Source: Aquabacterium sp. (GTDB lineage: Bacteria > Pseudomonadota > Gammaproteobacteria > Burkholderiales > Burkholderiaceae_C). Taken from it: DNA of 64,000 nt. Under the pieces are notes generated by a model. The model worked only from the letters and a program-made list of their open reading frames with translations, was not told the DNA's origin and did no database searches. This document shows, piece after piece, positions 1 through 64,000 of the stretch. Location of the stretch: contig NZ_JAQSDR010000003.1 in assembly GCF_029946005.1 (NCBI RefSeq), positions 2,836 to 66,835 on the forward strand. The letters run 5' to 3'. Position numbers and translations under genes: made by a program. The stretch's first letter is position 1. Each line of letters opens with the position of its first letter.

Positions 1-2
1 TC

Positions 3-599
3 AGCTACGACCACCTGCACACGCAAGACGTGCGGCGTTGGCTGGGCAGCCACGGCACGCCCGGCTACTTTCCCAAGGCCAAACTGCTGGTGCACCGCCA
101 GGAGTGGGCCTCGACCCAGCACCTGCTGCCCATCCAGGCCGACTGGTATTGCCCGCAAGGCATCGATGGCATCGCGCCTGATCGCGTCATCACCTTTGAC
201 CGCAGCCTGAGCCTGGGGCCGGGCCTGGCGCTGGTCCACACACCAGGCCACACCGAAGGCAACCATTCGATGGCGGCGCGCGTGCCCGATGGCATCCGAG
301 TGACGAGCGAGAACGGCGTGGGCGTGGACGCCTACGAGCCCAAGCATTCGCGCATCAATGCGGTGCGCAAGCATGCCTTGAGCACGGGCGTTGAAGTGAT
401 CCTGAATGGCAACACGCTGGAGGGCAGCAACGACCAGTACATCTCGATGGTGCTGGAGAAAACGCTGGCCGGGCCCTCGGCCAATCCGGCGTATCCCAAC
501 TGCGCCACATCGAGCGAACGCACGCCCTTCTGGCTCTTCCCGGGCGATGTGGCCAGCCACCTGTTTGGCGAAGCGCATTTCGGGCAGGTGCAAGGTTGA
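3..599 (+). CDS. MBL-fold metallo-hydrolase, 5'-truncated by the window edge
   Basis: Frame is open from base 3 (SYDHLHTQDVRRW...), with an HxHxxD-type motif and a downstream HTPGHT motif typical of the metallo-beta-lactamase fold. Confidence 0.7.
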   Translation, partial: SYDHLHTQDVRRWLGSHGTPGYFPKAKLLVHRQEWASTQHLLPIQADWYCPQGIDGIAPDRVITFDRSLSLGPGLALVHTPGHTEGNHSMAARVPDGIRVTSENGVGVDAYEPKHSRINAVRKHALSTGVEVILNGNTLEGSNDQYISMVLEKTLAGPSANPAYPNCATSSERTPFWLFPGDVASHLFGEAHFGQVQG

Positions 600-1594
600 T
601 GGCGCAAGACGAAGAAGGGGTGTTGGTCACTGGGGGCTGCGGCTTCCTGGGGCGCGCTTTGGTCAACCAACTTTTGCGCGAGGCCAATGGCCCGATCAAC
701 GTGCTGGCGTTGCCGCACGAGGCCGTGCCGCCAGAATGGTCGTCGCGCGTCAACATTGTTCGCGGCGACATCACCCGCCTGCAAGATGTCGAACTGGCCG
801 CCCAGGGCTGCCAACGCATCTTTCACCTGGCCGCGTTGGTGGGCGATGGCGGCACGTACGCGCAGCATGAGCGTGTCACCGTGGGCGGCACCGCCCATGT
901 GTTCGACGTGGCCCTGCGGCGAGGGGCATCAGTGGTCCTCACCACCAGCGTGTGTGCCTATGGCAACGCGATCCAGCGTGGCGTGTGCCATGAAGGCACC
1001 CCGCTGGGCCAGCCACAAGGTCCGTATGGCCGGGCCAAACAAGGCCAGGAAAAGCTCGCCTGGCGTTTTCGTGATCAAGGCGGCCAGGTGTGCGTGGTGC
1101 GGCCCGCCAACATCATCGGGCCGGGCTCGGGGCCGTGGTTGTTGGATGCCGCGCAGGCCCTGCGCCAAGGCTTGCCTGCACTGGTCGGCGGTGGCCGGGG
1201 CAATGCGGCGCTGGCCATCGTGGACAACGTGTCGACCTTCTTGGTGCAGGTGGCCAACACGCCTTCGGCCCATGGCCAAGCCTTCAACATTCATGATGGG
1301 CTGCCCATCACCTGGCGCCGCTATTTCACTGACCTGGCGGGCTTGATGGGTGCGCCAGCGCCACGCTCCACGCCGCGCGCTTTGGCCTATCTGGGCGCTC
1401 GCGCGGTCGAGCCGATGTTCAGGCGCTTCCTGCCAGGGCGCAGGCCCCCGGTGACCCGCGAAGCGCTCAACCTGATCGCCTGGGACAACCAGTTCCCCAC
1501 CGACAAGGCGCGTTCACTGGGTTGGGCGCCCGTGGTGGACTATCCGCAAATCTTGCGGTCGATCCAGCAGGACATCCAGGCGCGCGGGCTTTGA
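596..1594 (+). CDS. NAD-dependent epimerase/dehydratase (extended SDR, 3-beta-HSD-like)
   Basis: TGGCGFLG Rossmann motif, FHLAA, catalytic YGRAK (YxxxK), VVRPANIIGP; overlaps the previous stop codon. Confidence 0.85.
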   Translation: MMAQDEEGVLVTGGCGFLGRALVNQLLREANGPINVLALPHEAVPPEWSSRVNIVRGDITRLQDVELAAQGCQRIFHLAALVGDGGTYAQHERVTVGGTAHVFDVALRRGASVVLTTSVCAYGNAIQRGVCHEGTPLGQPQGPYGRAKQGQEKLAWRFRDQGGQVCVVRPANIIGPGSGPWLLDAAQALRQGLPALVGGGRGNAALAIVDNVSTFLVQVANTPSAHGQAFNIHDGLPITWRRYFTDLAGLMGAPAPRSTPRALAYLGARAVEPMFRRFLPGRRPPVTREALNLIAWDNQFPTDKARSLGWAPVVDYPQILRSIQQDIQARGL

Positions 1595-1603
1595 TCGCTC
1601 GCC

Positions 1604-2539
1604 TCAAGCCGGGTCGCGAGGCAGCAGGAAGTGCCCGCGCGCGGTCGCCACCGGCTTGTGTTGATCGTCCTGCCAGACCGTGACCTGCACCAGCGCCACG
1701 CGGCTGCCTTGGCGGATCGTGGTCGCTTGCGCAAAGGTGTCCACCGGGCGTGCCGAGCGCAGGTAGTCGATCGAGAAATCGACGCCGCGTGGTGGCGTGC
1801 CGTCGCTCAAGCCCATGGTCGACACCAGGTGCAGCACCATGGCCGTTTCGGCAAAGCCGGCCAGCACGCCGCCATGCAGCGCGGGCAGCACCGGGTTGCC
1901 GATCAAATCGGGCTTGAAGGGCAAGCGGAACAGGGGCGCGTCGTCACCATGGTCGATGCTCTGATGCACGCTCAAATAATCCACGTAGGGCGACACCCCA
2001 GGCGCCAAGGCGGGCGTCACGGTGGGGCGCAAGGGGATGGCTTCCCCCTTGACCTCGGCGCTGGCCCTCGCGGCCTTGGGGGCCGCCAAAGGATCACGCC
2101 GCGCGCTGGCCGTGGCCCGCATGAAGGTGGCTTGCACGGTGGCCAGCACCTCATCCTGCCCCGGCTGGCGGATCTCGCCGCGCACAAAGGCCACGCTGCG
2201 CGACAGGCGGTGGCATTCAGCGTGGCAGATCAGTTCGCGGTCGGCCACAGCGGGGCGCAGGTAGTCCATGCGCAGGTCCAGCGTGGCGAAGGGCTCCATC
2301 ACGTCGAGCGCGGTGCCCACGGCCACGCCGCAAGCGGTGTCGGCCAGCACGGTCAGCACGCCCGGGTGCGTGAGCTGGCGCTCGGCATCGCCGGTCCAAT
2401 CGCCGCAGGCGGGCATCGCCAAGGTCGCGTGATTCTGCGAGACCTCGGTCACGTGCATGTTGGAGGCGCGCGCGTAGGGGATGCCCGCGATGAAGGCGTG
2501 GACCCACTGCAGGCGGTCAGTGTCGTTGAAAAGGCTCAT
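1604..2539 (-). CDS. PaaI-family thioesterase with two fused hotdog domains
   Basis: Two hotdog motifs (HPGVLTVLADTACG...TLDLRMDYLRP and LHGGVLAGFAE...DFSIDYLRSARP) joined by an Ala/Pro linker. Confidence 0.85.
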   Translation of the reverse strand: MSLFNDTDRLQWVHAFIAGIPYARASNMHVTEVSQNHATLAMPACGDWTGDAERQLTHPGVLTVLADTACGVAVGTALDVMEPFATLDLRMDYLRPAVADRELICHAECHRLSRSVAFVRGEIRQPGQDEVLATVQATFMRATASARRDPLAAPKAARASAEVKGEAIPLRPTVTPALAPGVSPYVDYLSVHQSIDHGDDAPLFRLPFKPDLIGNPVLPALHGGVLAGFAETAMVLHLVSTMGLSDGTPPRGVDFSIDYLRSARPVDTFAQATTIRQGSRVALVQVTVWQDDQHKPVATARGHFLLPRDPA

Positions 2540-3117
2540 GGCTTAGGCACCAGTTTGACCGACAGACCAGCGGCTGTCACGCGGATGTCCTCGACCTGGT
2601 AACCATGGCGATCGACCTCTCGCAAGTCTTCGGGCTTGAACTGGTGGATGGGGTAGTCCTGCAGTTTCTCTTGCGCCAGCATTGCGCCCAGCTTGGTCCA
2701 TTGCCGCTGCGTGGCCTCGGTCAGGCCCGCGATGGCCAGCTTGTCGACCGTCACCGTGTTCAGGCGAATGGTGCGGTCTTGCGCCTCGTAGCGCATGCCG
2801 AAGCTGACGCCTACCGTGCCTTGGTAGCTGCGCCCAAAGAGGCGGTCGGTGGCCTTGATGTCGAACTCGGAGGCGATGCGATTGGTCTCTGGGCTGAGTT
2901 GCAGGCGCGGCGCTTGCGCTTCGACCTCGAAGATCTCGGCCAGCGTCTTACGCATGGGGAATTGTTTGGACAGCTTGGCCAGCAGTTGTTCGCGCGAGAT
3001 GTCGACGGTGCGCGGGCCCATCAGGCTGGCGCAACCGGCCAGGGCCAAAACCATGGCGATCATCAGCCATGCCCAGCCGAACGTCTTGTGTTTGTGCAAC
3101 GAAGCGCTTGGAGCCAT
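2536..3117 (-). CDS. DUF1439 (YceB-like) lipoprotein
   Basis: Hydrophobic stretch with lipobox LAGC, then 'ISREQLLAKLSKQFPMRK'. Start chosen downstream of the terminator at 3169-3190; the exact start is uncertain. Confidence 0.7.
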   Translation of the reverse strand: MAPSASLHKHKTFGWAWLMIAMVLALAGCASLMGPRTVDISREQLLAKLSKQFPMRKTLAEIFEVEAQAPRLQLSPETNRIASEFDIKATDRLFGRSYQGTVGVSFGMRYEAQDRTIRLNTVTVDKLAIAGLTEATQRQWTKLGAMLAQEKLQDYPIHQFKPEDLREVDRHGYQVEDIRVTAAGLSVKLVPKP

Positions 3118-3168
3118 GCTGTCAGGGAAAACGGTAGAACAAGGCGACATGCTAGCGGCATTCATGCA

Positions 3169-3190
3169 AAAGAGCCCCGAAGGGCTCTTT
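3169..3190 (-). terminator. Intrinsic terminator after the PEP-CTERM gene
   Basis: Perfect 9-bp stem AAAGAGCCC-CGAA-GGGCTCTTT with T-runs on both strands. Confidence 0.8.
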
Positions 3191-3213
3191 GTGCAGGCAG
3201 GGTTGCAATGAAC

Positions 3214-3831
3214 TCAGACCTGTTGGCGGCGCTGACGCATCGCGCCAATCAAGCCCATGCCGATGAACAGCAGCATCGTGGTGGAAGGCTCTGGCACTGC
3301 TGTGTAGTTGGCCAGGCGGCTAGTGTCGCCCCGCGTCCAAAGCGCATAGGCGTCCTGGAAGGCAGGCTGCTGGTTGTAGATGTCCAACTGGCCATAGACA
3401 AAGGGCGTGTAGGGCAGCTGGTTGCCGTCCACGAAGGGGCTGCCGCCATGGAAATCGATGTCGAGAAATTCTGACTCACCAAAAAACTCGATCACGCCCT
3501 GGCCGTGTGAGAAGGAAACGGTGGGCTGGCCTGTGTCAATCGCATCGAGCAAGTTGACGGTTTTGCCTTGGTAGCTCATCTTCAACCAGATCGCACCAGA
3601 GGCCCAGTAGCTGGTGTTGGTCAGCGTTTGCAAAGAGTAGCCCGGCAAGGCCGACGAATCAAAGCCAAACGTGTAGTGAACATCCAGCGCAGGATTGACT
3701 GCCGAGGTGCCGTCGGCGTCTGGATTGGCCAGGAACTGATACTGGTACTGGGTGGCTTGTGCCTGGCTGAACGCCGCTAACAGCACACCTGCCGCCAGGC
3801 TTTTCAAGCCTATTTTTTTCATGAATTTCAT
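3214..3831 (-). CDS. PEP-CTERM sorting domain protein
   Basis: N-terminal signal peptide (AQA-TQ); C-terminal VPEPSTTMLLFIGMGLIGAMRQRRQQV (VPEP + TM helix + basic tail). Confidence 0.9.
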   Translation of the reverse strand: MKFMKKIGLKSLAAGVLLAAFSQAQATQYQYQFLANPDADGTSAVNPALDVHYTFGFDSSALPGYSLQTLTNTSYWASGAIWLKMSYQGKTVNLLDAIDTGQPTVSFSHGQGVIEFFGESEFLDIDFHGGSPFVDGNQLPYTPFVYGQLDIYNQQPAFQDAYALWTRGDTSRLANYTAVPEPSTTMLLFIGMGLIGAMRQRRQQV

Positions 3832-3894
3832 GAAGCTCCCTGACTGATGTTGAAGGTGTCAGTGGACGCGATGGCTTGCTTTGCCGTCAACCCC

Positions 3895-4341
3895 TCATGC
3901 AGGTGCCTGCCAATCCGGGAGTTTCAGGATTTCAGTGCCCAAGAGCCTGGCGCGTCGCGCCAGCTTGAGCAGGGCGACGTCTTTGCTGATCAACCAGCGC
4001 GCGCCCACATGCAGGGCCAGGTCAATGAAAACCTGGTCATCCGGATCCCTGCACTTCAGGGGTCCACGTGGGGGCTCGTCCACCATCAGGGCGTGCTCGA
4101 ACACGGTGGTGGTTAAGGCGGGGTCAGCTTGCCAACGCGCGAACACGCTGCGCGGCCACACATGGCCCCACTCGGTCTGCATGGCGGGGCTGGCCAGCCA
4201 GCGCAATCGGCCGGCTTGCAGGGCCTCGGCCAAGGGGGATGCGGACGGGTCCTTGAACACGCGCCAGTCGAGCAGGGCGTTGGTGTCGAGGATGATGATG
4301 GGTACCTGGCCCGCTGAAGGCTCAATGGATTCGGTGTTCAT
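3895..4341 (-). CDS. PIN-domain protein (putative VapC-like nuclease)
   Basis: [23 protein letters not shown] and LISKD motifs; ATGA overlap with the mnmA stop. Confidence 0.85.
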
Positions 4342-5450
4342 GCCGCGCCGCTGATCACACCACCACCCAGGCAAATCTCTCCGTCGTACAGCACGGCCGA
4401 TTGCCCGGGTGTCACCGCCCATTGCGGCTGGGCGAAGTTCAAGCGCAGCTGCGCGTGGTCGGCGGCTTCAATCGAACAAGCCGCGTCCGCCTGCCGATAA
4501 CGCGTCTTGGCCGCACAAGGGCCCAAGGGCGGCGCATGACCTGCCACCCAGCTCAAGTCATCCGCCGTCAACGTGTGGGATTGCAGCCAGGCGTGATCGT
4601 GCCCCTGCACCACGTACAGCACATTGGCCACCATGTCCTTGCGGGCCACGAACCAGGCGTCGTGCTCACCGCCGCCGCGTGCGGCGCCTTTTTCCTTCAC
4701 GCCCCCAATGCCGATGCCTTTGCGCTGGCCCAGGGTGTAAAAACTCAAGCCCACGTGCTCGCCCAAGGTGCGGCCCCGGTCATCCAGGATCACGCCAGGC
4801 TGGTTCGACAGGTACTTGTTCAGGAATTCTCGAAACGGCCGCTCACCAATGAAGCAGATGCCGGTCGAATCCTTCTTCTTGGCATTGGGCAAGCCGATCT
4901 CAGCTGCGATGCGCCGCACCTCTGTCTTGGGCAGCTCGCCCACGGGGAACATCGTCTTGCTCAGCTGCGCCTGGTTCAGGCGGTGCAGAAAGTAGCTCTG
5001 GTCCTTCAGCGGATCCAGCCCCTTCAGCAGTTCAAACCGGCCTTCAACTTCGCGCACCCGGGCGTAGTGCCCCGTGGCGATTTTCTCGGCGCCCAGGCGC
5101 ATGGCATGGTCCAGGAAGGCCTTGAACTTGATCTCGGCATTGCACAGCACATCGGGGTTGGGTGTGCGGCCCGCCTGGTACTCGCGCAAGAAATCGGAGA
5201 AGACGCGGTCCTTGTAGTCGGCCGCGAAGTTGACGTGCTCGATCTCGATGCCCAGCACGTCGGCCACACTGGCCGCGTCCAGAAAATCCTGCCGCGTTGA
5301 GCAATATTCGCTGTCGTCGTCATCTTCCCAGTTCTTCATGAAGATGCCGACCACCTCGTGGCCCTGCTGCTTCAGCAAATGGGCGGTGACCGCCGAATCG
5401 ACGCCGCCGCTCAGGCCGACGACGATGCGCTGCGGCCGGGTGGCGCTCAT
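4338..5450 (-). CDS. mnmA: tRNA 2-thiouridine(34) synthase MnmA
   Basis: [42 protein letters not shown] and [11 protein letters not shown] motifs. Confidence 0.97.
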
Positions 5451-6001
5451 GCCGAGCGGACGGCGGCTGGCGGTGCGAAGACGCTGTCGTGGATCGTCAG
5501 GATGGACAAGGGATAGCGCACGCCCGCCAAATACGTTTCCAGGCACTCCAGCACCAGGGGGCTGCGGTGGCGCTCGGGGCAGGCGCGGATCTCGTCGGCC
5601 GTCATCCACACGGCGCGCACGATGCCTTCGTCCAATTCCAGGCTGGCGTCCGGTTCGGACACGGTGCCAAAGAAGGTCAAACGCAGGTAGGTGATGTCTT
5701 CGCCCGTGCGGGTGCGCCGAAACCGCGACATGTACATGCCCAAAAAGCCTTGGGGCGTGAACTCGCAGGCGGTCTCTTCCAGCGTCTCGCGCATCACGCC
5801 CTGCAGCGGTGATTCGCCTGGGTCGAGGTGGCCGGCCGGGTTGTTCAGCAGCAGGCCATCGCTGGTCTGCTCTTCCACCAGCAGAAAGCGACCGTCGCGC
5901 TCAACCACCGCCGCCACGGTGACGTTGGGCTTCCAGCGTTGCGAGGGAACAGGGGTGGAGCCAGCCTTGGCCTCCGCTTCCAAAATATCGGCGGTCTTCA
6001 T
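5447..6001 (-). CDS. nudJ: NUDIX hydrolase (NudJ-like)
   Basis: WKPNVTVAA, Nudix box [23 protein letters not shown] and RHRSPLV; directly upstream of mnmA with ATGA overlap, as in enterobacteria. Confidence 0.8.
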
Positions 6002-6189
6002 GAGCGCAGGATTATCCGTCAATGGTGTGTCAATGTGTGGCAATCGTGATTCTTCACAATGTGACAACGCGCACTCTCACATTTGAGGGTGCGCCCGCCA
6101 CGGTTGCACCGAGAATGGGGGATTGTTGTGTATGCTGCCGGGTTTGGCGCGAATGCCGCCTGCCGCCCCCCCCTACATTAGGAGACCGT

Positions 6190-7305
6190 ATGCTGATTGG
6201 CATACCCTTGGAGACCGCTGTCGGTGAAAGCCGCGTGGCCGTGACCCCCGAGACGGTGAAGAAATTGAAGGCGCAAGGGCACACCCTTCGCGTCCAGTCC
6301 GGCGCCGGCATCGCTGCCAGCGTGACCGACGAAGCCTATGCCGCCGCTGGCGCCGAGATCACCGACGTGGCGGGTGCCTTTGGCGCCGACATGGTGCTCA
6401 AGGTGCGTGCGCCGTTCGCCAACGAGTTGTCGCTGACCAAGCCTGGCTCGGTGGTGGTGGGCATGCTCAACCCCTTCGACAAGGCGGGCCTGCAGTCGAT
6501 GACCGACGCCAAGCTCACCGGCTTCGCGCTCGAAGCCGCGCCCCGCACCACCCGTGCGCAAAGCATGGACGTGCTGTCATCTCAGGCCAATCTGGCGGGC
6601 TACAAGGCCGTCATGATCGCCGCCGACAAGTACCAGCGCATCTTCCCGATGCTGATGACCGCTGCAGGCACCGTCAAGGCCGCCCGCGTGGTGATCCTGG
6701 GCGTGGGCGTGGCGGGCTTGCAAGCCATCGCCACGGCCAAGCGCCTGGGTGCGGTGATCGAGGCTTCCGACGTGCGTCCTTCGGTGAAGGAGCAGGTTGA
6801 GTCGCTGGGCGCAAAGTTCATCGACGTCGCTTTCGAGACTGCCGAAGAAAAAGAAGCCGCTGAAGGCGTGGGTGGCTATGCCCGCCCCATGCCCCAAAGC
6901 TGGCTGGACCGCCAGAAGGTCGAAGTGGCCAAGCGCGTGGCCAACGCCGACATCGTCATCACCACGGCCCTGATCCCCGGTCGTGCGGCCCCGGTGCTGG
7001 TGAGCGAAGACATGGTCAAGGCCATGAAGCCTGGCTCGGTCATCGTTGACCTGGCCGCAGCCCAAGGTGGCAACTGCCCCCTGACCGAAGCCAACCAGAC
7101 CGTGGTCAAGCATGGCGTGACCCTGGTGGGCGAGACCAATCTGCCCGCCCTGGTGGCCGCTGATGCGTCTGCCCTGTACGCGCGCAACGTGCTCGACTTC
7201 TTGAAGCTGGTCTTCAACAAAGAAGGCCAGTTCCACGTGGACCTGGAAGACGACATCGTCAAGGCTTGCCTGATGTGCCGCGACGGCGAACTGCTGCGCG
7301 CCTGA
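6190..7305 (+). CDS. pntAA: NAD(P) transhydrogenase subunit alpha, part 1 (dI, NAD-binding)
   Basis: MLIGIPLET...[28 protein letters not shown] and GVGVAGLQA motifs; GGAG RBS at 6181. Confidence 0.95.
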
Positions 7306-7325
7306 CGACGAGCGAGGAGACTGAC

Positions 7326-7688
7326 ATGCAACGCCAAATGCTGCGGGCCAAGCTGCACCGCGCCACCGTGACCGAGGCCGACCTGAACTACGAAGGTTCC
7401 TGCGGCATCGACGAGAACCTGCTCGAAGCCGCCGACATGAAAGAGTTCGAGTACATCGAGCTCTACAACATCAACAACGGCGAGCGCTTCTCGACCTACG
7501 TCATCAAGGCCGCGCGCGGCTCCGGCGTGATCTCGCTGAACGGCGCGGCCGCGCGCAAGGCGCATGTGGGCGACCTGCTCATCATCTGCACCTACGCGCC
7601 CATGACCGAGGCTGAAGTGGCCAGCCACAAGCCCAAGGTGGTTTTGCTCGACGAGGGCAACGCCATCAAAGAGATTCGCAAGTTCTGA
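7326..7688 (+). CDS. panD: Aspartate 1-decarboxylase
   Basis: AKLHRATVT, self-cleavage site [16 protein letters not shown] and LNGAAAR; GAGGAG RBS. Confidence 0.95.
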
Positions 7689-7714
7689 CCTCATTCAATC
7701 TATCTGGAGACACG

Positions 7715-8035
7715 ATGGAAGCCCTTGCTCAAGTCGACCATGTCGTCATCAACCTGTCCATTTTCGTGCTGGCCATTTATGTGGGCTATCACGTGGTGTG
7801 GACGGTGACACCGGCATTGCACACCCCCCTCATGGCCGTGACCAACGCGGTGTCGGCCATCGTCATCGTGGGCGCCATGCTGGCCGCCGCGCTGACCGTC
7901 ACGCCTTTGGGCAAGACCATGGGCGTGCTTGCCGTGGCGCTGGCCGCGGTCAATGTGTTTGGGGGCTTTTTGGTCACCCGCCGCATGCTCGAGATGTTCA
8001 AGAAGAAAGAAAAGAAAGCGGGAGCTGCTAAATGA
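7715..8035 (+). CDS. pntAB: NAD(P) transhydrogenase subunit alpha, part 2 (membrane)
   Basis: VTPALHTPLMAVTNAVS and NVFGGFLVTRRMLEMFKK motifs. Confidence 0.95.
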   Translation: MEALAQVDHVVINLSIFVLAIYVGYHVVWTVTPALHTPLMAVTNAVSAIVIVGAMLAAALTVTPLGKTMGVLAVALAAVNVFGGFLVTRRMLEMFKKKEKKAGAAK

Positions 8036-9489
8036 GCATGAACCTCATCGCTTTGCTCTACCTGTTCGCCTCGGTGTGTTTCATCCAGGCGCTCAAGGGC
8101 TTGAGCCACCCCACCACGTCGATCCGTGGCAACTTCTTCGGCATGGTCGGCATGACCGTGGCCGTGCTTACCACCGTGGGCCTGATCCACGGCAAGGTCA
8201 CGGCCTTGATGGCCGGTGGCTTGCACGTTGACTTCACCGAAGGCCTGGCCTGGGTGCTGGGCGCCCTGGTCGTTGGCGGCGGCGCGGGCACCATCATGGC
8301 CAAGCGCGTCGAGATGACCAAGATGCCCGAACTGGTCGCCTTCATGCACAGCATGATCGGCTTGGCGGCGGTGTTCATCGCCGTGGCCGTGGTGGCCGAA
8401 CCTTGGGCACTGCTGCAAGAGGTTGGCCCCGGCCAGCCCATCCCCACCGGCAACCGGCTTGAGTTGGTGCTGGGGGCTGCCATTGGCGCCATCACCTTCA
8501 GCGGCTCGGTCATTGCTTTTGGCAAGCTGAGCGGCAAGTACAAGTTCCGCCTGTTCCAGGGCGCGCCGGTCAGCTTCAAGGGCCAGCACATGCTGAACCT
8601 GGTGCTGGGCCTGGCCACGCTGGGCCTGGGTGGCTACTTCATGGCCACGCAAAGCATGGAAGCCTTCTTCGCCGTGCTGGCGCTGAGCTTCATCCTGGGC
8701 GTGCTGATCATCATCCCGATTGGCGGCGCCGACATGCCGGTGGTGGTGTCCATGCTGAACAGCTATTCGGGCTGGGCGGCGGCGGGCATCGGCTTCTCGC
8801 TGAACAACTCGATGCTGATCATTGCCGGATCGCTGGTGGGCTCGTCGGGCGCGATCCTGAGCTACATCATGTGCAAGGCCATGAACCGATCGTTCTTCAA
8901 CGTGATCCTGGGTGGCTTTGGTGGCGAGGCCGGTCCTGCGGCCGTGGCTGGCGCGCAGGCGCAACGTCCTGTCAAAACCGGCAGTGCCGATGACGCGGCT
9001 TTTGTCTTGGGCAATGCCGAGACCGTGATCATCGTGCCGGGCTATGGCCTGGCCGTGGCGCGTGCCCAGCACGCCGTCAAGGAACTGGCCGCCAAGCTGA
9101 CCGAAAAGGGCATCACGGTGAAGTACGCGATTCACCCCGTGGCGGGCCGCATGCCGGGCCACATGAACGTGCTGCTGGCCGAGGCCGAAGTGCCTTACGA
9201 CCAGGTGTTCGAGATGGAAGACATCAATGGCGAGTTCGGCCAGGCCGATGTGGCGATCATCCTGGGCGCCAATGACGTGGTGAACCCTGCGGCGCACACC
9301 AAGGGCAGCCCGATTTATGGCATGCCGATTTTGGAAGCGTACAAGGCCAAGACGATCATCGTGAACAAGCGCTCGATGGCGGCGGGTTATGCTGGTCTGG
9401 ACAATGAACTGTTCTACAGCGACAAGACCATGATGGTGTTTGGCGATGCCAAGAAGGTGGTTGAGGACATGGTCAAGGCGGTGGAGTGA
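8032..9489 (+). CDS. pntB: NAD(P) transhydrogenase subunit beta
   Basis: MPELVAFMHS, GGADMPVVVSMLNSYSG, HPVAGRMPGHMNVLLAEA and GANDVVNP motifs. Confidence 0.97.
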   Translation: MSMNLIALLYLFASVCFIQALKGLSHPTTSIRGNFFGMVGMTVAVLTTVGLIHGKVTALMAGGLHVDFTEGLAWVLGALVVGGGAGTIMAKRVEMTKMPELVAFMHSMIGLAAVFIAVAVVAEPWALLQEVGPGQPIPTGNRLELVLGAAIGAITFSGSVIAFGKLSGKYKFRLFQGAPVSFKGQHMLNLVLGLATLGLGGYFMATQSMEAFFAVLALSFILGVLIIIPIGGADMPVVVSMLNSYSGWAAAGIGFSLNNSMLIIAGSLVGSSGAILSYIMCKAMNRSFFNVILGGFGGEAGPAAVAGAQAQRPVKTGSADDAAFVLGNAETVIIVPGYGLAVARAQHAVKELAAKLTEKGITVKYAIHPVAGRMPGHMNVLLAEAEVPYDQVFEMEDINGEFGQADVAIILGANDVVNPAAHTKGSPIYGMPILEAYKAKTIIVNKRSMAAGYAGLDNELFYSDKTMMVFGDAKKVVEDMVKAVE

Positions 9490-9610
9490 ATCCCATCGGG
9501 CTGTCCTCATGGTTTGTGGCGCAAGCGCAGCAATGTGCGTATAGTCTTGTCAACATGCGTGTTGGTTTTATTCCACGGACGCTTGACCGCAACCAGCAGG
9601 AGTCGATTCA

Positions 9611-9811
9611 ATGATCGTCACTGAACAAGTCCTGATCGAGAAGATCAGGCAATTGCCCCCGCAGCGCATGTCCGAGGTCGAAGATTTCATCGACTTCTTG
9701 CGCTCACGCGAAGAAGAGCACAACCTCACACGGACCGCATCCAAGGCCAGCGAAGCCAGCTTCGCTGGCGTGTGGGCCAATGACGAAGACGCCGCTTACG
9801 ACAAACTCTGA
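9611..9811 (+). CDS. DUF2281-like small antitoxin-type protein
   Basis: 66 aa: 'LIEKIRQLPPQRMSEVEDFIDFL...VWANDEDAAYDKL'; lies directly upstream of a PemK remnant. Confidence 0.7.
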   Translation: MIVTEQVLIEKIRQLPPQRMSEVEDFIDFLRSREEEHNLTRTASKASEASFAGVWANDEDAAYDKL

Positions 9812-9815
9812 ACCC

Positions 9816-9952
9816 ATGCCATATGCATTCGGCAATGTCGTGCTGGTGCCATTCCCGTTCACCAACAACCGCTCATCGTGCGGACCATGGGTACGCTGAC
9901 CACGGCGGATGAGCACACCTTGCGCGCCATCCTGGTGCGCGTTATCGGGTGA
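9816..9952 (+). pseudogene. PemK/MazF-family toxin with internal deletion and frameshift
   Basis: N-terminus MPYAFGNVVLVPFPFTN is joined out of frame to a C-terminus LIVRTMGTLTTADEHTLRAILVRVIG*; the central KRPAV catalytic region is absent. Confidence 0.75.
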
Positions 9953-9953
9953 C

Positions 9954-10211
9954 TCAATGGTAGTGGTAACGCAGTTGGGCAATCAGAAGGGCATCGCCAT
10001 CAATCTTGTAGACCATGCGATGCTCGTCCGTCATTCGACGAGACCAAAACCCGGCCAGCGCGTGCTTAAGCGGTTCAGGCTTGCCAATTCCGGCAAGCGG
10101 TTCACGCTGAACTTCCTTGATTAACTTGTTGATTCGCTCAACCATGCGTTTGTCCTGTTGCTGCCAATAGACATAGTCCTCCCAGGCCGCTTCGGCAAAA
10201 ATCAGCCTCAT
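9954..10211 (-). CDS. yoeB: Txe/YoeB toxin (ribosome-dependent mRNase)
   Basis: AWEDYVYWQQQDK, GIGKPEPLKH, WSRRMTDEHRMVY and C-terminal RYHY. Confidence 0.95.
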   Translation of the reverse strand: MRLIFAEAAWEDYVYWQQQDKRMVERINKLIKEVQREPLAGIGKPEPLKHALAGFWSRRMTDEHRMVYKIDGDALLIAQLRYHYH

Positions 10212-10459
10212 TCAACCAGCTTTCGTTCAACACCGGCTCCGGTGTTCAATTGCTCAATGGCTTGCATCAGGCGCTTGGTGTTGCCAGGGCTGCGAAGCAG
10301 GTACGCCGTCTCTTCAAGGGAAGCAAAGTCTTCCAGCGAAAGCATCACGACCGACTGCTCGCCATTTCGCGTGATGATCAAGGGCTCGTGGTCGTTGCAA
10401 ACACGATCCATGGTGCTTGCCAAATTGGCTCGCGCAGATGAATAAGAGATCGCATCCAT
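10208..10459 (-). CDS. yefM: YefM/Phd antitoxin
   Basis: 83 aa: ISYSSARANLASTMDRVCNDHEPLIITR...SLEETAYLLRSP; CAGGAG RBS; overlaps the yoeB start. Confidence 0.95.
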   Translation of the reverse strand: MDAISYSSARANLASTMDRVCNDHEPLIITRNGEQSVVMLSLEDFASLEETAYLLRSPGNTKRLMQAIEQLNTGAGVERKLVE

Positions 10460-10473
10460 AGAGGCTCCTGTGT

Positions 10474-10493
10474 TGTACGTAATATTGTACAAT
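10474..10493. promoter_or_regulatory. YefM-YoeB autoregulatory operator
   Basis: Perfect palindrome ATTGTACAAT (10484-10493) plus TGTACG 12 bp away (10474). TGTACA cores spaced 12 bp apart are the known yefM-yoeB operator architecture. Confidence 0.8.
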
Positions 10494-10639
10494 CAGGCCT
10501 TGTTCTTGTCCAGCTCGGGCCTGTATTCGGCCGTTCTGAACAGGGCATGGGCGATTGGCCGCGCTGACACGCGGGCGCGAAGAAGCCGGGCAATTGCCTG
10601 GCTTCTGGCTTGTCATGCCTTGGGTGGCCTACTGCTTAC

Positions 10640-11065
10640 TCATGCCCAGTTGGCGGCGATCACCGGGTTGAGGGCCGTTTGGTAGTTGGCGGGCAAGGTG
10701 GTCTGGCCTAAGGCTGGCGGTGTGAAGCTGGCCATGGCGTTGACCAGGTTGTCCACGTTGCTGGGGGTCAGCGTCTTGCCGTCGGACAACTTCACGCTTT
10801 CGACCTGGTTGGCCGCATTGGCATACCAGTTGTTGATGGTGAACTTGTCATTGTGCCGATGACGGACAGTTCCAGGTTGTTGCCGACGTGGCGCAGCCAG
10901 AGTTGGTTGGTGGTGGCCTTGCTCGTGCATCAGGGTGTCGGGGTCAGCCGCGATGTGGTGCAGGCGGGCCAGCAGGCACAGGGCCTGCCAGGGCTGTTGC
11001 GGGTGTCTTGGGGCGGGATCAGACGGTGAAACGTCTTCCGCCCTCGCAATGGCGGAGGATTGCAT
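10640..11065 (-). pseudogene. Chimeric T1SS remnant: HlyB-like ABC transporter N-terminus fused to an RTX C-terminal secretion-signal region
   Basis: 5' part ALCLLARLHHIAADPDTLMH (C39-like N-terminus of T1SS permeases). 3' part NQLWLRHVGNNLELSVIGT (alternate frame), then DKFTINNWY...QVESVKLSDGKTL...VDNLVNAMASF...PVIAANWA. Confidence 0.75.
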
Positions 11066-11177
11066 GATGACCTACCCTGGTTTTATATTTAGAACGCGCG
11101 ATTATTGGACTGGCTCTGTGACAGGCACTCCCCCCTGATTGGGGGTGGTTGGCCCATTTGTGTAAGCAAGTGTTCCG

Positions 11178-11216
11178 CCCAGTAAAAAGCCGGACAGTGT
11201 CCGGCTTTTTACTGGG
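11178..11216. terminator. Bidirectional intrinsic terminator after the T11SS cargo gene
   Basis: Perfect 18-bp inverted repeat CCCAGTAAAAAGCCGGAC-AGT-GTCCGGCTTTTTACTGGG with internal A5/T5 tracts. Confidence 0.85.
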
Positions 11217-11238
11217 GCAACAGGCCAGGAAACTCAGT

Positions 11239-12345
11239 TCACTTTGCTGACGCTGCCGTTTGTGCGTTTGGCAGCGTCTGCTGCGCCCCCAGTGACTGTT
11301 GCACCGCCAGAAACGACGCCACATCATGCACGCCGTCCCTGGTGATGTCCGAGATGCCGATCGCGCCAGCGGCCCGGACGCCGGTGAAGTTGCCGTTGAC
11401 GAAACTCTTCTCGAGAGTGGACTCGCCAGCCGTCACTCGGGTGGAACTGAAAGACGCGCCGTTGATGTTGCCGGCGGCTTGATATCCACCAGCGTGGTCA
11501 AAGTCGCCGCTCCACCGGCTGTTCCCGAAGTCCACCAACAGCGTCATGTTGGTGGTGGCTCCAAAGGCACTCACTGATTGGCCGGAGTAGGTGGCTAGAA
11601 ACCCCCCGGCGCGCAATGAGTCCATGTCTTTCAAAGAGGTCTGATAACCAAATACACCCACTTCAATGGTGCCTCGTTCAACCACATTGGGATCGATCTC
11701 GTCACCCGCGATGTATTCGGTGACGGTGTACCTTCTGTAGAAGCTGGCCTGCACATCCGCAGCCTCCACCACTTCCGATGACAAGTCGGATTCGATCAGT
11801 TGCAGGTTGGTCCGGTGGTTTTGGGCATCAGCACTGGAATATTCGGTCCCATCCAAGGTCATCCTGCCCGATTCCGACATGGGGTGGGTGCCGGTGGTCA
11901 GCGAAGTCGTTTGCAACTGGAGGGCCTGTGCGTCGAGGCTACCGGCCGTGGGAATGCCAAAAGCCGTGCCCGTCAGGCTGATGGAGTGAGGGCCATCGAA
12001 CTCAATGTGGCCTTCACCGATGCCGCCTTCGCCCTGAAATATGGTCAGGTTTGTGAAGCCGCCAAAGCCCACCAGATTCTGGTTGATGTCGGCCACCGGA
12101 GCGACGTTGGGCAAGGTGCGGTAGAGCTCCGACGTGCGGGGCAGTTGGGCCAATGGGGGCGCGCCAGCCGCTGGCGGTTCGAATTCCGTCCAGGGGCCCC
12201 AGCCATTGACGGAGTCCTGGGCGATGGTGACATCGCCATACAGCTTGACGCTGTTGAGTTGTGCGTCGGTGGCGGCACCGGCCTGACTTTGCAGAAACAG
12301 GGTGGCCACGGCCACGCTGAGTGCTTTGAGAGAGTGGTTCTTCAT
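11239..12345 (-). CDS. Exported protein with a TbpB-like C-terminal beta-barrel (putative Slam/T11SS cargo)
   Basis: Sec signal peptide (AGA-A, no lipobox Cys); C-terminal pattern ATYSG...VDFGNSRWSG...GNINGASFSS...VNGNFTGVRAAGAIG; directly downstream of a Slam-like gene. Confidence 0.65.
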   Translation of the reverse strand: MKNHSLKALSVAVATLFLQSQAGAATDAQLNSVKLYGDVTIAQDSVNGWGPWTEFEPPAAGAPPLAQLPRTSELYRTLPNVAPVADINQNLVGFGGFTNLTIFQGEGGIGEGHIEFDGPHSISLTGTAFGIPTAGSLDAQALQLQTTSLTTGTHPMSESGRMTLDGTEYSSADAQNHRTNLQLIESDLSSEVVEAADVQASFYRRYTVTEYIAGDEIDPNVVERGTIEVGVFGYQTSLKDMDSLRAGGFLATYSGQSVSAFGATTNMTLLVDFGNSRWSGDFDHAGGYQAAGNINGASFSSTRVTAGESTLEKSFVNGNFTGVRAAGAIGISDITRDGVHDVASFLAVQQSLGAQQTLPNAQTAASAK

Positions 12346-12363
12346 GATGTCGACTTCCTTACT

Positions 12364-13644
12364 TCAGTAGCTGCGGCCCAACGTGATCTGCACCAAGTTA
12401 CGGTTGTATTCGTACAAGGCGAGATTGGCTTGGTTTTGAATCATGGTGAATGTGGCTGAGCCCTGCCACTTCTCCAGCCAGCCTGTCTTGAATTGTTGGT
12501 TGGCACCGAACTCGAGTCGGTATTCGTCTTCGCGGCGCGCGACGCCATAGAAGGGCTCTGCGCCGATGTAACCACTGTGGCGCCAAGCTGCGCGGGCGAA
12601 CAGGTCGCCACCAATCCAGGCGTTCTGGCGGCCACCGAAGAAGATCTCGTAGCCGTTGTTGCTGAAGCGGTCCAGCTGGGCTTCTTCGTCGAACATGCGG
12701 GCACCGGCTTGCAGGGTCAGGCGGTTCTTGTTGTACAGGCCGCCATAGCTGAAACCGCCGGAGCTGTAATGGCTGTCGCGGCCTTGGTCGCCAGGCTGCG
12801 CGAAGTTGCGGTAGGCCAGTTGGGCATCGGCCGTGAACTCGTCGCCAGAGTTCAGGCGCCAGGTGGCCGAAGGCGACACCGAGGTGTACAGGGCCAGCTT
12901 GCGGTCGCCCAGGGTCAGGCGGTCGGCTTGGAAATTGAGGTTGCCACGCCAGTTCTTGCCCATGATCAGCGCGGGGCCGGTGGCGGCGGTGAGCACGCCC
13001 AGGTTGTATTCACTCAGCCGACCATAGCCTTTGTAGTAAACGCCGAGCTGGCTGTTCCAGCCAAAGCGGCCGGTGGATTCGCCGGAGCGCACCGGGGTGG
13101 GCGACATCCAGCTGTGGCTCACGCCGCCCTGCAGGGCATAACCGCCGTCGGCCCGCGCGGTGGAGCCGGGGTTCAGCACCAAGCCGCCAGGGAGCACGGC
13201 GTTGTCCGGGCCAGCGTTGACGTTGCTGTCGTACACGGCACCCAGAGACAGGCTGTAGTCCAGCTTGTGGGGGCGGCCAAAGTTGGCGGCTTCGTCCAGT
13301 TCAAGTTGCTTGATGAAAGACAGCACCGACAGGCGCACGGCTTCGGGGGTGGTGGGGTCGTCCAGCACCGCCTGCGCCTGGGCTTTGGCCTTGGCGAAAT
13401 TCAGGGTGCGGTAATAGGCCACGGCCACTTCCAGCCGGGCGCGGTTGAGCGTGGGGTTGGCGGCCAGGATGGTTTCCAACGTCTCGATGGCGCTGTAAGG
13501 CCGACCGGTTTCACGCTGGTAAAGGCCTTCGCGGTATTGGTCTTCCACCGACGGGGGGGCAGACTGCGCTTGGGCGTTGAGCGCGCCAAGGCAAGACAGA
13601 CCAGTTGCAATGACGACCACACGCAAAGAACAAATACCAGCCAT
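12364..13644 (-). CDS. Surface lipoprotein assembly modulator (Slam/DUF560) outer-membrane translocon
   Basis: Signal peptide, N-terminal TPR (NPTLNRARLEVAVAYY), then amphipathic beta-strands starting YDSNVNAGP, ending in an aromatic residue (LGRSY); GGAG RBS. Confidence 0.75.
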   Translation of the reverse strand: MAGICSLRVVVIATGLSCLGALNAQAQSAPPSVEDQYREGLYQRETGRPYSAIETLETILAANPTLNRARLEVAVAYYRTLNFAKAKAQAQAVLDDPTTPEAVRLSVLSFIKQLELDEAANFGRPHKLDYSLSLGAVYDSNVNAGPDNAVLPGGLVLNPGSTARADGGYALQGGVSHSWMSPTPVRSGESTGRFGWNSQLGVYYKGYGRLSEYNLGVLTAATGPALIMGKNWRGNLNFQADRLTLGDRKLALYTSVSPSATWRLNSGDEFTADAQLAYRNFAQPGDQGRDSHYSSGGFSYGGLYNKNRLTLQAGARMFDEEAQLDRFSNNGYEIFFGGRQNAWIGGDLFARAAWRHSGYIGAEPFYGVARREDEYRLEFGANQQFKTGWLEKWQGSATFTMIQNQANLALYEYNRNLVQITLGRSY

Positions 13645-13770
13645 CTGAGGAACTCCACACATCTTTAAGGGAATGAGCGCCGATTGTGGAGTTCAGCCCC
13701 CGATGTGTCGAGCCCTTGTCTGCGTGCAATTGGCGGGGTAATGCCTAGGACTCCCCGCATCCAGGGGGTG

Positions 13771-14613
13771 CTAGGTGACTCCGCTGGCCCCTTTGAGCAT
13801 TTCTTTTCGGAAGCGGTTGAGCTCTTGCACGCTGGCAAAGCTGCGACCCATGATCAGACTCATGTTGTGCAGGATGCGGTCCACGACCTTGGTTTCCCAC
13901 ACGGCGTCGAAGTTGATCTGGCGGTCCAGCCAGTGTTCCAGCCATTGCGGATCGGGCAAGCGGGACTGGATGGTGTCGCGCGGGAAGAGCTTGGTGCTGA
14001 CGTGCAGGTTGGTGGGGTGCAGGGCCTGGGCCGTGCGGCGGGCGCTGGCCATGAGCACCCCCACTTTGGCAAACGCGGCCTTGGCTTCGTCGCCAAACTT
14101 GTTGATGGCGCGTTTCATGTACCGCAGATAAGCCCCGCCGTGTCGGGCTTCGTCTTTGGCCAGGGTCTCGTAGATGGCCTTGATGACGGGCTCGGTGTGC
14201 CACTCGGCGGCGCGGCGGTACCAGTGGTTCAACCGGATCTCGCCGCAGAAGTGCAGCATCAGGGTCTCGAGCGCCGGGGCGGGATCAAAGTCGAAACGGA
14301 CCTCGTGCAACTCTTCTTCGGTGGGCACCAGTTCGGGCCGAAAGCGCCGCAGGTATTCCATCAAGACCAGTGAATGCTTTTGCTCTTCAAAGAACCACAC
14401 GCTCATGAAGGCGCAAAAGTCGCTGTCGTCGCGGTTGTCGCGCAGGAACATCTCGGTGGCGGGCAGGGCGGCCCATTCCGTGATGGCGTTCATCTTGATG
14501 GTCTGGGCTTGTTCGTCCGTCAGTTGGCTGGCGTCGAACTGGTCCCAGGGGATGTCCGTGTCCATGTTCCAGCGCACAGACTCGAGTTGCTTGAAGAGTT
14601 CAGGGTAAAGCAT
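13771..14613 (-). CDS. Ferritin-like diiron protein (acyl-ACP-desaturase-like)
   Basis: Two ExxH diiron motifs (EEQKH, DEARH) in a helical protein; GGAG RBS. Confidence 0.75.
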   Translation of the reverse strand: MLYPELFKQLESVRWNMDTDIPWDQFDASQLTDEQAQTIKMNAITEWAALPATEMFLRDNRDDSDFCAFMSVWFFEEQKHSLVLMEYLRRFRPELVPTEEELHEVRFDFDPAPALETLMLHFCGEIRLNHWYRRAAEWHTEPVIKAIYETLAKDEARHGGAYLRYMKRAINKFGDEAKAAFAKVGVLMASARRTAQALHPTNLHVSTKLFPRDTIQSRLPDPQWLEHWLDRQINFDAVWETKVVDRILHNMSLIMGRSFASVQELNRFRKEMLKGASGVT

Positions 14614-14724
14614 GGTGATCTCCAAATACTGCGAACAGCCTACCCGACAATTTTGACAATGTGGCTGCAATGCAGACGGCGGCATGGGTTTGTGGTGTGA
14701 TGTGATTCCCCACTTCGAAAGGTC

Positions 14725-15324
14725 ATGCCCATGAGCGCACCTCGTTCCTTTTCCTTGATGCTGGCTGCGGCCCTGGTGGGCTCTCTGCCCGGGCTGTGTT
14801 TGGCGGTCGAGCCGCCGCCTGCCGCCACCACGTCAGCGGCTTGCCCCGCGTTGTTGAACCAGACCTTTCCTCGCCTGCAGGATGAAAAACCCCAGTCGCT
14901 GTGCCAGTACGCCGGCAAGGTGGTGTTGGTGGTGAACACGGCCAGCTATTGTGGCTTCACGCCGCAGTTCAAGGGCCTGGAGGCGCTGCATGCCAAGTAC
15001 AAGGACCGGGGCCTGGTGGTGCTGGGCTTCCCGTCGAATGATTTTGGACAGCAGGATCCGGGCAACGCCAAGCAAATCGCTGACTTTTGCGAGAGCACCT
15101 ATGGCGTCAAGTTCCCGATGTTTGGCAAAAGCCATGTGCGCGGAGATGCCGTGAACCCGCTGCACGCCAGCCTGATCAAGATCACGGGCACCACGCCCAA
15201 ATGGAATTTCTACAAGTACCTGATCGCCCGCGATGGCCGCACGGTGACCTCCTACAGCAGCCTCACCACGCCAGATGACCGCGACCTTGTCGCGGAAGTG
15301 GAAAAATTCCTGGCTGCAAAATAA
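14725..15324 (+). CDS. Glutathione peroxidase with signal peptide (Cys type)
   Basis: VVNTASYCGFTPQ, LGFPSNDFG and PKWNFYKYL motifs; hydrophobic N-terminus. Confidence 0.9.
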   Translation: MPMSAPRSFSLMLAAALVGSLPGLCLAVEPPPAATTSAACPALLNQTFPRLQDEKPQSLCQYAGKVVLVVNTASYCGFTPQFKGLEALHAKYKDRGLVVLGFPSNDFGQQDPGNAKQIADFCESTYGVKFPMFGKSHVRGDAVNPLHASLIKITGTTPKWNFYKYLIARDGRTVTSYSSLTTPDDRDLVAEVEKFLAAK

Positions 15325-15360
15325 TTACCAATGAGTTACGATATGAACTAGTTGGTAATT
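15323..15360. promoter_or_regulatory. AT-rich palindromic operator-like site upstream of the lipid-modification operon
   Basis: AATTACCAA (15323-31) and TTGGTAATT (15352-60) form a perfect inverted repeat, with a nested AGTT/AACT on the same axis. Confidence 0.55.
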
Positions 15361-15399
15361 TATTGGGTCGCGGCAACGCTGGCCACAGGAGCAAAGCCC

Positions 15400-16749
15400 A
15401 TGAAACGCATTGCAGTGGTTGGGTCGGGGGTGGCGGGTTTGGGGGCGGCGGCGCGTTTGAGCGCGGCGGCGGGTGAGCGCCAGGTCACGCTGTTCGAGGC
15501 GGCTGATTACTTTGGCGGCCATGCCCACACGGTGGACGTGACCTTGGCGGCGCCCTCCGGTGAGCGCGTCACCCACGGTGTGGACACCGGTTTTTTGGTG
15601 ATGAACGAGCGCACCTACCCGCAATTGCTGGGTTTGCTTGATGCTCTGGGCGTGCCGCGGGCCAAGTCGGACATGTCGTTTTCTGTGCAGGCGGGCAGCC
15701 TGGAGTGGTGTGGATCGTCCCTGAACACGGTGTTCGCCCAGCGGCGCAACCTGGTGTCGCCCGGCTTTTGGCGCATGTTGGCCGACCTGATGCGCTTCAA
15801 CAAGCTGGCCACGCAGATGGCCGAGCAGGGCCGGGATGCTGCACTGACCCAGCCGATTGCCGAATTCCTGGCCGAGCACCGCTTTGGCGCCGAGTTCCAG
15901 GAGGGCTACCTGATGCCGATGATCGCGTGCATCTGGTCGTGCCCCACCGACCAGATGCTGCGTTTTCCCATGGCCACCTTGATCCGCTTTTGCCACAACC
16001 ATGGCCTGCTGCAGGTCACCAACCGGCCACAGTGGTACACGGTGCAGGGCGGCTCGCGCAACTACGTGCGGCGTTTGGTCGAGCAGTTGAGCGACGCGCG
16101 CTTATCCACTCCGGTGCGCAGCCTGACCAGCCTGGGTGAGGGCGGTCTGGGCGGCGTGCTGGTGCACACCGACGCGGGCAGCGAGCGCTTTGACGAGGTG
16201 GTGTTGGCCTGTCACAGCGACCAGGCCCTGGCCTTGTTGGGCAGTGGCGCCACGCGGGATGAGCGCGAGTTGCTGGGCGCCATCGGGTACCACCGCAACC
16301 GGGCGGTTTTGCACACCGACACCCGCCTGCTGCCGCGCAACCCGCGCGCCTGGGCCGCCTGGAACTACGAGCGCGCCAGCAGCGCCGATGCCGAACACCA
16401 GGGCGTGTGCCTGCATTACCTCATCAACCGCTTGCAGCCCTTGCCTTGGACCACGCCGGTGGTGGTGTCGCTCAACCCGCTGCGTGAACCACGGGCTGAC
16501 ACGGTGCTGGGCACCTACGACTACGCGCACCCGGTGTTCGACCAAGCCGCGATCCAGGCGCAAGCGCGTCTGCCGAGCATCCAGGGCCAGCATGGCGTTT
16601 GGTTCTGCGGCGCCTGGACGGGTTATGGCTTCCATGAAGATGGCTTGAAGGCCGGGCAGGGCGTGGCCGATCAGTTGTTGGCTTGCGATGAGCGGCCTGC
16701 GAGCGCGCCCGAAAGCCGCCGCGCGCAGGCTGACCGGGTGTGGGCATGA
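15400..16749 (+). CDS. FAD-dependent oxidoreductase (UfaD/RSP1091-like fatty-acid desaturase)
   Basis: IAVVGSGVAG, GGHAHTV, VDTGFLVMN, YDYAHP and GAWTGYGFHEDG motifs. Confidence 0.85.
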   Translation: MKRIAVVGSGVAGLGAAARLSAAAGERQVTLFEAADYFGGHAHTVDVTLAAPSGERVTHGVDTGFLVMNERTYPQLLGLLDALGVPRAKSDMSFSVQAGSLEWCGSSLNTVFAQRRNLVSPGFWRMLADLMRFNKLATQMAEQGRDAALTQPIAEFLAEHRFGAEFQEGYLMPMIACIWSCPTDQMLRFPMATLIRFCHNHGLLQVTNRPQWYTVQGGSRNYVRRLVEQLSDARLSTPVRSLTSLGEGGLGGVLVHTDAGSERFDEVVLACHSDQALALLGSGATRDERELLGAIGYHRNRAVLHTDTRLLPRNPRAWAAWNYERASSADAEHQGVCLHYLINRLQPLPWTTPVVVSLNPLREPRADTVLGTYDYAHPVFDQAAIQAQARLPSIQGQHGVWFCGAWTGYGFHEDGLKAGQGVADQLLACDERPASAPESRRAQADRVWA

Positions 16750-17537
16750 GCTTGCCGCATCGGCCCCTGATCGGCTTTGGGCAGGTGCGCCACACCCGCC
16801 TCAAGCCCGCGCGCAATGCCTTTGTCTATCCCAGTTACTTCTGGATGCTGCCTTTGCGCACCTTGCGTCGGCAAGCGTCGGATGACGTCCAGCGAAACCG
16901 CTTCGGCCTGTTGAGCTTTCACGATGCCGACCATGGTGTGGGTGGCCCTGATGCCTTGGCCTGGCTGGATGGCTTGTTGCGAGAAGAGGGCCTCGGCGAT
17001 CCCGACATCAGCGAGGGCGAGGTCTGGCTGCAGACTTACCCACGGGTGCTGGGCCACGTGTTCAAGCCCGTGAGCTTTTGGTATGTGCACCGCAGGGATG
17101 GCAGCCTGGCCGCCGTGGTGGCCGAGGTCAACAACACTTTTGGCGAGCGGCACTGCTATCTGCTGCACGGGCCGGCCTTGGGCTGGGGCCGCGAGATCAC
17201 GGCCGACAAGGTGTTCCACGTGTCACCCTTTTGCGAGGTGACGGGCACCTACCGTTTTCGCTTCATGCGCAATGCGCAGGATCGCATCGTGGTTCGCATT
17301 GATCATGACGATGCCGAAGGACCGGTCCTGCAGACCAGCCTGAGTGGGCGGCTCGAACCCTTGACCCGCGCCAGCGTGCTTCGCGCCTTTTGGGGCTGGC
17401 CTTTGATGACGGTGGGCGTGGTGGCACGCATCCACTGGCAGGCCTTGCGCGTATGGGTCAAGGGCGTGCCCTTGCGCACCAAACCCGCCCCTCCCACCGA
17501 ACTCGTCACCGGGCCGCATGGCCAGACCACACCATGA
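16746..17537 (+). CDS. DUF1365 protein (UfaO/RSP1090-like)
   Basis: VRHTRLKP, FKPVSFWY, AEVNNTFGERHCY, KVFHVSPF and ARIHWQAL motifs. Confidence 0.88.
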   Translation: MSLPHRPLIGFGQVRHTRLKPARNAFVYPSYFWMLPLRTLRRQASDDVQRNRFGLLSFHDADHGVGGPDALAWLDGLLREEGLGDPDISEGEVWLQTYPRVLGHVFKPVSFWYVHRRDGSLAAVVAEVNNTFGERHCYLLHGPALGWGREITADKVFHVSPFCEVTGTYRFRFMRNAQDRIVVRIDHDDAEGPVLQTSLSGRLEPLTRASVLRAFWGWPLMTVGVVARIHWQALRVWVKGVPLRTKPAPPTELVTGPHGQTTP

Positions 17538-18778
17538 ACCGATCGACCACGCTTCAGCATTCCAACGCTACTCAACTGCCCCAGGATGCCCCTGCCTCGG
17601 CCCGCATGGCCATGCGGCTGCTGGCGCGCCTGCAAGTGGGCAGTCTGGACCTGCAACTGCCCGATGGCAGCACCGCGCATTTTGGCCAGGCCGCTGAACA
17701 GGCGCCGCGCGCAGCCTTGCGTCTGCACAACTGGAAGGTGTGCTCTGCCGCCATGAAGTCGGGCGACATAGGCTTTGCCGAAAGCTACATCGCCGGCGAC
17801 TGGACCACGCCCGACCTGACGGCGCTGCTCAAGCTGTTCATTGCCAACCGGGACCACATCGAAAGCGCCGTGTACGGCAGTTGGTGGGGCCGCTTGCTGT
17901 ACCGCGTGCGCCACCTGCTGCGGCACAACTCCAAGGCCAACAGCCGCAAGAACATCCAGGCCCACTACGACCTGGGCAATGAGTTCTACCGCTTGTGGCT
18001 GGACCCGACCATGAGCTATTCCAGCGCCTGGTTCGACGGCGACCATTCGCGTTCGATGCCCGAGGCCCAGCAGGCCAAGATCCTGCGGGCCTTGCATGAG
18101 GCGGGCGTGACGGCAGACCAGCCCGGCCAGCGCGTGCTGGAAATCGGTTGCGGCTGGGGCGGCTTGGCCGAGGTGGCCGCACGCGATTGCGGCGCCCATG
18201 TCACCGGCGTGACGCTCTCGTCCGAACAGCTGGCCTGGGCGCAGCAGCGCATGGTGGATGCGGGCTTGTCGAATCAGGCCGACCTGCGCTTGCAGGATTA
18301 CCGCGACATCCAGGATCAGCCCTTCGATGCCATCGTGTCCATCGAGATGTTCGAGGCCGTGGGTCAGGAGTATTGGGCCAGCTACTTCGCCACCTTGAAG
18401 CGCTGCCTCAAGCCGGGCGGCCGTGCCTGCCTGCAAACGATCACCATCCGTGATGACCTGTTCGATCGCTACGTGAACTCCACCGACTTCATCCAGCAGT
18501 ACATCTTCCCTGGCGGATTGTTGCCCAGCGATGCCGCCTTCAAGGCTGAGGCCCGCAAGGCCGGCCTGGAGGTGGTGAACTCGATGGCCTTTGGTCCCGA
18601 CTACGCTGAGACCTTGCGCCGCTGGCGCGCCGACTTCATCCAGCACCTGCACAGCGTTCAGCGCCTGGGCTTTGACCAACGCTTTCAGCACATCTGGGAG
18701 TTTTACCTGGCTTATTGCGAAGCGGCTTTTGACATGGGCAACACCAATGTCGTGCAGTACACACTGCGCCGGGTTTGA
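17534..18778 (+). CDS. Cyclopropane-fatty-acyl-phospholipid synthase-family SAM methyltransferase (UfaM/CfaS-like)
   Basis: NIQAHYDLGNEFY, MSYSSA, VLEIGCGWGG, SIEMFEAVG, FIQQYIFPGG and WEFYLAYCEAAF motifs. Confidence 0.92.
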   Translation: MNRSTTLQHSNATQLPQDAPASARMAMRLLARLQVGSLDLQLPDGSTAHFGQAAEQAPRAALRLHNWKVCSAAMKSGDIGFAESYIAGDWTTPDLTALLKLFIANRDHIESAVYGSWWGRLLYRVRHLLRHNSKANSRKNIQAHYDLGNEFYRLWLDPTMSYSSAWFDGDHSRSMPEAQQAKILRALHEAGVTADQPGQRVLEIGCGWGGLAEVAARDCGAHVTGVTLSSEQLAWAQQRMVDAGLSNQADLRLQDYRDIQDQPFDAIVSIEMFEAVGQEYWASYFATLKRCLKPGGRACLQTITIRDDLFDRYVNSTDFIQQYIFPGGLLPSDAAFKAEARKAGLEVVNSMAFGPDYAETLRRWRADFIQHLHSVQRLGFDQRFQHIWEFYLAYCEAAFDMGNTNVVQYTLRRV

Positions 18779-18785
18779 CCGCGCC

Positions 18786-19379
18786 ATGAGCTTGCCACAC
18801 AGCGCTCACCAGGCATCACGCCGACAAGCCTTGCGGTGCGCGGGGGCCCTCGGCATGGCGAGCTGGCTGGGCCCGATGGCGCGGGCGCAAGCCAATGCAC
18901 CCCGCGACACCCCCACGCCACCCGAGCTGACCCAGCACCTGCCCCAAGCCCGCCTGCAAGGCAGCTCGCGCTTTCGTTACTACGGCTTCCACGTGTACGA
19001 CGCGCAGTTGTGGGTGCTGCCTGCCTTTGACGCGGCCAAGCTGTTCAACCAACCCTTTGCCTTGAGCCTGATCTACGCGCGCAGCCTCAAGGCGAGGGAC
19101 ATCGCTGAACGATCGATTGAAGAGATGCGCCGCCAGACCACGCTCAGTGAGGCAGATGCACAGCGGTGGTTGCAGGCCATGACAGCGGCCTTTGCGGATG
19201 TGCGCGAGGGCGACCGTTTGACCGGCCTGTACCAAGTGGAAGGGGCGGCCAGCTTCTTCCTCAATGGTCAGGCCACCCAGGCGATCAAGGACAAGCGCTT
19301 TGCCACGCTGTTCTTCGGCATCTGGCTGTCCGGTGCCACGTCGGCACCAGCCTTTCGGCGGGACTTGCTCGGTGTCTGA
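18786..19379 (+). CDS. Chalcone-isomerase-like fold protein, exported
   Basis: RR-type signal; GSSRFRYYGFHVYDAQLW, DVREGDRLTG and FFGIWLS motifs. Confidence 0.8.
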   Translation: MSLPHSAHQASRRQALRCAGALGMASWLGPMARAQANAPRDTPTPPELTQHLPQARLQGSSRFRYYGFHVYDAQLWVLPAFDAAKLFNQPFALSLIYARSLKARDIAERSIEEMRRQTTLSEADAQRWLQAMTAAFADVREGDRLTGLYQVEGAASFFLNGQATQAIKDKRFATLFFGIWLSGATSAPAFRRDLLGV

Positions 19380-20628
19380 CGCGCCCCTGCCCCACGCTGC
19401 CTCGGCCCGCTATGGTTTGCTGGGCCTGCCTTTGGCCTTCGTGGCCCTGCCTTTGTACGTGATGCTGCCCTCGCATTACGCGCAGCTGGGCGTGCCCTTG
19501 GCGCTGCTGGGCCTGGTCTTGCTGGGCACCCGTTTGTTCGATGCGGTGATCGATCCGGTGCTGGGCCGTTGGGTGGACGCGCAGTGGTCACCTCCCCGCG
19601 CCTTGAAGGCGGCGGCCGTGGCGGCTTTGGTCTTGGGGGCGGGCTTTGCGGCCTTGTTCTTCCCGGCGGTGCAAGGCAACACGGCTTTGATGCTGTGGTG
19701 TGCCGTGGCGTTGATGGGCACCTTCGTGGCCTTCAGCCTCGCCAGTGTGGTGCACCAGGCCTGGGGCAGTCGCCTGGGGGGCTCGGCGGTGCAAAGGTCG
19801 CGCCTGGTGGCCTGGCGCGAGGGCTTGGGCCTGGTGGGTGTGCTGCTGGCCAATGTGCTGGCCACGCAAGCGGGCCTGTTGGTCACCACCATCGTTTTGT
19901 GGATCAGCCTGGCCGTGGGGGTGTGGGCCTTGAGCAAGGCCCCCGTGCCGCGCAAGACCTGGGCACATGCTGCTTTGCTGCCCGCCGACCAGTCGCTGGC
20001 CTTGCCCTGGCGCGGCCGTGAATTCCGCCACCTCATGGCCTTGTTCATGGTCAATGGCATCGCCAGCGCGATTCCGGCCACCCTGGTGCTGTTTTTCATC
20101 AACGACCGCGTGCAGGCCCCCAGTTGGGCGCCCCTGTTCCTGGGTGCTTACTTCGTCATGGGCGCGGCCAGCGTCCCGGTCTGGTTGAAGCTGATCAAAC
20201 GCTTTGGCCCCTCCAACGCCTGGGCCGGTGGCATGGCCCTGAACGTGGTCACCTTCATCGGTGTGCTGGCCATTGGCGCGGGTGATGCTGTGGGCTACCT
20301 GGCCGTCTGCGTGGCCAGTGGCCTGGCCTTGGGCGCCGACCTCACCGTGCCCGGCACCTTGCTCACGGGCGTGATCCAGCGGGCGGGCCACGCGGGCCAA
20401 GCCGAGGGCGCCTACGCGGGCTGGTGGCAACTGGCGACCAAGCTCAACCTGGCCCTGGCCGCAGGGTTGGCGTTGCCCGCCTTGCAGTGGTGGGGCTATG
20501 GGCCTGGCGCGCGTGATCCGCAAGCCTTGCAGGCCTTGAGCTGGGCCTATGGCGCCTTGCCTTGCTTGTTCAAGCTGTTGGCTTTGGCCTTGTGGTGGCG
20601 CTTGTGGCGCCGCCAAAACCTCGAATGA
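19372..20628 (+). CDS. MFS transporter (MelB/GPH-like)
   Basis: About 12 hydrophobic segments; YGLLGLPLAFVALPLYV, RLFDAVIDP and GLALGAD motifs; GTG start overlapping the previous stop. Confidence 0.85.
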   Translation: MSDAPLPHAASARYGLLGLPLAFVALPLYVMLPSHYAQLGVPLALLGLVLLGTRLFDAVIDPVLGRWVDAQWSPPRALKAAAVAALVLGAGFAALFFPAVQGNTALMLWCAVALMGTFVAFSLASVVHQAWGSRLGGSAVQRSRLVAWREGLGLVGVLLANVLATQAGLLVTTIVLWISLAVGVWALSKAPVPRKTWAHAALLPADQSLALPWRGREFRHLMALFMVNGIASAIPATLVLFFINDRVQAPSWAPLFLGAYFVMGAASVPVWLKLIKRFGPSNAWAGGMALNVVTFIGVLAIGAGDAVGYLAVCVASGLALGADLTVPGTLLTGVIQRAGHAGQAEGAYAGWWQLATKLNLALAAGLALPALQWWGYGPGARDPQALQALSWAYGALPCLFKLLALALWWRLWRRQNLE

Positions 20629-21182
20629 AAGCACCTCACCCCATGCGCACCATCTCACGATCCAAATGGCTGGCCTTGTTGCTGGCGCTGAGCCTGATGG
20701 GCTGCGCCAGCGCGCCCACCCCGGCCGACTACGCCGACCAGAAGCCCACGCTGGATTTGCGTCAGTACTTCAATGGCCCGCTCACCGCGCACGGCATCTT
20801 CACCGACCGCTCGGGCCGCGTCGTCAAGCGTTTCACCGTGCAGATGGTGGGCCGCTGGACCGGTGACCAAGGCGTGCTGGAAGAAGACTTCAGCTACAGC
20901 GATGGCACCCAGCAGCGCCGCGTCTGGCGCATCACCGACCATGGCCAGGGCCGCTACACCGGCCAGGCCGATGACGTGGTCGGCACAGCGCAAGGCCACG
21001 CCGCAGGCAACGCCTTGCAGTGGGCCTACACCCTGCGCCTGCCCGTGGATGGCAAGACCTACGACGTCCAGTTCAACGACTGGATGTACCTGATGGACCA
21101 GCACACCATGCTCAACAGGGCCGCCATGAGCAAGTTCGGGCTGCACCTGGGTGAAGTGACCTTGTCCTTCCACAAGCCTTGA
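20625..21182 (+). CDS. DUF3833 lipoprotein
   Basis: Lipobox LMGC; LDLRQYFNG, VLEEDFSYSDG, FNDWMYLMD and KFGLHLGEVTL motifs. Confidence 0.88.
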   Translation: MKAPHPMRTISRSKWLALLLALSLMGCASAPTPADYADQKPTLDLRQYFNGPLTAHGIFTDRSGRVVKRFTVQMVGRWTGDQGVLEEDFSYSDGTQQRRVWRITDHGQGRYTGQADDVVGTAQGHAAGNALQWAYTLRLPVDGKTYDVQFNDWMYLMDQHTMLNRAAMSKFGLHLGEVTLSFHKP

Positions 21183-21197
21183 CGATGAAAGCCTGAC

Positions 21198-21977
21198 ATG
21201 GCCCTCAACCCACGCATCACCGTTTGGCAAGGCCGCACCGTCTGGCTGATCGGGGCCTCGACTGGCATTGGCCGCGCCACGGCCTCCCTGCTGCACGCCA
21301 AGGGCGCGCACGTGATCGTGTCGGCGCGCAATGTGCAGGCCTTGCAGTCCTTTGTGGTGGCGCACCCCGGCAGCGATTTCGAAGCGCTGGACGTGGCCGA
21401 TGCGGTGGCGGTGCGCGAGGCGGCCGCGCGCATCCAGGCGCAGTCGTCATCGGGGCGGCTCGACATGGTGGTCTACTGCGCAGGCCACTACCAGGCCATG
21501 CGGGCACAAAGCTTTGACCTGGGCGAGGCCCTGCGCCACCAGCAGATCAACTACGTGGGGGCCTTGCATGTGCTGGCCGCCACTTTGCCTTTGCTCACCG
21601 CCCAGGGGGCAGGGCACCTCAGCCTGGTCGGCAGCGTGGCGGGCTTTCGCGGCTTGCCCAAGGCCATGGCCTATGGGCCGACCAAGGCCGCGCTCAACAA
21701 CCTGGCCGAGTGCCTCTACCTGGACTTGCACCCTTTGGGCATCGGCGTGTCAGTGATCAACCCGGGCTTTGTGCAAACGCCGCTGACGGCGGGCAATGAC
21801 TTCGACATGCCCGCCCTGCTGACGCCCGAGCAGGCCGCCGCCGAGATCGTGTCGGGCTGGCACGCGGGTCGTTTCGAGATTCACTTTCCATGGCGCTTCA
21901 CCCTGTGGCTCAAGCTGCTGCGGCACCTGCCCCACGCCTGGTATTTCCCGGCGATCAGCCGCATCACGAGGGGTTGA
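21198..21977 (+). CDS. Short-chain dehydrogenase/reductase
   Basis: WLIGASTGIG, YGPTKAAL (YxxxK) and NPGFVQTPLT motifs. Confidence 0.9.
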   Translation: MALNPRITVWQGRTVWLIGASTGIGRATASLLHAKGAHVIVSARNVQALQSFVVAHPGSDFEALDVADAVAVREAAARIQAQSSSGRLDMVVYCAGHYQAMRAQSFDLGEALRHQQINYVGALHVLAATLPLLTAQGAGHLSLVGSVAGFRGLPKAMAYGPTKAALNNLAECLYLDLHPLGIGVSVINPGFVQTPLTAGNDFDMPALLTPEQAAAEIVSGWHAGRFEIHFPWRFTLWLKLLRHLPHAWYFPAISRITRG

Positions 21978-22002
21978 GCTGGGCCTGAGATTTCGAAGGG
22001 CC

Positions 22003-22029
22003 AAAAAAAACCCCGCCGAAAGGGCGGGG
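22003..22029 (-). terminator. Intrinsic terminator on the minus strand with no annotated CDS upstream
   Basis: Minus strand reads CCCCGCC-CTTTC-GGCGGGG followed by T8 (A8 at 22003-22010 on the plus strand). Confidence 0.8.
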
Positions 22030-22180
22030 CGGTGTTCAATCCGTGAAAAGAACTGGAACTGTGGAAGCTTGTCCTTGGTGTTGTGGGCGTGTGATGCGTT
22101 CCTCACGTCACCGCCATGTGATCAAGCCCCGTTATCGACTCCCCTCTCCACTTCAAACGTGATGACAGCTTGTTGTGTGA
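22003..22180 (-). ncRNA. Candidate small RNA (~175 nt)
   Basis: Orphan U8 terminator, a TACATT -10-like hexamer at 22186-22191 on the minus strand, and no convincing ORF with an RBS in between. Confidence 0.35.
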
Positions 22181-22448
22181 TCGCTAATGTAGGAGGGGCC
22201 ATGGGGTGGCCATATCCCTCTGTCGGGGGTGGTGTGCTGCAGCATGGGCTGGAGGGCTAAACACGCCCCCGTGTTTGAGGGGGTTGGTGCGGCACTTGTC
22301 GTGCAATTAGCCACAGGCGAGCCGTTGATGGGGCTGGCGGGCCCTCAAGTCGGGGGGTGTTCCTGTCGAAGGAAACGTCATCATGAGCTTGCGCTTGCCT
22401 GCTGTGTCCCCATCTGAGAGACAAGCCCATGAATCTGGAGTGCAGTCC

Positions 22449-22730
22449 ATGCAAATGCTTTACAACTCCGACAACTACGCGGTCGTTCAGATCGAGTTGG
22501 CTGCGGATGAGTTCCCGGTTCCCCCTTCGGTCGTCAGCACCCTCACCCGAGGTGGTTACGAGATCGTGGACAAGTTCGCCCGCAAGGAACTGTTCATCGA
22601 AGGCGCCCTGGCTGAGAGCTTCAAGGTGGGGGTCGATGCCCTGATTGAAACCTCGCCCAGCGTCGAAGAGTTCGACGCCTACCTGGAAGGCTTCACCGGC
22701 CTGGCTCAACAGCCAGTCGTGATGCATTAG
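22449..22730 (+). CDS. BTH_I0359/DUF3567 family protein
   Basis: MQMLYNSDNYAVV, GGYEIVDKFARKELFIEG and AQQPVVMH motifs; GGAG RBS. Confidence 0.88.
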   Translation: MQMLYNSDNYAVVQIELAADEFPVPPSVVSTLTRGGYEIVDKFARKELFIEGALAESFKVGVDALIETSPSVEEFDAYLEGFTGLAQQPVVMH

Positions 22731-22827
22731 GCAGATCAGCCTCCCAGCCATTCAAGTCCTGGCAGCCGCCGCCGAAATGTAACCAGACTACCCCTGTAAT
22801 CTGGATTTACGTGGCCGCGGAGGGCTG

Positions 22828-24942
22828 ATGCCTCAAGACCTGTTGGTCGTCCGCCATGACGGCGTTGCACTGACCGCAGCGTGGTTCTTGGCGGTTTACG
22901 CCATTTACGTCATGACCCTGGTGATTCGCCGCGTGCGGGCTTCGGACCGTGACGTGAGAATTGGCTGGTGGATGGGCGGCGCTGTGACGGTGGGCACGGG
23001 CATTTGGGCCCAAGGCTTCATCAGCATGCTCAGTCGCCAGTTGCCCATCCAGGTGGGCTATCTGCCGGCCGTCGTGATGGCCGCGTGGTTGCCGGCGGTG
23101 CTGATCTGTGCCGTGCTCATCTGGTCGGTCAGCCGGGTTCATCAGCCCATGGACAAGCGCGTCACCGCCGGGCTGCTCGGGGCCCTGGGCTTTGGTTTTC
23201 TGACCTATCTGAACGTGTCCGCCATGGTCTTGCAACCCGAGGTGGTCTGGGACCCGCTTTGGCTGTTGGCGTCTTTTGCCGTCATCCTGCTCGGCAACGT
23301 CCTGGCCTCGGTCATGCTGCGGCGAGAGTTGTTGCGCGAGGCGACATTCTGGAACCAGGCGAAGGTGGCGTTGGTGGTGGGCAGTGCGGTGCACTTGTCC
23401 CAGTTGCTCATGCTGGAATCTGCGGGTGTGCCGGTGGGCGCCGTGTGCCTGAGCGCGCAGCAGTTGTCGGGCACTCACCTGGATTGGCTGGTCACCCTGG
23501 TCAGTGGCGTCTTGCTGATGGGGGTGCAGTTGTGCACGATCCTGGACACGCGTTTGCGCCACCAGCATGCCCAACTGCTGTCCTCGCTCCGGCAGGCGCA
23601 CACCGAGCTGGAGGGGGCGGCCCACCGCGATGCCCTGACCGGCCTGCTCAACCGACCAGGTTTCGAGCATCACCTGCGCGAGGTGATCCAGTCGCTGGAC
23701 GAGGCGGGTGAGGCGCCCGCGGGGTGCCTGGCCGTGATGCGCATCAACCTGGATGGCTTTCGCGCCCTGGTCAACACTTATGGGCACGCCCTGGGAGACA
23801 AGCTGCTGCGCCAAGTGGCCAAGCGCCTGCTGGTGCTGGTGCGCAACACTGATGCGCCAGCGCGCGGTGATGGCGAAGAGTTCATGCTGCTCCTGCCCAG
23901 CATGCCCGACCAGCACGCGGTGGCCCAACTGGCCCACCGCATCGGCTTGGCCGTGAGCCAGCCTTGCGTGATCAATGGCGAGGACGTGACCATCACTTGT
24001 TCCATCGGCATCGCCCTGTACCCGGACAGTGTCACGGTGGAACAACTGATCGGTCATGCCAACGAGGCCATGCTGGCCGCGAGCAAGGCCGGTGGCGGCG
24101 TGTATTGCCTGCACGAGCCGGGCATGGACATCAGCGGTGCCAAGCAGGTCGAGATGCAGCGCGACCTGCGCTATGCCATTCAACGCGGCGAGTTGGCCTT
24201 GCACTTCCAGCCCAAGCTGGACGCGGTGCGAGGGGGCCTGGTGGGCGTGGAGGCGCTGCTGCGCTGGACGCACCCGCAGCGCGGCCCCGTCAGCCCGGCC
24301 GATTTCATCCCCGTGGCCGAGCGCTTTGGCCTGATCGGCGAACTGGGCCAATGGGTGATGAACGAAGCCTGCCGCCACATGCGTCTTTGGTTGGACGCGG
24401 GCTTGGAGATCCCGGTGGCGGTCAACATGTCGGCGCACCAGCTGCGCGAACACGACCTGGAAAGCCGCATCCGCGAAACCCTGGCGCGCCACGCCCTGCC
24501 CGCCGGCATGCTGATCCTGGAGATCACCGAGTCGGTGGCCATGGACGACATTGAAGCTTCACTGAAAGTGTTCGACATGCTAGACCGCATTGGCGTGAAG
24601 CTGTCGATCGACGACTTTGGCACCGGCTATTCCAGCCTCAGCTATTTGCGCCGCCTGCCCGCGCGCCAACTCAAGATCGACCGCAGCTTTGTGCGCGACC
24701 TGGACCACAGCGCCGATGCGCAGGCCATCGTCGAAGCCGTGGTGCGCCTGTCGCACGCCCTGGGCATGACCGTGGTGGCCGAAGGCGTGGAGACCGAAGC
24801 GCAGCGCCAGGTGCTGGTCAAGCTGGCCTGCGACGAATTGCAAGGCTTCCTGTTTGCCAAGCCCATGGCCGAGCCTGACCTGCGGGCCTGGATGGTCGCG
24901 CAGGCCGTGCCCATGGCCCCGATCCACTTGGTACCCGCATGA
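22828..24942 (+). CDS. MHYT-like membrane sensor with GGDEF-EAL domains (probable c-di-GMP phosphodiesterase)
   Basis: About 7 TM segments with a degenerate MHYT pattern (GIWAQGF), degenerate GGDEF (RGDGEEF), and intact VEALLRW, EITE, DDFGTGYSSL and VVAEGVET. Confidence 0.88.
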   Translation: MPQDLLVVRHDGVALTAAWFLAVYAIYVMTLVIRRVRASDRDVRIGWWMGGAVTVGTGIWAQGFISMLSRQLPIQVGYLPAVVMAAWLPAVLICAVLIWSVSRVHQPMDKRVTAGLLGALGFGFLTYLNVSAMVLQPEVVWDPLWLLASFAVILLGNVLASVMLRRELLREATFWNQAKVALVVGSAVHLSQLLMLESAGVPVGAVCLSAQQLSGTHLDWLVTLVSGVLLMGVQLCTILDTRLRHQHAQLLSSLRQAHTELEGAAHRDALTGLLNRPGFEHHLREVIQSLDEAGEAPAGCLAVMRINLDGFRALVNTYGHALGDKLLRQVAKRLLVLVRNTDAPARGDGEEFMLLLPSMPDQHAVAQLAHRIGLAVSQPCVINGEDVTITCSIGIALYPDSVTVEQLIGHANEAMLAASKAGGGVYCLHEPGMDISGAKQVEMQRDLRYAIQRGELALHFQPKLDAVRGGLVGVEALLRWTHPQRGPVSPADFIPVAERFGLIGELGQWVMNEACRHMRLWLDAGLEIPVAVNMSAHQLREHDLESRIRETLARHALPAGMLILEITESVAMDDIEASLKVFDMLDRIGVKLSIDDFGTGYSSLSYLRRLPARQLKIDRSFVRDLDHSADAQAIVEAVVRLSHALGMTVVAEGVETEAQRQVLVKLACDELQGFLFAKPMAEPDLRAWMVAQAVPMAPIHLVPA

Positions 24943-24951
24943 GGGAATCGA

Positions 24952-26385
24952 ATGCAGATGTTTGAACGCTGGATTGCCCGGGCCAAGGCCCTGTGGGCAA
25001 GTCCTTCCGTGGTGCCGTTGACGCCGCCGCCCGCGCCGGTCAATTTGAAAGACCTGAGCCACCACGACCCGTTGACGGGCCTAGCCAATCGCCTTCTGTT
25101 TGAAGACCGGCTGGATGGCGCGGCGCGCCGGGTCGAGGCCTCGGGCCGCCGATTGGGCGTGTTGTTCATTGACGTGGATGGGTTCAAGGCCGTCAACGAT
25201 TCGTATGGCCACCGCGCTGGCGACGAGCTGCTGCGCGAAGTGGGCCGCCGCGTGGCGCTGCAGGCGCGGCAAACCGACACGGTGGCGCGCCTGGGCGGCG
25301 ACCAGTTCCTGATGCTGCTGGATGGCAACCCGGACGCTTCGGCCGCCGCCGTGGTGGCCGCGCGTTTGCGGGCTTGCCTGGCCGACGTCATCCGGGTGGC
25401 AGGGCGCGATTTGCGCCTGTCCTGCTCCGTGGGCATCGTGCTCTACCCGGACCATGGCCCGCGCGCCAAGCTCCTCGCCCATGCGGACGCGGCCATGTCG
25501 GTGGCCAAGCAGGCTGGTGGCGGCATGCACGTGTTTTTTGAGCCGCACATGGCGGTGAACAGCGAAGCCCAGATCGACCTGCAGCGCGACCTGCGCCATG
25601 CCCTTGACCTGGGCGGTGATGGCCTGTCGCTGGACTACCAGCCCAAAGTGGACACCAAGAGCGGCCGCCTGACCGGCGTGGAAGCCTTGCTGCGCTGGCG
25701 GCATCCCCATCAAGGGCTGATCGAGCCCAGCCTGTTCATCCCCGTGGCCGAACGCTTTGGGCTGATCGGGATGCTGGGCCAGTGGGTGATCGATGAAGCT
25801 TGCCGCCAGCAACGCGCCTGGCAGGACGAGGGCCTGGACTTGCGCGTGGCCATCAACCTGTCGGTGCACCAGGTGCGCCAGGTCGATCTGGTCGATCGCA
25901 TCGAACAGGCCCTGAAGGCGCAGCGCATCCAGGCCGACCGCTTGATGTTCGAGGTGTCCGAGATCGCGGCCATGGCCGATCCGCAAGCCTGCGTGCGCCT
26001 GTTCGAGCAGTTCATGCGCCTGGGCGTTCAGGTGTCGATCGACGACTTTGGCATGGGCAACGCCAACCTCACTCAATTGCGCAAGCTGCCGGCCTGCCAG
26101 CTCAAGATCGACCGCAGCATTGTGCAAAGCCTGGAGCATGACGAAGACGCCAAAGCCATCGTGGACGCGGCCGTGCGCCTGTCGCACGCCTTGGGCCTGA
26201 ACGTGGTGGCCGAAGGCGTGGAAACCACGCACCAGCAGGACATCCTGTTGCGCTTTGGCTGTGATGAACTGCAGGGCTATTTGTTCGCACGGCCCATGTC
26301 GCCGGTGCAGATGGCCTTGTGGGCGCGCAGCAGTGAGGCGGTGCCCCGGCCCGAGCCGCCGGTGCGCCTGGGACGGCCGAATTGA
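24952..26385 (+). CDS. Cytoplasmic GGDEF-EAL protein
   Basis: HDPLTGLANR, RLGGDQF, VEALLRW, altered loop 6 (DDFGMGNANL) and VVAEGVET; no sensor domain. Confidence 0.88.
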   Translation: MQMFERWIARAKALWASPSVVPLTPPPAPVNLKDLSHHDPLTGLANRLLFEDRLDGAARRVEASGRRLGVLFIDVDGFKAVNDSYGHRAGDELLREVGRRVALQARQTDTVARLGGDQFLMLLDGNPDASAAAVVAARLRACLADVIRVAGRDLRLSCSVGIVLYPDHGPRAKLLAHADAAMSVAKQAGGGMHVFFEPHMAVNSEAQIDLQRDLRHALDLGGDGLSLDYQPKVDTKSGRLTGVEALLRWRHPHQGLIEPSLFIPVAERFGLIGMLGQWVIDEACRQQRAWQDEGLDLRVAINLSVHQVRQVDLVDRIEQALKAQRIQADRLMFEVSEIAAMADPQACVRLFEQFMRLGVQVSIDDFGMGNANLTQLRKLPACQLKIDRSIVQSLEHDEDAKAIVDAAVRLSHALGLNVVAEGVETTHQQDILLRFGCDELQGYLFARPMSPVQMALWARSSEAVPRPEPPVRLGRPN

Positions 26386-26393
26386 CCGCTTTT

Positions 26394-26422
26394 TTGCGGC
26401 GGCTTGACGGGGTTTCTACAAT
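26394..26422 (+). promoter_or_regulatory. Sigma70 promoter, probably giving a leaderless metH transcript
   Basis: TTGCGG (26394-99), a 17-nt spacer, then TACAAT (26417-22); the ATG is at 26429, 7 nt downstream, with no SD sequence. Confidence 0.6.
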
Positions 26423-26428
26423 GGGGGC

Positions 26429-27523
26429 ATGAGCGCCATCCTCACCCCCTCCAAAACCACCTTGCCGGTGGAACGCCGCCCCTACACCCGTGGGGCCCAA
26501 TTGCCCGAGATCATGCGCCAGCGCATCGTCATCCTGGACGGTGCCATGGGCACCATGATCCAGCGCTACAAGCTGACCGAGGCCGATTACCGGGGCTCGC
26601 GTTTCCTTGAGCACCACAAGGACCTCAAGGGCAACAACGAGCTTTTGCAGTTGACCAAGCCCGAGGTGATCAGCGAGATCCACGAGCAGTACCTGGCTGC
26701 GGGCGCCGACCTGATCGAGACCAACACCTTTGGCGCCACCACCGTGGCCCAGGACGACTACGACCTGCCCGAACTGGCGCGCGAGATGAACCTCGAAGGC
26801 GCCCGCCTGGCGCGCCTGGCCTGCGACAAGTACAGCACGCCTGACAAACCCCGTTTTGTGGCAGGCGCCATTGGCCCCACGCCCAAGACCGCCAGCATCA
26901 GCCCCGACGTGAACGACCCTGCCGCGCGCAATGTGAGCTTCGACACCCTGCGGCAGGCTTATTACGAGCAGGCCGAGGCTTTGCTCGAAGGTGGCAGCGA
27001 TGTCTTCCTGGTAGAAACCATTTTTGACACGCTCAACGCCAAGGCCGCGATCTTCGCGCTTGATGAGTTGTTTGAGAACACTGGCGAGCGCCTGCCCATC
27101 ATCATCTCAGGCACGGTGACCGATGCGTCAGGCCGCATCCTGTCGGGCCAAACGGTGGGCGCGTTCTGGCACTCGGTGCGGCATGCGCACCCGCTGGCCA
27201 TTGGGCTGAACTGCGCTTTGGGCGCCGCGCTGATGCGGCCGTACATTGAAGAGCTGACCAAGATCGCAGGGGACACCTTCGTCAGTTGCTATCCCAATGC
27301 GGGCTTGCCCAACCCGATGAGCGACACCGGCTTTGACGAAACGCCGGAGATCACGGGCGGGTTGTTGGAGGACTTTGCCAAGGCGGGGTTCTTGAACATC
27401 GCAGGGGGGTGTTGCGGCACCACGCCACAGCACATTGCGGCGATTGCCAAGCGGGTGGGGCAGTACAAGCCACGCTGCTTGCACGAAGGGGCGACGGGGT
27501 TTTTGAGCGGGCTTGGGCGCTGA
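26429..27523 (+). CDS. metH: Methionine synthase, N-terminal homocysteine-binding half (split MetH)
   Basis: [47 protein letters not shown] and GGCCGTTP motifs; stops before the pterin/B12 domains. Confidence 0.9.
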
Positions 27524-27784
27524 CGTTGCTTTTTCGGGGCGTCATCAGTGGTCGTCGCCTTCCCGCTGGTGCTGCTCTTTACCCCTTTTGAGGCCAAGGC
27601 GGGCCTCAGCTTCTCTTTCAGATGAGCAACCACGGATTCTGCGGAGTGCGTAGCATGTTGTGCGGATTGCCGAGGCAGCTCCATTCATCAGTGATGAGGG
27701 GCCACTACACTGGATTTGCAAAGCAGTTTGGCTCTCATCGTCACGTTGGGTGCAACTGACGGCGCCGTCGCGCGCAAGCTGCGC

Positions 27785-27968
27785 CGCAGCCGCCCCGCCA
27801 GCGCGCTGCCGAACGGTTTCGGGCAACCTTCCACACCTGAGGGATCATCACGTGGAAGAAGGCCTTCAGGTCGACGCGGCCCACGCAAGGCAACTTTGCC
27901 GCGTTCCACGCTGGGGTTGTACTTTTCAAAGAAGGCGATGTCGGCCTGTTGGCGCAGTTCGCGGGTGA
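27785..27968 (-). pseudogene. Diverged, frameshifted copy of the 3' end of the gene at 28768-29610
   Basis: 27826-27968 aligns to 28886-29030 with mostly third-position differences and a 2-nt deletion (LPCVGRVDLKAFFHVMIPQVWKV vs LPCVGRADLKAFFQVIIPQLWKV). PETVRQRAG follows after a further deletion. Confidence 0.8.
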
Positions 27969-28032
27969 CTTATTCCTGGGTGGCAATACAGTAGCCAGTT
28001 CAGGCTCATACCTCGGTGGACAAGGCTGGCAC

Positions 28033-28076
28033 TTGACGAAGGCGAGCTTGGAAACCATAATGGTTCCATTTTGGTT
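28033..28076 (+). promoter_or_regulatory. Sigma70 promoter and operator of the fitA/vapC module
   Basis: TTGACG (28033-38), 17 nt, CATAAT (28056-61). Palindrome AACCAT-A-ATGGTT (28053-65) overlaps the -10 and is followed by a related CCATTTTGGTT. Confidence 0.75.
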
Positions 28077-28086
28077 GTATCGCGTT

Positions 28087-28332
28087 ATGCCCACAACATT
28101 GACCCTGAAGAACATTCCGGACGAACTATATGGGCGCTTGAAGGCCGCGGCAGAGGCGCACCGCCGCAGCTTGAACAGCGAAGTGCTGGTATGCCTTGAG
28201 GCTGTTTTGCTCCCGCAGCGAATGTCTGTGGAAGACCGTTTGGCCAGAGCCCGACAGTTGCGCCAGGCGTTGCCAACGGGCGCCTTCAATGCCGATGACA
28301 TTACACGCTTGCGTGATGAGGGGCGCGCGTGA
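28087..28332 (+). CDS. FitA-like Arc/ribbon-helix-helix antitoxin
   Basis: MPTTLTLKNIPDELYGRLKAAAEAHRRSLNSEVLVCLE; overlaps the VapC start. Confidence 0.85.
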   Translation: MPTTLTLKNIPDELYGRLKAAAEAHRRSLNSEVLVCLEAVLLPQRMSVEDRLARARQLRQALPTGAFNADDITRLRDEGRA

Positions 28333-28730
28333 TTGTTGTTGATTCGAACATCCTGGCATGCCTGTACCTTCCGGGAGACTTGACGGCACAAGCGGAACAA
28401 TTGTTGGCCGAGGATCCTGATTGGGTCGCACCGCCGCTTTGGCGAAGTGAGTTCCGCAATATTTTGGCGGGCTACATCAGGCGGGGTGCGCTGACCTTGG
28501 ACCAGGCATGCGCCCTCCAGCTAGAGGCGGAAGGACTGCTTAGCGGACGTGAGTACGACGTTGACTCACATGACGTGCTGGAGTTAGTGACGGCAAGCGA
28601 ATGCTCTGCCTACGACTGCGAATTCGTGGCGCTTGCAAAAAAGCTGGGTGTGAAGCTCGCGACGATGGACAAGAAGGTACTCAGAAATTTTCCTGAGGGC
28701 ACGATTTCCATTGACAGCGTTTCACACTGA
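28329..28730 (+). CDS. vapC: VapC PIN-domain toxin
   Basis: MIVVDSNIL, LWRSEFRN, CSAYDCEFVALA and LATMDKKVL motifs. Confidence 0.9.
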   Translation: MIVVDSNILACLYLPGDLTAQAEQLLAEDPDWVAPPLWRSEFRNILAGYIRRGALTLDQACALQLEAEGLLSGREYDVDSHDVLELVTASECSAYDCEFVALAKKLGVKLATMDKKVLRNFPEGTISIDSVSH

Positions 28731-28767
28731 GTCAAAGCCTAAGCCACATACCGTGGCCAAAGTGAAG

Positions 28768-29610
28768 TCAACCCCACAGCGCATCCCGATGCCGTGCCAC
28801 GGCCTTGCCGAAGCTGGAATCGGCCCAGGCCGCACCAGCACGTTCGCGCACGGTTTCAGGCCGGGCACGTGAAGGCTTGACCAGCACCTTCCACAGCTGT
28901 GGAATGATCACCTGGAAAAAAGCCTTCAGATCAGCGCGGCCCACGCAGGGCAGCTCGGTGCCGCGTTCCCACTGAGGGTTGCATTTCTCGAAGAAAGCGA
29001 TGTCGGCCTGCTGACGCAACTCGCGGGTGATGGGGGTCACGTCGCCCTTCAGGCAGTTGTAGCCATCGCCAAAGTCCAGCACCATCGATTCCTTGTCCAG
29101 CTTGCCGGGGAACAGCGTCTCGCAGTACGTCTCGGCGATGTGCTTGAGGTGGTCGTTCTTCTGCGTGGGGTGCGGGTAGTAATCGGGGAAGTTGCGGCTC
29201 AAGAGCAAGAAGGTCTTGTAGCCCTTCGAGATCAGGAACCAGTACTGAGGCGTCAGCGGGTTCTTGACGGCTTCCCACAGCACGCGCTTCACAAAAGCGG
29301 CGTTGATGGCGCGGTTGCCCCAGTGCTCCTTTTCCAGCACCGTGTCGCCACTGAACACGCCCTTGATTTCCTTGCCATCGACCTGCATGCGGTACACGCC
29401 GAAGGTGGAGAAGCCCACGATGGCGTCGTCACGTTGGCGGCGCACGATGAAGGCCCCGGTTTTCTTGCCCAGGTCGGTCACGAACTGGTCGAGCGCGACA
29501 TTGTCGTAGTAGCGGCAAAACACCTTGAACATGTCCCGAATGTCCTGAACAGTGATGCTGTTCAAGGCTTGGTAACGGGTGTAGATCTTGGCTTTGGAGG
29601 GGTGGGACAT
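28768..29610 (-). CDS. Conserved hypothetical protein, possible GNAT-like fold
   Basis: 280-aa ORF with normal codon usage and RBS; motifs IVGFST, FSGDTV and WFLISKGYKTF. Function unassigned. Confidence 0.6.
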   Translation of the reverse strand: MSHPSKAKIYTRYQALNSITVQDIRDMFKVFCRYYDNVALDQFVTDLGKKTGAFIVRRQRDDAIVGFSTFGVYRMQVDGKEIKGVFSGDTVLEKEHWGNRAINAAFVKRVLWEAVKNPLTPQYWFLISKGYKTFLLLSRNFPDYYPHPTQKNDHLKHIAETYCETLFPGKLDKESMVLDFGDGYNCLKGDVTPITRELRQQADIAFFEKCNPQWERGTELPCVGRADLKAFFQVIIPQLWKVLVKPSRARPETVRERAGAAWADSSFGKAVARHRDALWG

Positions 29611-29796
29611 CAGGGACCTCAAGGGGTTGGCTTGGCCGATGTCTCGATTCTGCGCACTGGGCTCTAACCCGTTCAGGGGGTGCCCCCCAACACCCCCTCA
29701 TTTGAGCGTGCCTGCCACCGTGCAGTAATGCACGCATCGGCACTTTCACGCTTTTCGCCCGCCCCGATTGCAGGTATTCAAACGTTTGTTTGTTTG

Positions 29797-30249
29797 CTAA
29801 TAGGGGTCGGCAAAGCCCAGCGTGGCCAGGATCTCGCGCTCTTGCGCTTCCATGGCCAGGGCCTCGTCGTCCACTTCGTGGTCAAAGCCTTGCGCGTGCA
29901 GGGTGCCGTGCACCAGCATGTGCGCATAGTGGGCGTCGATCGCCTTGCCTTGTTCTTGGGCTTCACGCTCGATCACGGGGGCGCAGATCACCAGGTCGGC
30001 CGTGACCACCGGCTCTTGCGCGTAGTCGAAGGTCAGCACATTGGTGGCGTAGTCCTTCTGGCGGAAGTCGCGGTTCAGGGCGCGGCCTTCTTCTTCTCCC
30101 ACGATGCGCACGGTGATCTCGCCATCAACCCCATCCACCGCCAGCGCGGCGCGGATCCAGCGGGCCACCTTGTGGCGCGGCAGGTGCTCGCGGTGGGTCT
30201 TGTCGGCGAATTGAAGGCTCAGGCTCAGATTCGGTTTGGCAGTGCTCAT
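29797..30249 (-). CDS. ybeY: rRNA maturation RNase YbeY
   Basis: [17 protein letters not shown] and [15 protein letters not shown] motifs. Confidence 0.95.
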
Positions 30250-31256
30250 GCGGTGGGGGTGTCGTTCAGCAAGTCGCGGTCATAGGCCTGCACGATGCGG
30301 CCGACCAGCGGGTGGCGCACGATGTCGTGCGGGGTGAAGCGGGTGAAGGCGATGCCGGTGACCTTGCGCAGAATGCGTTCGGCCTCGATCAGGCCACTGC
30401 GCGCGCCCTTGGGCAGGTCGATCTGGCTGACGTCGCCGGTGACCACGGCCTTGGTGCCAAAGCCGATGCGCGTCAAAAACATCTTCATCTGCTCGGGCGT
30501 GGTGTTTTGCGCCTCGTCCAGGATGACGAAAGCGTGGCTGAGCGTGCGCCCGCGCATGAAGGCCAGCGGGGCCACTTCGATCTGGCCTTTCTCAAAGGCC
30601 TTGGTGACGCGGTCAAAACCCATCAGGTCATACAGCGCGTCGTACAAGGGGCGCAGGTAGGGATCGACCTTTTGCGACAGGTCGCCGGGCAGGAAGCCCA
30701 GGCGTTCGCCGGCCTCCACCGCCGGGCGGGTCAGCACGATGCGCTGCACCATGCTGCGCTCCAGCGCATCGACCGCGCAGGCCACGGCTAGGAAGGTTTT
30801 GCCGGTGCCGGCCGGGCCGATGCCGAAGGTCAAGTCGTGGGTCAGGATGTCGCGCAGGTAGCTGACCTGGTTGGTGGTGCGGCCCTGCAGGTCGCTGCGG
30901 CGGGTGCTGAGCATCGGGCCTTCGTCGGGCTCGTCGTCAGGGCCGGGTTCGGTCGCCGCGTCCTTGGCGCCGCGCTTGCTGCGGGTGGGCTTCTGGCGCT
31001 GGGCCAACAAGGAGGCCAGCGCCAGTTGCACTTGCTCAGGGCTGATCTGCCGGGCCGATTTGGCGTACAGGGTCTCCAGCATCTCCAGGGCTTCTTCAGG
31101 GCGCCCTTTGGCGCCATCGATGCGGAACTGGTCACCGCGCCGGGCCAGGGTCACGCCCAAGGCGGCCTCAATGGTGCGCAGGTGCTCGTCCATCGGCCCG
31201 CACAAGTGGGCCAGGCGGGTGTTGTCGAGCGGGATGAAACGGTGGCGCAAGGTCAT
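30246..31256 (-). CDS. phoH: PhoH-family ATPase (YbeZ/PhoL-like)
   Basis: [41 protein letters not shown] and VRHPLV motifs; adjacent to ybeY. Confidence 0.93.
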
Positions 31257-31381
31257 GGAAGGCCCAGGGTTGAACGCATCGGTGCACAAAAAGCCCGCAA
31301 ATTGTCGCTTGACCGGGGCATCAAAGTGTGACGGATCTTGCAGAATGGGGCCGACATTGCGCATGGTGCGCAGTTTTGGCC

Positions 31382-33523
31382 ATGGGATTGACGTTATTCA
31401 TGTTGCAACGCTGGTGGCAAAACCTGTTGAATCGGACGCGTTCGGCCGCATCGGCCCAAGCCGCGCTCGAGACGCCGTCCGGCACCGTGATCCCGGTCAG
31501 CCGGGCGGGGCAGTGGCTGCTGTTGACGCTGGGCCTGGCGCTGGCCTGGGTGGTGGGTTGGGGCCTGGTGGTGCTCAACCAGGAGGCCATCCGCCTCAGC
31601 AAGCCGACCCTGGCCGATGGCGGGGCCACCACCTTGCTGTTCCGTGATGCCTGGGCTGTGGCCAGTGCGGCGGCGCACTATCCCATCGACCAGCCAGGCC
31701 AGTCCGTCGGCTTGCCCGATGAATGGCCGCGCTCGCACCCCAGCTACGAGGGCAGCATCTGGTACCGGGTTCATTTCGAAACGCCCCTCCAACCCACCAC
31801 CGACAAGCTGTTGGCCGCCTACATCGAGCGGGCCTGCTCCAACGTCGAGGTCCACCTCAATGGCCAGTTGCTGTACCGGGGTGGCCGCATGACCGAGCCG
31901 GTGGCGCGCAACTGCGACCAGTCGCACGTGGTGCCCCTGCCCACTTTCTTGCTGCGCACCGGCTCCAACCAGCTGGACTTGAAGGTGACCGGTTACCCGA
32001 TCGAGCGCGTGACTGCCCGCCAGCGTGCGGGTGGCCTGGACGAAGTGCGCGTGGGCCCCTTGCAAGACATGCAACGCATGCACCAGGACCACGAGTTCTG
32101 GTCCAACACGGTGTCCCAAGTCATCGCTGGCATCCTGGTGGTGCTGGGTTTGTTCGCTTTGGGCCTGGCCTGGGTGCGCCAGCTCAGCTACCTCACCTAT
32201 TTTGGCTTGTTGACCATTGGCTGGTCTTTGATGACGGGGCGCTGGTGGATCAACGAGCTGCCCGTGTCCAACGCCTCCACGGAGGTCCTGGTCGCGATGA
32301 TGTTCGCGCCCATGACGGCCTTTGCCATCAAGTTCCTGCTGGGCTATTCCGGACACGGCGTGCGCAACCGCAAAGCCCGCGACCTGACCCGTCAGGTCAA
32401 TGCCCTGTTGTGGGCGCAGTGTTTGCTGCTGCCGCTCAGCCTGTGGCTGGTCGGTGTGAATGGCCTGTTCCTGGTCGCTCGCCTTTGGTATGTGCTGTTT
32501 GCGCTGGAGTTGTTTGTGGCCATCGGCTATTTCCTGTGGCATTCGGGGCGCACGCGCAAGCCGGAGTTCTGGCTGATGAGTGTGGCCCTGGGGGTGGTTT
32601 CGGCCGTGATGGGCATCGAGCTGTTTTTCCAGAATGGGCTGCTGCGGGTCTGGGGCGTGCACGTCACCTACTTTGTGATGCCGGTGTTGTACGCGGTGGT
32701 GGCCGTGCGTTTGATCCAGGTCTACGCGGGTGCCTTGAAGACCGCCGAGGGCGCACGCAACCAGTTGGAGAAGCGCGTGCAGGAGATCAGCGCCGAGATC
32801 GAGCGCAACTTCAACCAGATCGCCGAGCTTCGGGTGGAGCAGATCGCCGAGAAAGAGCGCAAGCGCATCGCCGCCGATCTGCACGACGACCTGGGCGCCA
32901 AGCTGCTGACCATCGTGCACACCAGTGACAACGACCGCATCTCCACGCTGGCGCGCGAAGCGCTGGAAGAAATGCGCCTGTCGGTGCGTGGCCTGACCGG
33001 GCGGCCCATGGTCCTGTCTGATGCCTTGGCCGACTGGCGGGCCGAGGTGGTGTCTCGCCTGGGGCAATCGGGCATCGAGATCGAATGGCGCAATTCCATC
33101 GACGAGGTGGAAGAACCCCTGTCGGCGCGCACCTATGTGCAGACCACGCGGATCATCCGCGAGGCCGTCAGCAACATCATCAAACACAGCCAGGCCTCGC
33201 ACGTGGTCATCCACACCGATGTGCACCTGGAGCACCACGACTTTTTGCTGGTGATCCAGGACAATGGCAAGGGCATTCCGATGGAGCTGGACGGCCGCCT
33301 GGACCGAGGCCATGGCATGACCAGCATGAAGCACCGTGCCAAACAGCTCAATGGGCAGTGCCTGGTCGAGTCCGGGCCGGGTTTTGGCACCGTCATTCGG
33401 CTCACTTTGCCCCTTGAAATTGCCGTCGTGCAACAGAAGGTGCCCCTTGAGCACACGCAAGCGGCTAGCACTGCTAGCATCCCCAATGGTGCACAGGGAT
33501 CTCCCCTGGGCACGACCCCTTGA
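31382..33523 (+). CDS. Membrane sensor histidine kinase (HisKA_3, NarX/UhpB class) with 7TM-DISM-like input
   Basis: Extracytoplasmic beta-rich domain, about 7 TMs, H-box RIAADLHDDLG, EAVSNIIKHS and IQDNGKG. Start codon uncertain (31328, 31382 or 31400). Confidence 0.85.
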   Translation: MGLTLFMLQRWWQNLLNRTRSAASAQAALETPSGTVIPVSRAGQWLLLTLGLALAWVVGWGLVVLNQEAIRLSKPTLADGGATTLLFRDAWAVASAAAHYPIDQPGQSVGLPDEWPRSHPSYEGSIWYRVHFETPLQPTTDKLLAAYIERACSNVEVHLNGQLLYRGGRMTEPVARNCDQSHVVPLPTFLLRTGSNQLDLKVTGYPIERVTARQRAGGLDEVRVGPLQDMQRMHQDHEFWSNTVSQVIAGILVVLGLFALGLAWVRQLSYLTYFGLLTIGWSLMTGRWWINELPVSNASTEVLVAMMFAPMTAFAIKFLLGYSGHGVRNRKARDLTRQVNALLWAQCLLLPLSLWLVGVNGLFLVARLWYVLFALELFVAIGYFLWHSGRTRKPEFWLMSVALGVVSAVMGIELFFQNGLLRVWGVHVTYFVMPVLYAVVAVRLIQVYAGALKTAEGARNQLEKRVQEISAEIERNFNQIAELRVEQIAEKERKRIAADLHDDLGAKLLTIVHTSDNDRISTLAREALEEMRLSVRGLTGRPMVLSDALADWRAEVVSRLGQSGIEIEWRNSIDEVEEPLSARTYVQTTRIIREAVSNIIKHSQASHVVIHTDVHLEHHDFLLVIQDNGKGIPMELDGRLDRGHGMTSMKHRAKQLNGQCLVESGPGFGTVIRLTLPLEIAVVQQKVPLEHTQAASTASIPNGAQGSPLGTTP

Positions 33524-33538
33524 TGTGAGGCCTCGGCC

Positions 33539-34201
33539 ATGAAGCAGATTTTGTTGCTCGAAGATCTTCCTGAAATCCGCGCCTGGCTGAAAACGCTGGC
33601 GCTTCAGGTGTTTCCGGGTGCTCACATCAGTGAGAGTGCACGGGTTCATGATGCCCTGGAACTGGTCAACGCCGTGCGCTTTGACGTGGCCCTGTGCGAC
33701 TTGGGTTTGCCGGATGGCTCCGGCGTTGAAGTGGTGCAGGCCCTGCGCGAAAAGCAGCCCGATGTGCAGTCGGTCGTGGTCACCATCCACGACGACGACG
33801 AGCATTTGTTCCCCGCCCTGCAGGCCGGCGCTTTCGGCTACCTGCTGAAAGAGCAATCGCGCGAACAACTGGCCGAGCAGTTGCACCGCATCAGCCAGGG
33901 CGAACCGCCGCTGTCGCCGTCCATCGCCCGCCGCGTGATCAAGTACTTCACCGCGCAGGCCCACCACCAGCACATCTCGCAGGCTGACTCGGTGACGCCG
34001 CACGTGCAACTGACCGACCGCGAAAACGAAGTGCTGCTGCGCGTTGCCAAGGGCTTCACCCTGCCCGAGATCGGTGTGCAGCTGAACCTGTCGCGCCACA
34101 CCATTGCCGACTACGTCAAGCAGATCTACCGCAAGCTGAACGTGTCTTCGCGTGCCGAAGCGGCTTTGGAAGCGCAACGATTGGGCTTGTTCCGCCGATG
34201 A
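33539..34201 (+). CDS. NarL/LuxR-family response regulator
   Basis: [23 protein letters not shown] and [12 protein letters not shown]...[15 protein letters not shown] motifs. Confidence 0.92.
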
Positions 34202-34773
34202 TTTCCCGCCTGACTGGGCTTCTCGCCGAGAAAGCCCCACCCCACGTGCTGGTGGATTGCAACGGCGTGGGGTACGAAGTGCAGGTGCCCATGAGCACCT
34301 TCTACAACCTGCCCGAACTGGGCGCCCGCGTGACCTTGCTGACCCAGTTCGTGGTGCGCGAAGATGCCCAGCTGCTGTATGGGTTTTTGACCGCGGGCGA
34401 GCGTGCCTCCTTCCGCGAGTTGACCAAGATCAGTGGCGTGGGGCCCCGCATCGCTTTGGCCTTGCTGTCGGGCCTGAGCACCGACGAGCTGGCGCAGGCC
34501 GTGGCGGCCCAAGATGCGGCCCGCCTGGTCAAGGTGCCCGGCATTGGCAAGAAAACGGCCGAACGCCTGTTGCTGGAGCTGAAAGGCAAGCTGGCCCCCG
34601 CCCTGTCAGCGCCAGGCTTTTCCATGGTCAGCGCCGCGCAGTCGGACATCCTGCAGGCCTTGCTGGCCCTGGGGTACACCGACAAGGAAGCGCAGGCCAC
34701 GCTCAAGCAATTGCCCGCCGATGTCTCCGTCAGCGATGGCATCAAACTGGCCCTGAAGAACCTCGCCCGATGA
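34198..34773 (+). CDS. ruvA: Holliday junction branch migration protein RuvA
   Basis: [43 protein letters not shown] and ALLALGY motifs. Confidence 0.95.
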
Positions 34774-35636
34774 ATTTTCGTTCCTCACTGGTGTCGATGT
34801 GGGTGATGTGGGCCGTGGCGCTTGGCGCACACGCCGCCCCCAACAAGGCCGCCGCACCGGCCCAGCCCATGGCGCTGATTCAGACACCCCAAGCCTTCTG
34901 CCAGCAGGTCGCTGGCCGCCTGCCGAATGTGCCGATGGCTTTGTGTGCGCAGGCGCAGTTGCAGACCAATGGCGCCAAGTCGGTCCAGGGTCATGCCTTG
35001 ATGCAGCGCGACGTGATCTCGCCCAATGCCCACTTGCGCGTGCTGGTGATTGGTGGCGTGCATGGCGATGAGCTGTCGTCCACCTCGCTGGTGCTGCACT
35101 GGATCCGCGCTTCCACGGAGACACCGTCCAATATCCACTGGCGTTTCGTGCCCTTGATGAACCCGGACGGCATGCTGCTGGCTCGCCCCAAGCGCACCAA
35201 TGCCCGTGGTGTGGATCTGAACCGCAACTTCCCCACGCCCAACTGGGACAAGGAGGCGCCTCAGTACTGGAGCAAGCGGACCAAGAACGATCCGCGTCGT
35301 TACCCGGGGCCCAAGCCCTTGTCCGAGCCTGAGTCGAAATGGTTGTTCGATGAGATGGAGCGCTGGAAGCCTGACCTGATCGTGTCGGTGCACGCGCCTT
35401 ATGGCGTGCTGGACTTTGACGGGCCCACCTCGCCACCGCAGAAGCTGGGGCGCTTGTACCTGGACCAAGTGGGGATCTTTCCGGGCAGCTTGGGCAACTA
35501 TGGTGGGGTGCACAAGAAGATGCCGGTGGTGACCATCGAATTGCCGAGCGCCATTCGCACGCCGCAAGAGGCGGAGATTCGGCAGATGTGGCTGGATTTG
35601 CTGCGTTGGACGGCGGAGCGGCTGGGGGCGAATTAG
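34770..35636 (+). CDS. M14-family zinc carboxypeptidase (murein peptide amidase A-like), exported
   Basis: Signal peptide; [34 protein letters not shown] and VTIELP motifs. Confidence 0.85.
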
Positions 35637-35669
35637 TGGCGTGCGTCGGGTGGCTTGATTGGCCTGGCA

Positions 35670-35929
35670 GCGCGGGGCGGGGATGAGTCGGAGTCGGGCG
35701 GGTATCCGGCGGGGCGCCTGGTTGGTGCTGAGAAGCGGAGGGCCGAGGTGGGCGCGCGACAGCGCGCGTCAACATCTGACCGGCCGTGGTTGTTTGAACG
35801 AAGCGGATGAAATCCGCGCAGTGAGTTCCACGGCCCCACCTTGGCGCGAGCATCGCAAGGCAGTCCCGCTAACAGCGGGACCACCAACCTGAAGCCCTGA
35901 CGGATACCCGCCCAGCCCTCGCCCCGCGC
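35670..35929. repeat. MITE-like or structured intergenic element with bipartite terminal inverted repeats
   Basis: GCGCGGGGCG (35670-79) pairs with 35920-29 and GGGCGGGTATCCG (35696-708) pairs with 35901-13. Internal hairpins are present, and the element lies between convergent genes. Confidence 0.55.
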
Positions 35930-35949
35930 TAACCGTCAAGCGCGCAAAT

Positions 35950-37593
35950 TCAGGAGTTCAACGGTGGCGCCGCCTGCGTGCTTGGCAGAGCCGCCAAAAT
36001 CGTCAACAGCCGGTTGATCTGCAAAGGTTTCACCAGATACTGGTTAAACCCAGCCTGCAACGCCCGCGCAATGTGATCAGGCAAAGCGTCCCCACTCAAG
36101 GCAATCAAAGGCAGCTTCTTGAACGCCGCCTTGGCCCGCAACTGGCGGCACAAGTCCAAACCGCTGCCATCCGGCAAGTTGATGTCGACCAAGGCCACAT
36201 CCGGCTGCATGGATTCGATGCAAGCCAGTCCATCGGCGGCCGTGTCAGCCGACAGCAAGCGCACCTGCGGATACGTGGCGAACAGGGCCTCGACCAGACT
36301 GCGGTTCAGAGCGTTGTCCTCGATGTGCACCACGCGCAAAGGCGGCAGCATCACCAAAGGCTCGGAGGGGCGGGCGCTGGTGGGCGTGGTGGTGTGGGTG
36401 CGCTCGGCCAGTGGCAGCTTCAGGCCGAACACGCTGCCTTCGCCCAAGGTGCTGTGCACCTCGATGCGGCCGTGCATCAGCGCGGCCATGCGCTGCGCGA
36501 CCGCCAGGCCCAGGCCGTGGCCCTCGGAGCTGTCGGCTTCGGTGGCGCGGTCCAGTCGGGTGAAGGGGTGGAACAGCTTGGGCAGGTCGCTTTGGTCAAT
36601 GCCGGCGCCCTGGTCACGCACTTCAACAATGCCCATGCGCTCTTCGGCCACTTCACGGGCGCGCAACCACACGGTCGAGCCGGCGGGGCTGACGCGGATG
36701 GCGTTGTTCAGCAGTTGCACCAGGATGTCTTTGGTGGGCTGGGGGTCGGCCCAGACGGTGTGCGGCGCGCAATCAACCACCACGGTCACGTTGTGTTTGC
36801 GGGCCAGCGCTTCTTGGGCAGCGCAGACCTCACGCAGCAGACCCGTCATGGCCAGGCGCTGGGGCCGCAGGGTGACCGAGGGCTCGTCCAGGCGGGCGAA
36901 CTCGAGGGCCTGGTCCAGAAGGCTCAACAACTGTTGGCCGGCTGTGCGGATGTGGCCCAACTGGCGCTGCAGGGATTCGGGCATGCCCGTTTGGTCCTGC
37001 ATGTCCAGCAACTGCGAAAAGCCCATGATGGCGTTCAGGGGCGAGCGCATGCTGTGCCCCATGCGGGCCAGGAAATCGGCCTTGGCCACCAAGGTGAGCT
37101 CAGCCTGCAGGCGGCGCGTGTGTTCGGCCTCGCCACGGCGCTGGGCGCTGACGTCGCGCATCAACTCGATGTAGCGGGTGACCTGGCCGTCGGCGTCGGG
37201 CAGGGGGTGCACGGTGCGCGCCACCCAGAAAGGCTCGCCATCCTTGCGGTGGTGGCAGATTTCGAGGTTTTCAACGGCGTGGCCCTGGGCCAGCGTCTGG
37301 TTGATGCGGGTGATCAGGGCCGCCTCGGTGTGCGGGCCGCTGAGCAACTCTTCGGGCTGCTGGTCCAGGCTTTCCGACAAGGAAAAGCCGGTCAGCCTTG
37401 AAAAGCTGGGATTGACCCACCGTATGCAACGCTGTGCATCGCAGATCATCACCGCGTCACTGACCCGGTCGGCCAGCAAGGCCAGTTCCTGGTTGGTGGC
37501 TTGCGCGCGCTGCAAGGCGGCTTGGACTTGTCTCATGGGCAGGCCTTGCTCAGTCGCGACTGGCAGGTCGGCCTCAATGGTGTTTTGGGGCAT
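35950..37593 (-). CDS. Hybrid sensor kinase PAS-HisKA-HATPase-REC
   Basis: PAS (WVNPSFSRLTG, HHRKDGEPFW), H-box RMGHSMRSPLN, QLLNNA, DQGAGI, GLGLA and REC (HIEDN, VDINLPD). Confidence 0.9.
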   Translation of the reverse strand: MPQNTIEADLPVATEQGLPMRQVQAALQRAQATNQELALLADRVSDAVMICDAQRCIRWVNPSFSRLTGFSLSESLDQQPEELLSGPHTEAALITRINQTLAQGHAVENLEICHHRKDGEPFWVARTVHPLPDADGQVTRYIELMRDVSAQRRGEAEHTRRLQAELTLVAKADFLARMGHSMRSPLNAIMGFSQLLDMQDQTGMPESLQRQLGHIRTAGQQLLSLLDQALEFARLDEPSVTLRPQRLAMTGLLREVCAAQEALARKHNVTVVVDCAPHTVWADPQPTKDILVQLLNNAIRVSPAGSTVWLRAREVAEERMGIVEVRDQGAGIDQSDLPKLFHPFTRLDRATEADSSEGHGLGLAVAQRMAALMHGRIEVHSTLGEGSVFGLKLPLAERTHTTTPTSARPSEPLVMLPPLRVVHIEDNALNRSLVEALFATYPQVRLLSADTAADGLACIESMQPDVALVDINLPDGSGLDLCRQLRAKAAFKKLPLIALSGDALPDHIARALQAGFNQYLVKPLQINRLLTILAALPSTQAAPPLNS

Positions 37594-37724
37594 GGCGTTT
37601 TCCTCTCGGCACCGTGGGTGCGGATACTCACCTGTCTCTGGCGAGCAAAGGGATACAGCTAGGAACTCATGATGTCAGAATGGACGCTTCATGTGTAGGT
37701 ACTTTGAGAAAGTTCTTGGCCATC

Positions 37725-38210
37725 ATGACCCAATCCATCTACGAATTTGAGGCGCTTTCCACGGACGGCGTTCCCGTGAAGTTGGAGCAGTATCGCGGCC
37801 GCGTGCTGCTGATTGTGAACACTGCCAGCAAGTGTGGTTTTACGCCACAGTTTGAAGGGCTGGAACAGCTGTGGAAAGACCACGCAGACCAAGGTTTGAC
37901 GGTGCTGGGTTTTCCGTGCAACCAGTTCGGCGGACAAGACCCTGGCGCCAACACTGAGATTGCTTCGTTCTGCCAGCTGAACTACGGCGTGAGCTTTCCG
38001 GTGATGGCCAAGATCGACGTCAACGGGGCCGAGGCCCATCCGCTGTACCAGTGGCTGACGCGCGAGGCGCCCGGCATCCTGGGCACTAAGTCCATCAAGT
38101 GGAATTTCACCAAGTTCCTGGTGAACCGCGACGGCGTGGTGCTGGGCCGCTACGCCCCCACCGACACCCCCAAGAGCCTGCGCGACGACATTGAAAAAGC
38201 ACTCGCTTGA
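37725..38210 (+). CDS. Glutathione peroxidase, cytoplasmic (Cys type)
   Basis: IVNTASKCGFTPQ, GFPCNQFG and IKWNFTKFL motifs. Confidence 0.93.
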   Translation: MTQSIYEFEALSTDGVPVKLEQYRGRVLLIVNTASKCGFTPQFEGLEQLWKDHADQGLTVLGFPCNQFGGQDPGANTEIASFCQLNYGVSFPVMAKIDVNGAEAHPLYQWLTREAPGILGTKSIKWNFTKFLVNRDGVVLGRYAPTDTPKSLRDDIEKALA

Positions 38211-38248
38211 TTGAGTGAATGATTGACTGACGAAAGATCCTCGACACC

Positions 38249-39442
38249 ATGTTCCAACACGTTGACGCCTACCCGGGCGACCCCATCCTCACGCTGAACG
38301 AGGACTTCCAGAAAGACCCACGCGCCGACAAGATCAACCTCAGCATCGGCATCTACTTTGACGATGCTGGCAAGCTGCCCGTGATGGCTGCGGTGCGCGA
38401 AGCTGAAAGCGCCATGTTGGCCACCGTGGGCCCCAAGCCCTACTTGCCGATGGTGGGCGCCAGCAACTACCGCGAGGCCGTGCAACACCTGCTGTTCGGC
38501 GCCGACCATGAGGCTGTCAAAAGCGGCCGGATCGCCACCTTGCAGACGATTGGCGGCTCAGGCGGTTTGAAGGTGGGCGGCGATTTCCTGAAACGCTATT
38601 TTCCGGATTCGCAAGTGTGGGTGAGCGACCCGACCTGGGACAACCACCGCGCCATGTTCGAGGGCGCGGGCTTCAAGGTCAACACCTACCCGTATTACGA
38701 CGCGGCCACGGGCGGCTTGAACTTCGAGGGCCTGTTGGCCACGATCAGCGACCTGCCCGCCCACAGCATCGTGCTGATGCACGCCTGCTGCCACAACCCC
38801 ACCGGCGTGGACCTGAGCACCGCGCAATGGGCGCAGTTGATCCCGGTGTTGAAAAGCCGCCAGCTGCTGCCCTACCTGGACATCGCCTACCAAGGCTTTG
38901 GCGACGGCATTGACGAAGACGCGCACGCGATCCGCGCCCTGGCCGATGCGGGCGTGAGCTTCTTCGTGGCCAACTCGTTTTCCAAGAGCTTCTCGCTGTA
39001 CGGCGAACGCGTGGGCGGCCTGAGCGTGGCCTGCCCCGACAAAGCGCAGGCCGAGCGTGTGCTGGGCCAGTTGATGTCGGCGGTGCGCCGCAACTATTCC
39101 AGCCCACCAACGCTTGGCAGCCAGATCGTGGCGCGTGTGCTGCAAACGCCCGCTTTGCGCCAGGTGTGGTCGGACGAGCTGGGTGCCATGCGCACCCGCA
39201 TCCAGGCCATGCGCCAGCGTTTGCACGCTGGCCTGGTGACGCGCTTGCCGGGCCGCGATTTCCAGTACTTTCTGGACCAGCGCGGCATGTTCAGCTACAC
39301 CGGCCTGAGCGCCCAGCAGGCCGACACCCTGCGCGAAGTGCACGGGGTTTACGTGCTGCGGTCCGGCCGCATGTGCGTGGCCGGTTTGAACGCCGACAAC
39401 GTTGACCGCGTGGCCGAGGCCATGGCCGCCGTGCTGGCTTGA
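38249..39442 (+). CDS. tyrB: Aromatic amino acid aminotransferase
   Basis: [46 protein letters not shown] and GRMCVAG motifs. Confidence 0.92.
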
Positions 39443-39563
39443 GATGTCCTAAAAAATTGGCTTAAGGGGGCCGTTTGATTGGGGGCATCCCCTGAGTCGG
39501 GGGGTGGAAGTTCCGTAGAAGAATGTGGCCACAACGAAAAGTCACGAGGAACCTTCCGCCGCC

Positions 39564-41237
39564 ATGGACAAAATCTGGCTCAGGCACTACCCCACCGGGG
39601 TGCCACACGAGATCGACCCCTCCGTGTACCACTCACTGGTGGAGTTGATGGACGAGGGCTTCGCCGCCCACCGCGACAAGTCGGCCTACAAGTTCATGGG
39701 CCGGACCTGGACCTTCGACCAGATCGACCGGGCCTCGCAGGCCTTCGCTGCTTATTTGCAGGGCCTGGACTTGCCCGCTGGTGCGCGCGTGGCGGTGATG
39801 ATGCCCAATGTGCCGCAGTACCCGGTGGTGGTCACGGCCATCCTGCGGGCCGGTTTCGTGGTGGTCAATGTCAACCCGCTGTACACGCCGCGCGAGCTGG
39901 AGCACCAGCTCAAGGACTCGGGCAGCCAGGCCATCGTCATCGTCGAGAACTTCGCCGCCACCTTGCAGGCGGTGATCGCGCAGACGCCGGTCAAGCACGT
40001 GGTGCTGGCCAGCATGGGCGACCTGCTGGGGCCGCTCAAGGGCACGCTGGTGAACCACGTGGTGCGCCGGGTGCGAAAGCTGGTGCCGAGGTTTTCCTTG
40101 CCCGGGGCAGTGCGCTTCAACGCGGCCTTGGCGAAGGGGCGTGATCGCGCTTACCAGCCCGCCCGGCCCGGCCCGGACGACATCGCGGTGCTGCAGTACA
40201 CCGGCGGCACCACGGGGGTCAGCAAGGGCGCGATGCTGATGCACCGCAACATCATCGCCAACCTGCTGCAGTCCGAAGCCTGGAACGCGCCGATGTGGAA
40301 GCAGTTGCCCGAAGGCGAGCAACTCACCACGGTGTGCGCCTTGCCGCTGTACCACATCTTCGGTTTCACGGTGAGCATGATGGTGGGCCTGCGCCTGGGC
40401 GTCTGCAACATCCTGATCCCCAATCCTCGCGACCTGGCTGCCACCTTGAAGGAGCTGGCCAAGCACCGCTTTCACAGCTTCCCGGCAGTCAACACGCTGT
40501 TTGGGGCACTGGCCCGCCACCCCGATTTTCACAAGGTTGACTGGAGCCACCTGCGCTTGTCGGTGGGCGGCGGCATGGCGGTGCAGCAGGCCACGGCCAA
40601 GCTGTGGAAGGACAAGACCGGTTGTGCGGTGTTCGAAGGCTACGGACTGTCCGAGACCTCGCCTTCGGTGACCTGCAACCCAGTGACCAACACGACTTAC
40701 TCCGGCACCATTGGCCTGCCCCTGCCATCGACCGAGGTGTGCGTGCTGGACGATGAGGGGCACGAGGTGCCGCTGGGCCAGCCGGGCGAGTTGGCGGTGC
40801 GCGGTCCGCAGGTGATGGCGGGCTACTGGCAACGGCCTGACGAAACCGCCCAGGTGATGACGGCCCAGGGTTTTTTCCGCACCGGCGACATCGCCACCAT
40901 TGATGAACGCGGCTACGTCAAGATCGTCGATCGCAAGAAGGACATGATCCTGGTGTCGGGTTTCAACGTCTACCCCAACGAGGTGGAAGACGTGGTCACG
41001 CAGATGCCGGGCATTGTGGAATGCGCCGCGGTGGGCATCCCGGACGAGCATTCGGGCGAGGCCGTGAAACTGGTCATCGTGCGCCAGAACCTGGCTGTGA
41101 CCGAGCAGCAAGTGCGTGACTACTGCGCCCAGCACCTGACCGGCTACAAGCGGCCCAAGGTGGTGGACTTTCGATCGGAGTTGCCCAAAACTGCGGTGGG
41201 AAAGATTTTGCGGCGGGCCTTGCGAGAGGCTGCTTGA
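39564..41237 (+). CDS. fadD: Long-chain fatty acid-CoA ligase
   Basis: YTGGTTGVSKG, EGYGLSETSP, GELAVRGPQVM, TGD and DRKKDMILVSGFNVYPNEVE motifs. Confidence 0.9.
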   Translation: MDKIWLRHYPTGVPHEIDPSVYHSLVELMDEGFAAHRDKSAYKFMGRTWTFDQIDRASQAFAAYLQGLDLPAGARVAVMMPNVPQYPVVVTAILRAGFVVVNVNPLYTPRELEHQLKDSGSQAIVIVENFAATLQAVIAQTPVKHVVLASMGDLLGPLKGTLVNHVVRRVRKLVPRFSLPGAVRFNAALAKGRDRAYQPARPGPDDIAVLQYTGGTTGVSKGAMLMHRNIIANLLQSEAWNAPMWKQLPEGEQLTTVCALPLYHIFGFTVSMMVGLRLGVCNILIPNPRDLAATLKELAKHRFHSFPAVNTLFGALARHPDFHKVDWSHLRLSVGGGMAVQQATAKLWKDKTGCAVFEGYGLSETSPSVTCNPVTNTTYSGTIGLPLPSTEVCVLDDEGHEVPLGQPGELAVRGPQVMAGYWQRPDETAQVMTAQGFFRTGDIATIDERGYVKIVDRKKDMILVSGFNVYPNEVEDVVTQMPGIVECAAVGIPDEHSGEAVKLVIVRQNLAVTEQQVRDYCAQHLTGYKRPKVVDFRSELPKTAVGKILRRALREAA

Positions 41238-41246
41238 GCGGCGGTT

Positions 41247-43388
41247 TCAGGGTTGGCGGGCGTGGGCCCAGTCGCCCAGCAGGCGCTGCAAGGCGTCGCA
41301 GTCCGCCGGTTTGACCAGGTGGTGGTCAAAGCTGGCTTCGGCTGATTTTTGTCGATCCGACACTTGGCCATAGCCAGTGAGCGCAATGAGCAGGGCATCC
41401 TCGCCCGATGGCAGGGTTCGCAGCCTGCGCGCCAGCTCGGTGCCGGCCATGCCTGGCAGGCCGATGTCCAGGATGAAGGCGTCAAAGGACGAGGTGCGGG
41501 CCAGGGCCAGCGCCGAGGGACCATCGTGGCTGACCTCCACGCTGTGCCCATCGAGCGAGAGCACCTGGGCCAGGCTGTGCGCAGCGTCCACGTTGTCGTC
41601 GACCACCAGGATGCGCAGCTTGCCAACGGTGGTGGCAGCCACCGGCATCGCTGTGGGCGCGATGGCTTGCGATGCAGCCAGCCGTGGCAGGCGAACGGTG
41701 AAGACGGCGCCTTGGCCCATGCCTGGGCTGGCGGCGGCCACGGTGCCACCATGCAGGGCCACCAGGTGCTTGACCAAAGCCAGGCCCAGCCCCAGGCCGC
41801 CTTCGCGTCGATCCGACGCCCGCTTGCCTTGCGTGAACAAATCGAAAATTTCGGGCATCAGGTCGGGGGCAATGCCGACGCCGTTGTCCTGTACCTTGAT
41901 CACGGCTTCGGTGGGGCTGGCGGTCACTTCCACCCAAACCTGGCCGCCTGGCTTGGTGTAATTGGCGGCGTTTGCCAGCAAGTTGCTGAGGACCTGGATC
42001 AGCCTGGCGCGGTCGGCCATCACCGTGATGGGTTCAGGCGCCACCGTCACGGTCAGGTGGTGTTGCCGGGCCTCCATCAAGGGCCTCACTTGTTCGACCG
42101 CGCCAGAGATGATTTCCGCCAACTCGAGTTCAGTGTTCTCCAGCGTGACCATGCCCCGGGTGACCCGTGACACGTCCAGCAGGTCGTTGATGATCTTGGT
42201 CATGTGGCCGACTTGTCGGCTGATCATCTCGCAGGTGCGCAGCACGCGGGGATCGGTGTCGGGGATGCGGCGCAGCAACTCGGCCCCGGCACGGATGGGC
42301 GACAAGGGGTTGCGCAACTCATGGCCCAGCATGGCCAGGAAGTTGTCTTTGTTGCGGTCGGCCGCTTGAAGCACTTCGGTGAGGGCCGTGAGCTTCTCGC
42401 GCTCGCGCAGCAGGTCGGCGTGTTGCTCGTGAAGTCGGTCCAGCATGTCGTTGATGGACTGGGCCAGGCTGGCCACTTCGTGGCTGCCGCCCTCGGGCGC
42501 GCGTTCGGTTCTCAATCCGCTGCCAAACAGCTGGCGGGAAAATGCTTCCAGGCGCTGGAGGTCGAGGGTGAGCAGTCGGGCCAGCAACATGCCGACCAGC
42601 ACCACGGCACTGAACAAGGTCAGGGAAATCAGCCAGATGTGCAGGTAGGGCACTTGCAGCTTCATGCCGACATCGGGGCCTGACAGCTGGCTATGGAGCC
42701 GAAGGCGCAAAGGCTCGAACACCTTGGGGCTCGGCACCAGCGTGTCCGGGGTGTCGTCCTTGGGGTGGGGCTGGTCGGTCCCCCATGCCAGGCTCATGCC
42801 GGGTCCCGCTTTGATGTGGCTCAGGTCCACCTTGTAGAACACCGCACCTTCGGGCGAGCTGGTGCGCGGGTACACCAGTGGTTCGATGGCGACCAGCTCG
42901 TTGCCCTGGGGCGAGGTAAAGACCCGTGCCACGGCCTGCCCGGTTTCCAGGTGGCCTCGCAGCCAGGCCAGCTGTTCCGGTGAAAAGCGGGCGCCCGAGT
43001 TGCTGGCAATTTCGTTGCCCTGGAAATCCGTGAACATCACTTGCACACGGATGCCGTTGATCTGGCGGATGCTGTCCAGGAACGGCCCCAGGTAGGTCTC
43101 CCGGCCGATGCTGTCAACCAAACCTGTGGCCAGGATGGTGCTGGCGGCAATCTCGGTCATGCGGCTGGCCAAGGCGTTCAAGTCCGCGCCAACGGTGGCG
43201 GCTCGGAATTGCCTTTCGTTGGCGGTCAGGGCCTTCAAGGCCTGGTCGTGTTGTTCGTTGATCAGCCACCAGGAGGCCAAGGTGGTGACCACCAACGCGA
43301 CCGCGGCCAGCGCGGCCGCCACCAGGGCGAACCGGTGCGCCAGGCGGCTTGGAAACCAGCGTGTCCACCGACTGCCCAAAAGTTTCAT
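41247..43388 (-). CDS. Hybrid sensor kinase (periplasmic input-HAMP-HisKA-HATPase-REC)
   Basis: Two TMs, HAMP, LGHELRNPL, NLLANAANYT, DNGVGI, GLGLGL and REC VVDDN/LDIGLP. Confidence 0.9.
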   Translation of the reverse strand: MKLLGSRWTRWFPSRLAHRFALVAAALAAVALVVTTLASWWLINEQHDQALKALTANERQFRAATVGADLNALASRMTEIAASTILATGLVDSIGRETYLGPFLDSIRQINGIRVQVMFTDFQGNEIASNSGARFSPEQLAWLRGHLETGQAVARVFTSPQGNELVAIEPLVYPRTSSPEGAVFYKVDLSHIKAGPGMSLAWGTDQPHPKDDTPDTLVPSPKVFEPLRLRLHSQLSGPDVGMKLQVPYLHIWLISLTLFSAVVLVGMLLARLLTLDLQRLEAFSRQLFGSGLRTERAPEGGSHEVASLAQSINDMLDRLHEQHADLLREREKLTALTEVLQAADRNKDNFLAMLGHELRNPLSPIRAGAELLRRIPDTDPRVLRTCEMISRQVGHMTKIINDLLDVSRVTRGMVTLENTELELAEIISGAVEQVRPLMEARQHHLTVTVAPEPITVMADRARLIQVLSNLLANAANYTKPGGQVWVEVTASPTEAVIKVQDNGVGIAPDLMPEIFDLFTQGKRASDRREGGLGLGLALVKHLVALHGGTVAAASPGMGQGAVFTVRLPRLAASQAIAPTAMPVAATTVGKLRILVVDDNVDAAHSLAQVLSLDGHSVEVSHDGPSALALARTSSFDAFILDIGLPGMAGTELARRLRTLPSGEDALLIALTGYGQVSDRQKSAEASFDHHLVKPADCDALQRLLGDWAHARQP

Positions 43389-43389
43389 C

Positions 43390-44601
43390 TCACTGGTCAG
43401 ACGGGACAATCACGCCAGCATCGGTGAACCGAGCCATGCGCAGTTCGTTGGTCCCCAATGCCTCGTGCCGACTGGGGGTGAAGGGCGGTGCATAGCGCTT
43501 GACCAGGCCTTCGTGCACCTGCACCTTCTCAAGGGCGTCACGGATGGCCGTCCGGTCGGTGCTGCCGGCCAGGGCGATCGCCTTGGCCAAGATGTGGGTC
43601 ATGTCATAGGCGTGGGCGGTGCCCACCGGGCTTTCGATGTCTTCGATCCGCTGAATGCCGAACTTGGCTGCGGTGGCCATGAACTTGGCCAGCGCGGGCT
43701 TGTTGGCCTGGAAGAAGCTGAAAGTTTGAATCACGTTGAAGTCGACCACCTTGAGCGAGGCGCCCGCCTGTTGGAAGAATTTGCCGCCGGTGATGCCCCA
43801 GTGGCTGTAAATCGGCACGCGCTTGTCGGCAGGCAGGGCGGCGATCTCATTGACCAGCACGGCGGCCTCGTCGTCATTGGCCACCAGCAGGATCGCTTGG
43901 GCTTGGGCGGCCTGCAGCTTGAGGTATTGGTCGATCAGGCTGCGTTCCAGCCAGTTGTACCAGGCTGTGCCGACCACCTTGGGTGAGGCGTGCTTGCCAA
44001 CGTATTTTTCAACGGCCGCCAGGTTGCTGCGGCCCCACGAGGTGTTGGTGAGCAGCAGCCCGACGCGCTCAAGCTTGCGCTCGCGGATCTTGTCCAGCAT
44101 GAATGGCATGGCCAGGCTGTCGCGCAAGGACAGGCGAAACGCGTAGTTGGGCGTGCTGCCGTTGTCGACGATGGCATCGGCGGCCGACCACACCGCCAGG
44201 AAGGGCACCTTGGCGGCCTTCAGGGTGGGCAACTCTTCGATCACGACGGGGCTGAATCGCCCACCGAACACGGCCACCAGGTCGGGCAAGGCGGCCAGTT
44301 CGGTGATGTTGCGGATGCCCCGAGCCGGGATGGAGCGGTGGTCTTTGGTGACGATTTGCAGAGGGCGCCCGCCCAACACGCCGCCTTGTGCGTTGATTTG
44401 GTCGACGGCGATCCGAACGCCCAGTTCAACGGCCTGGGCCGAAGTGCTGTTGAGCAGCCCGAACTCGGCATCGATGCCCAGTAGCACGGGTTTGGGATCG
44501 GTGGCCAGTGCCGACCAAGGCGTGGCCAGCCAGGCGAGTGCTGAGCCTTGAAGAAGCCTTCTGCGGGACGCGCAGGTCGGGGGCGGTTCTTTGGATGGCA
44601 T
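43390..44601 (-). CDS. Periplasmic binding protein (LivK/PBP1 class), Tat signal
   Basis: SRRRLL signal; GVRIAVDQINAQGGVLGGR and AHAYDM motifs; directly upstream of the kinase gene. Confidence 0.85.
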   Translation of the reverse strand: MPSKEPPPTCASRRRLLQGSALAWLATPWSALATDPKPVLLGIDAEFGLLNSTSAQAVELGVRIAVDQINAQGGVLGGRPLQIVTKDHRSIPARGIRNITELAALPDLVAVFGGRFSPVVIEELPTLKAAKVPFLAVWSAADAIVDNGSTPNYAFRLSLRDSLAMPFMLDKIRERKLERVGLLLTNTSWGRSNLAAVEKYVGKHASPKVVGTAWYNWLERSLIDQYLKLQAAQAQAILLVANDDEAAVLVNEIAALPADKRVPIYSHWGITGGKFFQQAGASLKVVDFNVIQTFSFFQANKPALAKFMATAAKFGIQRIEDIESPVGTAHAYDMTHILAKAIALAGSTDRTAIRDALEKVQVHEGLVKRYAPPFTPSRHEALGTNELRMARFTDAGVIVPSDQ

Positions 44602-44615
44602 GGCGCGGTCCTTGG

Positions 44616-46262
44616 TCAGAGGTGAGGTTGGGGCAGGGGCACGGTGTCCCAGAACGGACACTGTGCATCGGCATCGCCCGCCCGCACTTCAGGGCCGGCG
44701 TCCAGCCAGAGGAAGCGGTCACCCGGCCCGGCGGGCGGCCAGGCCAGGCTGCCCGCGTGAGGCAGGTGGCCGGTGCGGGCCAGTCGGGCCCACCTGGGCA
44801 CCAGGGCTTGCTGCAAGGCCAGGTCCGATGCGTTGGGCTGGTAGGCGCCTTGCCAGGCGAAGAAGAACACGTGCTCGATGGTGTGCACGGACTCCAGGGC
44901 GCTCAGTGCGGGGTCGTTCTTAAGCCCGTGTGCGAACAGGTAACGGTAAACCGGCGCTGTCTGATGGCGTGACAGCAAGCGTGCCACCCGCCAACTCTGG
45001 CAGGTGAACAGCGCGTCGGTCGTCAGCTGGACCATGGCTCGCCGTGGTGAGGGGTAGCTGGTTACGGGGTAGGCCGCGAGGATGCGCTGGGTGGCGCCTT
45101 CACCGAACACGCGCCCAATGGCCGCTTCATAGGACACCACGTCGGTGATGGGCCCCACGGAATCGACGAACTGCAGGGTCTCTTGCGCATTGCTGCCAAT
45201 GATCACGGGCATGGCCGCGTGGTCGCCGCGCTCGATGACCCTGGCGGGCTGGTCAGGGAAGACGTGCCCATCCACATTCGGCCCGTACAAGCGGGGCAGC
45301 ACGCCAAAGGTGCCGGGCACGGCCCGGACCACCTCGGCCGCGCTCTTGCTGCGCAGGCAGGCCGACGTGGCGCTGGCGCTGCAACCCAGTTCTTGCGCCA
45401 CGCGGGCGCCCGTGCCTTGTTGCGCTTGCGCCAGCGTGGGCAGCTCGCACCCGGTTGGCACGCTGGATTGCATGGCCGCGCGTTGGAAGAGGCCCTTGGC
45501 CGATGGCGCGGTCAGGAGGGCACAGATGTTGCCGCCGCCCGCCGAGGTGCCGAACACCATGACCCGGCGCGGATCACCGCCGAACGCGGCGATGTTGTCT
45601 TGCACCCAGCGCAGCATGGCGATTTGGTCCAGGCTGCCGTAGTTGCCTGAGATGCCCCGCGATTGCTCTGCGCTCAGGGCAGGATGGGCCAGAAAACCCA
45701 GCGCGCCGAGCCGGTAATTGAAGCTGACGTACACCACGCCTTCGGCGTTCAGCTTTTCGCCGTTGTACTGCACGCCACCGAAGCCAGCCGTGCCCTGGCC
45801 GGAAAAGGCATGGTTGCCGCCCCCGGTGAAAAACACCATCACCGGCTTGGGTTGGCGCGGGGCCGCCTTGGGCTTCCACACATTGAGGGTCAGGCAGTTT
45901 TCATCGCCCACCACCTCGTTGCCCACCAACTGAGGGCACACCGGACCGAACTGCGATCCGTCACGCAGCCCTGCCCAGCGCGTGGGGGCCGCCGGTGCCT
46001 GCCAGCGCAGCGCTCCCACCGGGGCCTGGGCATAGGGGATGCCCTTGAAGGCCACGGTGTCGTGCTCCACGACCCCTTTGACGGTGCCTTGCCCAGTGCA
46101 GGCCACCAGCTCGTCTTGCGCATTGCAGCGTGGGGAGTGGTCGGATCGACCCACGGCCTGGGCGTGCGAGGCGACGAAGGCGCCAGCGAGAAACACAGTG
46201 GCAAACCGCAAGCTTGCCTTGGCGAGGAGGGGGCCTGTGCTGATGTGAGGGTCAGTGGACAT
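44616..46262 (-). CDS. Type-B carboxylesterase, exported
   Basis: FKGIPYAQAPVGALRW, ENCLTLNVW, NYRLGALGF, nucleophile elbow GTSAG and VHTIEH motifs. Confidence 0.9.
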   Translation of the reverse strand: MSTDPHISTGPLLAKASLRFATVFLAGAFVASHAQAVGRSDHSPRCNAQDELVACTGQGTVKGVVEHDTVAFKGIPYAQAPVGALRWQAPAAPTRWAGLRDGSQFGPVCPQLVGNEVVGDENCLTLNVWKPKAAPRQPKPVMVFFTGGGNHAFSGQGTAGFGGVQYNGEKLNAEGVVYVSFNYRLGALGFLAHPALSAEQSRGISGNYGSLDQIAMLRWVQDNIAAFGGDPRRVMVFGTSAGGGNICALLTAPSAKGLFQRAAMQSSVPTGCELPTLAQAQQGTGARVAQELGCSASATSACLRSKSAAEVVRAVPGTFGVLPRLYGPNVDGHVFPDQPARVIERGDHAAMPVIIGSNAQETLQFVDSVGPITDVVSYEAAIGRVFGEGATQRILAAYPVTSYPSPRRAMVQLTTDALFTCQSWRVARLLSRHQTAPVYRYLFAHGLKNDPALSALESVHTIEHVFFFAWQGAYQPNASDLALQQALVPRWARLARTGHLPHAGSLAWPPAGPGDRFLWLDAGPEVRAGDADAQCPFWDTVPLPQPHL

Positions 46263-46335
46263 GGTTCTCTGCCTGGTTGATGGCTTGGCCGCTTTTAAGG
46301 GATTGCGGACATTAGGTTATATCAAGATGCAGGGT

Positions 46336-46896
46336 TCATTCTGGTGGCCCCATCAGCTTGATGGGCGTGACTTCGACCGTCTCCTGGCCATCGTTGACCC
46401 AGATGGTGCCGTCTTGCACGGTGATCTGCAATTGCATCGTGCGTTGCGCCAACTTGGCCAGGGCCTGGCTCTGCTCGGAAGGCACCTGCCATACCGTCAG
46501 GTTGCGCGCGCGGGTCAGTTTGGTGGCGATGCCGTCCCACCACACCTTGGTGCTGCTTTGGAACACCCACAGGCTGACCTGGTGGGCGCGGCCGCTGGCC
46601 TTCATCAGGCGCTTGTCGTCGGGCTGGCCCACGTCCACCCAGTGCAGGATCTCGCCCGAGTAGTTCTTTTGCCACAGCGCGGGCTCGTCGGTGTCCCACA
46701 TGTCCTTGGCCAGCTCGATGGTGCCTTCCTGCGTGTTGGCGGGCCAGCCCAGTGCTAACGCCAGCACGCGGATCATCATGCGTTCGTCGGCCTCGGAGGG
46801 GTGGCGCGCGATCGTCAGGGCGGGGTCGGCGTAGACGTTGCGGTCCATGTTGGCCAGCTGCAGCTGGGCCTTGTAGATGGTGGCTTTGATCGCCAT
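46336..46896 (-). CDS. yaeQ: YaeQ family protein
   Basis: MAIKATIYKA, LTIARHPSE.DERMM, DEPALW and WVDVGQPD motifs. Confidence 0.9.
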   Translation of the reverse strand: MAIKATIYKAQLQLANMDRNVYADPALTIARHPSEADERMMIRVLALALGWPANTQEGTIELAKDMWDTDEPALWQKNYSGEILHWVDVGQPDDKRLMKASGRAHQVSLWVFQSSTKVWWDGIATKLTRARNLTVWQVPSEQSQALAKLAQRTMQLQITVQDGTIWVNDGQETVEVTPIKLMGPPE

Positions 46897-46909
46897 GGGG
46901 ATGTTCTCT

Positions 46910-47785
46910 TTATTGGGGTTCGGGTTCGAAGGTGTCAAGCCAGCGGGCCAGGTCGGCGAAGACCTGCGCCTGGTCGGGCTCGTGGAAGATTTCGTGGGCC
47001 ATGCGCGGGTAGGCGTGCGTGGTGACCACGGCATGCGGTGCGGCGGCGGCAAAGCGCGCGCTGCCGGCGGGGCGCACGCAACGGTCGGCGCCCGCGTAGA
47101 TCAGCAGGGTGGGCGTGGTCCAGTGTGCGGCGCGCTGCAGGGTGTGCTCGGCGGCGTCGACGATGAAGTGGCTCAAGCGGCCGGTGGCGCGGTCGTGCAC
47201 CAGCGGGTCGGCGATGTAGGCCTTGACGATGGCCGGGTCGCTGCACACCCACTCGGGCTTGAGGCCGTTGGGCACGGCCAGGTTGGGTGTGAGCTTGCCA
47301 AAGGTGGCCAGCAGGGTTTTCTGGAACCAGCTCAGGCCGGGGTCGAGGGCGGGGGATGACATGACCAGCAGATCCACCGGGCGGGCCCAGGGGGCGGCTT
47401 CAGGCGGATGGGCTTGGGCGGCCACGAAGCGGCCGACGACCAGGCCGCCCAGGCTGTGGCCGATCAGCAGCAGGCGCTGCCCGGGGTAGGTGGCGCGCAC
47501 GGTGTCCAGCACCGAGGCCAGGTCGTAGAGCAGGTCATCGCCGTGGGCGAGGCGGCCCTGGGCGCCGGGTGATCGGCCGTGGCCACGGTGGTCATAGCCC
47601 ACCCCGGCCCAGCCCCAGTTGTTCAGGTGGTGGGCCACGTGCTCGTAGCGGCCGGCGTGTTCGCCCAGGCCGTGCACCAGCAGGGCGACGCCGCGCGGCT
47701 CGACCTTGTCGGGCAGAGGCCAGTGGCGGGTGGCCAGGGCCAGGCCGTCGCGGGTGGTGATGGTGGCGGGGATCTTGGGGATCAT
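46910..47785 (-). CDS. Alpha/beta hydrolase (lysophospholipase/monoacylglycerol lipase-like)
   Basis: VHGLGEH, DHRGHGRS, GHSLGG and HEIFHEP motifs. Confidence 0.9.
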   Translation of the reverse strand: MIPKIPATITTRDGLALATRHWPLPDKVEPRGVALLVHGLGEHAGRYEHVAHHLNNWGWAGVGYDHRGHGRSPGAQGRLAHGDDLLYDLASVLDTVRATYPGQRLLLIGHSLGGLVVGRFVAAQAHPPEAAPWARPVDLLVMSSPALDPGLSWFQKTLLATFGKLTPNLAVPNGLKPEWVCSDPAIVKAYIADPLVHDRATGRLSHFIVDAAEHTLQRAAHWTTPTLLIYAGADRCVRPAGSARFAAAAPHAVVTTHAYPRMAHEIFHEPDQAQVFADLARWLDTFEPEPQ

Positions 47786-48630
47786 CGGGTGCCTTTTTCT
47801 TCGGGTGCCAGGGCGGTGGCGGCGTGCAGCCAGTTCAGTCCGGCGGAGGTGCCGCCCGGGCCGCTTTGGCGTGGGCGGTATTCGCAGCCGATCCAGCCTG
47901 GCCATTGCAGCGCGCGCAATTCGGCAAAGACGTGAGGGTAGTGCAGTTCGCCCGCGTCGGGTTCGCCCCGGTCGGGCACGGCGGCGACCTGCAGGTGGCC
48001 GACCCGGCCGGTGGGCAGGGCCTGGCGCAACTGCGTGCTGATGTCGCCCTCCACGATCTGGCAGTGGTACAGGTCGAGTTGCACCTGCAGGTGGGGCGAG
48101 TTGATGCGCTGGACCAAGGCGTGGGCTTCAAGCTGGCGGTTGAGCAGGTAGCCGGGCATGTCGCGCGGGTTGATGGGTTCTATCAGGAGAGTGCGGCCGG
48201 CCAGGCGGGCCTGTTCGGCGGCCCAGGCCAGGCGTTGTTCGTAAATCGCCAGGGCGCGCGTCCGATCTTGGTCGGGGGCGGCGCCCGAACACAGGCCGGC
48301 CATCACGTGGACGCGGGGACAGTCCAGGCGCTGGGCCAGGGCCAGCGCGGCCAGCACGCTGGATTGGAAGTCGGATTCGCGCCCCTCCAGGCAGGCCAGA
48401 CCGCGTTCGCCTGCGGCCCAATCGCCTGGGGCGGCGTTGAAAAGGACCAGTTCAAGGCCCAGATTGCGCAGGCGGGCCCGGATCTCGCTTTCAGGGTGTT
48501 CGTGCGGGAACAAGCACTCTACGCCACGAAAACCGTCGTCGGCAGCGGCCTGGAACCGGTCCAGAAAGGGGCGGTCAGGGTAAAGCCATGACAGGTTCGC
48601 CGCGAATTTCAAGGGAGATGTGGGGTTCAC
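47782..48630 (-). CDS. hyi: Hydroxypyruvate isomerase family protein
   Basis: KFAANLSWLY, LIEPIN, QLDLYHCQ, HLQVAAVPDRGEP and WIGCEYRP motifs. Confidence 0.88.
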   Translation of the reverse strand: MNPTSPLKFAANLSWLYPDRPFLDRFQAAADDGFRGVECLFPHEHPESEIRARLRNLGLELVLFNAAPGDWAAGERGLACLEGRESDFQSSVLAALALAQRLDCPRVHVMAGLCSGAAPDQDRTRALAIYEQRLAWAAEQARLAGRTLLIEPINPRDMPGYLLNRQLEAHALVQRINSPHLQVQLDLYHCQIVEGDISTQLRQALPTGRVGHLQVAAVPDRGEPDAGELHYPHVFAELRALQWPGWIGCEYRPRQSGPGGTSAGLNWLHAATALAPEEKGTR

Positions 48631-48766
48631 GTTGGGTGTCCTACCCCCCAGGGCTTAGGGAGTGCGTAAACGGGTGGCGACGGTTATAACCTGCCGTTGG
48701 GTGGGATCCGGGGCGCCCGTTGAGGGTGGCCAGCATGGCCCGTACACATTTTGAAGGATCTCAACT

Positions 48767-50500
48767 GTGCGTTTGCCGAGCGTTTTATCCCGGGGCCTGG
48801 CCCTGGTGTTGTGTGTTTCACCTCTGGCAGCCTGGTCCCAGGCCGCGCCCGTTGAGCCTGCGCCTGGGGTGATCCCCTCGGCTCAGCAACTCCAGCAAGT
48901 TCGTGAAACCACCCTGTCGCCCGTTGAAAGCGCCGCCGAGGTGCCCGCCCCCGCCCCCGTGCCCAAAGAGCTGGGCAAGCCCGTGGATGACATCACCCTG
49001 GACGTGGCGGCCTACGAGGTCGATGGCCTGAACGAGGTGCCGCGCGATGTGCTGGCCAAGCTGACAGCGCCCTACGCGGGCAAGGCGCGCAGTTACGAAG
49101 ACATGGTGGACGCGGCCGCTGCAGTGTCGCGCTACATGCAGCGCGAGCTGGGGTATTACCTGGGCCATGCCTACCTGCCGGAGCAATCGCCCAAGGATGG
49201 GGTGGTGCGCATTGCCGTGATGGAGGGGCGCCTGGACCAGGTGTTGCTGCAGTGGCCCGACAAGATGATCGTGCAGCGCGAGGTGGTCGAGCGCTACCTG
49301 GCGCGGCTGAAGCCCGGCGAGATCCTGCGCGTGCGCGATGTCGAGCGGGTGGTGTTCATGGTCAATGACCTGCAGGGCATCCGCGCCCGGTTCGAGGTCA
49401 GGGCCGGGCGACATCCGGGCACCGCCTCCTTGGTGGTGTCGCCGCAAAGCGAGGCCCGTTTCTCGGGCAAGGCCGAGTTTGACAGCCATGGTTCGCGCTA
49501 TTCAGGCACCGGGCGGCTCAATGTGGTGGGCACTTTTGCCAGCCCGCTGGGGCGTGGCGACGGCCTGGTGCTCAACGCCATGACCACGGTCACCGGCGGC
49601 ATGGGCTTTGGCCTGGTCAGCTATGTGCTGCCCTTGGGCTCGGACGGTTTGAAGTTGGGCGCGTCGGCCTCCAAGGTGCGCTATGAGCTCGACAAGGAAG
49701 CGTTCCCGGTGGGGCTGAATGGTGATGCCTCGGCGGCCAATGTGTTCGGCCTTTACCCCTTGGTGCGTTCGCGCAACCTGAACGTGTTCGCGCTGGCCAG
49801 CTTTGAGCACAAGGAGTTCGAGGACCGCCGCGAGATCGGCCTGAACACGCGCAAGCGCAGCGACGACTTGCAGGTGGGCGTGGTGGGCGACTTCCGCGAC
49901 AACATGCTGACGGGCGGCGTCAACACCTACGAGCTGAGCGTGCTGCAGGGGGATCTGACCTACCAGCAGGGCTTCGTGCCCAGCGACACGCCCCAGCGCT
50001 ACCAGAAGGTGACGGCCGGCTACTCGCGCCTGCAGAATCTGGTGAGCAACCGCCTGTTGCTGTACGTGCGCTACAAGGGCCAGCGCTCGTTGCAGAACCT
50101 GGACACGACCGAGCGCTTCAGCCTGGGTGGCCCGAGCGGCGTGCGGGCCTTTGCCCCGGGCGAGGCCACGGGCGACGAAGGTGACCTGTTCACCGCCGAG
50201 CTGCGATTTTTGCCCTTTGAATCCTGGTTTGGCCGCGCTTCGCGCGAGATGGTGTTCAGTGCCTTCTACGACGTGGGCCACGCCACTTTCCGCCACGATC
50301 CCAGCCTGCCTTCGCTCAACGCCTTGCCGGGCGCGCCCAACACGGCCACGCTCAGCGGCGCTGGCGTTGGGGCGATTTGGGACCGATCGCAATCGTTCGC
50401 CCTGCGCCTGAACCTGGCCTGGCCGCTCAATGGTGAAGGCACCAGCGATCCGGCCAAGAAGACACCCCGCGCCTATGCGGTGATGACCAAGTATTTCTGA
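48767..50500 (+). CDS. TpsB (ShlB/FhaC/HecB family) two-partner secretion transporter
   Basis: Signal peptide, POTRA domains (AYLPEQSPKDGVVRIAVMEG), RFSLGGPSGVRAF L6 motif and terminal Phe. Confidence 0.92.
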   Translation: MRLPSVLSRGLALVLCVSPLAAWSQAAPVEPAPGVIPSAQQLQQVRETTLSPVESAAEVPAPAPVPKELGKPVDDITLDVAAYEVDGLNEVPRDVLAKLTAPYAGKARSYEDMVDAAAAVSRYMQRELGYYLGHAYLPEQSPKDGVVRIAVMEGRLDQVLLQWPDKMIVQREVVERYLARLKPGEILRVRDVERVVFMVNDLQGIRARFEVRAGRHPGTASLVVSPQSEARFSGKAEFDSHGSRYSGTGRLNVVGTFASPLGRGDGLVLNAMTTVTGGMGFGLVSYVLPLGSDGLKLGASASKVRYELDKEAFPVGLNGDASAANVFGLYPLVRSRNLNVFALASFEHKEFEDRREIGLNTRKRSDDLQVGVVGDFRDNMLTGGVNTYELSVLQGDLTYQQGFVPSDTPQRYQKVTAGYSRLQNLVSNRLLLYVRYKGQRSLQNLDTTERFSLGGPSGVRAFAPGEATGDEGDLFTAELRFLPFESWFGRASREMVFSAFYDVGHATFRHDPSLPSLNALPGAPNTATLSGAGVGAIWDRSQSFALRLNLAWPLNGEGTSDPAKKTPRAYAVMTKYF

Positions 50501-50513
50501 GCGAGAGACGACC

Positions 50514-53500
50514 ATGAAACGCAGCACCTTGACCCACGCCCGTCGCCTCGCTCAAAGGGGGTGTTTTGCCTTGCGGCCTTTGTCCGCGGCGGCCGCCTTG
50601 CTCATCTTGTCGGAAGGGGCCATGGCCCAGACGGCGGCTTTGCCTTCGACCGGCAAGGTGATTTACGGTGATGTGACCACCACGCAGCCCAACGCCAACA
50701 CGCTCAACATCCACCAGGGCAGCGACAAGGCCTACGTTCAGTACGACAGCTTCTCGATCGGTTTGGGCAACAAGGTGGTCATCCAGCAACCGACGACTAC
50801 CTCGACCTTCCTGGGGCAGGTCACCGGCTACGACGCCAGTTTCATCATGGGGCAGTTGCAGGCCAATGGCCGGGTGTTCTTGATCAACCCCAACGGCATC
50901 GTGTTTGGTGAGCATGCGCGCGTGGACGTGGGCAGTTTGCTGGCCACCACCATGAGCTTGTCGCTGGGCGACTTTTTGAACAACCGCATTCTGCTGACCT
51001 CCAACCCCACCGATGGGCGCGGCGATCTGGCGGGCGTGGTGCGCAATGACGGCACCATCACCGCCAAGGATGGTTTCGTGGTGCTGGCCGGCCGCGAGGT
51101 CATCAACACCGGGCAGATCCTGGCCGAGAACGGCCGAGTGGGCCTGGCCGCCGCCAGCAAGCTGCTGGTCGATGTGGAAGGCGATGGCTTGCTGTTCTTC
51201 GAAGTCGAAGGCAAGGACGCTGGCGCGCGCCTGGCGCAACTCGGCCGCATCGAGGCCAATGGTGGCTCGGTGGAAATGATGGCCGCCGCGCGCGGCCAGT
51301 TCGCTGACACCGTGCTCAACATGAGCGGTGTGGTGCAAGCGCGCAGCCTGGGCATGAAGCAAGGCCGCGTGGTCATCGATGGTGGCGACAGCGGCGTCAC
51401 GTCGGTCACCGGCCAGGTAGACGTGTCGGGCCTGCAAGCCGGTGAGCGGGGTGGTTCGGTCAGCATCCTGGGCGATCGCGTGGGCCTGTTCGAGCACGCC
51501 AGCATCAACGCTTCGGGCGCGGCCGGTGGCGGTGATGTCAAGCTGGGTGGCGACTTCCACGGACAGGGCACCGCCCGCCGTGCCAGCCAGACCCTGGTGG
51601 GCCGCGATGTGAGCATCAAAGCCGATGCCACGGTGCAGGGCGATGGCGGCCAGGTGGTCGCTTGGGCCGATGGCGACACGCGCTTCCTGGGCAGCATTTC
51701 TGCACGTGGCGGTGCGCTGGGTGGCAATGGTGGTCAGGCCGAGGTCTCGGGCCGCGAAACGCTGGACTACCGTGGCCAGACCGATCTGCGCGGTGGCGCT
51801 GGCGGCGCCAAAGGCACCTTGCTGCTGGACCCGAGGAACATCGAGATCGTGGCCGCGGGCCCCGACATCGGCGGTGACGCCGGTGGCCTGGACCTGACGG
51901 CGGCCTCTTTCAGCGCCAACGCGGGTGGTGCTGGCAGCGTCAGCAAGATCACCGCCGGGGCCGTGGTCGCGCAACTTGACCTGGCCAATGTGCACTTGAG
52001 CGCCGACAAGGCCATCACCGTGTCCTCGGCCGTCGATGCCTCGGCCAACGCGGGTGACTTCGGCCTGCAGTTGACGGCGGGCGACCAGATCATCCTGAAG
52101 GCGGATGTGATCACCCGCAATGGCCTGACCCTGGATGGCACGCTGTCCAGTGGCGGCATCAACTTGACCGGCGCGCTGGCGCCCGTCACGCTGAACGCGG
52201 GCGCGGGCAAGCTGTCGCTGGGGGCGGCGGTGAACGGCGTGGCGCAGGGCCTGACCCTGGCCAGCACCAACACGGCGGCGGATGCCATCAAGACCACGGG
52301 CACGGTCACCAACGTGGCGGCCTTGAACGTGCAAGGCAAGTCGACCCTGGGCGGCAACGTCACCACCATCGGTGACCAAACCTACACCGGCACGACCACG
52401 CTGGCCGGCAACACGCAACTGGACGCGGCCGCGTCCAAGGTGTCGCTGGCCTTGGTCGATGGCGGAGGGCACAACCTCACCGTGCTGACCACCAGCGCGG
52501 CGGCCGATGCCATCTCGACCAGTGGCACCGTCAGCAACACGGCGGTGCTGAGCGTGCAGGGCAAGGCCACGCTGGGCGGCAACGTCACCACCACGGGCAA
52601 CCAGACCTACACCGGCCCGGTGGCCTTGGCGGCCAACGCGCAACTGGACGCGGGCGCCGCGAAGGTGTCCCTGACCTCGGTCGATGGTGGCACGCACGAC
52701 CTGACGGTCATCAGCAGCAACGCGGCGGCCGATGCCATCAAGACCACGGGTGCCATCACCAACACGGCGGCACTGAGCGTGCAAGGCAAGTCCACCTTGG
52801 GCGCAGACGTCACCACCACTGGCAACCAGACTTACACCGGCACCACCACCTTGGGTGCCAACGCGCAGTTGGACGCGGGCGCGGGCAAGGTTGCTTTGGC
52901 GGCGGTCGATGGCGGCACGCACAACCTGACGGTGTTCAGCAGCAACGTAGCGGCCGATGCGATCAAGACCACCGGCGCCATCACCAACACGGCGGTGCTG
53001 AGCGTGCAAGGCAAGTCCACTTTGGGGGCAGACGTCACCACCACCGGCAACCAGACTTACACGGGTACCACCACGCTGGGCGCGAACGCGCAGTTGAACG
53101 CAGGCGCGGCCAAGCTTGCCTTGGCGGCGGTCGATGGCGGCACGAACAACCTGACGCTGGTCAGCAGCAACGCGGCGGCCGATGCAGTCAAGACCACGGG
53201 TGCCATCACCAACACGGCGGCGCTGAGCGTGCAAGGCAAGGTCACGCTGGGTGGGGATGTCACCACCACGGGCGGCCAAACTTACGACAGCGCCGTCACT
53301 TTGGCCGCCCCGGTCACCCTCAAGGGCGACAGCCTGAGCTTGACCAGCCTGGCCGCCGGCATCAACGACGTCGGCCTGCGGGCCGACACCATCACCTTGA
53401 CCGGCGCCGCCACCGGCACGGCCAATGCCATCTTCGAGCCCCTGTCCGACACCGGCAGCATCAGCGTGGCAGGCGGCCTGCCCGTGGCTGCCAACACCCT

Positions 53501-56500
53501 GCAACTGAGCCAGGCCCTGCTCGATAAGTTCAGCACCTACCAAAGCATCGTGGTGGGCAGCGCCGCCAATGCCTACACCATCGGCTTTGGCGACTTCGTG
53601 TTGCCGACCAAAACCGTGGTCCGCAGTGCCAGCGGCGCGGTCACCTTCGCCAAGCTGGATGGCGCCTTTGCGCTTGAGGCGCAGACCACCGGCACCATCA
53701 GCTTGAACGACCTGATCGGCGGCACCAACGCCCTGAGCAGTGTGGACCTGAACGGCCCCGTCACGGTCAGCACCAGTCTGGTCAAAACGTCTGGCAATCA
53801 AACCTACAGTGGCGCGGTCACGCTGGCGGCCACCACTTCCCTGGAGGCCGGTGCGGGCAAAGTCTCGCTGACCAGCGTGGATGGCGGCGGCGCGCATGAC
53901 CTCACGCTCAAGAGCGCGAATGCCGCGGCCGATGCGGTCAAGACCACCGGCACCATCAGCAATGTCCGTGCACTCGATGTGCAGGGCAAGGTCACGCTGG
54001 GCGGCGACGTCACCAGCACGGGCAACCAGACTTACGGCGACACCACCACCTTGGCGTCCAACGTGACGCTGGACGCCGGTGCCGCCAAGGTGAGCCTGGC
54101 CGGTGTGGCCGGTGCCACGCACGACCTGACGGTCAAGAGCAGCAATGCGGCGGCCGACGCGATCAAGACCACCGCCGCGATCGGTGGCGTGGGCGCCTTG
54201 GGCCTGCAGGGCAAGACCACCTTGGGTGCCAATGTCGTCACCACGGGGGCGCAGGACTACACCGGCCCGGTCACCCTGGGTGGCGCGGTGACGGTGAACA
54301 GCAATGGCGCCAACGTGCGCTTCCGCGACACGGTCGATGGCGCGCAAGCGCTGACGGCCAATGCGGGCGCCGGCAATGCGCGCTTCGACGGTGCCGTCGG
54401 TGGCGACACCGCGCTCACCAGCCTGGGCGTGACCGCCGCGTCGGTCGACCTCAATGGCGGCGCCATGACCACCAGTGGCGCGCAAACCTACACCACGCCC
54501 ACGGTCACCCTGGGCGCCAACACCACCTTCACCACCAGCAACCTGCAGGCCACCGGCAACCTCAATGCCGGGGCGCACAACCTGTCGGTGTTTGCCGATG
54601 CTTTGGGCGTGGCGGGCAACATCCTTAGCACTGGCGCGGGCAACGCCAGCATTGCCGGGCGCCTGGCCTCGACCTCCATTGGCCTGGCTGGCGGCGCCGG
54701 TGACCTGCAGGTCACGGGCGCCTTGCTGGGCAAGTTCGCCAGCTTTGGCAGCGTCACCGTGGGCCGCACCGATGGCACCGCCAACATCACCTTCGGCAAC
54801 ATGACGGGCGGCACGGCCCTGAACCGCAGCCTCAACGTGCGCAACGGCTCGGGCGACATCGTGTTCGGCCAGGTCGACACCACGGTCGACGGGTTCTTCA
54901 ACCTCGACGCGGCCACGACCACGGGCACCGTTCGCTTGAATGGCGACGTCGGGGGCATCAGCCGCTTGAACAGCCTGACGCTGGGCGGCCCCACCCGCAT
55001 CGCCGCATCCAACATCTTCACCGGCGGTTTCCAGCGCTACAACGGCGCGGTCACCCTGGCCTCCGATGTGAACATGAACGCCACCACCGCCACCTTTGGC
55101 AGCACGGTGAATGGCGCGCACCACCTCACGGTCACCCTGCCCAGCAGCAGCTTCTCTTACTACGCCTATTTCATCGGCGCGGTGGGCGGCACCACGCCCC
55201 TGGCCAGCTTGACCGTGAACGGCAACACCTACGTTGAAGACAACGTGATCACCTCGGGCGCGCAGTACTACGGTGCGTCCGCCATTCTGTTGGACGACGC
55301 CACCTTCACCGGCACCGCCTTGACCTTCAACACCAACCTGGCCGCCGGGGCGAACGACCTCGGCCTGCTCACGGATGCCTTGTTCATTGGCGGCACCTTG
55401 TCGGGCTCGGGCGCCGCGCAGATCGCGCCGTACACGGTGGGCCGCGACATCGTGGTGTCCGGCACGGGTTCGGGCGGCGAGTTGGTGGTGGACGCCTCCA
55501 CCTTCAGCCAGTTCTCCAGCTTCTCCAGCCTCACGGTCGGCCGGGCCGATGGCACAGGCACCATCACGCTGGGGTCGAGTGGGGCTTTGGGCTCCACCGC
55601 CTTGCTGACCGACCTGACCCTGCTCAGCGGCACGGGCGACATCACCGTGCTGTCGGCCATCAACGGCGCGCACAGCCTGGCGCTGAACACTGGCGGCACG
55701 ACCAGGATCAACGCGAGCCTGTCGGGGCTGACGGCCGTGTCCACCAACGCGGGCGGCACCACGCGCATTGGCGCCAGCGTGGACACCAACGGCGACACCA
55801 TCGGTGGCACGCAAACCTATGGTGACGCGGTGACGCTGGACAACAGCGCCAACCTGACGTCTACCGCAGTGGCTTTCGATGACACCGTCAACGGGGCCTC
55901 GGCGGGTGGCCAGGCCTTGACCGTCAATGGCAACGCGCGCTTTGGCCAGGCGGTGGGTGCCAGCCAGGCCTTGAACTCGGTCAGGGTGACCGGCACCACC
56001 CAGTTTGACCATGGCGGCGCCAGCAGCACCGGTTCCCAGGTTTACGTGGGGGCGGTGACTTTGGGTGATGTCAGCAACTTCAACGCCAGCGGCGCCTTTG
56101 TGCGCTTTGAAAATACCGTCACCGGGCCGCATGCCCTGACCACCAACACGGCCACCGGCACGGTGTTCTTCAACGCCGTCAACGTGGCGTCGGTCAATGT
56201 GGGGTCGGGCCTGTCTTACCTGTATGGCGGCAGCGTGACCACCACCGGCACGCAAACCTACGCGGCCAATTCGCTGCTGGGCGCCAACAACACGCTCACG
56301 GGCACCAACATCGCCTTTGGCGGCACAGTGGATGGCGGCCAGACCCTGGCCATCAACGCCTCGGGCACGACCACCCTCGGGGGCGCCGTGGGCGCCACCA
56401 CCGCCCTGACCAGCTTGAGCACATCGGGCGTCACCAACCTCAATGGCGCCAGCATCCGAACCACCGGCGCACAAAGCTACGGTGGCGCGGTCACCCTGGG

Positions 56501-59500
56501 CGCCAACACCACGGTCACCGCCAACACGGTCGATTTCAACGGCACGGTCAATGGCGCACGCACCCTGTTGGTCAACGACAGCGGCACCACCACCTTCCAT
56601 GGCAATGTGGGCGGCACCGCGGCCCTGACCAGCCTGGCCACCACCGCAGGCGGCAGCACGGTCTTGCCCGCGCAAGTGACCACCTCGGGCGCGCAGGTCT
56701 ATGGCGACCCAGTCACGCTGTCGGCCAACACCGCCTTGAGCGCCAACAGCGTCAGCATGGCCAACCTGATCGGCGCCAGCCACACCCTGGCAATCGCCAC
56801 GCCGGGCCTGGTCGATTTCAACGGCACCATCACCGGCGTGACCGGCCTGGACAAGACCGGCACCGGCACCGTGCGCTTCATCGGCGCCAATGGCCTGACC
56901 ACCACCGGCGCACAAAGCTATGGCGGCAATGTCCAGGTGCTCAGTGGCGATGCGGTCTTCGATGGTTCATCCCTGGACTTCGCGGGCGACATCACCGGCG
57001 CCAACAACCTGAGCCTGACCTCCGACGTCATCAACGTGGCCGGGGCCTTGACCGGCTCGGGCGCGGGCACCTTCACCATCGCGCCCAAGAGCGTGGGCAC
57101 CACCATCGGCTTGAGCGGTGGCGCGGGCGCCCTGCAGGTGAACCTGAACACCGTCTCGGGCTTCACGCAGCGCGTGATCGGCCGCACCGACGGCACGGGC
57201 ACGGTCAACGTGGGCGCGTCCACCCTGAGCGCCAACACAACGGTGCAAAGCGGCACGGGCGCCATCAACTTTGGCGCACTCGATGGCGCGCAGGCTTTGA
57301 CGGTCAACACCGCAGGCGTGACCAGCTTCAATGGCAACGTCACCGGCCTGACCACCTTGAGCACCGACGCGGCGGGCAGCACGCACTTCAATGGCAGCAG
57401 CGCCAGCGCGACCACGGCCTTGAGCTTTGGCGATGCCGTGGTGTATGGCGGCGACGTCAGCTTCACCGCCCCATCGATCACGCTGGGCGGCGGTGCCAGT
57501 GGCGGCGCCAACCTCACCCTGGCCACCAACACCTTGAGCCTGGGCGGCGACCTGTCGGGCAGTGGCGAGCTGACCCTGCAACCCACGGCCGCGGGCACCG
57601 CCATCGGCCTGGCTGGTGGCGTGGGTACCTTGCAGATCACGCAGGCCACCTTGAACCGAGTCACCGGCTTCACCTCGCAGACCATTGGCCGCACCGACGG
57701 CACCGGCGCCATCAACGCCAACGCGATGACCCTGGCCCGCAACACCCAAGTGCAAAGCGCCTCGGGCAACGTGACGTTCAACAGCACCGTGGATGGTGCG
57801 CGGGCCCTGACGGTCAACACCACCGGCACCACCGCCTTCAACGGTGATGTGGGCGGCACCACCGCCCTGGCCAGCCTGAGCACCAACGCGGGCGGCAGCA
57901 CCGCCATCAATGCCAGCCAGGTGCGCGCCACCGGTGCGCTGCACTTCGGCGATGCCGTCACCTACACGGGCAACACCACCTTCAGCAGCGACACGCAGCA
58001 GTTCGATGGCGGTGTCACCGGTGGCGCCAACCTGACCCTGGTGGCCAACACGCTGACCTCGGGCGGGCCGATCTCCGGCTCGGGCATCCTGAACATCCTG
58101 CCCTTGACCGCCACCACGATCGGCCTGGCCGGCGCGGGTGGTGGGGGCGACCTCTTGATCAGCCAGGCCCTGCTGGACCAGACCAGTGGCTTCACCCAGC
58201 TCGTGATCGGCGCCAGCACCGGCACGGTGGACATCCAGTCCGGCGCCTTGACCCTGGGCGTGGACACCACGCTGCAAAGTGGCACCGGCCAGATCCACTT
58301 GCAGTCCACCGTGGATGGGGCCCATGCCTTGACCGTTAACACGGCGGGCCTGACGCGCTTCCAGGGCAATGTGGGTTCGACCACGGCCTTGGCCAGCCTG
58401 ACCACCGATGCCCCCGGCACCACGCAGATCGACGCCAGCGCCATGCGCACCAGTGGCGCGCAGACTTACAACGATCCGGTGGTGACCAGTGGCGTGCTGT
58501 CCCTGGTGGCGTCCACCGTTACCCTGCACACCGTCGGCAACCTGCGGCTGGGCCTGGTCAACCTGGGCCTGGGTGGCGACATCAGCACCGACGGTGTGTT
58601 GACCCTGGAAGACTCGCTCAACCTGGGTGGCGGCGTGCTGACCCTGCAGGCGGGCGGGGGCCCTGGCGGTGGTATCGCGTTCAACGACAGCGAGTTGAGC
58701 GGCCGCCCCGGCCTGATCACCGGCAACCTGTTGGTGAACGAGGCCGCTGCCGCCATCCTGCAGACCAACGGCACGATCACCACGGCCGCCGGCTCCACGC
58801 TGGACCTGCAAGCCGTGAACCGTGGCTCCATCCGGATCGACCACACCACCAACGAGATCGCGGGCAACCTGAAAGCCGTCAGCGGCCCGGAGGGCGACAC
58901 CAACACCGGGCGCTTCAGCGGCTCGGGCACCTTGCCGCTGAGCTTTGTGCGGGTGGATGCCAACCAGATCAACTCGGCGGGCATCGAGGCTGATGCGGTC
59001 AAGCTCACCGCCAACAGCTTGACGACCAACGCCGGCACCAAGATCCGTGCGCGCCTGCCTTACATCAATGCCCAGGGCATTGAAAGCTCGGTGCCGGCGC
59101 TGACCCTGGTGCTGAAGCAGCCCACTGTGATCAACCAGTTCGGCACGCCGGCCACCACCAGCTGGATCCAGGTGGACGTGGGCGACAGCTTCGGGGGTTA
59201 CCTGACCGTGCGACCCAAGGGCGCGGGCGCGGGATCGTCGGCTGTTTACCTGGGGGGTTCGGAGGGCAGCGTGCCTTTCTACGATGGCACCAGCAAATCC
59301 AGCGAAATCCAGGTGTACTACAACGGCCGCGTGCCTTCCACCCCGCAGGAAGTGGGGGCCTTGAGCGCGGTGACCGCCGTGATCGAAGAATCGCGCCGGG
59401 CCCGTTTCGACGAAGCCGTGCGCACCGAAAACGTGTCGTCCCGGCTGCGCACGGGCGTGATCGCCGAAGTGGGCGCGGGCCGCCCGGCCACCGAAGGCTC

Positions 59501-59558
59501 CGAGTCCATCCGCATGCCCGCCACCTGCACCCCAACCGCCACCTTGGGTTGCCAATGA
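50514..59558 (+). CDS. TpsA filamentous haemagglutinin-like exoprotein (3014 aa, HMW1/HxuA-type TPS domain)
   Basis: Signal peptide; TPS domain with FSIG and RVFLINPNGIVFG; long Gly/Thr/Asn beta-helix repeats; Cys-containing C-terminus (TCTPTATLGCQ). Confidence 0.92.
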   Translation: MKRSTLTHARRLAQRGCFALRPLSAAAALLILSEGAMAQTAALPSTGKVIYGDVTTTQPNANTLNIHQGSDKAYVQYDSFSIGLGNKVVIQQPTTTSTFLGQVTGYDASFIMGQLQANGRVFLINPNGIVFGEHARVDVGSLLATTMSLSLGDFLNNRILLTSNPTDGRGDLAGVVRNDGTITAKDGFVVLAGREVINTGQILAENGRVGLAAASKLLVDVEGDGLLFFEVEGKDAGARLAQLGRIEANGGSVEMMAAARGQFADTVLNMSGVVQARSLGMKQGRVVIDGGDSGVTSVTGQVDVSGLQAGERGGSVSILGDRVGLFEHASINASGAAGGGDVKLGGDFHGQGTARRASQTLVGRDVSIKADATVQGDGGQVVAWADGDTRFLGSISARGGALGGNGGQAEVSGRETLDYRGQTDLRGGAGGAKGTLLLDPRNIEIVAAGPDIGGDAGGLDLTAASFSANAGGAGSVSKITAGAVVAQLDLANVHLSADKAITVSSAVDASANAGDFGLQLTAGDQIILKADVITRNGLTLDGTLSSGGINLTGALAPVTLNAGAGKLSLGAAVNGVAQGLTLASTNTAADAIKTTGTVTNVAALNVQGKSTLGGNVTTIGDQTYTGTTTLAGNTQLDAAASKVSLALVDGGGHNLTVLTTSAAADAISTSGTVSNTAVLSVQGKATLGGNVTTTGNQTYTGPVALAANAQLDAGAAKVSLTSVDGGTHDLTVISSNAAADAIKTTGAITNTAALSVQGKSTLGADVTTTGNQTYTGTTTLGANAQLDAGAGKVALAAVDGGTHNLTVFSSNVAADAIKTTGAITNTAVLSVQGKSTLGADVTTTGNQTYTGTTTLGANAQLNAGAAKLALAAVDGGTNNLTLVSSNAAADAVKTTGAITNTAALSVQGKVTLGGDVTTTGGQTYDSAVTLAAPVTLKGDSLSLTSLAAGINDVGLRADTITLTGAATGTANAIFEPLSDTGSISVAGGLPVAANTLQLSQALLDKFSTYQSIVVGSAANAYTIGFGDFVLPTKTVVRSASGAVTFAKLDGAFALEAQTTGTISLNDLIGGTNALSSVDLNGPVTVSTSLVKTSGNQTYSGAVTLAATTSLEAGAGKVSLTSVDGGGAHDLTLKSANAAADAVKTTGTISNVRALDVQGKVTLGGDVTSTGNQTYGDTTTLASNVTLDAGAAKVSLAGVAGATHDLTVKSSNAAADAIKTTAAIGGVGALGLQGKTTLGANVVTTGAQDYTGPVTLGGAVTVNSNGANVRFRDTVDGAQALTANAGAGNARFDGAVGGDTALTSLGVTAASVDLNGGAMTTSGAQTYTTPTVTLGANTTFTTSNLQATGNLNAGAHNLSVFADALGVAGNILSTGAGNASIAGRLASTSIGLAGGAGDLQVTGALLGKFASFGSVTVGRTDGTANITFGNMTGGTALNRSLNVRNGSGDIVFGQVDTTVDGFFNLDAATTTGTVRLNGDVGGISRLNSLTLGGPTRIAASNIFTGGFQRYNGAVTLASDVNMNATTATFGSTVNGAHHLTVTLPSSSFSYYAYFIGAVGGTTPLASLTVNGNTYVEDNVITSGAQYYGASAILLDDATFTGTALTFNTNLAAGANDLGLLTDALFIGGTLSGSGAAQIAPYTVGRDIVVSGTGSGGELVVDASTFSQFSSFSSLTVGRADGTGTITLGSSGALGSTALLTDLTLLSGTGDITVLSAINGAHSLALNTGGTTRINASLSGLTAVSTNAGGTTRIGASVDTNGDTIGGTQTYGDAVTLDNSANLTSTAVAFDDTVNGASAGGQALTVNGNARFGQAVGASQALNSVRVTGTTQFDHGGASSTGSQVYVGAVTLGDVSNFNASGAFVRFENTVTGPHALTTNTATGTVFFNAVNVASVNVGSGLSYLYGGSVTTTGTQTYAANSLLGANNTLTGTNIAFGGTVDGGQTLAINASGTTTLGGAVGATTALTSLSTSGVTNLNGASIRTTGAQSYGGAVTLGANTTVTANTVDFNGTVNGARTLLVNDSGTTTFHGNVGGTAALTSLATTAGGSTVLPAQVTTSGAQVYGDPVTLSANTALSANSVSMANLIGASHTLAIATPGLVDFNGTITGVTGLDKTGTGTVRFIGANGLTTTGAQSYGGNVQVLSGDAVFDGSSLDFAGDITGANNLSLTSDVINVAGALTGSGAGTFTIAPKSVGTTIGLSGGAGALQVNLNTVSGFTQRVIGRTDGTGTVNVGASTLSANTTVQSGTGAINFGALDGAQALTVNTAGVTSFNGNVTGLTTLSTDAAGSTHFNGSSASATTALSFGDAVVYGGDVSFTAPSITLGGGASGGANLTLATNTLSLGGDLSGSGELTLQPTAAGTAIGLAGGVGTLQITQATLNRVTGFTSQTIGRTDGTGAINANAMTLARNTQVQSASGNVTFNSTVDGARALTVNTTGTTAFNGDVGGTTALASLSTNAGGSTAINASQVRATGALHFGDAVTYTGNTTFSSDTQQFDGGVTGGANLTLVANTLTSGGPISGSGILNILPLTATTIGLAGAGGGGDLLISQALLDQTSGFTQLVIGASTGTVDIQSGALTLGVDTTLQSGTGQIHLQSTVDGAHALTVNTAGLTRFQGNVGSTTALASLTTDAPGTTQIDASAMRTSGAQTYNDPVVTSGVLSLVASTVTLHTVGNLRLGLVNLGLGGDISTDGVLTLEDSLNLGGGVLTLQAGGGPGGGIAFNDSELSGRPGLITGNLLVNEAAAAILQTNGTITTAAGSTLDLQAVNRGSIRIDHTTNEIAGNLKAVSGPEGDTNTGRFSGSGTLPLSFVRVDANQINSAGIEADAVKLTANSLTTNAGTKIRARLPYINAQGIESSVPALTLVLKQPTVINQFGTPATTSWIQVDVGDSFGGYLTVRPKGAGAGSSAVYLGGSEGSVPFYDGTSKSSEIQVYYNGRVPSTPQEVGALSAVTAVIEESRRARFDEAVRTENVSSRLRTGVIAEVGAGRPATEGSESIRMPATCTPTATLGCQ
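52250..54300 (+). repeat. Intragenic 225-228 bp (75-76 aa) tandem repeats in tpsA
   Basis: Unit 'AADAIKTTG..TN.A.L.VQGK.TLG..VTTTGNQTY' recurs about 5 times at 225-bp spacing (~52250-53330) and 2-3 more times (~53800-54300). Antisense ORFs repeat at 52382, 52607, 52832 and 53057. Confidence 0.9.
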
Positions 59559-59622
59559 TTGATGAACACGGCAGCGCGCCAATAGCATACAGTTTGAAGT
59601 TCGACCACCTCCGAGCCCGACC

Positions 59623-61011
59623 GTGAAATCAACCGTGAACCGCCGCCAAGTCCTCACCATACCGCTGGCCCTGGGCTTGCCCTCGGTGACCTTGGCGCAG
59701 GGCTATTCCTACGGCAGCAGCCCAAGCGCGGCGGCGGCCCCGGCGGTGGCTTCGGGCAAGGCCCCCAAGCGTTTTGCCCTGCTGGTGGGCAACCGCGCCT
59801 ACCCCTCGCCATTTGACCTGCCCCCCGTCCACAAGAACCTGCGCGACGTGCAGGCCGTGCTGGAAAAGCGCGGCTTCGAAGTCACCGTGGTGACCGACCA
59901 GGACGTGAAGGTGCTGCGCGATGCCATGCAGTCTTTCGCCAAACGCGTGCAGGCCGCACCGGCCGATGCGACCGTGCTGTTTTACTTCACCGGCCACGGC
60001 ATGCAGGTCGACGCCGAGAACCTGCTGCTGGGCGCGGGGACCAACCCCAGCGGCAAGGAAGACTCGCTGCTGGGCAATGGCCTGATGCTCAAGCGCGACC
60101 TGGTCGATGCCTTGCCGCACCGCCCCAAGGGCCTGAGCATGGTGGTGATCGACGCCTGCCGCACCTCATTGCGCGCTGAAGGTGGCCTCAACCAGGTCGA
60201 GGCCCCGCTGGGCTGCCTGATCGCCTTTGCCACCGGCGCTGGCAAGCCCGCCATCGCGCCCGCCGTTGAAACGCAGAACACCTTCTACACGGCCTCGCTG
60301 GTCAAGGTGATGCAAGCGGCGTCGGACGACACCACGTTCTCCGACCTGTTCCGCCTGGTCAAGCTGGACGTGCAGCAGACCATGCTGAACCACCCCATCC
60401 AGGCCATCCGCAACGTGGCGCAGTTTCCCTTCATCGCCGAGAACACGCAGATCCGCACGCGCCTGGCCCTCAAGCCCGCTGCGCCCGGTGGCGAGGTGGC
60501 ATTCGAGAACGTCGATGAAAAAACCCTGTGGAAGCAGGTGGAAGAAAGCTACTGGCCGGGCGACGTGGTCAAGCGCGCTGATGAATACCTCAAGCGCTTT
60601 CCCGGCGGCAAGCTGGCGGGCTCGGCCCAAGTGGCCCGCGAGGGCGCGACCGACGCGGCCAAGGCCATGCAGCGCAACGATGTGCGCCTGTTCAAGAGCG
60701 CTTTCAGTCCCAAACCCGAAAGCCCCGACGGCCTGCTGCGCGAGTTGCGCAAGGCCGCTTGGGGCGACAAGGATGCGGCCGCACGGATCGCGCGAATGTA
60801 CCGCCGTGGCGAAGATGGCGTGAGCACGGACAGCAACCGTTTTGAAGGCTGGATGCAGTTCGCGTCGGCCCTGGGCAACGGGATCGCCAGTTACGAGCTG
60901 GCCCTGTACTACCGGGGCCAGGACCAGCCTTTGCTGGCCGCGCAGTTCGAGTCACGGGCGCGCGAGCTGGGCTACACGCCGCCGCCCACGCTGGACCACT
61001 ACCGCAAGTGA
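59623..61011 (+). CDS. Caspase-like peptidase C14 protein with Tat-like signal and C-terminal Sel1-like repeats
   Basis: NRRQVL signal; RFALLVGNRAY, catalytic His (FYFTGHG) and Cys (IDACR), IAFAT; C-terminal GDKDAAARIARMYRRG..GV and GNGIASYELALYY. Confidence 0.88.
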   Translation: MKSTVNRRQVLTIPLALGLPSVTLAQGYSYGSSPSAAAAPAVASGKAPKRFALLVGNRAYPSPFDLPPVHKNLRDVQAVLEKRGFEVTVVTDQDVKVLRDAMQSFAKRVQAAPADATVLFYFTGHGMQVDAENLLLGAGTNPSGKEDSLLGNGLMLKRDLVDALPHRPKGLSMVVIDACRTSLRAEGGLNQVEAPLGCLIAFATGAGKPAIAPAVETQNTFYTASLVKVMQAASDDTTFSDLFRLVKLDVQQTMLNHPIQAIRNVAQFPFIAENTQIRTRLALKPAAPGGEVAFENVDEKTLWKQVEESYWPGDVVKRADEYLKRFPGGKLAGSAQVAREGATDAAKAMQRNDVRLFKSAFSPKPESPDGLLRELRKAAWGDKDAAARIARMYRRGEDGVSTDSNRFEGWMQFASALGNGIASYELALYYRGQDQPLLAAQFESRARELGYTPPPTLDHYRK

Positions 61012-61041
61012 TGCGGGTTCAGCGGGTGGCCAACTGGCCGT

Positions 61042-62907
61042 TCACTGAACCTCTTCAGACGAGAACTTGGCGGCGCCATACTCGTCTTCGCAGCCTGCCC
61101 CGCCTTCGCAGTTCGGCAGGCCCGCAAAGGCCGAGCCGGGGCCGGTGTGTTGGCGCGCGATGGCCAGCGCCGCATCCGGCTTGGGGTACATGCCAAAGCC
61201 GCCATCGTTCTTCAGGCCTGAGGCCTCAAAGTTGCGCGGCTGGCTGGAGACGATCACCAGGAAGTGATCGGTGCCCGCTGGGCCCGCCACGTCCATGGGC
61301 CAGCTGGCCTGCGGCAGGTTCAAGGTCTGGCCCGCCTTGATGCGGTTGTTGCGCGCCATCTTGTTGGGGAAGAGCTGCATGAACTCGCCTTCGGTGCTTT
61401 GCAGCAGCACGTAAACATGGCCCTCGCGCGCTGATTTGACGGTGAAGGCCAGCCGGTCTTTGCCGATGCGGAACTGAGGCTTGGTCGACGCAGCCTCGAC
61501 CCCGAAGCCGGGCGTTTGCGCCGCGATGATGCGGTCGAACTCGCGCAGGGCATCGAAGGGGCCATCGACCACGGGGGGCGTCGTGGCCACAGTGGGGGCT
61601 GGTGTGGGGGGCGGAACAGGCGTCACGGCTGGTGGCGCCACGGGCGTTGGGCTCACCACCGGCGGGGCCGTGGTGGCCGCAGGAGTGGCCTCTGCCACCA
61701 CGGCGGTGGTGGGCGCCGATGCCGGGGTCAGCAGCCAGAACGCCGTGCCGCCCAGGCCTGCCAAGGCCAGCGCGCCCACGCCGATCATCAAGCCCGTGCG
61801 CGAGGCTGCCGGTGCAGCGGTGTCTGATGAGATCGTTTTGGGCTTGGCGGGCGCCGACGCTGGCGGGCGCGGCACCTGGGCGCCTCCACCTGGCGATGCC
61901 AGCTTCACCGGCTGCGTCACCATGGGGTTGAAATCCACGCCGCCCAGGCCCAGGGCCGCGCGTAACTCGGCGATGCTTTGCGTGCGGTCTTCCGGCTTGA
62001 CGACCAAGGCCCGGTCAATGGCGTTGAGGAAGCGCTCGCTGTACTTGCCCGCAACCTGCTGGGCCAGCGGCACGTAGTGGTCGCTCATCAGGCGGCCCAC
62101 GGCCGGTGGTGGCGTCTTGCCCAGGATGGCGTAGTGGATGGACGCGGCCAACGCGTAGATGTCGGTCCAGCCGCCTTGCTTCATGCCCGGCACTTCGGCG
62201 TATTGCTCGACCGGCGCGTAGCCTGGCTTGAGGATCACGGTCAGCGCCTGCGTCATGTCGCCGATCACTCGGCGCGCGGCGCCAAAGTCCAGCAGCAGCG
62301 GGCGGCCGCTGCCTTTCAGCAAGATGACGTTGTCGGGCGCGATGTCGCGGTGAAAGCACTGCTCGGCGTGGATCACCTCCAGCGCCTCGGTCAGGGGCGC
62401 CAGCATGCCCATCAACCAGGCCTCGTCGGGCGGGCCGTTCATGTCCTTCAGCGCCTGCTTGAGCGTCTGGCCCTCGTAGAAGGGCATGATCATGTAGGCC
62501 GTGCCATTGGCCTCCCAGAAGCGGTACACCTTCACCAGTGAGGCGTGGTCAAACTGGGCCAGCAGCTTGGCCTCGTTCACGAAGCTCTTCAGGCCGGCTT
62601 CAAAGGTGTCGCGGTGGCGTTCGGATTTGACCGACACCTGCGTGGCGCCGGTGCGAGCGGCCAGGGCCGAAGGCATGTACTCCTTGAGCGCCACGCGGCG
62701 TTCCAGCGAGTGGTCCCAGACCATGTAGACGATGCCAAAGCCGCCTTCGCCCAGCATGCTGGTGATCTCGAACTCGCCCAGGTAGGTGCCCACCGGCAGG
62801 GCATTGCCGTGGTCATCCTGCACCGGGGTGGGCGCGGCGGCGGGTGGCGGCTGCGTGCGGTTGACCGGCTTGATGATGGTGCGGTCGTCGTCGGATGAAT
62901 CGCTCAT
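61042..62907 (-). CDS. Membrane Ser/Thr protein kinase (PpkA-like) with a C-terminal DUF4384-like domain
   Basis: LGEGGFGIVY, VALKEY, HRDIAPDN, DFG and YAPVEQY; TM helix; Pro/Ala linker; periplasmic 'FRIGKDRLAFTVKSAREGHVYVL...QLFPN' domain. Confidence 0.9.
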   Translation of the reverse strand: MSDSSDDDRTIIKPVNRTQPPPAAAPTPVQDDHGNALPVGTYLGEFEITSMLGEGGFGIVYMVWDHSLERRVALKEYMPSALAARTGATQVSVKSERHRDTFEAGLKSFVNEAKLLAQFDHASLVKVYRFWEANGTAYMIMPFYEGQTLKQALKDMNGPPDEAWLMGMLAPLTEALEVIHAEQCFHRDIAPDNVILLKGSGRPLLLDFGAARRVIGDMTQALTVILKPGYAPVEQYAEVPGMKQGGWTDIYALAASIHYAILGKTPPPAVGRLMSDHYVPLAQQVAGKYSERFLNAIDRALVVKPEDRTQSIAELRAALGLGGVDFNPMVTQPVKLASPGGGAQVPRPPASAPAKPKTISSDTAAPAASRTGLMIGVGALALAGLGGTAFWLLTPASAPTTAVVAEATPAATTAPPVVSPTPVAPPAVTPVPPPTPAPTVATTPPVVDGPFDALREFDRIIAAQTPGFGVEAASTKPQFRIGKDRLAFTVKSAREGHVYVLLQSTEGEFMQLFPNKMARNNRIKAGQTLNLPQASWPMDVAGPAGTDHFLVIVSSQPRNFEASGLKNDGGFGMYPKPDAALAIARQHTGPGSAFAGLPNCEGGAGCEDEYGAAKFSSEEVQ

Positions 62908-62948
62908 GCGCTGCTCAAGACCTCTGGCTGGTGGTGCGTGCGGTGATT

Positions 62949-63659
62949 CTAGGCGGCGGCGCTGCCCAGCAGGGCGGCAAATCCGTCGCCCCGTGGCAAA
63001 CCGCGCGAAACCAGGCTGCGGGGGGCGCCTTCGGCCGATTCGGTCCACCAGAAGGCCAGGCCTTGCGCGGCGGCCTGCCATGAGGTGGCCGCGCTTTGGG
63101 CCAGCAAGCTGCTCAGGTCGGCGCGGCCGGCCACCGGCAAGTGGGCGTGCTGCAGTGGTCCCTGCAGGACGCTGGCCAAGGCCGAGGCGCCCGGTGAAGG
63201 CGCTGGCGTGGTCGGCGTGGGCGGCAACAGGCGTTCCAGTTCGGACTCCAGTTGCTCGATGCTCCAGTCGTCGTGCAGGGCATCGGCGGCGGCGTCGTCC
63301 AGCTGGTGCAGCCAGGCGAGCAGGGCGTCGGTGTCGGCTGCGGTGGAGGGTGTGGGCGCGATCGGCGCGATCAGCGTGAGCGGAAAGTAGCGCCCCACGC
63401 GGTCGACCGAGGGCATCAGCACGCCCGCCATGGCGGTGTCCAGCCCGATCACGCCGGGCATGAGCAAGAAGCGCCAGACGGGGCTGGCCAGATAGTGGTC
63501 CAGCCAAGTGCCTTCGGCTTGCGCGCGCAGCCCGGCGATGCCTTCGGCCAGCCAGGCGTCCCAGGGGTCGATGAAGGTGGGTTCCAGGCGGCGCGAGGCG
63601 AAGTCACCCAGGGTCGGCAGCTTGCCGTACCAGCCGGGAATGGGGGGCGTTGCGGTCAT
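62949..63659 (-). CDS. tagF: Type VI secretion-associated protein TagF
   Basis: GWYGKLPTLGDF, WDAWL, PVWRF and MPSVDRVGRYFPL motifs. Confidence 0.92.
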   Translation of the reverse strand: MTATPPIPGWYGKLPTLGDFASRRLEPTFIDPWDAWLAEGIAGLRAQAEGTWLDHYLASPVWRFLLMPGVIGLDTAMAGVLMPSVDRVGRYFPLTLIAPIAPTPSTAADTDALLAWLHQLDDAAADALHDDWSIEQLESELERLLPPTPTTPAPSPGASALASVLQGPLQHAHLPVAGRADLSSLLAQSAATSWQAAAQGLAFWWTESAEGAPRSLVSRGLPRGDGFAALLGSAAA

Positions 63660-63825
63660 GGGTTTTGCGGGGAGAGCGGAGTTGCACGCCTTGACATGAT
63701 GATCGAAAAAAGGCGCGCCTCTTTGGCCATCGGTGTGTGCCTTACCCCCATTTGGAGCGACGCGCGCACGCAGCTATTTTCATATGATGCACCGGCTCAA
63801 GCCCACCAGACGCCATGTCAACCAT

Positions 63826-64000
63826 ATGAATACATCGAAATCGCCGGAAGCTCACGCATGCCTGCGCAGCTCAGCTTGGCTGTTCGCCTGTTTGATGATC
63901 CTGTCGGGCGTATCCGGGTGCCAGAAGCGTTGCCAGTCCATGGACCTGGGCGTGGTCAAGCTGGGCATGCAATACAGCTACACACCTGGCCCTGTTGAGT
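63826..64000 (+). CDS. Putative lipoprotein, 3'-truncated by the window edge (absent from the ORF track)
   Basis: MNTSKSPEAHACLRSSAWLFACLMILSGVSG-CQK...; hydrophobic stretch and lipobox VSGC; frame open to the window end; divergent from tagF. Confidence 0.55.
   Translation, partial: MNTSKSPEAHACLRSSAWLFACLMILSGVSGCQKRCQSMDLGVVKLGMQYSYTPGPVE

Follow-up and report, generated by a model that had tools for sequence, protein, structure and literature searches.

A divergent Slam-like outer-membrane protein and its non-lipidated cargo with a LapG-type motif in Aquabacterium

A two-gene unit on the reverse strand

The window analyzed here, a stretch of 64,000 nucleotides of Aquabacterium DNA, carries two adjacent genes on its reverse strand, one for an outer-membrane protein and one for an exported protein that we take to be its cargo. 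The elements of this unit are:

12364..13644, (-): gene for a Slam-like (T11SS-type) outer-membrane protein, 426 aa from its likely start, in a reading frame open from 13662
11239..12345, (-): cargo gene, 368 aa, product non-lipidated, with a TbpB-fold handle and 8-strand barrel
12354..12360, (-): AAGGAAG ribosome-binding site, within the 18-nt intergenic gap
about 11184-11210, (-): intrinsic terminator hairpin at the end of the two-gene unit (-33.1 kcal/mol, z -5.7)
13683..13711, (-): weakly indicated sigma-70-like promoter match, TCGACA-17-CACAAT, 5′ of the outer-membrane gene

The original prediction placed a TPR and beta-barrel outer-membrane gene 18 bp upstream of an exported protein, and both the layout and the AF2 model agree with it; the gap measures exactly 18 nt (agtaaggaagtcgacatc). 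Translation of the outer-membrane gene probably begins at the second ATG, at 13644, which is preceded by GGAG 9 nt upstream and gives a product of 426 aa, as long as the closest homologues. A promoter scan upstream of this gene returned one site where 0.6 were expected. The strong terminator that closes the pair, which reads AAAAAGCCGGAC-ACU-GUCCGGCUUUUU after the cargo gene, was recovered by folding (none of 200 shuffles was as stable), a simple scan having overlooked it because its U-run pairs with the A-run. The order and strand of the two genes are identical in all related loci examined, with an order that is invariant across taxonomic orders; the pairing is not due to chance.

A neighboring TonB-dependent receptor had been reported missing, and this extends to the whole 75-kb contig that carries the window (C3): the genome holds 12 PF00593 matches, all on other contigs. 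Inspection of the neighborhood likewise located no heme or metal gene near the pair. We weighed the co-oriented ferritin-like/diiron gene that lies upstream (13771-14685) as a possible partner but rejected it, since it is syntenic in the genus only, like the rest of the neighborhood, and is missing from loci L022, L057-L061 and L089-L092.

A distant Slam homologue and a TbpB-fold cargo

The outer-membrane protein consists of a Sec signal peptide, two TPR repeats with a long helix (~39-128) and a 14-strand beta-barrel (132-431; 432-aa numbering), and its AlphaFold2 model, at pLDDT 88.6, contains four TPR helices, the long helix and 14 strands. It has no match to PF04575 (SlipAM/DUF560) even at E<=1, and nothing in the whole genome rises above the cut-off for this domain, the best score being 11.7 bits inside an unrelated TonB receptor. 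Sub-threshold PF04575 matches do occur in 13 of 36 family members (best E 9e-4), and TPR_Slam (PF24575) is matched in all 36, with 22.8 bits in the protein itself.

Comparison of the family alignment by hhalign with 10 ORFs that score 66-360 bits to PF04575 gave homology to bona fide DUF560 over the full length (99.9%, E 3e-31, 366 aligned columns), as well as for the barrel only (99.1%, E 7e-19) and the TPR region only (98.1%, E 6e-14). The controls fail, with E 0.35-0.7 for column-shuffled and 0.008 for reversed alignments, and a DUF560-positive protein (L015) is the sister of the subfamily in the tree, with support of 100/100. The 426-aa protein, with its 14-strand barrel and periplasmic TPRs, is related to the DUF560/Slam translocons distantly but along its whole length. 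The Slam/T11SS assignment of the original prediction is thus upheld by profile-profile homology, even though the absence of a PF04575 match is formally what that prediction had named as grounds for rejecting it; the requirement of such a match is too strict, and the profile-profile comparison is decisive. Searches of the PDB with this protein yielded TPR proteins only by sequence profile and generic barrels (OmpG, CymA, Occ) by fold. A Slam entry is absent from the sequence-profile matches and from the fold matches listed, so that generic fold matches are to be expected. Since the protein falls under the Pfam DUF560 threshold, its kind has probably been missed by surveys of DUF560 that collect through InterPro and Pfam.

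The cargo can be divided as follows:

12268..12345, (-): Sec signal peptide, residues 1 to ~26 (...QSQAGA/A), from the sequence and the family alignment
12163..12267, (-): conserved N-terminal module, residues 27-61 (...VKLYGDVTIAQDSVNGWGPWTEFEPPAAG), where conservation within the cargo family is highest
12163..12174, (-): PAAG, residues 58-61, candidate LapG/BTLCP di-alanine cleavage site (motif [T/A/P]AA[G/V])
12079..12162, (-): Pro-rich linker, residues 62-89, with a conserved LYRxLP, a candidate membrane-spanning tether
11641..12078, (-): hypervariable beta-rich handle, residues 90-235, from the family alignment and the AF2 model
11290..11598, (-): C-terminal 8-strand TbpB-like barrel, residues 250-352, the expected T11SS targeting domain

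The signal peptide reads MKNHSLKALSVAVATLFLQSQAGA/A. There is no cysteine anywhere in the protein and therefore no lipobox, as had been noted, and no lipobox cysteine stands at the cleavage position in the alignment of the cargo family. The TbpB-like barrel, also foreseen, is modeled as eight strands at pLDDT above 90 and is present in 98 of 101 full-length representatives of the family. With the cargo model as query, the top 50 Foldseek matches are all TbpB (C-lobe), fHbp, HphA (hemophilin) or NHBA, with E down to 5e-8, and the best of these are all Slam substrates; the family profile, run against the PDB, finds hemophilin first (E 2.6e-5) and also LbpB, NHBA and TbpB. The suggested search with PF01298 (TbpB_B_D) left the cargo itself below the cut-off, at 18.4 bits against 26, and matched 22 of 47 homologues; NF041636 (slam_lipo) is likewise sub-threshold, at 21.3 bits against 80. 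A profile of the handle retrieves closest relatives only, and no conserved His/Tyr ligand pattern is evident there in the family alignment. A handle joined to an 8-strand barrel is the hallmark fold of T11SS cargo, and this Sec-exported, non-lipidated protein of 368 aa has it; we are highly confident that the two genes form a T11SS pair, with export of the cargo predicted to depend on the outer-membrane protein.

The closest parallels are the T11SS with soluble cargo (HsmA-HphA of Acinetobacter, HrpB-HrpC of Xenorhabdus, Hpl of Haemophilus; DUF560 family, Grossman et al. 2021, 2025), which share the TPR and 14-strand translocon and, encoded next to it, a cargo that is exported by Sec, is unlipidated and consists of a handle and a C-terminal 8-strand barrel. 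The present pair differs from them in an outer-membrane protein below the DUF560 threshold, in having no TonB receptor or heme genes, and in the conserved module at the N-terminus of its cargo, with its LapG-type site. Slam1 and Slam2 of Neisseria, which serve TbpB, LbpB, fHbp and HpuA, have a homologous translocon architecture, and the cargo barrel resembles the TbpB C-lobe and fHbp; whereas the Neisseria cargos are anchored by an N-terminal lipid, the cysteine-free protein described here would be anchored by a cleavable peptide.

The N-terminal module and LapG-family proteases

The stretch at the N-terminus of the cargo that the original prediction did not recognize (VTIAQDSVNGWGPWTEFEPPAAG) proves to be a family signature, ending in a LapG-type PAAG motif. 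Its invariant residues are Y36, V39, I41, A42, D44, S45, W49, G50, W52, E56 and A60. The module is short, ~35 residues, and predicted to be disordered (residues 28-83 have AF2 pLDDT below 50); it may fold only on a partner. Among 34 aligned sequences the site is PAAG in 28 and TAAG, PAAA or PSAG in two each; AAG occupies it in 95 of 111 representatives at 50% identity, and the motif directly follows the signal peptide across some 126 representative clusters at that identity. In the Aquabacterium-type clade, the di-alanine has disappeared from a few members, which read TASG or PSAG. Across the cargo representatives, proline makes up 15% of the 40 residues past the candidate cut site, against 5.7% overall. 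The same tetrapeptide, PAAG, is an experimentally validated LapG site in FrhA of V. cholerae, where PRRG blocks cleavage; LapG-type sites are defined as [T/A/P]AA[G/V] (PMC6890996). In the literature we found no paper describing a LapG-type N-terminal module on any T11SS cargo or a protease-gated T11SS module.

The genes that accompany the pair elsewhere point in the same direction. A gene of the BTLCP/LapG family (PF06035, 65-75 bits) adjoins it in all eight loci outside the Aquabacterium-type clade (L022, L057, L058, L059, L060, L061, L091 and L092), and three of these (L022, L060 and L091) additionally carry a gene for a DvhD-type PAS-HD-GYP receptor. Within equal flanks of +-1.5 kb, a BTLCP gene is found at six of seven subfamily loci of other genera and at none of 20 canonical DUF560 loci or 22 distant matches. 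It is these genes, BTLCP and in three loci a c-di-GMP receptor, that are linked to the pair elsewhere, and the heme or metal connection raised in the original prediction found no support. We consider it likely that the cargo family as a whole is coupled to BTLCP. DvhD, which comprises a periplasmic domain, a PAS domain and an inactive HD-GYP, has been shown to serve a BTLCP as its c-di-GMP receptor (PMC10990149), and the pairing of BTLCP with a PAS-HD-GYP membrane protein in L022, L060 and L091 is that of DvhG-DvhD in Desulfovibrio vulgaris. There it acts on a giant T1SS adhesin; a DvhG/DvhD-type pair is absent from our window and genome.

No BTLCP or c-di-GMP receptor gene stands beside the pair within the window. 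The single PF06035 gene of the genome encodes a canonical LapG on another contig (C37), next to LapD (LapD_MoxY_N-GGDEF-EAL) and to a TolC-like OEP, HlyD and an ABC transporter, which together resemble a LapBCE T1SS. All 12 cargo-positive genomes of the genus have LapG, but it is nearly universal in the genus (22 of 24 genomes surveyed, with the cargo in 12 of 24), and its co-occurrence with the cargo is therefore uninformative.

Proposed retention and release of the cargo

We suggest that the pair is a type 11 unit whose cargo is anchored through its N-terminus until proteolysis sets it free, a proposal to which we would give about an even chance. The barrel and handle of the cargo would be passed to the cell surface, while the N-terminal module of ~35 residues would stay in the periplasm, either held by the TPR domain of the translocon or unable to pass, and the Pro-rich linker would span the outer-membrane barrel. 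A LapG-family (BTLCP) cysteine protease could then cut the conserved PAA|G and free the cargo. This protease is usually encoded beside the pair in lineages with the module; in Aquabacterium that linkage has been lost, and the one candidate in the genome is the canonical LapG. With LapG and LapD on another contig, release would take place in trans through the ordinary c-di-GMP/LapD switch. LapG and DvhG are reported to act largely on their own adhesins (PMC10990149), and the segment upstream of the core motif differs between Aquabacterium-type and protease-linked cargos. That canonical LapG would cut this cargo can therefore not be taken for granted, and we put forward LapG-dependent release in this genome only tentatively, at somewhat less than even chances.

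The model borrows from LapA-LapG-LapD of Pseudomonas fluorescens (T1SS) and CdrA-CdrB-LapG of P. aeruginosa (T5b), in which a surface protein held in its channel is cut by a BTLCP at [T/A/P]AA[G/V] under the control of a c-di-GMP receptor. The Aquabacterium genome has the canonical LapG-LapD pair and the cargo a di-alanine site; retention and cleavage are, for this cargo, our proposal. The route differs, being T11SS rather than T1SS or T5b; the protease is unlinked; the cargo is tiny, about 340 aa when mature as against thousands for Lap adhesins; and where LapA has a folded retention module that acts as a plug, the cargo has ~35 residues of predicted disorder.

The cargo could instead be a freely secreted, soluble hemophilin-type T11SS substrate that binds a small ligand or metal, its N-terminal segment being an uncleaved vestige or an aid to folding or export. 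There is firm precedent for T11SS cargos that are soluble and unlipidated (HphA, HrpC, Hpl; PMC12282271), hemophilin is the best PDB sequence match of the cargo profile, no protease is linked to the pair in the genus, and the di-alanine is gone from some members of the clade. We nevertheless regard this as unlikely, since within the genus the module and PAAG are the most conserved part of a protein whose handle is hypervariable, and a vestige would decay; moreover, the linked TonB heme receptor of a hemophilin-type hemophore is lacking, as are nearby heme and metal genes, and the handle shows no conserved His ligand or evident His/Tyr pattern. Of the original view of a free-secreted cargo of unknown function, the non-lipidated T11SS cargo stands, and the LapG-type motif and the protease linkage in other lineages point to regulated tethering and release.

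A second alternative, which we find rather improbable, accepts the protease and gives it another task: the module would be a propeptide, or a signal for export or targeting, read by the TPR domain, and the BTLCP a maturation protease in place of a release switch. Extended peptides are known ligands of TPR domains, the module is both short and disordered, and protease linkage with a cleavage motif fits maturation as well as it does release. Against it, the targeting element in characterized T11SS is the C-terminal barrel (PMC12282271), the receptor encoded alongside belongs to the DvhD type, which gates adhesin release, and a Pro-rich linker past the site suits a membrane-spanning tether. That the outer-membrane protein might be an unrelated porin-like barrel, its adjacency to a TbpB-fold protein being without meaning for secretion, would agree with the missing PF04575 match and the generic PDB folds, but is very improbable given DUF560 homology over the full length with failing controls, TPR_Slam in every member and a gene order conserved across orders.

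Returning to tethering and release, we think that the cargo is probably a releasable surface protein and not a freely secreted scavenger of metal or heme. Its exposed handle is hypervariable, and LapA and CdrA offer an analogy; on these grounds we favor an adhesin-like role, or one in surface interaction, over the capture of heme or metal. More speculatively still, and with a lower expectation of being right than for LapG-dependent release itself, one canonical LapD/LapG switch may control a T11SS substrate in trans besides its T1SS adhesin. The disordered ~35-residue PAAG peptide would then be a minimal retention module at the periplasmic face of a Slam-like barrel, where the TPRs might hold it, with the Pro-rich linker in the pore, and in this lineage the cargo family would have exchanged a protease and receptor of its own, of the DvhG/DvhD type, for the LapG/LapD of the host.

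Type 11 secretion has only recently been recognized and is poorly understood. To our knowledge, verified T11SS cargo comes only from animal-associated cluster 1 systems, and we know of no mechanism for the surface retention of a T11SS cargo that is non-lipidated. Slam-like translocons reach beyond Pfam DUF560 detection, and the pair introduces a compact cargo family with a LapG-type cleavage module, usually encoded beside a BTLCP and sometimes with a c-di-GMP receptor as well. If our proposal is correct, T11SS would join T1SS (LapA) and T5b (CdrA) as the third secretion system under LapG-type inside-out control, and the very small cargo would be a tractable model for how a substrate is threaded through a Slam barrel. 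Aquabacterium, where the dedicated protease is unlinked and canonical LapG/LapD alone is left, would allow a direct test of the specificity of protease for substrate.

Organization of the gene pair and its surroundings

The original prediction placed a TPR and beta-barrel outer-membrane gene of the Slam, or type 11 secretion (T11SS), kind 18 bp upstream of a gene for an exported protein without a lipobox, closed by a strong terminator, and each of these elements is present.

Features of the window
9954-10211, minus strand: YoeB, type II toxin-antitoxin with YefM
10208-10492, minus strand: YefM, type II toxin-antitoxin with YoeB
10640-11065, minus strand: deletion remnant, an ORF of 141 aa, from comparison with the relative's locus L025
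11239-12345, minus strand: cargo gene, 368 aa, from the ORF
12364-13662, minus strand: outer-membrane gene, ORF of 432 aa, likely start at 13644
13771-14685, minus strand: ferritin-like/diiron protein, 304 aa, with weak AurF, FA_desaturase_2 and EncFtn matches

The gap between the two genes is exactly 18 nt (agtaaggaagtcgacatc) and includes an AAGGAAG ribosome-binding site. To judge from the sequence, translation of the outer-membrane gene most likely begins not where the ORF opens, at 13662, but at the second ATG, 13644, since this codon has GGAG 9 nt upstream and yields a protein of 426 aa, as long as its nearest homologues; the predicted end coordinate was the same. Immediately ahead of this gene there is a weak sigma-70-like match. 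The cargo carries a Sec signal peptide (…QSQAGA/A) and has no cysteine anywhere in its 368 residues, and therefore no lipobox. The terminator, a hairpin 29 nt past the cargo stop codon (AAAAAGCCGGAC-ACU-GUCCGGCUUUUU), has a folding energy of -33.1 kcal/mol (z = -5.7) that was equalled by 0 of 200 shuffles.

The pair is flanked on one side by pntAA/AB/B; the YefM-YoeB pair and the gene remnant lie downstream of it, and the ferritin-like gene, a glutathione peroxidase and a cyclopropane-fatty-acid operon lie upstream. All 12 matches to TonB-dependent receptors in the genome are on other contigs, so that the predicted lack of a neighboring receptor extends to the entire 75-kb contig. The YefM-YoeB pair (9954-10492) separates the remnant from the pnt operon and falls within the part of the window where GC content is lowest (0.58). 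The ferritin-like gene is co-oriented and 108 nt upstream of the pair, a position kept only within the genus. In the remnant, approximately 48 initial codons from a T1SS ABC-transporter gene run on into roughly 95 final codons of an RTX (HCBP_related) gene; in L025, from a close relative, an intact ABC-HlyD-RTX cluster (3269-9192; RTX protein of 668 aa) stands behind the cargo gene, and approximately 5.7 kb has therefore been lost in the window. The L025 RTX protein ends ...AFTPPAAGQTTLP... (9100-9192), with a further PAAG near the C-terminus that is comparable to the C-terminal LapG site of CdrA, possibly by coincidence; the remnant (about 10700-10720) reads PPALG where the L025 protein has PAAG.

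A divergent translocon and its cargo

A direct match to DUF560 (PF04575), which the original prediction had led us to expect, failed to appear: the Pfam scan found none in the outer-membrane protein at E<=1 and no protein above cut-off in the whole genome; TPR_Slam was the only match, with 22.8 bits where the cut-off is 35.2. Homology was shown by profile-profile comparison instead. The 36 homologues that we aligned (37-89% identity; most of those with a name are Aquabacterium, others Rubrivivax or Sulfuricella) all match TPR_Slam, 19 match DUF2860 and 13 match SlipAM (best E 9e-4); in Pfam scans the entire family looks like an outlying relative. We gathered genuine DUF560 proteins from 400 genomes of the class, aligned 10 of them (66-360 bits to PF04575) and compared the alignment with this family by hhalign. 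The full-length match has 99.9% probability (E 3e-31) over 366 columns that take in the TPRs and the complete barrel; the barrel alone gives 99.1% (E 7e-19) and the TPR region alone 98.1% (E 6e-14), with controls at E 0.35-0.7 (column-shuffled) and 0.008 (reversed). AlphaFold2 (pLDDT 88.6) predicts four TPR helices, one long helix and 14 strands, and the model has the architecture of a Slam. No Slam entry stands among the PDB matches listed for it by sequence or fold, which are TPR proteins and generic barrels of 14 to 18 strands. We conclude that the protein truly belongs to the DUF560 superfamily, although it is very divergent and invisible to the Pfam model.

The TbpB-like C-terminal barrel proposed for the cargo is borne out by the predicted structure and partly by profile: the cargo itself stays below cut-off for TbpB_B_D/PF01298 (18.4 against 26) and for the NCBIfam model slam_lipo (21 against 80), and PF01298 is found in 22 of 47 homologues. 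The profile of the cargo family matches hemophilin (E 2.6e-5), LbpB, NHBA and TbpB in the PDB. The AlphaFold2 model has a handle (residues 90-235) and an 8-strand barrel (250-352, pLDDT above 90), and every one of its 50 best Foldseek matches is a Slam substrate (TbpB C-lobe, fHbp, HphA, NHBA; lowest E 5e-8). A hemophore is made less likely by the hypervariable handle and by the lack of heme, metal or TonB genes in the neighborhood; both would fit a surface protein of an adhesin-like kind.

A conserved candidate cleavage motif and linked proteases

The most conserved stretch of the cargo family is neither barrel nor handle; it is residues ~33-61, right behind the signal peptide, reading VKLYGDVTIAQDSVxxWGPWTEFEPPAAG. 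The site at its end is PAAG in 28 of 34 aligned sequences, with TAAG, PAAA and PSAG in two each. LapG-type proteases of the BTLCP family recognize [T/A/P]AA[G/V] as their cut site, and in Vibrio cholerae FrhA, LapG cleaves at PAAG and PRRG blocks cleavage (PMC6890996). Among 1.84 billion representative proteins, a 63-position profile of the N-terminal segment matched only 126 clusters, 101 of them at E<=1e-10, and in almost all the match lies right behind the signal peptide. Of the full-length representatives, 98 of 101 also carry the TbpB-like barrel; the site reads AAG in 95 of the 111 representatives with a locatable WGxW anchor, and proline makes up 15% of the 40 residues past the site against 5.7% overall. 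At L062, a second copy in the genome of L022 and L056, another Slam-like gene is followed by an ORF of 100 aa (7054-7356) that consists of nothing but a signal peptide, the PAAG-bearing module and a poly-Pro tail and is either a mini-protein or a broken cargo; a separate PEP-CTERM protein comes next, and such proteins are met again near L060 and L090.

A Peptidase_C93/BTLCP gene (65-75 bits to PF06035) adjoins the pair in all eight loci outside the Aquabacterium-type clade (L022, L057-L061, L091, L092). In seven of these it points away from the outer-membrane gene, from a position a few hundred bases upstream; in L092 it is convergent, downstream of the cargo. In L022, L060 and L091 it is joined by a membrane PAS-HD-GYP protein of the DvhD type; DvhD has been proven to act as a c-di-GMP receptor that partners the BTLCP DvhG (PMC10990149). 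With equal flanks of ±1.5 kb, 6 of the 7 subfamily loci that come from other genera have a BTLCP gene, against 0 of 20 canonical DUF560 loci and 0 of 22 more distant matches. Full-text literature searches found no paper tying LapG or a BTLCP to T11SS or a Slam cargo.

T11SS-linked BTLCP genes, and the Lap-type cluster of the window's own genome
L022, 4662-5423: BTLCP
L057, 9518-10195: BTLCP
L058, 9941-10639: BTLCP
L059, 7094-7741: BTLCP
L060, 3193-3918: BTLCP
L061, 6821-7492: BTLCP
L076 (contig C37 of genome G000), 7733-16104: complete canonical Lap-type cluster

The six listed proteases form a tight subgroup, clearly distinct from this genome's canonical LapG: their N-termini are extended by LFGYKESEH..FPQW, their C-termini end in HWWMHxP, and they share two additional cysteines.

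Among the closest homologues, those with a name are Aquabacterium (Burkholderiales, Sphaerotilaceae). The Aquabacterium-type clade (the window, L023, L025, L089, L090) has no adjacent protease or receptor gene. In an outer-membrane protein tree rooted with canonical DUF560 proteins, this clade is monophyletic (100/100) and nested among protease-linked branches, grouping with L057 and L059 (93/99); a single loss of the linkage would be the simplest history, one not proven by the tree. The genome encodes exactly one BTLCP, the canonical LapG on C37, beside a LapD-type receptor (LapD_MoxY_N-GGDEF-EAL), a TolC-like OEP, HlyD and an ABC transporter. In that cluster the OEP has 633 aa (with a Cds6_C/NTF2-like tail), LapG 238, LapD 637, HlyD 480 and the transporter, which has a C39-like domain, 734; no LapA-like adhesin was located for this cluster. 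In a sample of 24 other genomes of the genus the cargo is accessory (12/24) and LapG nearly universal (22/24); LapG is present in all cargo-positive genomes, a co-occurrence that does not discriminate.

Proposed release of the cargo

Homology, folds, gene order, the motif with its conservation, and protease linkage in relatives are computational observations. We suggest that, after Sec export, the C-terminal barrel would target the cargo to the Slam-like barrel; handle and barrel would reach the cell surface, the N-terminal module of ~35 residues would remain in the periplasm, where the TPR domain may hold it, and the Pro-rich linker would span the translocon pore. A BTLCP cutting at PAA|G would then release the cargo. 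In this genome the cutter would have to be the canonical LapG under LapD/c-di-GMP control, and support for gating here is indirect. Several points speak against the mechanism: (i) LapG and DvhG are reported to be largely specific for their own adhesins (PMC10990149); (ii) the segment upstream of the core motif differs in the Aquabacterium-type clade; (iii) the di-alanine is occasionally lost (TASG, PSAG); and (iv) the module is small and, as modeled, disordered (residues 28-83, pLDDT below 50).

It is possible, if rather doubtful, that the cargo is a simple one, freely secreted as originally proposed, in which the motif is vestigial. We think it unlikely that the module is instead a TPR-recognized export signal or a propeptide removed by a maturation protease. 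That the adjacency of the two genes is meaningless is hardly credible, their order and shared strand being kept in every related locus examined.

Unlipidated soluble T11SS cargos are already known (PMC12282271), and the non-lipidated cargo is therefore not new; nine of ten DUF560 clusters come from water and soil organisms and are uncharacterized (PMC8406197). Like the non-lipidated cargo, the missing TonB receptor and the environmental host are already in the literature, and the pair by itself adds one more member to a known kind. What sets it apart is an outer-membrane branch that escapes the DUF560 model, combined with a LapG-type cleavage module on a T11SS cargo.

Follow-up and report, generated by a model that had tools for sequence, protein, structure and literature searches.

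Why does a gene for a caspase-like protease with an export signal stand directly behind the genes of a two-partner secretion (TPS) system? The question was raised by a locus of Aquabacterium sp. within a stretch of 64,000 nucleotides that was analysed as a whole (the window). Three plus-strand genes form the locus: tpsB (48767..50500; 577 aa), tpsA (50514..59558; 3014 aa) and a C14 protease gene (59623..61011; 462 aa). An initial annotation of the same DNA had given this order, with 13 bp between tpsB and tpsA and 64 bp between tpsA and the protease gene, and the coordinates in the ORF list matched exactly. No terminator-like site was found in the interval between tpsA and the protease gene, and the genes flanking the trio on either side lie on the minus strand.

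The product of tpsB is an Omp85-type transporter with a signal peptide, a POTRA domain (Pfam POTRA_2, E 3.4e-11) and a ShlB barrel (Pfam ShlB, E 6e-16). TpsA, a predicted beta-helical filament protein, has a Pfam TPS domain (PF05860) at residues 57-293 (E 3.6e-29), and its NPXG domain was matched by NCBIfam TIGR01901. The pair belongs to type Vb secretion, as evidenced by a TpsB with POTRA and a ShlB/FhaC barrel and an adjoining TpsA with an N-terminal TPS domain. The initial annotation had further stated that TpsA has no CDI-type VENN or toxin tip and that no small immunity gene follows. Both statements held: a VENN-type motif and a toxin or PT domain (Pfam) were searched for on TpsA and were absent, and the gene after tpsA encodes the 462-aa protease. 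Contact-dependent inhibition (CdiA/CdiB/CdiI) was rejected on these grounds. The TpsA shaft evolves fast, being 66% identical in a relative with 93% identity in TpsB and 98% in the protease. In genome G009, TpsB was 95% identical and the gene order was unchanged.

We made several observations on the protease. First, its putative signal peptide (59623..59700, plus strand) begins with VKSTVNRRQVLTIPLALGLPSVTLAQ and contains a twin arginine (R7, R8), a hydrophobic core and an A-x-A-like end. This arrangement was kept in 17/17 orthologues and in six further ones. The Pfam TAT_signal model stayed below its cut-off (15 bits vs 22.7 in one orthologue, no match in the others), and TatC is encoded in the genome. 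The twin-arginine-like sequence noted in the initial annotation is present, and export of the protease, likewise put forward there, is predicted; the route may be Tat or Sec. Second, the catalytic domain (59767..60438, plus strand) matched Pfam Peptidase_C14 at residues 49-272 (E 1.5e-25). The His/Cys dyad, previously called intact, lies in the motifs FTGHGMQ and IDACRT, and His125 and Cys179 were invariant in 17 orthologues of 47-96% identity. MALT1 paracaspase was the best match in a PDB profile search with the catalytic domain (3e-10). The AlphaFold pLDDT was 81.9. In Foldseek, MALT1 and the caspases ranked highest, with a target-based TM of about 0.75 and 11-18% identity to solved structures. 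A caspase fold with a His-Cys dyad places the protein in peptidase family C14 (clan CD), and proteolytic activity is predicted from sequence and model.

The likeness to MALT1, metacaspases and orthocaspases (MEROPS C14B) comprises the caspase fold, the dyad and Asp177, which precedes the catalytic Cys by two residues. An Asp at this place is a trait of the Arg/Lys-specific C14B members. By residue counting in the profile alignment, we take Asp177 to occupy the position of MALT1 Asp462. Of the positions that make up the acidic S1 pocket of such enzymes, just one was alignable with confidence, and MALT1 Asp365 aligned with Asn72. Features that set the protease apart from its C14B relatives are its predicted export, the fusion to a Sel1-like domain and a candidate substrate defined by its genomic context. 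The Sel1-like repeat domain (60511..60966, plus strand) is C-terminal and all-helical in the AlphaFold model, with nine helices and a mean pLDDT above 90 in most 10-residue blocks. The Sel1-like repeats, named in the initial annotation, were missed by Pfam on the single protease sequence even at E<=10 but gained support from this helical model and from profile matches to Sel1-repeat structures (6deh, E 2e-8; 6onw, 6e-5; also 6orc and SEL1L). A stand-alone paralogue of the domain with a Sec signal is encoded elsewhere in the genome.

The candidate substrate is the C-terminus of TpsA. A predicted 36-residue alpha-helix (residues 2944-2979; 59343..59450, plus strand; PQEVGALSAVTAVIEESRRARFDEAVRTENVSSRLR) ends the beta-helix and corresponds to positions 360-395 in the AlphaFold model of the last 430 residues. 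The helix is followed by residues 2980-3014 (59451..59555, plus strand), which had a pLDDT <50 and comprise an Arg-rich unstructured stretch and then a Cys-x8/9-Cys loop, with the conserved pattern GVIAEVGxGRPATxG...C-x8-C. Across 16 loci, helix and tail together (the last ~60 residues) were the most conserved part of TpsA, five tail arginines were invariant and one near-invariant, and both tail cysteines were invariant. The only other cysteine of TpsA is C17, inside the signal peptide; the short two-Cys tail noted earlier is therefore formed by C3005 and C3013, the sole cysteines of the mature protein. The two residues fit a cysteine hook of the CdrAB type, in which they would form a disulfide. 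A profile search with the final 85 residues gave 175 matches among 1.84 billion representative proteins, nearly all at the extreme C-terminus, so the tail family is small and specific by sequence. One match with nine repeats (P0150) was dismissed as spurious, being a low-complexity protein. The two-Cys tail is a plausible target of the C14 protease.

The initial annotation had suggested a survey of genomes for the co-occurrence of TpsB, TpsA and the protease, and the three proved to be co-conserved. A TpsA C-terminus lay directly upstream in 16/16 C14 orthologue loci with a readable upstream flank (56-96% identity), and the stop and start codons overlapped by 4 bp in several orthologue loci. 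All protease relatives that keep the Sel1-like domain and have a readable flank adjoin a tail-bearing TpsA, with a decayed Limnobacter locus as the sole exception. In an independent look-up starting from divergent tail-bearing tpsA genes, a TpsB gene and a Peptidase_C14 gene were adjacent in 6/6. In one of these the protease gene was on the other side and on the opposite strand, indicating that the adjacency withstands rearrangement. The genome distributions of tail and protease were identical, with exactly the same four among 401 genomes sampled from the order and the same five among 24 sampled from the genus, although the carrier genomes are related to each other and these counts overstate independence. 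The TPS-C14 gene order is conserved in Aquabacterium, Leptothrix, Rubrivivax, Roseateles, Caldimonas and Aquariibacter. The trio is a conserved three-gene unit of TpsB, TpsA and predicted exported C14 protease, and chance neighbourhood is excluded for it. C14 relatives at a greater distance (61 of them, 27-38% identity) had neither a TPS neighbour nor the tail motif, indicating that the link is confined to the subfamily that carries the Sel1-like domain and does not extend to C14 peptidases in general. A search of the literature on TPS systems with caspase-like peptidases or with PpkA/TagF found no description of such a module.

The TPS-C14 module accompanies type VI secretion system (T6SS) clusters as an accessory, usually inside or beside them. 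Genes found around it in relatives are tssA/B/C, hcp, tssK/L/M, fha and pppA, and tssK-tssL-tssM-tagF-kinase can follow the protease gene directly. In the window, the T6SS-related neighbours are reduced to tagF and a PpkA-like Ser/Thr kinase gene, and the T6SS core genes of the source genome are on other contigs. The kinase gene (61042..62907, minus strand) encodes 621 aa from the ATG at 62907, with a Pkinase domain, one transmembrane segment, a Pro/Thr linker and a DUF4384 domain (Pfam) that is periplasmic in the likely topology. The tagF gene (62949..63659, minus strand; TagF_N PF09867, E 5.3e-45) lies 41 bp upstream of it. A TagF_N protein and a T6SS-linked membrane kinase with a periplasmic domain, as predicted here from sequence, are the components of TagF/PpkA control. 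At least 10 loci had this pair beside a TPS-C14 unit or a tail protein, and full-length kinase orthologues of >=60% identity were confined, in the genus sample, to the five protease-holding genomes. Against an accessory role, tagF and T6SS genes do not adjoin the module in every lineage. TagF was on a different contig in genome L033 and 32-42 kb off on the same contig in L030, and no T6SS gene was found within 10 kb of the module in L130.

Given this evidence, we propose that the locus encodes a T6SS-accessory module in which a tail-held filament is cut by a periplasmic protease, a reading to which we assign a probability of about one half. TpsB would export the 3014-aa beta-helical filament, whose last ~70 residues would remain at the TpsB pore or beneath it and tether the filament to the cell, the loop presumably being closed by C3005 and C3013, the sole cysteines of mature TpsA. 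Its twin-arginine signal peptide would take the protease into the periplasm, where it would dock through its Sel1-like domain and cut the tail, probably after a basic residue. The cut would shed the filament, remodel it or free the tail peptide. Since T6SS clusters house the module, and tagF and the kinase remain with it even when it is detached from the core genes, a coupling of the filament state to the post-translational T6SS checkpoint is possible.

The proposal of retention and cleavage draws on a precedent. In the CdrA/CdrB system of Pseudomonas aeruginosa, a C-terminal cysteine hook keeps the TpsA adhesin in TpsB until the periplasmic cysteine protease LapG cuts the C-terminal retention module, whereupon the adhesin is shed (PMC13405001, PMC4694147). 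The locus shares with it a two-Cys C-terminus on TpsA and a candidate periplasmic cysteine protease. It differs in that the protease has, unlike LapG, a clan CD caspase fold (C14) and is encoded in the operon, that the last 200 TpsA residues contain no TAAG site, and that the gene context is that of a T6SS and not of the biofilm matrix. HMW1 of Haemophilus influenzae is tethered to its transporter HMW1B by a C-terminal two-Cys loop. TpsA likewise has two Cys within its last ~20 residues; however, HMW1 has no known dedicated protease, and the two tails are not detectably homologous. Clan CD peptidases have also been tied to the processing of large secreted proteins in polymorphic toxins, in which caspase-like releasing peptidases work in cis as part of the toxin polypeptide; the T5SS row of the table in that study lists HINT only (Zhang et al. 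2012, PMC3482391). The protease described herein is instead a separate, predicted periplasmic protein, and its TpsA has no toxin domain.

Caspase homologues are common among bacteria, and to our knowledge a substrate is known for few of them. The module offers a defined and testable candidate pair, the exported C14 protease and the 70-residue conserved tail. If the proposal is true, a second and unrelated class of protease would serve the retention and release of TPS adhesins by a cysteine hook plus a periplasmic protease. The location by the TagF/PpkA/Fha/PppA checkpoint also gives rise to a testable idea on the means by which some T6SSs sense neighbouring cells or hold on to them.

The T6SS context could be taken further, with the filament acting as a feeler: contact or strain would expose the tail, the protease would cut it and the T6SS would fire. 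We consider this rather unlikely. In this reading, the freed tail or the protease itself would act on the periplasmic DUF4384 of the kinase and so release the TagF/Fha checkpoint. The arrangement resembles the H1-T6SS of P. aeruginosa (TagQRST, PpkA, PppA, Fha1, TagF), in which envelope accessories are encoded near ppkA and tagF and the kinase has a periplasmic sensor domain. The Roseateles relative extends the likeness, its protease gene lying in an operon-like run with fha and with PP2C phosphatase and PAAR genes. Unlike the H1-T6SS, the locus has no TagQRST homologues, and its candidate input module is a TPS filament with a caspase-like protease. The DUF4384 ectodomain presumably also differs from that of P. 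aeruginosa PpkA, and no function for DUF4384 was found in the accessible parts of the literature on the domain. The persistence of tagF and the kinase by TPS-C14 after separation from tssK/L/M, the window included, speaks for a trigger of this kind. The same is true of a Limnobacter tail protein that adjoins tagF and the kinase, and of DUF4384 genes near distant C14 genes at about 14/61 loci. Several lineages, however, carry the module without a nearby tagF or kinase, and genome-level co-occurrence with T6SS is uninformative, TssC being present in 23/24 genus genomes. A contact sensor made of the filament, the caspase-like protease and DUF4384 kinase/TagF, with tail proteolysis licensing local T6SS assembly, is a tentative reading; if true, it would be a proteolytic, caspase-based input into the firing of a bacterial weapon.

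The linkage and topology that favour cleavage of a retained tail argue identically for a maturation or quality-control enzyme, which would trim the periplasmic C-terminus of TpsA or clear TpsA stalled in TpsB. That periplasmic and surface proteases process Bordetella FhaB is established, and the handling of its prodomain by DegP, CtpA and SphB1 would be the precedent. As proposed here for TpsA, a periplasmic C-terminus processed by proteases controls the mature FhaB/FhaC filament. However, the FhaB prodomain has ~1200 residues and the TpsA tail just ~70, with no large prodomain, and the FhaB proteases are serine proteases encoded elsewhere, whereas the candidate here is an operon-encoded cysteine protease. 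That the Cys loop is so strictly conserved points to a persisting retention device rather than a disposable leader, and we regard maturation as unlikely.

The tail motif is not confined to TpsA. A ~176-aa protein with a Sec signal, encoded immediately after a paralogous TpsB, contains two copies of it; this gene pair was conserved in the three further genomes checked, and the small protein was present in 5/5 protease-bearing genomes of the genus sample. A double-tail, predicted periplasmic protein beside a second TpsB ties the motif to TpsB and to the periplasmic side. In its entry on this locus, the initial annotation mentioned neither this second tail-bearing protein nor the T6SS context; it recorded tagF and the kinase separately. 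The existence of such mini proteins suggests that the protease might act on another substrate, such as the double-tail protein, the kinase ectodomain or an envelope or T6SS component, with the TPS adjacency reflecting a shared T6SS island. Limnobacter litoralis carries an intact protease gene next to tssA-like and truncated clpV-like genes, and its tail protein, which has no TPS domain, is encoded 170 kb away; the protease may thus have another substrate. We nevertheless judge this explanation quite improbable, given that the adjacency of protease gene and tpsA is far tighter than that with any single T6SS gene, holds where no T6SS gene is nearby and is accompanied by a one-to-one match of tail and protease across genomes. 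A chance neighbourhood or an inactive pseudo-protease, for which we found no supporting point, is extremely improbable against a dyad invariant at 47-96% identity and a gene order kept across the genera named above.

The carriers of the module are harmless freshwater Burkholderiales, and the cultured ones include Aquabacterium soli and Roseateles saccharophilus.

The trio lies on the plus strand of the window and comprises tpsB (48767-50500, 577 aa, with POTRA_2 and ShlB matches in Pfam), tpsA (50514-59558, 3014 aa, TPS domain at residues 57-293) and a Peptidase_C14 gene (59623-61011, 462 aa, domain at residues 49-272, E 1.5e-25). The initial annotation had described gaps of 13 bp between tpsB and tpsA and of 64 bp between tpsA and the protease gene, and the ORF coordinates agree exactly. 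Minus-strand neighbours flank the trio on both sides, and no terminator-like hairpin was found between tpsA and the protease gene. The N-terminal TPS domain was the sole domain of TpsA recognised in the domain search. As had been claimed, TpsA carries no CDI-type tip (neither a VENN-like motif nor a toxin domain), and its only cysteines are C17, in the signal peptide, and the terminal pair C3005 and C3013. The His and Cys motifs of the protease, reported as intact, were both found in ORF3 (FTGHGMQ and IDACRT). The original observation was confirmed in all details with two qualifications, one concerning Sel1 repeats in Pfam and the other the cut-off of the TAT_signal model.

We scanned for the protease in one genome per species and obtained 18 loci with full-length orthologues, i.e. 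those including the Sel1-like C-terminal domain. The TpsA C-terminus was directly upstream of the protease gene at 16 of these loci. Of the other two, one contig was too short to judge, and Limnobacter litoralis had no nearby TpsA. Among C14 relatives at a greater distance (61 loci, 27-38% identity), none had a TPS neighbour. Reciprocally, we took six divergent TpsA proteins that had been found via the conserved C-terminal tail and inspected their loci in public assemblies. In every case tpsB lay upstream of tpsA, with a Peptidase_C14 gene alongside. The protease gene was downstream of tpsA in five of the six loci and upstream and divergent in one, indicating that the adjacency outlasts rearrangement. 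Across 401 evenly sampled genomes of the order, the tail (E<1e-10) and the protease (E<1e-30) were each detected in the same four genomes (G000, the source of the window, and G028, G095 and G227), and in a 24-genome genus sample both marked an identical set of five, counts that are not independent events because the carrier genomes are mutually related. The carriers cover three families of the order, and in Limnobacter the tail and protease genes are both present, 170 kb apart. In several orthologues the tpsA stop and the protease start overlap by 4 bp, which argues for co-transcription and translational coupling of the two genes.

Alignment of 17 protease orthologues (47-96% identity) showed that His125, Cys179 and Asp177 are invariant, as are the twin arginine of the signal peptide and a block of the C-terminal domain (GDKDAAAR...EGW...LGNGIA.Y.LA..YR). 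Export of the protease is a well-supported prediction, since all 17 orthologues, and six more from other sources, have the twin arginine ahead of a hydrophobic segment and an AxA-like end, and TatC is encoded in the source genome. The Tat pathway is a plausible route for the twin-arginine-like signal noted initially; the Pfam TAT_signal model stayed under its cut-off. By alignment profile, the nearest solved relative was the MALT1 paracaspase (E 3e-10), followed by the metacaspase MCA2. Asp177 occupies what we take to be the position of MALT1 Asp462, counting residues in the profile alignment. The AlphaFold model has a caspase fold (pLDDT 81.9, pTM 0.82), with MALT1 and caspases as the best structural matches, and nine confident helices come after the catalytic domain. 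Sel1 repeats in the protease were invisible to Pfam, but the profile of the C-terminal domain matched solved Sel1-repeat proteins (6deh at 2e-8, 6onw, 6orc, SEL1L and MotX), and the label "Sel1-like" therefore stands. A stand-alone paralogue of this domain, 208 aa with a Sec signal, is encoded in the source genome (contig C6, 239670-240161; locus L002, 1498-2124, minus strand), where it neighbours the gene of a methyl-accepting chemotaxis protein, and comparable copies occur in the genomes G009, G011 and G021. Because a stand-alone version with a Sec signal exists, the domain of the protease would fit a periplasmic binding module.

The most conserved part of TpsA was its last ~60 residues, as evidenced by comparing 16 loci. 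The consensus reads E..R...F...VRTENV..RLR.GVIAEVG.GRPAT.G.E..R.P..C-x8/9-C. Both cysteines and five arginines are conserved and a sixth arginine is near-invariant; conservation of the shaft averages only about 46% across these loci. Between the window and its close relatives L022 and L016, the shaft is 66-79% identical, compared with 93-95% for TpsB, 97-98% for the protease and 95% for the tail; in one relative the values are 66% for the shaft, 93% for TpsB and 98% for the protease. Such fast divergence is in keeping with a surface-exposed part that is under diversifying selection or whose repeats are shuffled. An AlphaFold model covering the last 430 residues of TpsA showed a beta-helix to about residue 2940 and a single 36-residue alpha-helix at 2944-2979, with low confidence for residues 2980-3014. 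Of 1.84 billion representative proteins, the tail profile matched just 175. These proteins have up to 5480 residues, and in nearly all of them the tail is the extreme C-terminus.

On another contig, the source genome encodes a second TpsB, 57% identical to that of the window, and after it a 176-aa protein; the pair spans 73596-75975 of contig C40 (locus L111, 7594-9975; minus strand). The 176-aa protein has a Sec signal peptide and two tandem tail motifs, each with a Cys-x8/9-Cys loop, and lacks a TPS domain. In the genus sample it was confined to the five protease-bearing genomes, and it again followed a TpsB paralogue in all genomes checked (G009, G015 and G021). Comparable double-tail proteins of ~180 aa were among the database matches to the tail profile. 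The clearest hint so far that the tail may be a periplasmic element interacting with TpsB, and not part of the exposed tip, comes from this filament-free tail encoded beside a TpsB. Such an element could serve as plug, anchor or decoy.

An association with the T6SS, absent from the initial annotation, is essential for understanding the module. In the window, a gene for a PpkA-like Ser/Thr kinase (61042-62907, minus strand; 621 aa from ATG 62907) is convergent with the protease gene, 30 bp from the protease stop. The kinase has one transmembrane segment, a Pro/Thr-rich linker and a DUF4384 part predicted to be periplasmic. The longest ORF, starting at TTG 63507 (821 aa), overlaps tagF, and ATG 62907 is the likely start. 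The T6SS regulator gene tagF (62949-63659, minus strand) precedes the kinase gene and stops 41 bp before its ATG. Aquabacterium soli and its relatives show the layout tpsB-tpsA-C14-tssK-tssL-tssM-tagF-kinase, with a VipA/VipB-like gene next in line. The T6SS core genes of the source genome are on contigs other than that of the window, where the TPS-C14 unit has moved along with tagF and the kinase gene, without tssK, tssL and tssM. The genes tssA-tssB-tssC-hcp-tssE-tssF-tssG directly adjoin tpsB or tpsA in Roseateles saccharophilus, two Rubrivivax MAGs and a JGI metagenome contig. In Roseateles, two genes without a Pfam match, fha, a PP2C phosphatase gene and a PAAR-like gene come after the protease gene on the same strand; in G095, the protease gene is followed by the kinase gene and tagF. 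Within the genus sample, full-length kinase orthologues and a divergent VipA/VipB-like protein (open frame of about 475-680 aa) were each found only in the five protease-bearing genomes. The VipA/VipB-like gene (contig C38, 20839-21684 in the source genome; also in G009, G011, G015 and G021) adjoins the kinase gene in three of the five.

The T6SS adjacency is frequent, not universal. No T6SS genes were found within 10 kb of the module at locus L130. TagF is on a different contig in the genome of L033 and 32-42 kb off on the same contig in that of L030. Locus L131, which resembles L031 viewed from the other side, has the T6SS core upstream of tpsB; loci in which a huge tpsA fills the upstream flank therefore undercount the association. 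In at least eight distant C14 loci (L044, L051, L056, L060, L080, L085, L094 and others), the start of the C14 gene is followed about 4.6-5.5 kb downstream by a gene for a DUF4384 domain. This arrangement suggests that caspase-like proteases and DUF4384 are functionally linked more widely.

The module is real, conserved and unstudied. Our literature search returned no paper in which a separate C14 protease of the periplasm accompanies a TPS system, and none on a TPS system embedded in a T6SS cluster. Public annotations of tail-bearing TpsA proteins are generic, e.g. "filamentous hemagglutinin family protein" or "hypothetical". Caspase-like releasing peptidases act in cis inside polymorphic toxins, and the T5SS entry in the table of the same study lists HINT only (Zhang et al. 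2012, PMC3482391). The closest precedent for the TPS-C14 module is CdrA/CdrB with LapG, in which a cysteine hook at the CdrA C-terminus holds the adhesin in CdrB until cleavage of the retention module by periplasmic LapG sheds it (PMC13405001, PMC4694147). By analogy, the helix and Cys loop of TpsA would retain the filament in TpsB, and the exported caspase-like protease would cut the Arg-rich tail. HMW1 is tethered by a disulfide loop comparable to the CdrA hook. We propose retention and cleavage of TpsA on the basis of conservation, predicted localisation and analogy, and we infer that TpsA is the substrate. The earlier reading, that an exported caspase-like enzyme acts on the filament, is sound as far as it extends. 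The T6SS context further suggests that the state of the filament is coupled to T6SS activity. The filament might hold target cells for the T6SS and be released by the protease; alternatively, cleavage of the tail might feed the PpkA/TagF checkpoint.

Limnobacter litoralis carries a variant of the system (L113, 8327-12781; L036, 7194-11365). Its tail-bearing protein has 592 aa, lacks a TPS domain and is encoded divergently from tagF and the DUF4384 kinase gene. The intact protease gene is preceded by tssA-like and truncated clpV-like genes. Since TssC was not found in this genome, the system looks decayed. In G227, a second Limnobacter genome, the protease and tail matches are both in short open frames. 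Finally, locus L035 has a second operon beside the first (11498-18688, minus strand), which encodes an exported TPR-CHAT protease (734 aa), a TpsB (590 aa) and a TpsA (1058 aa, TPS and MBG_2 domains) terminating in C-x9-C-AGF. Pairing between an exported protease of clan CD and a TPS filament that bears a C-terminal Cys loop therefore seems to be a theme broader than this single family.
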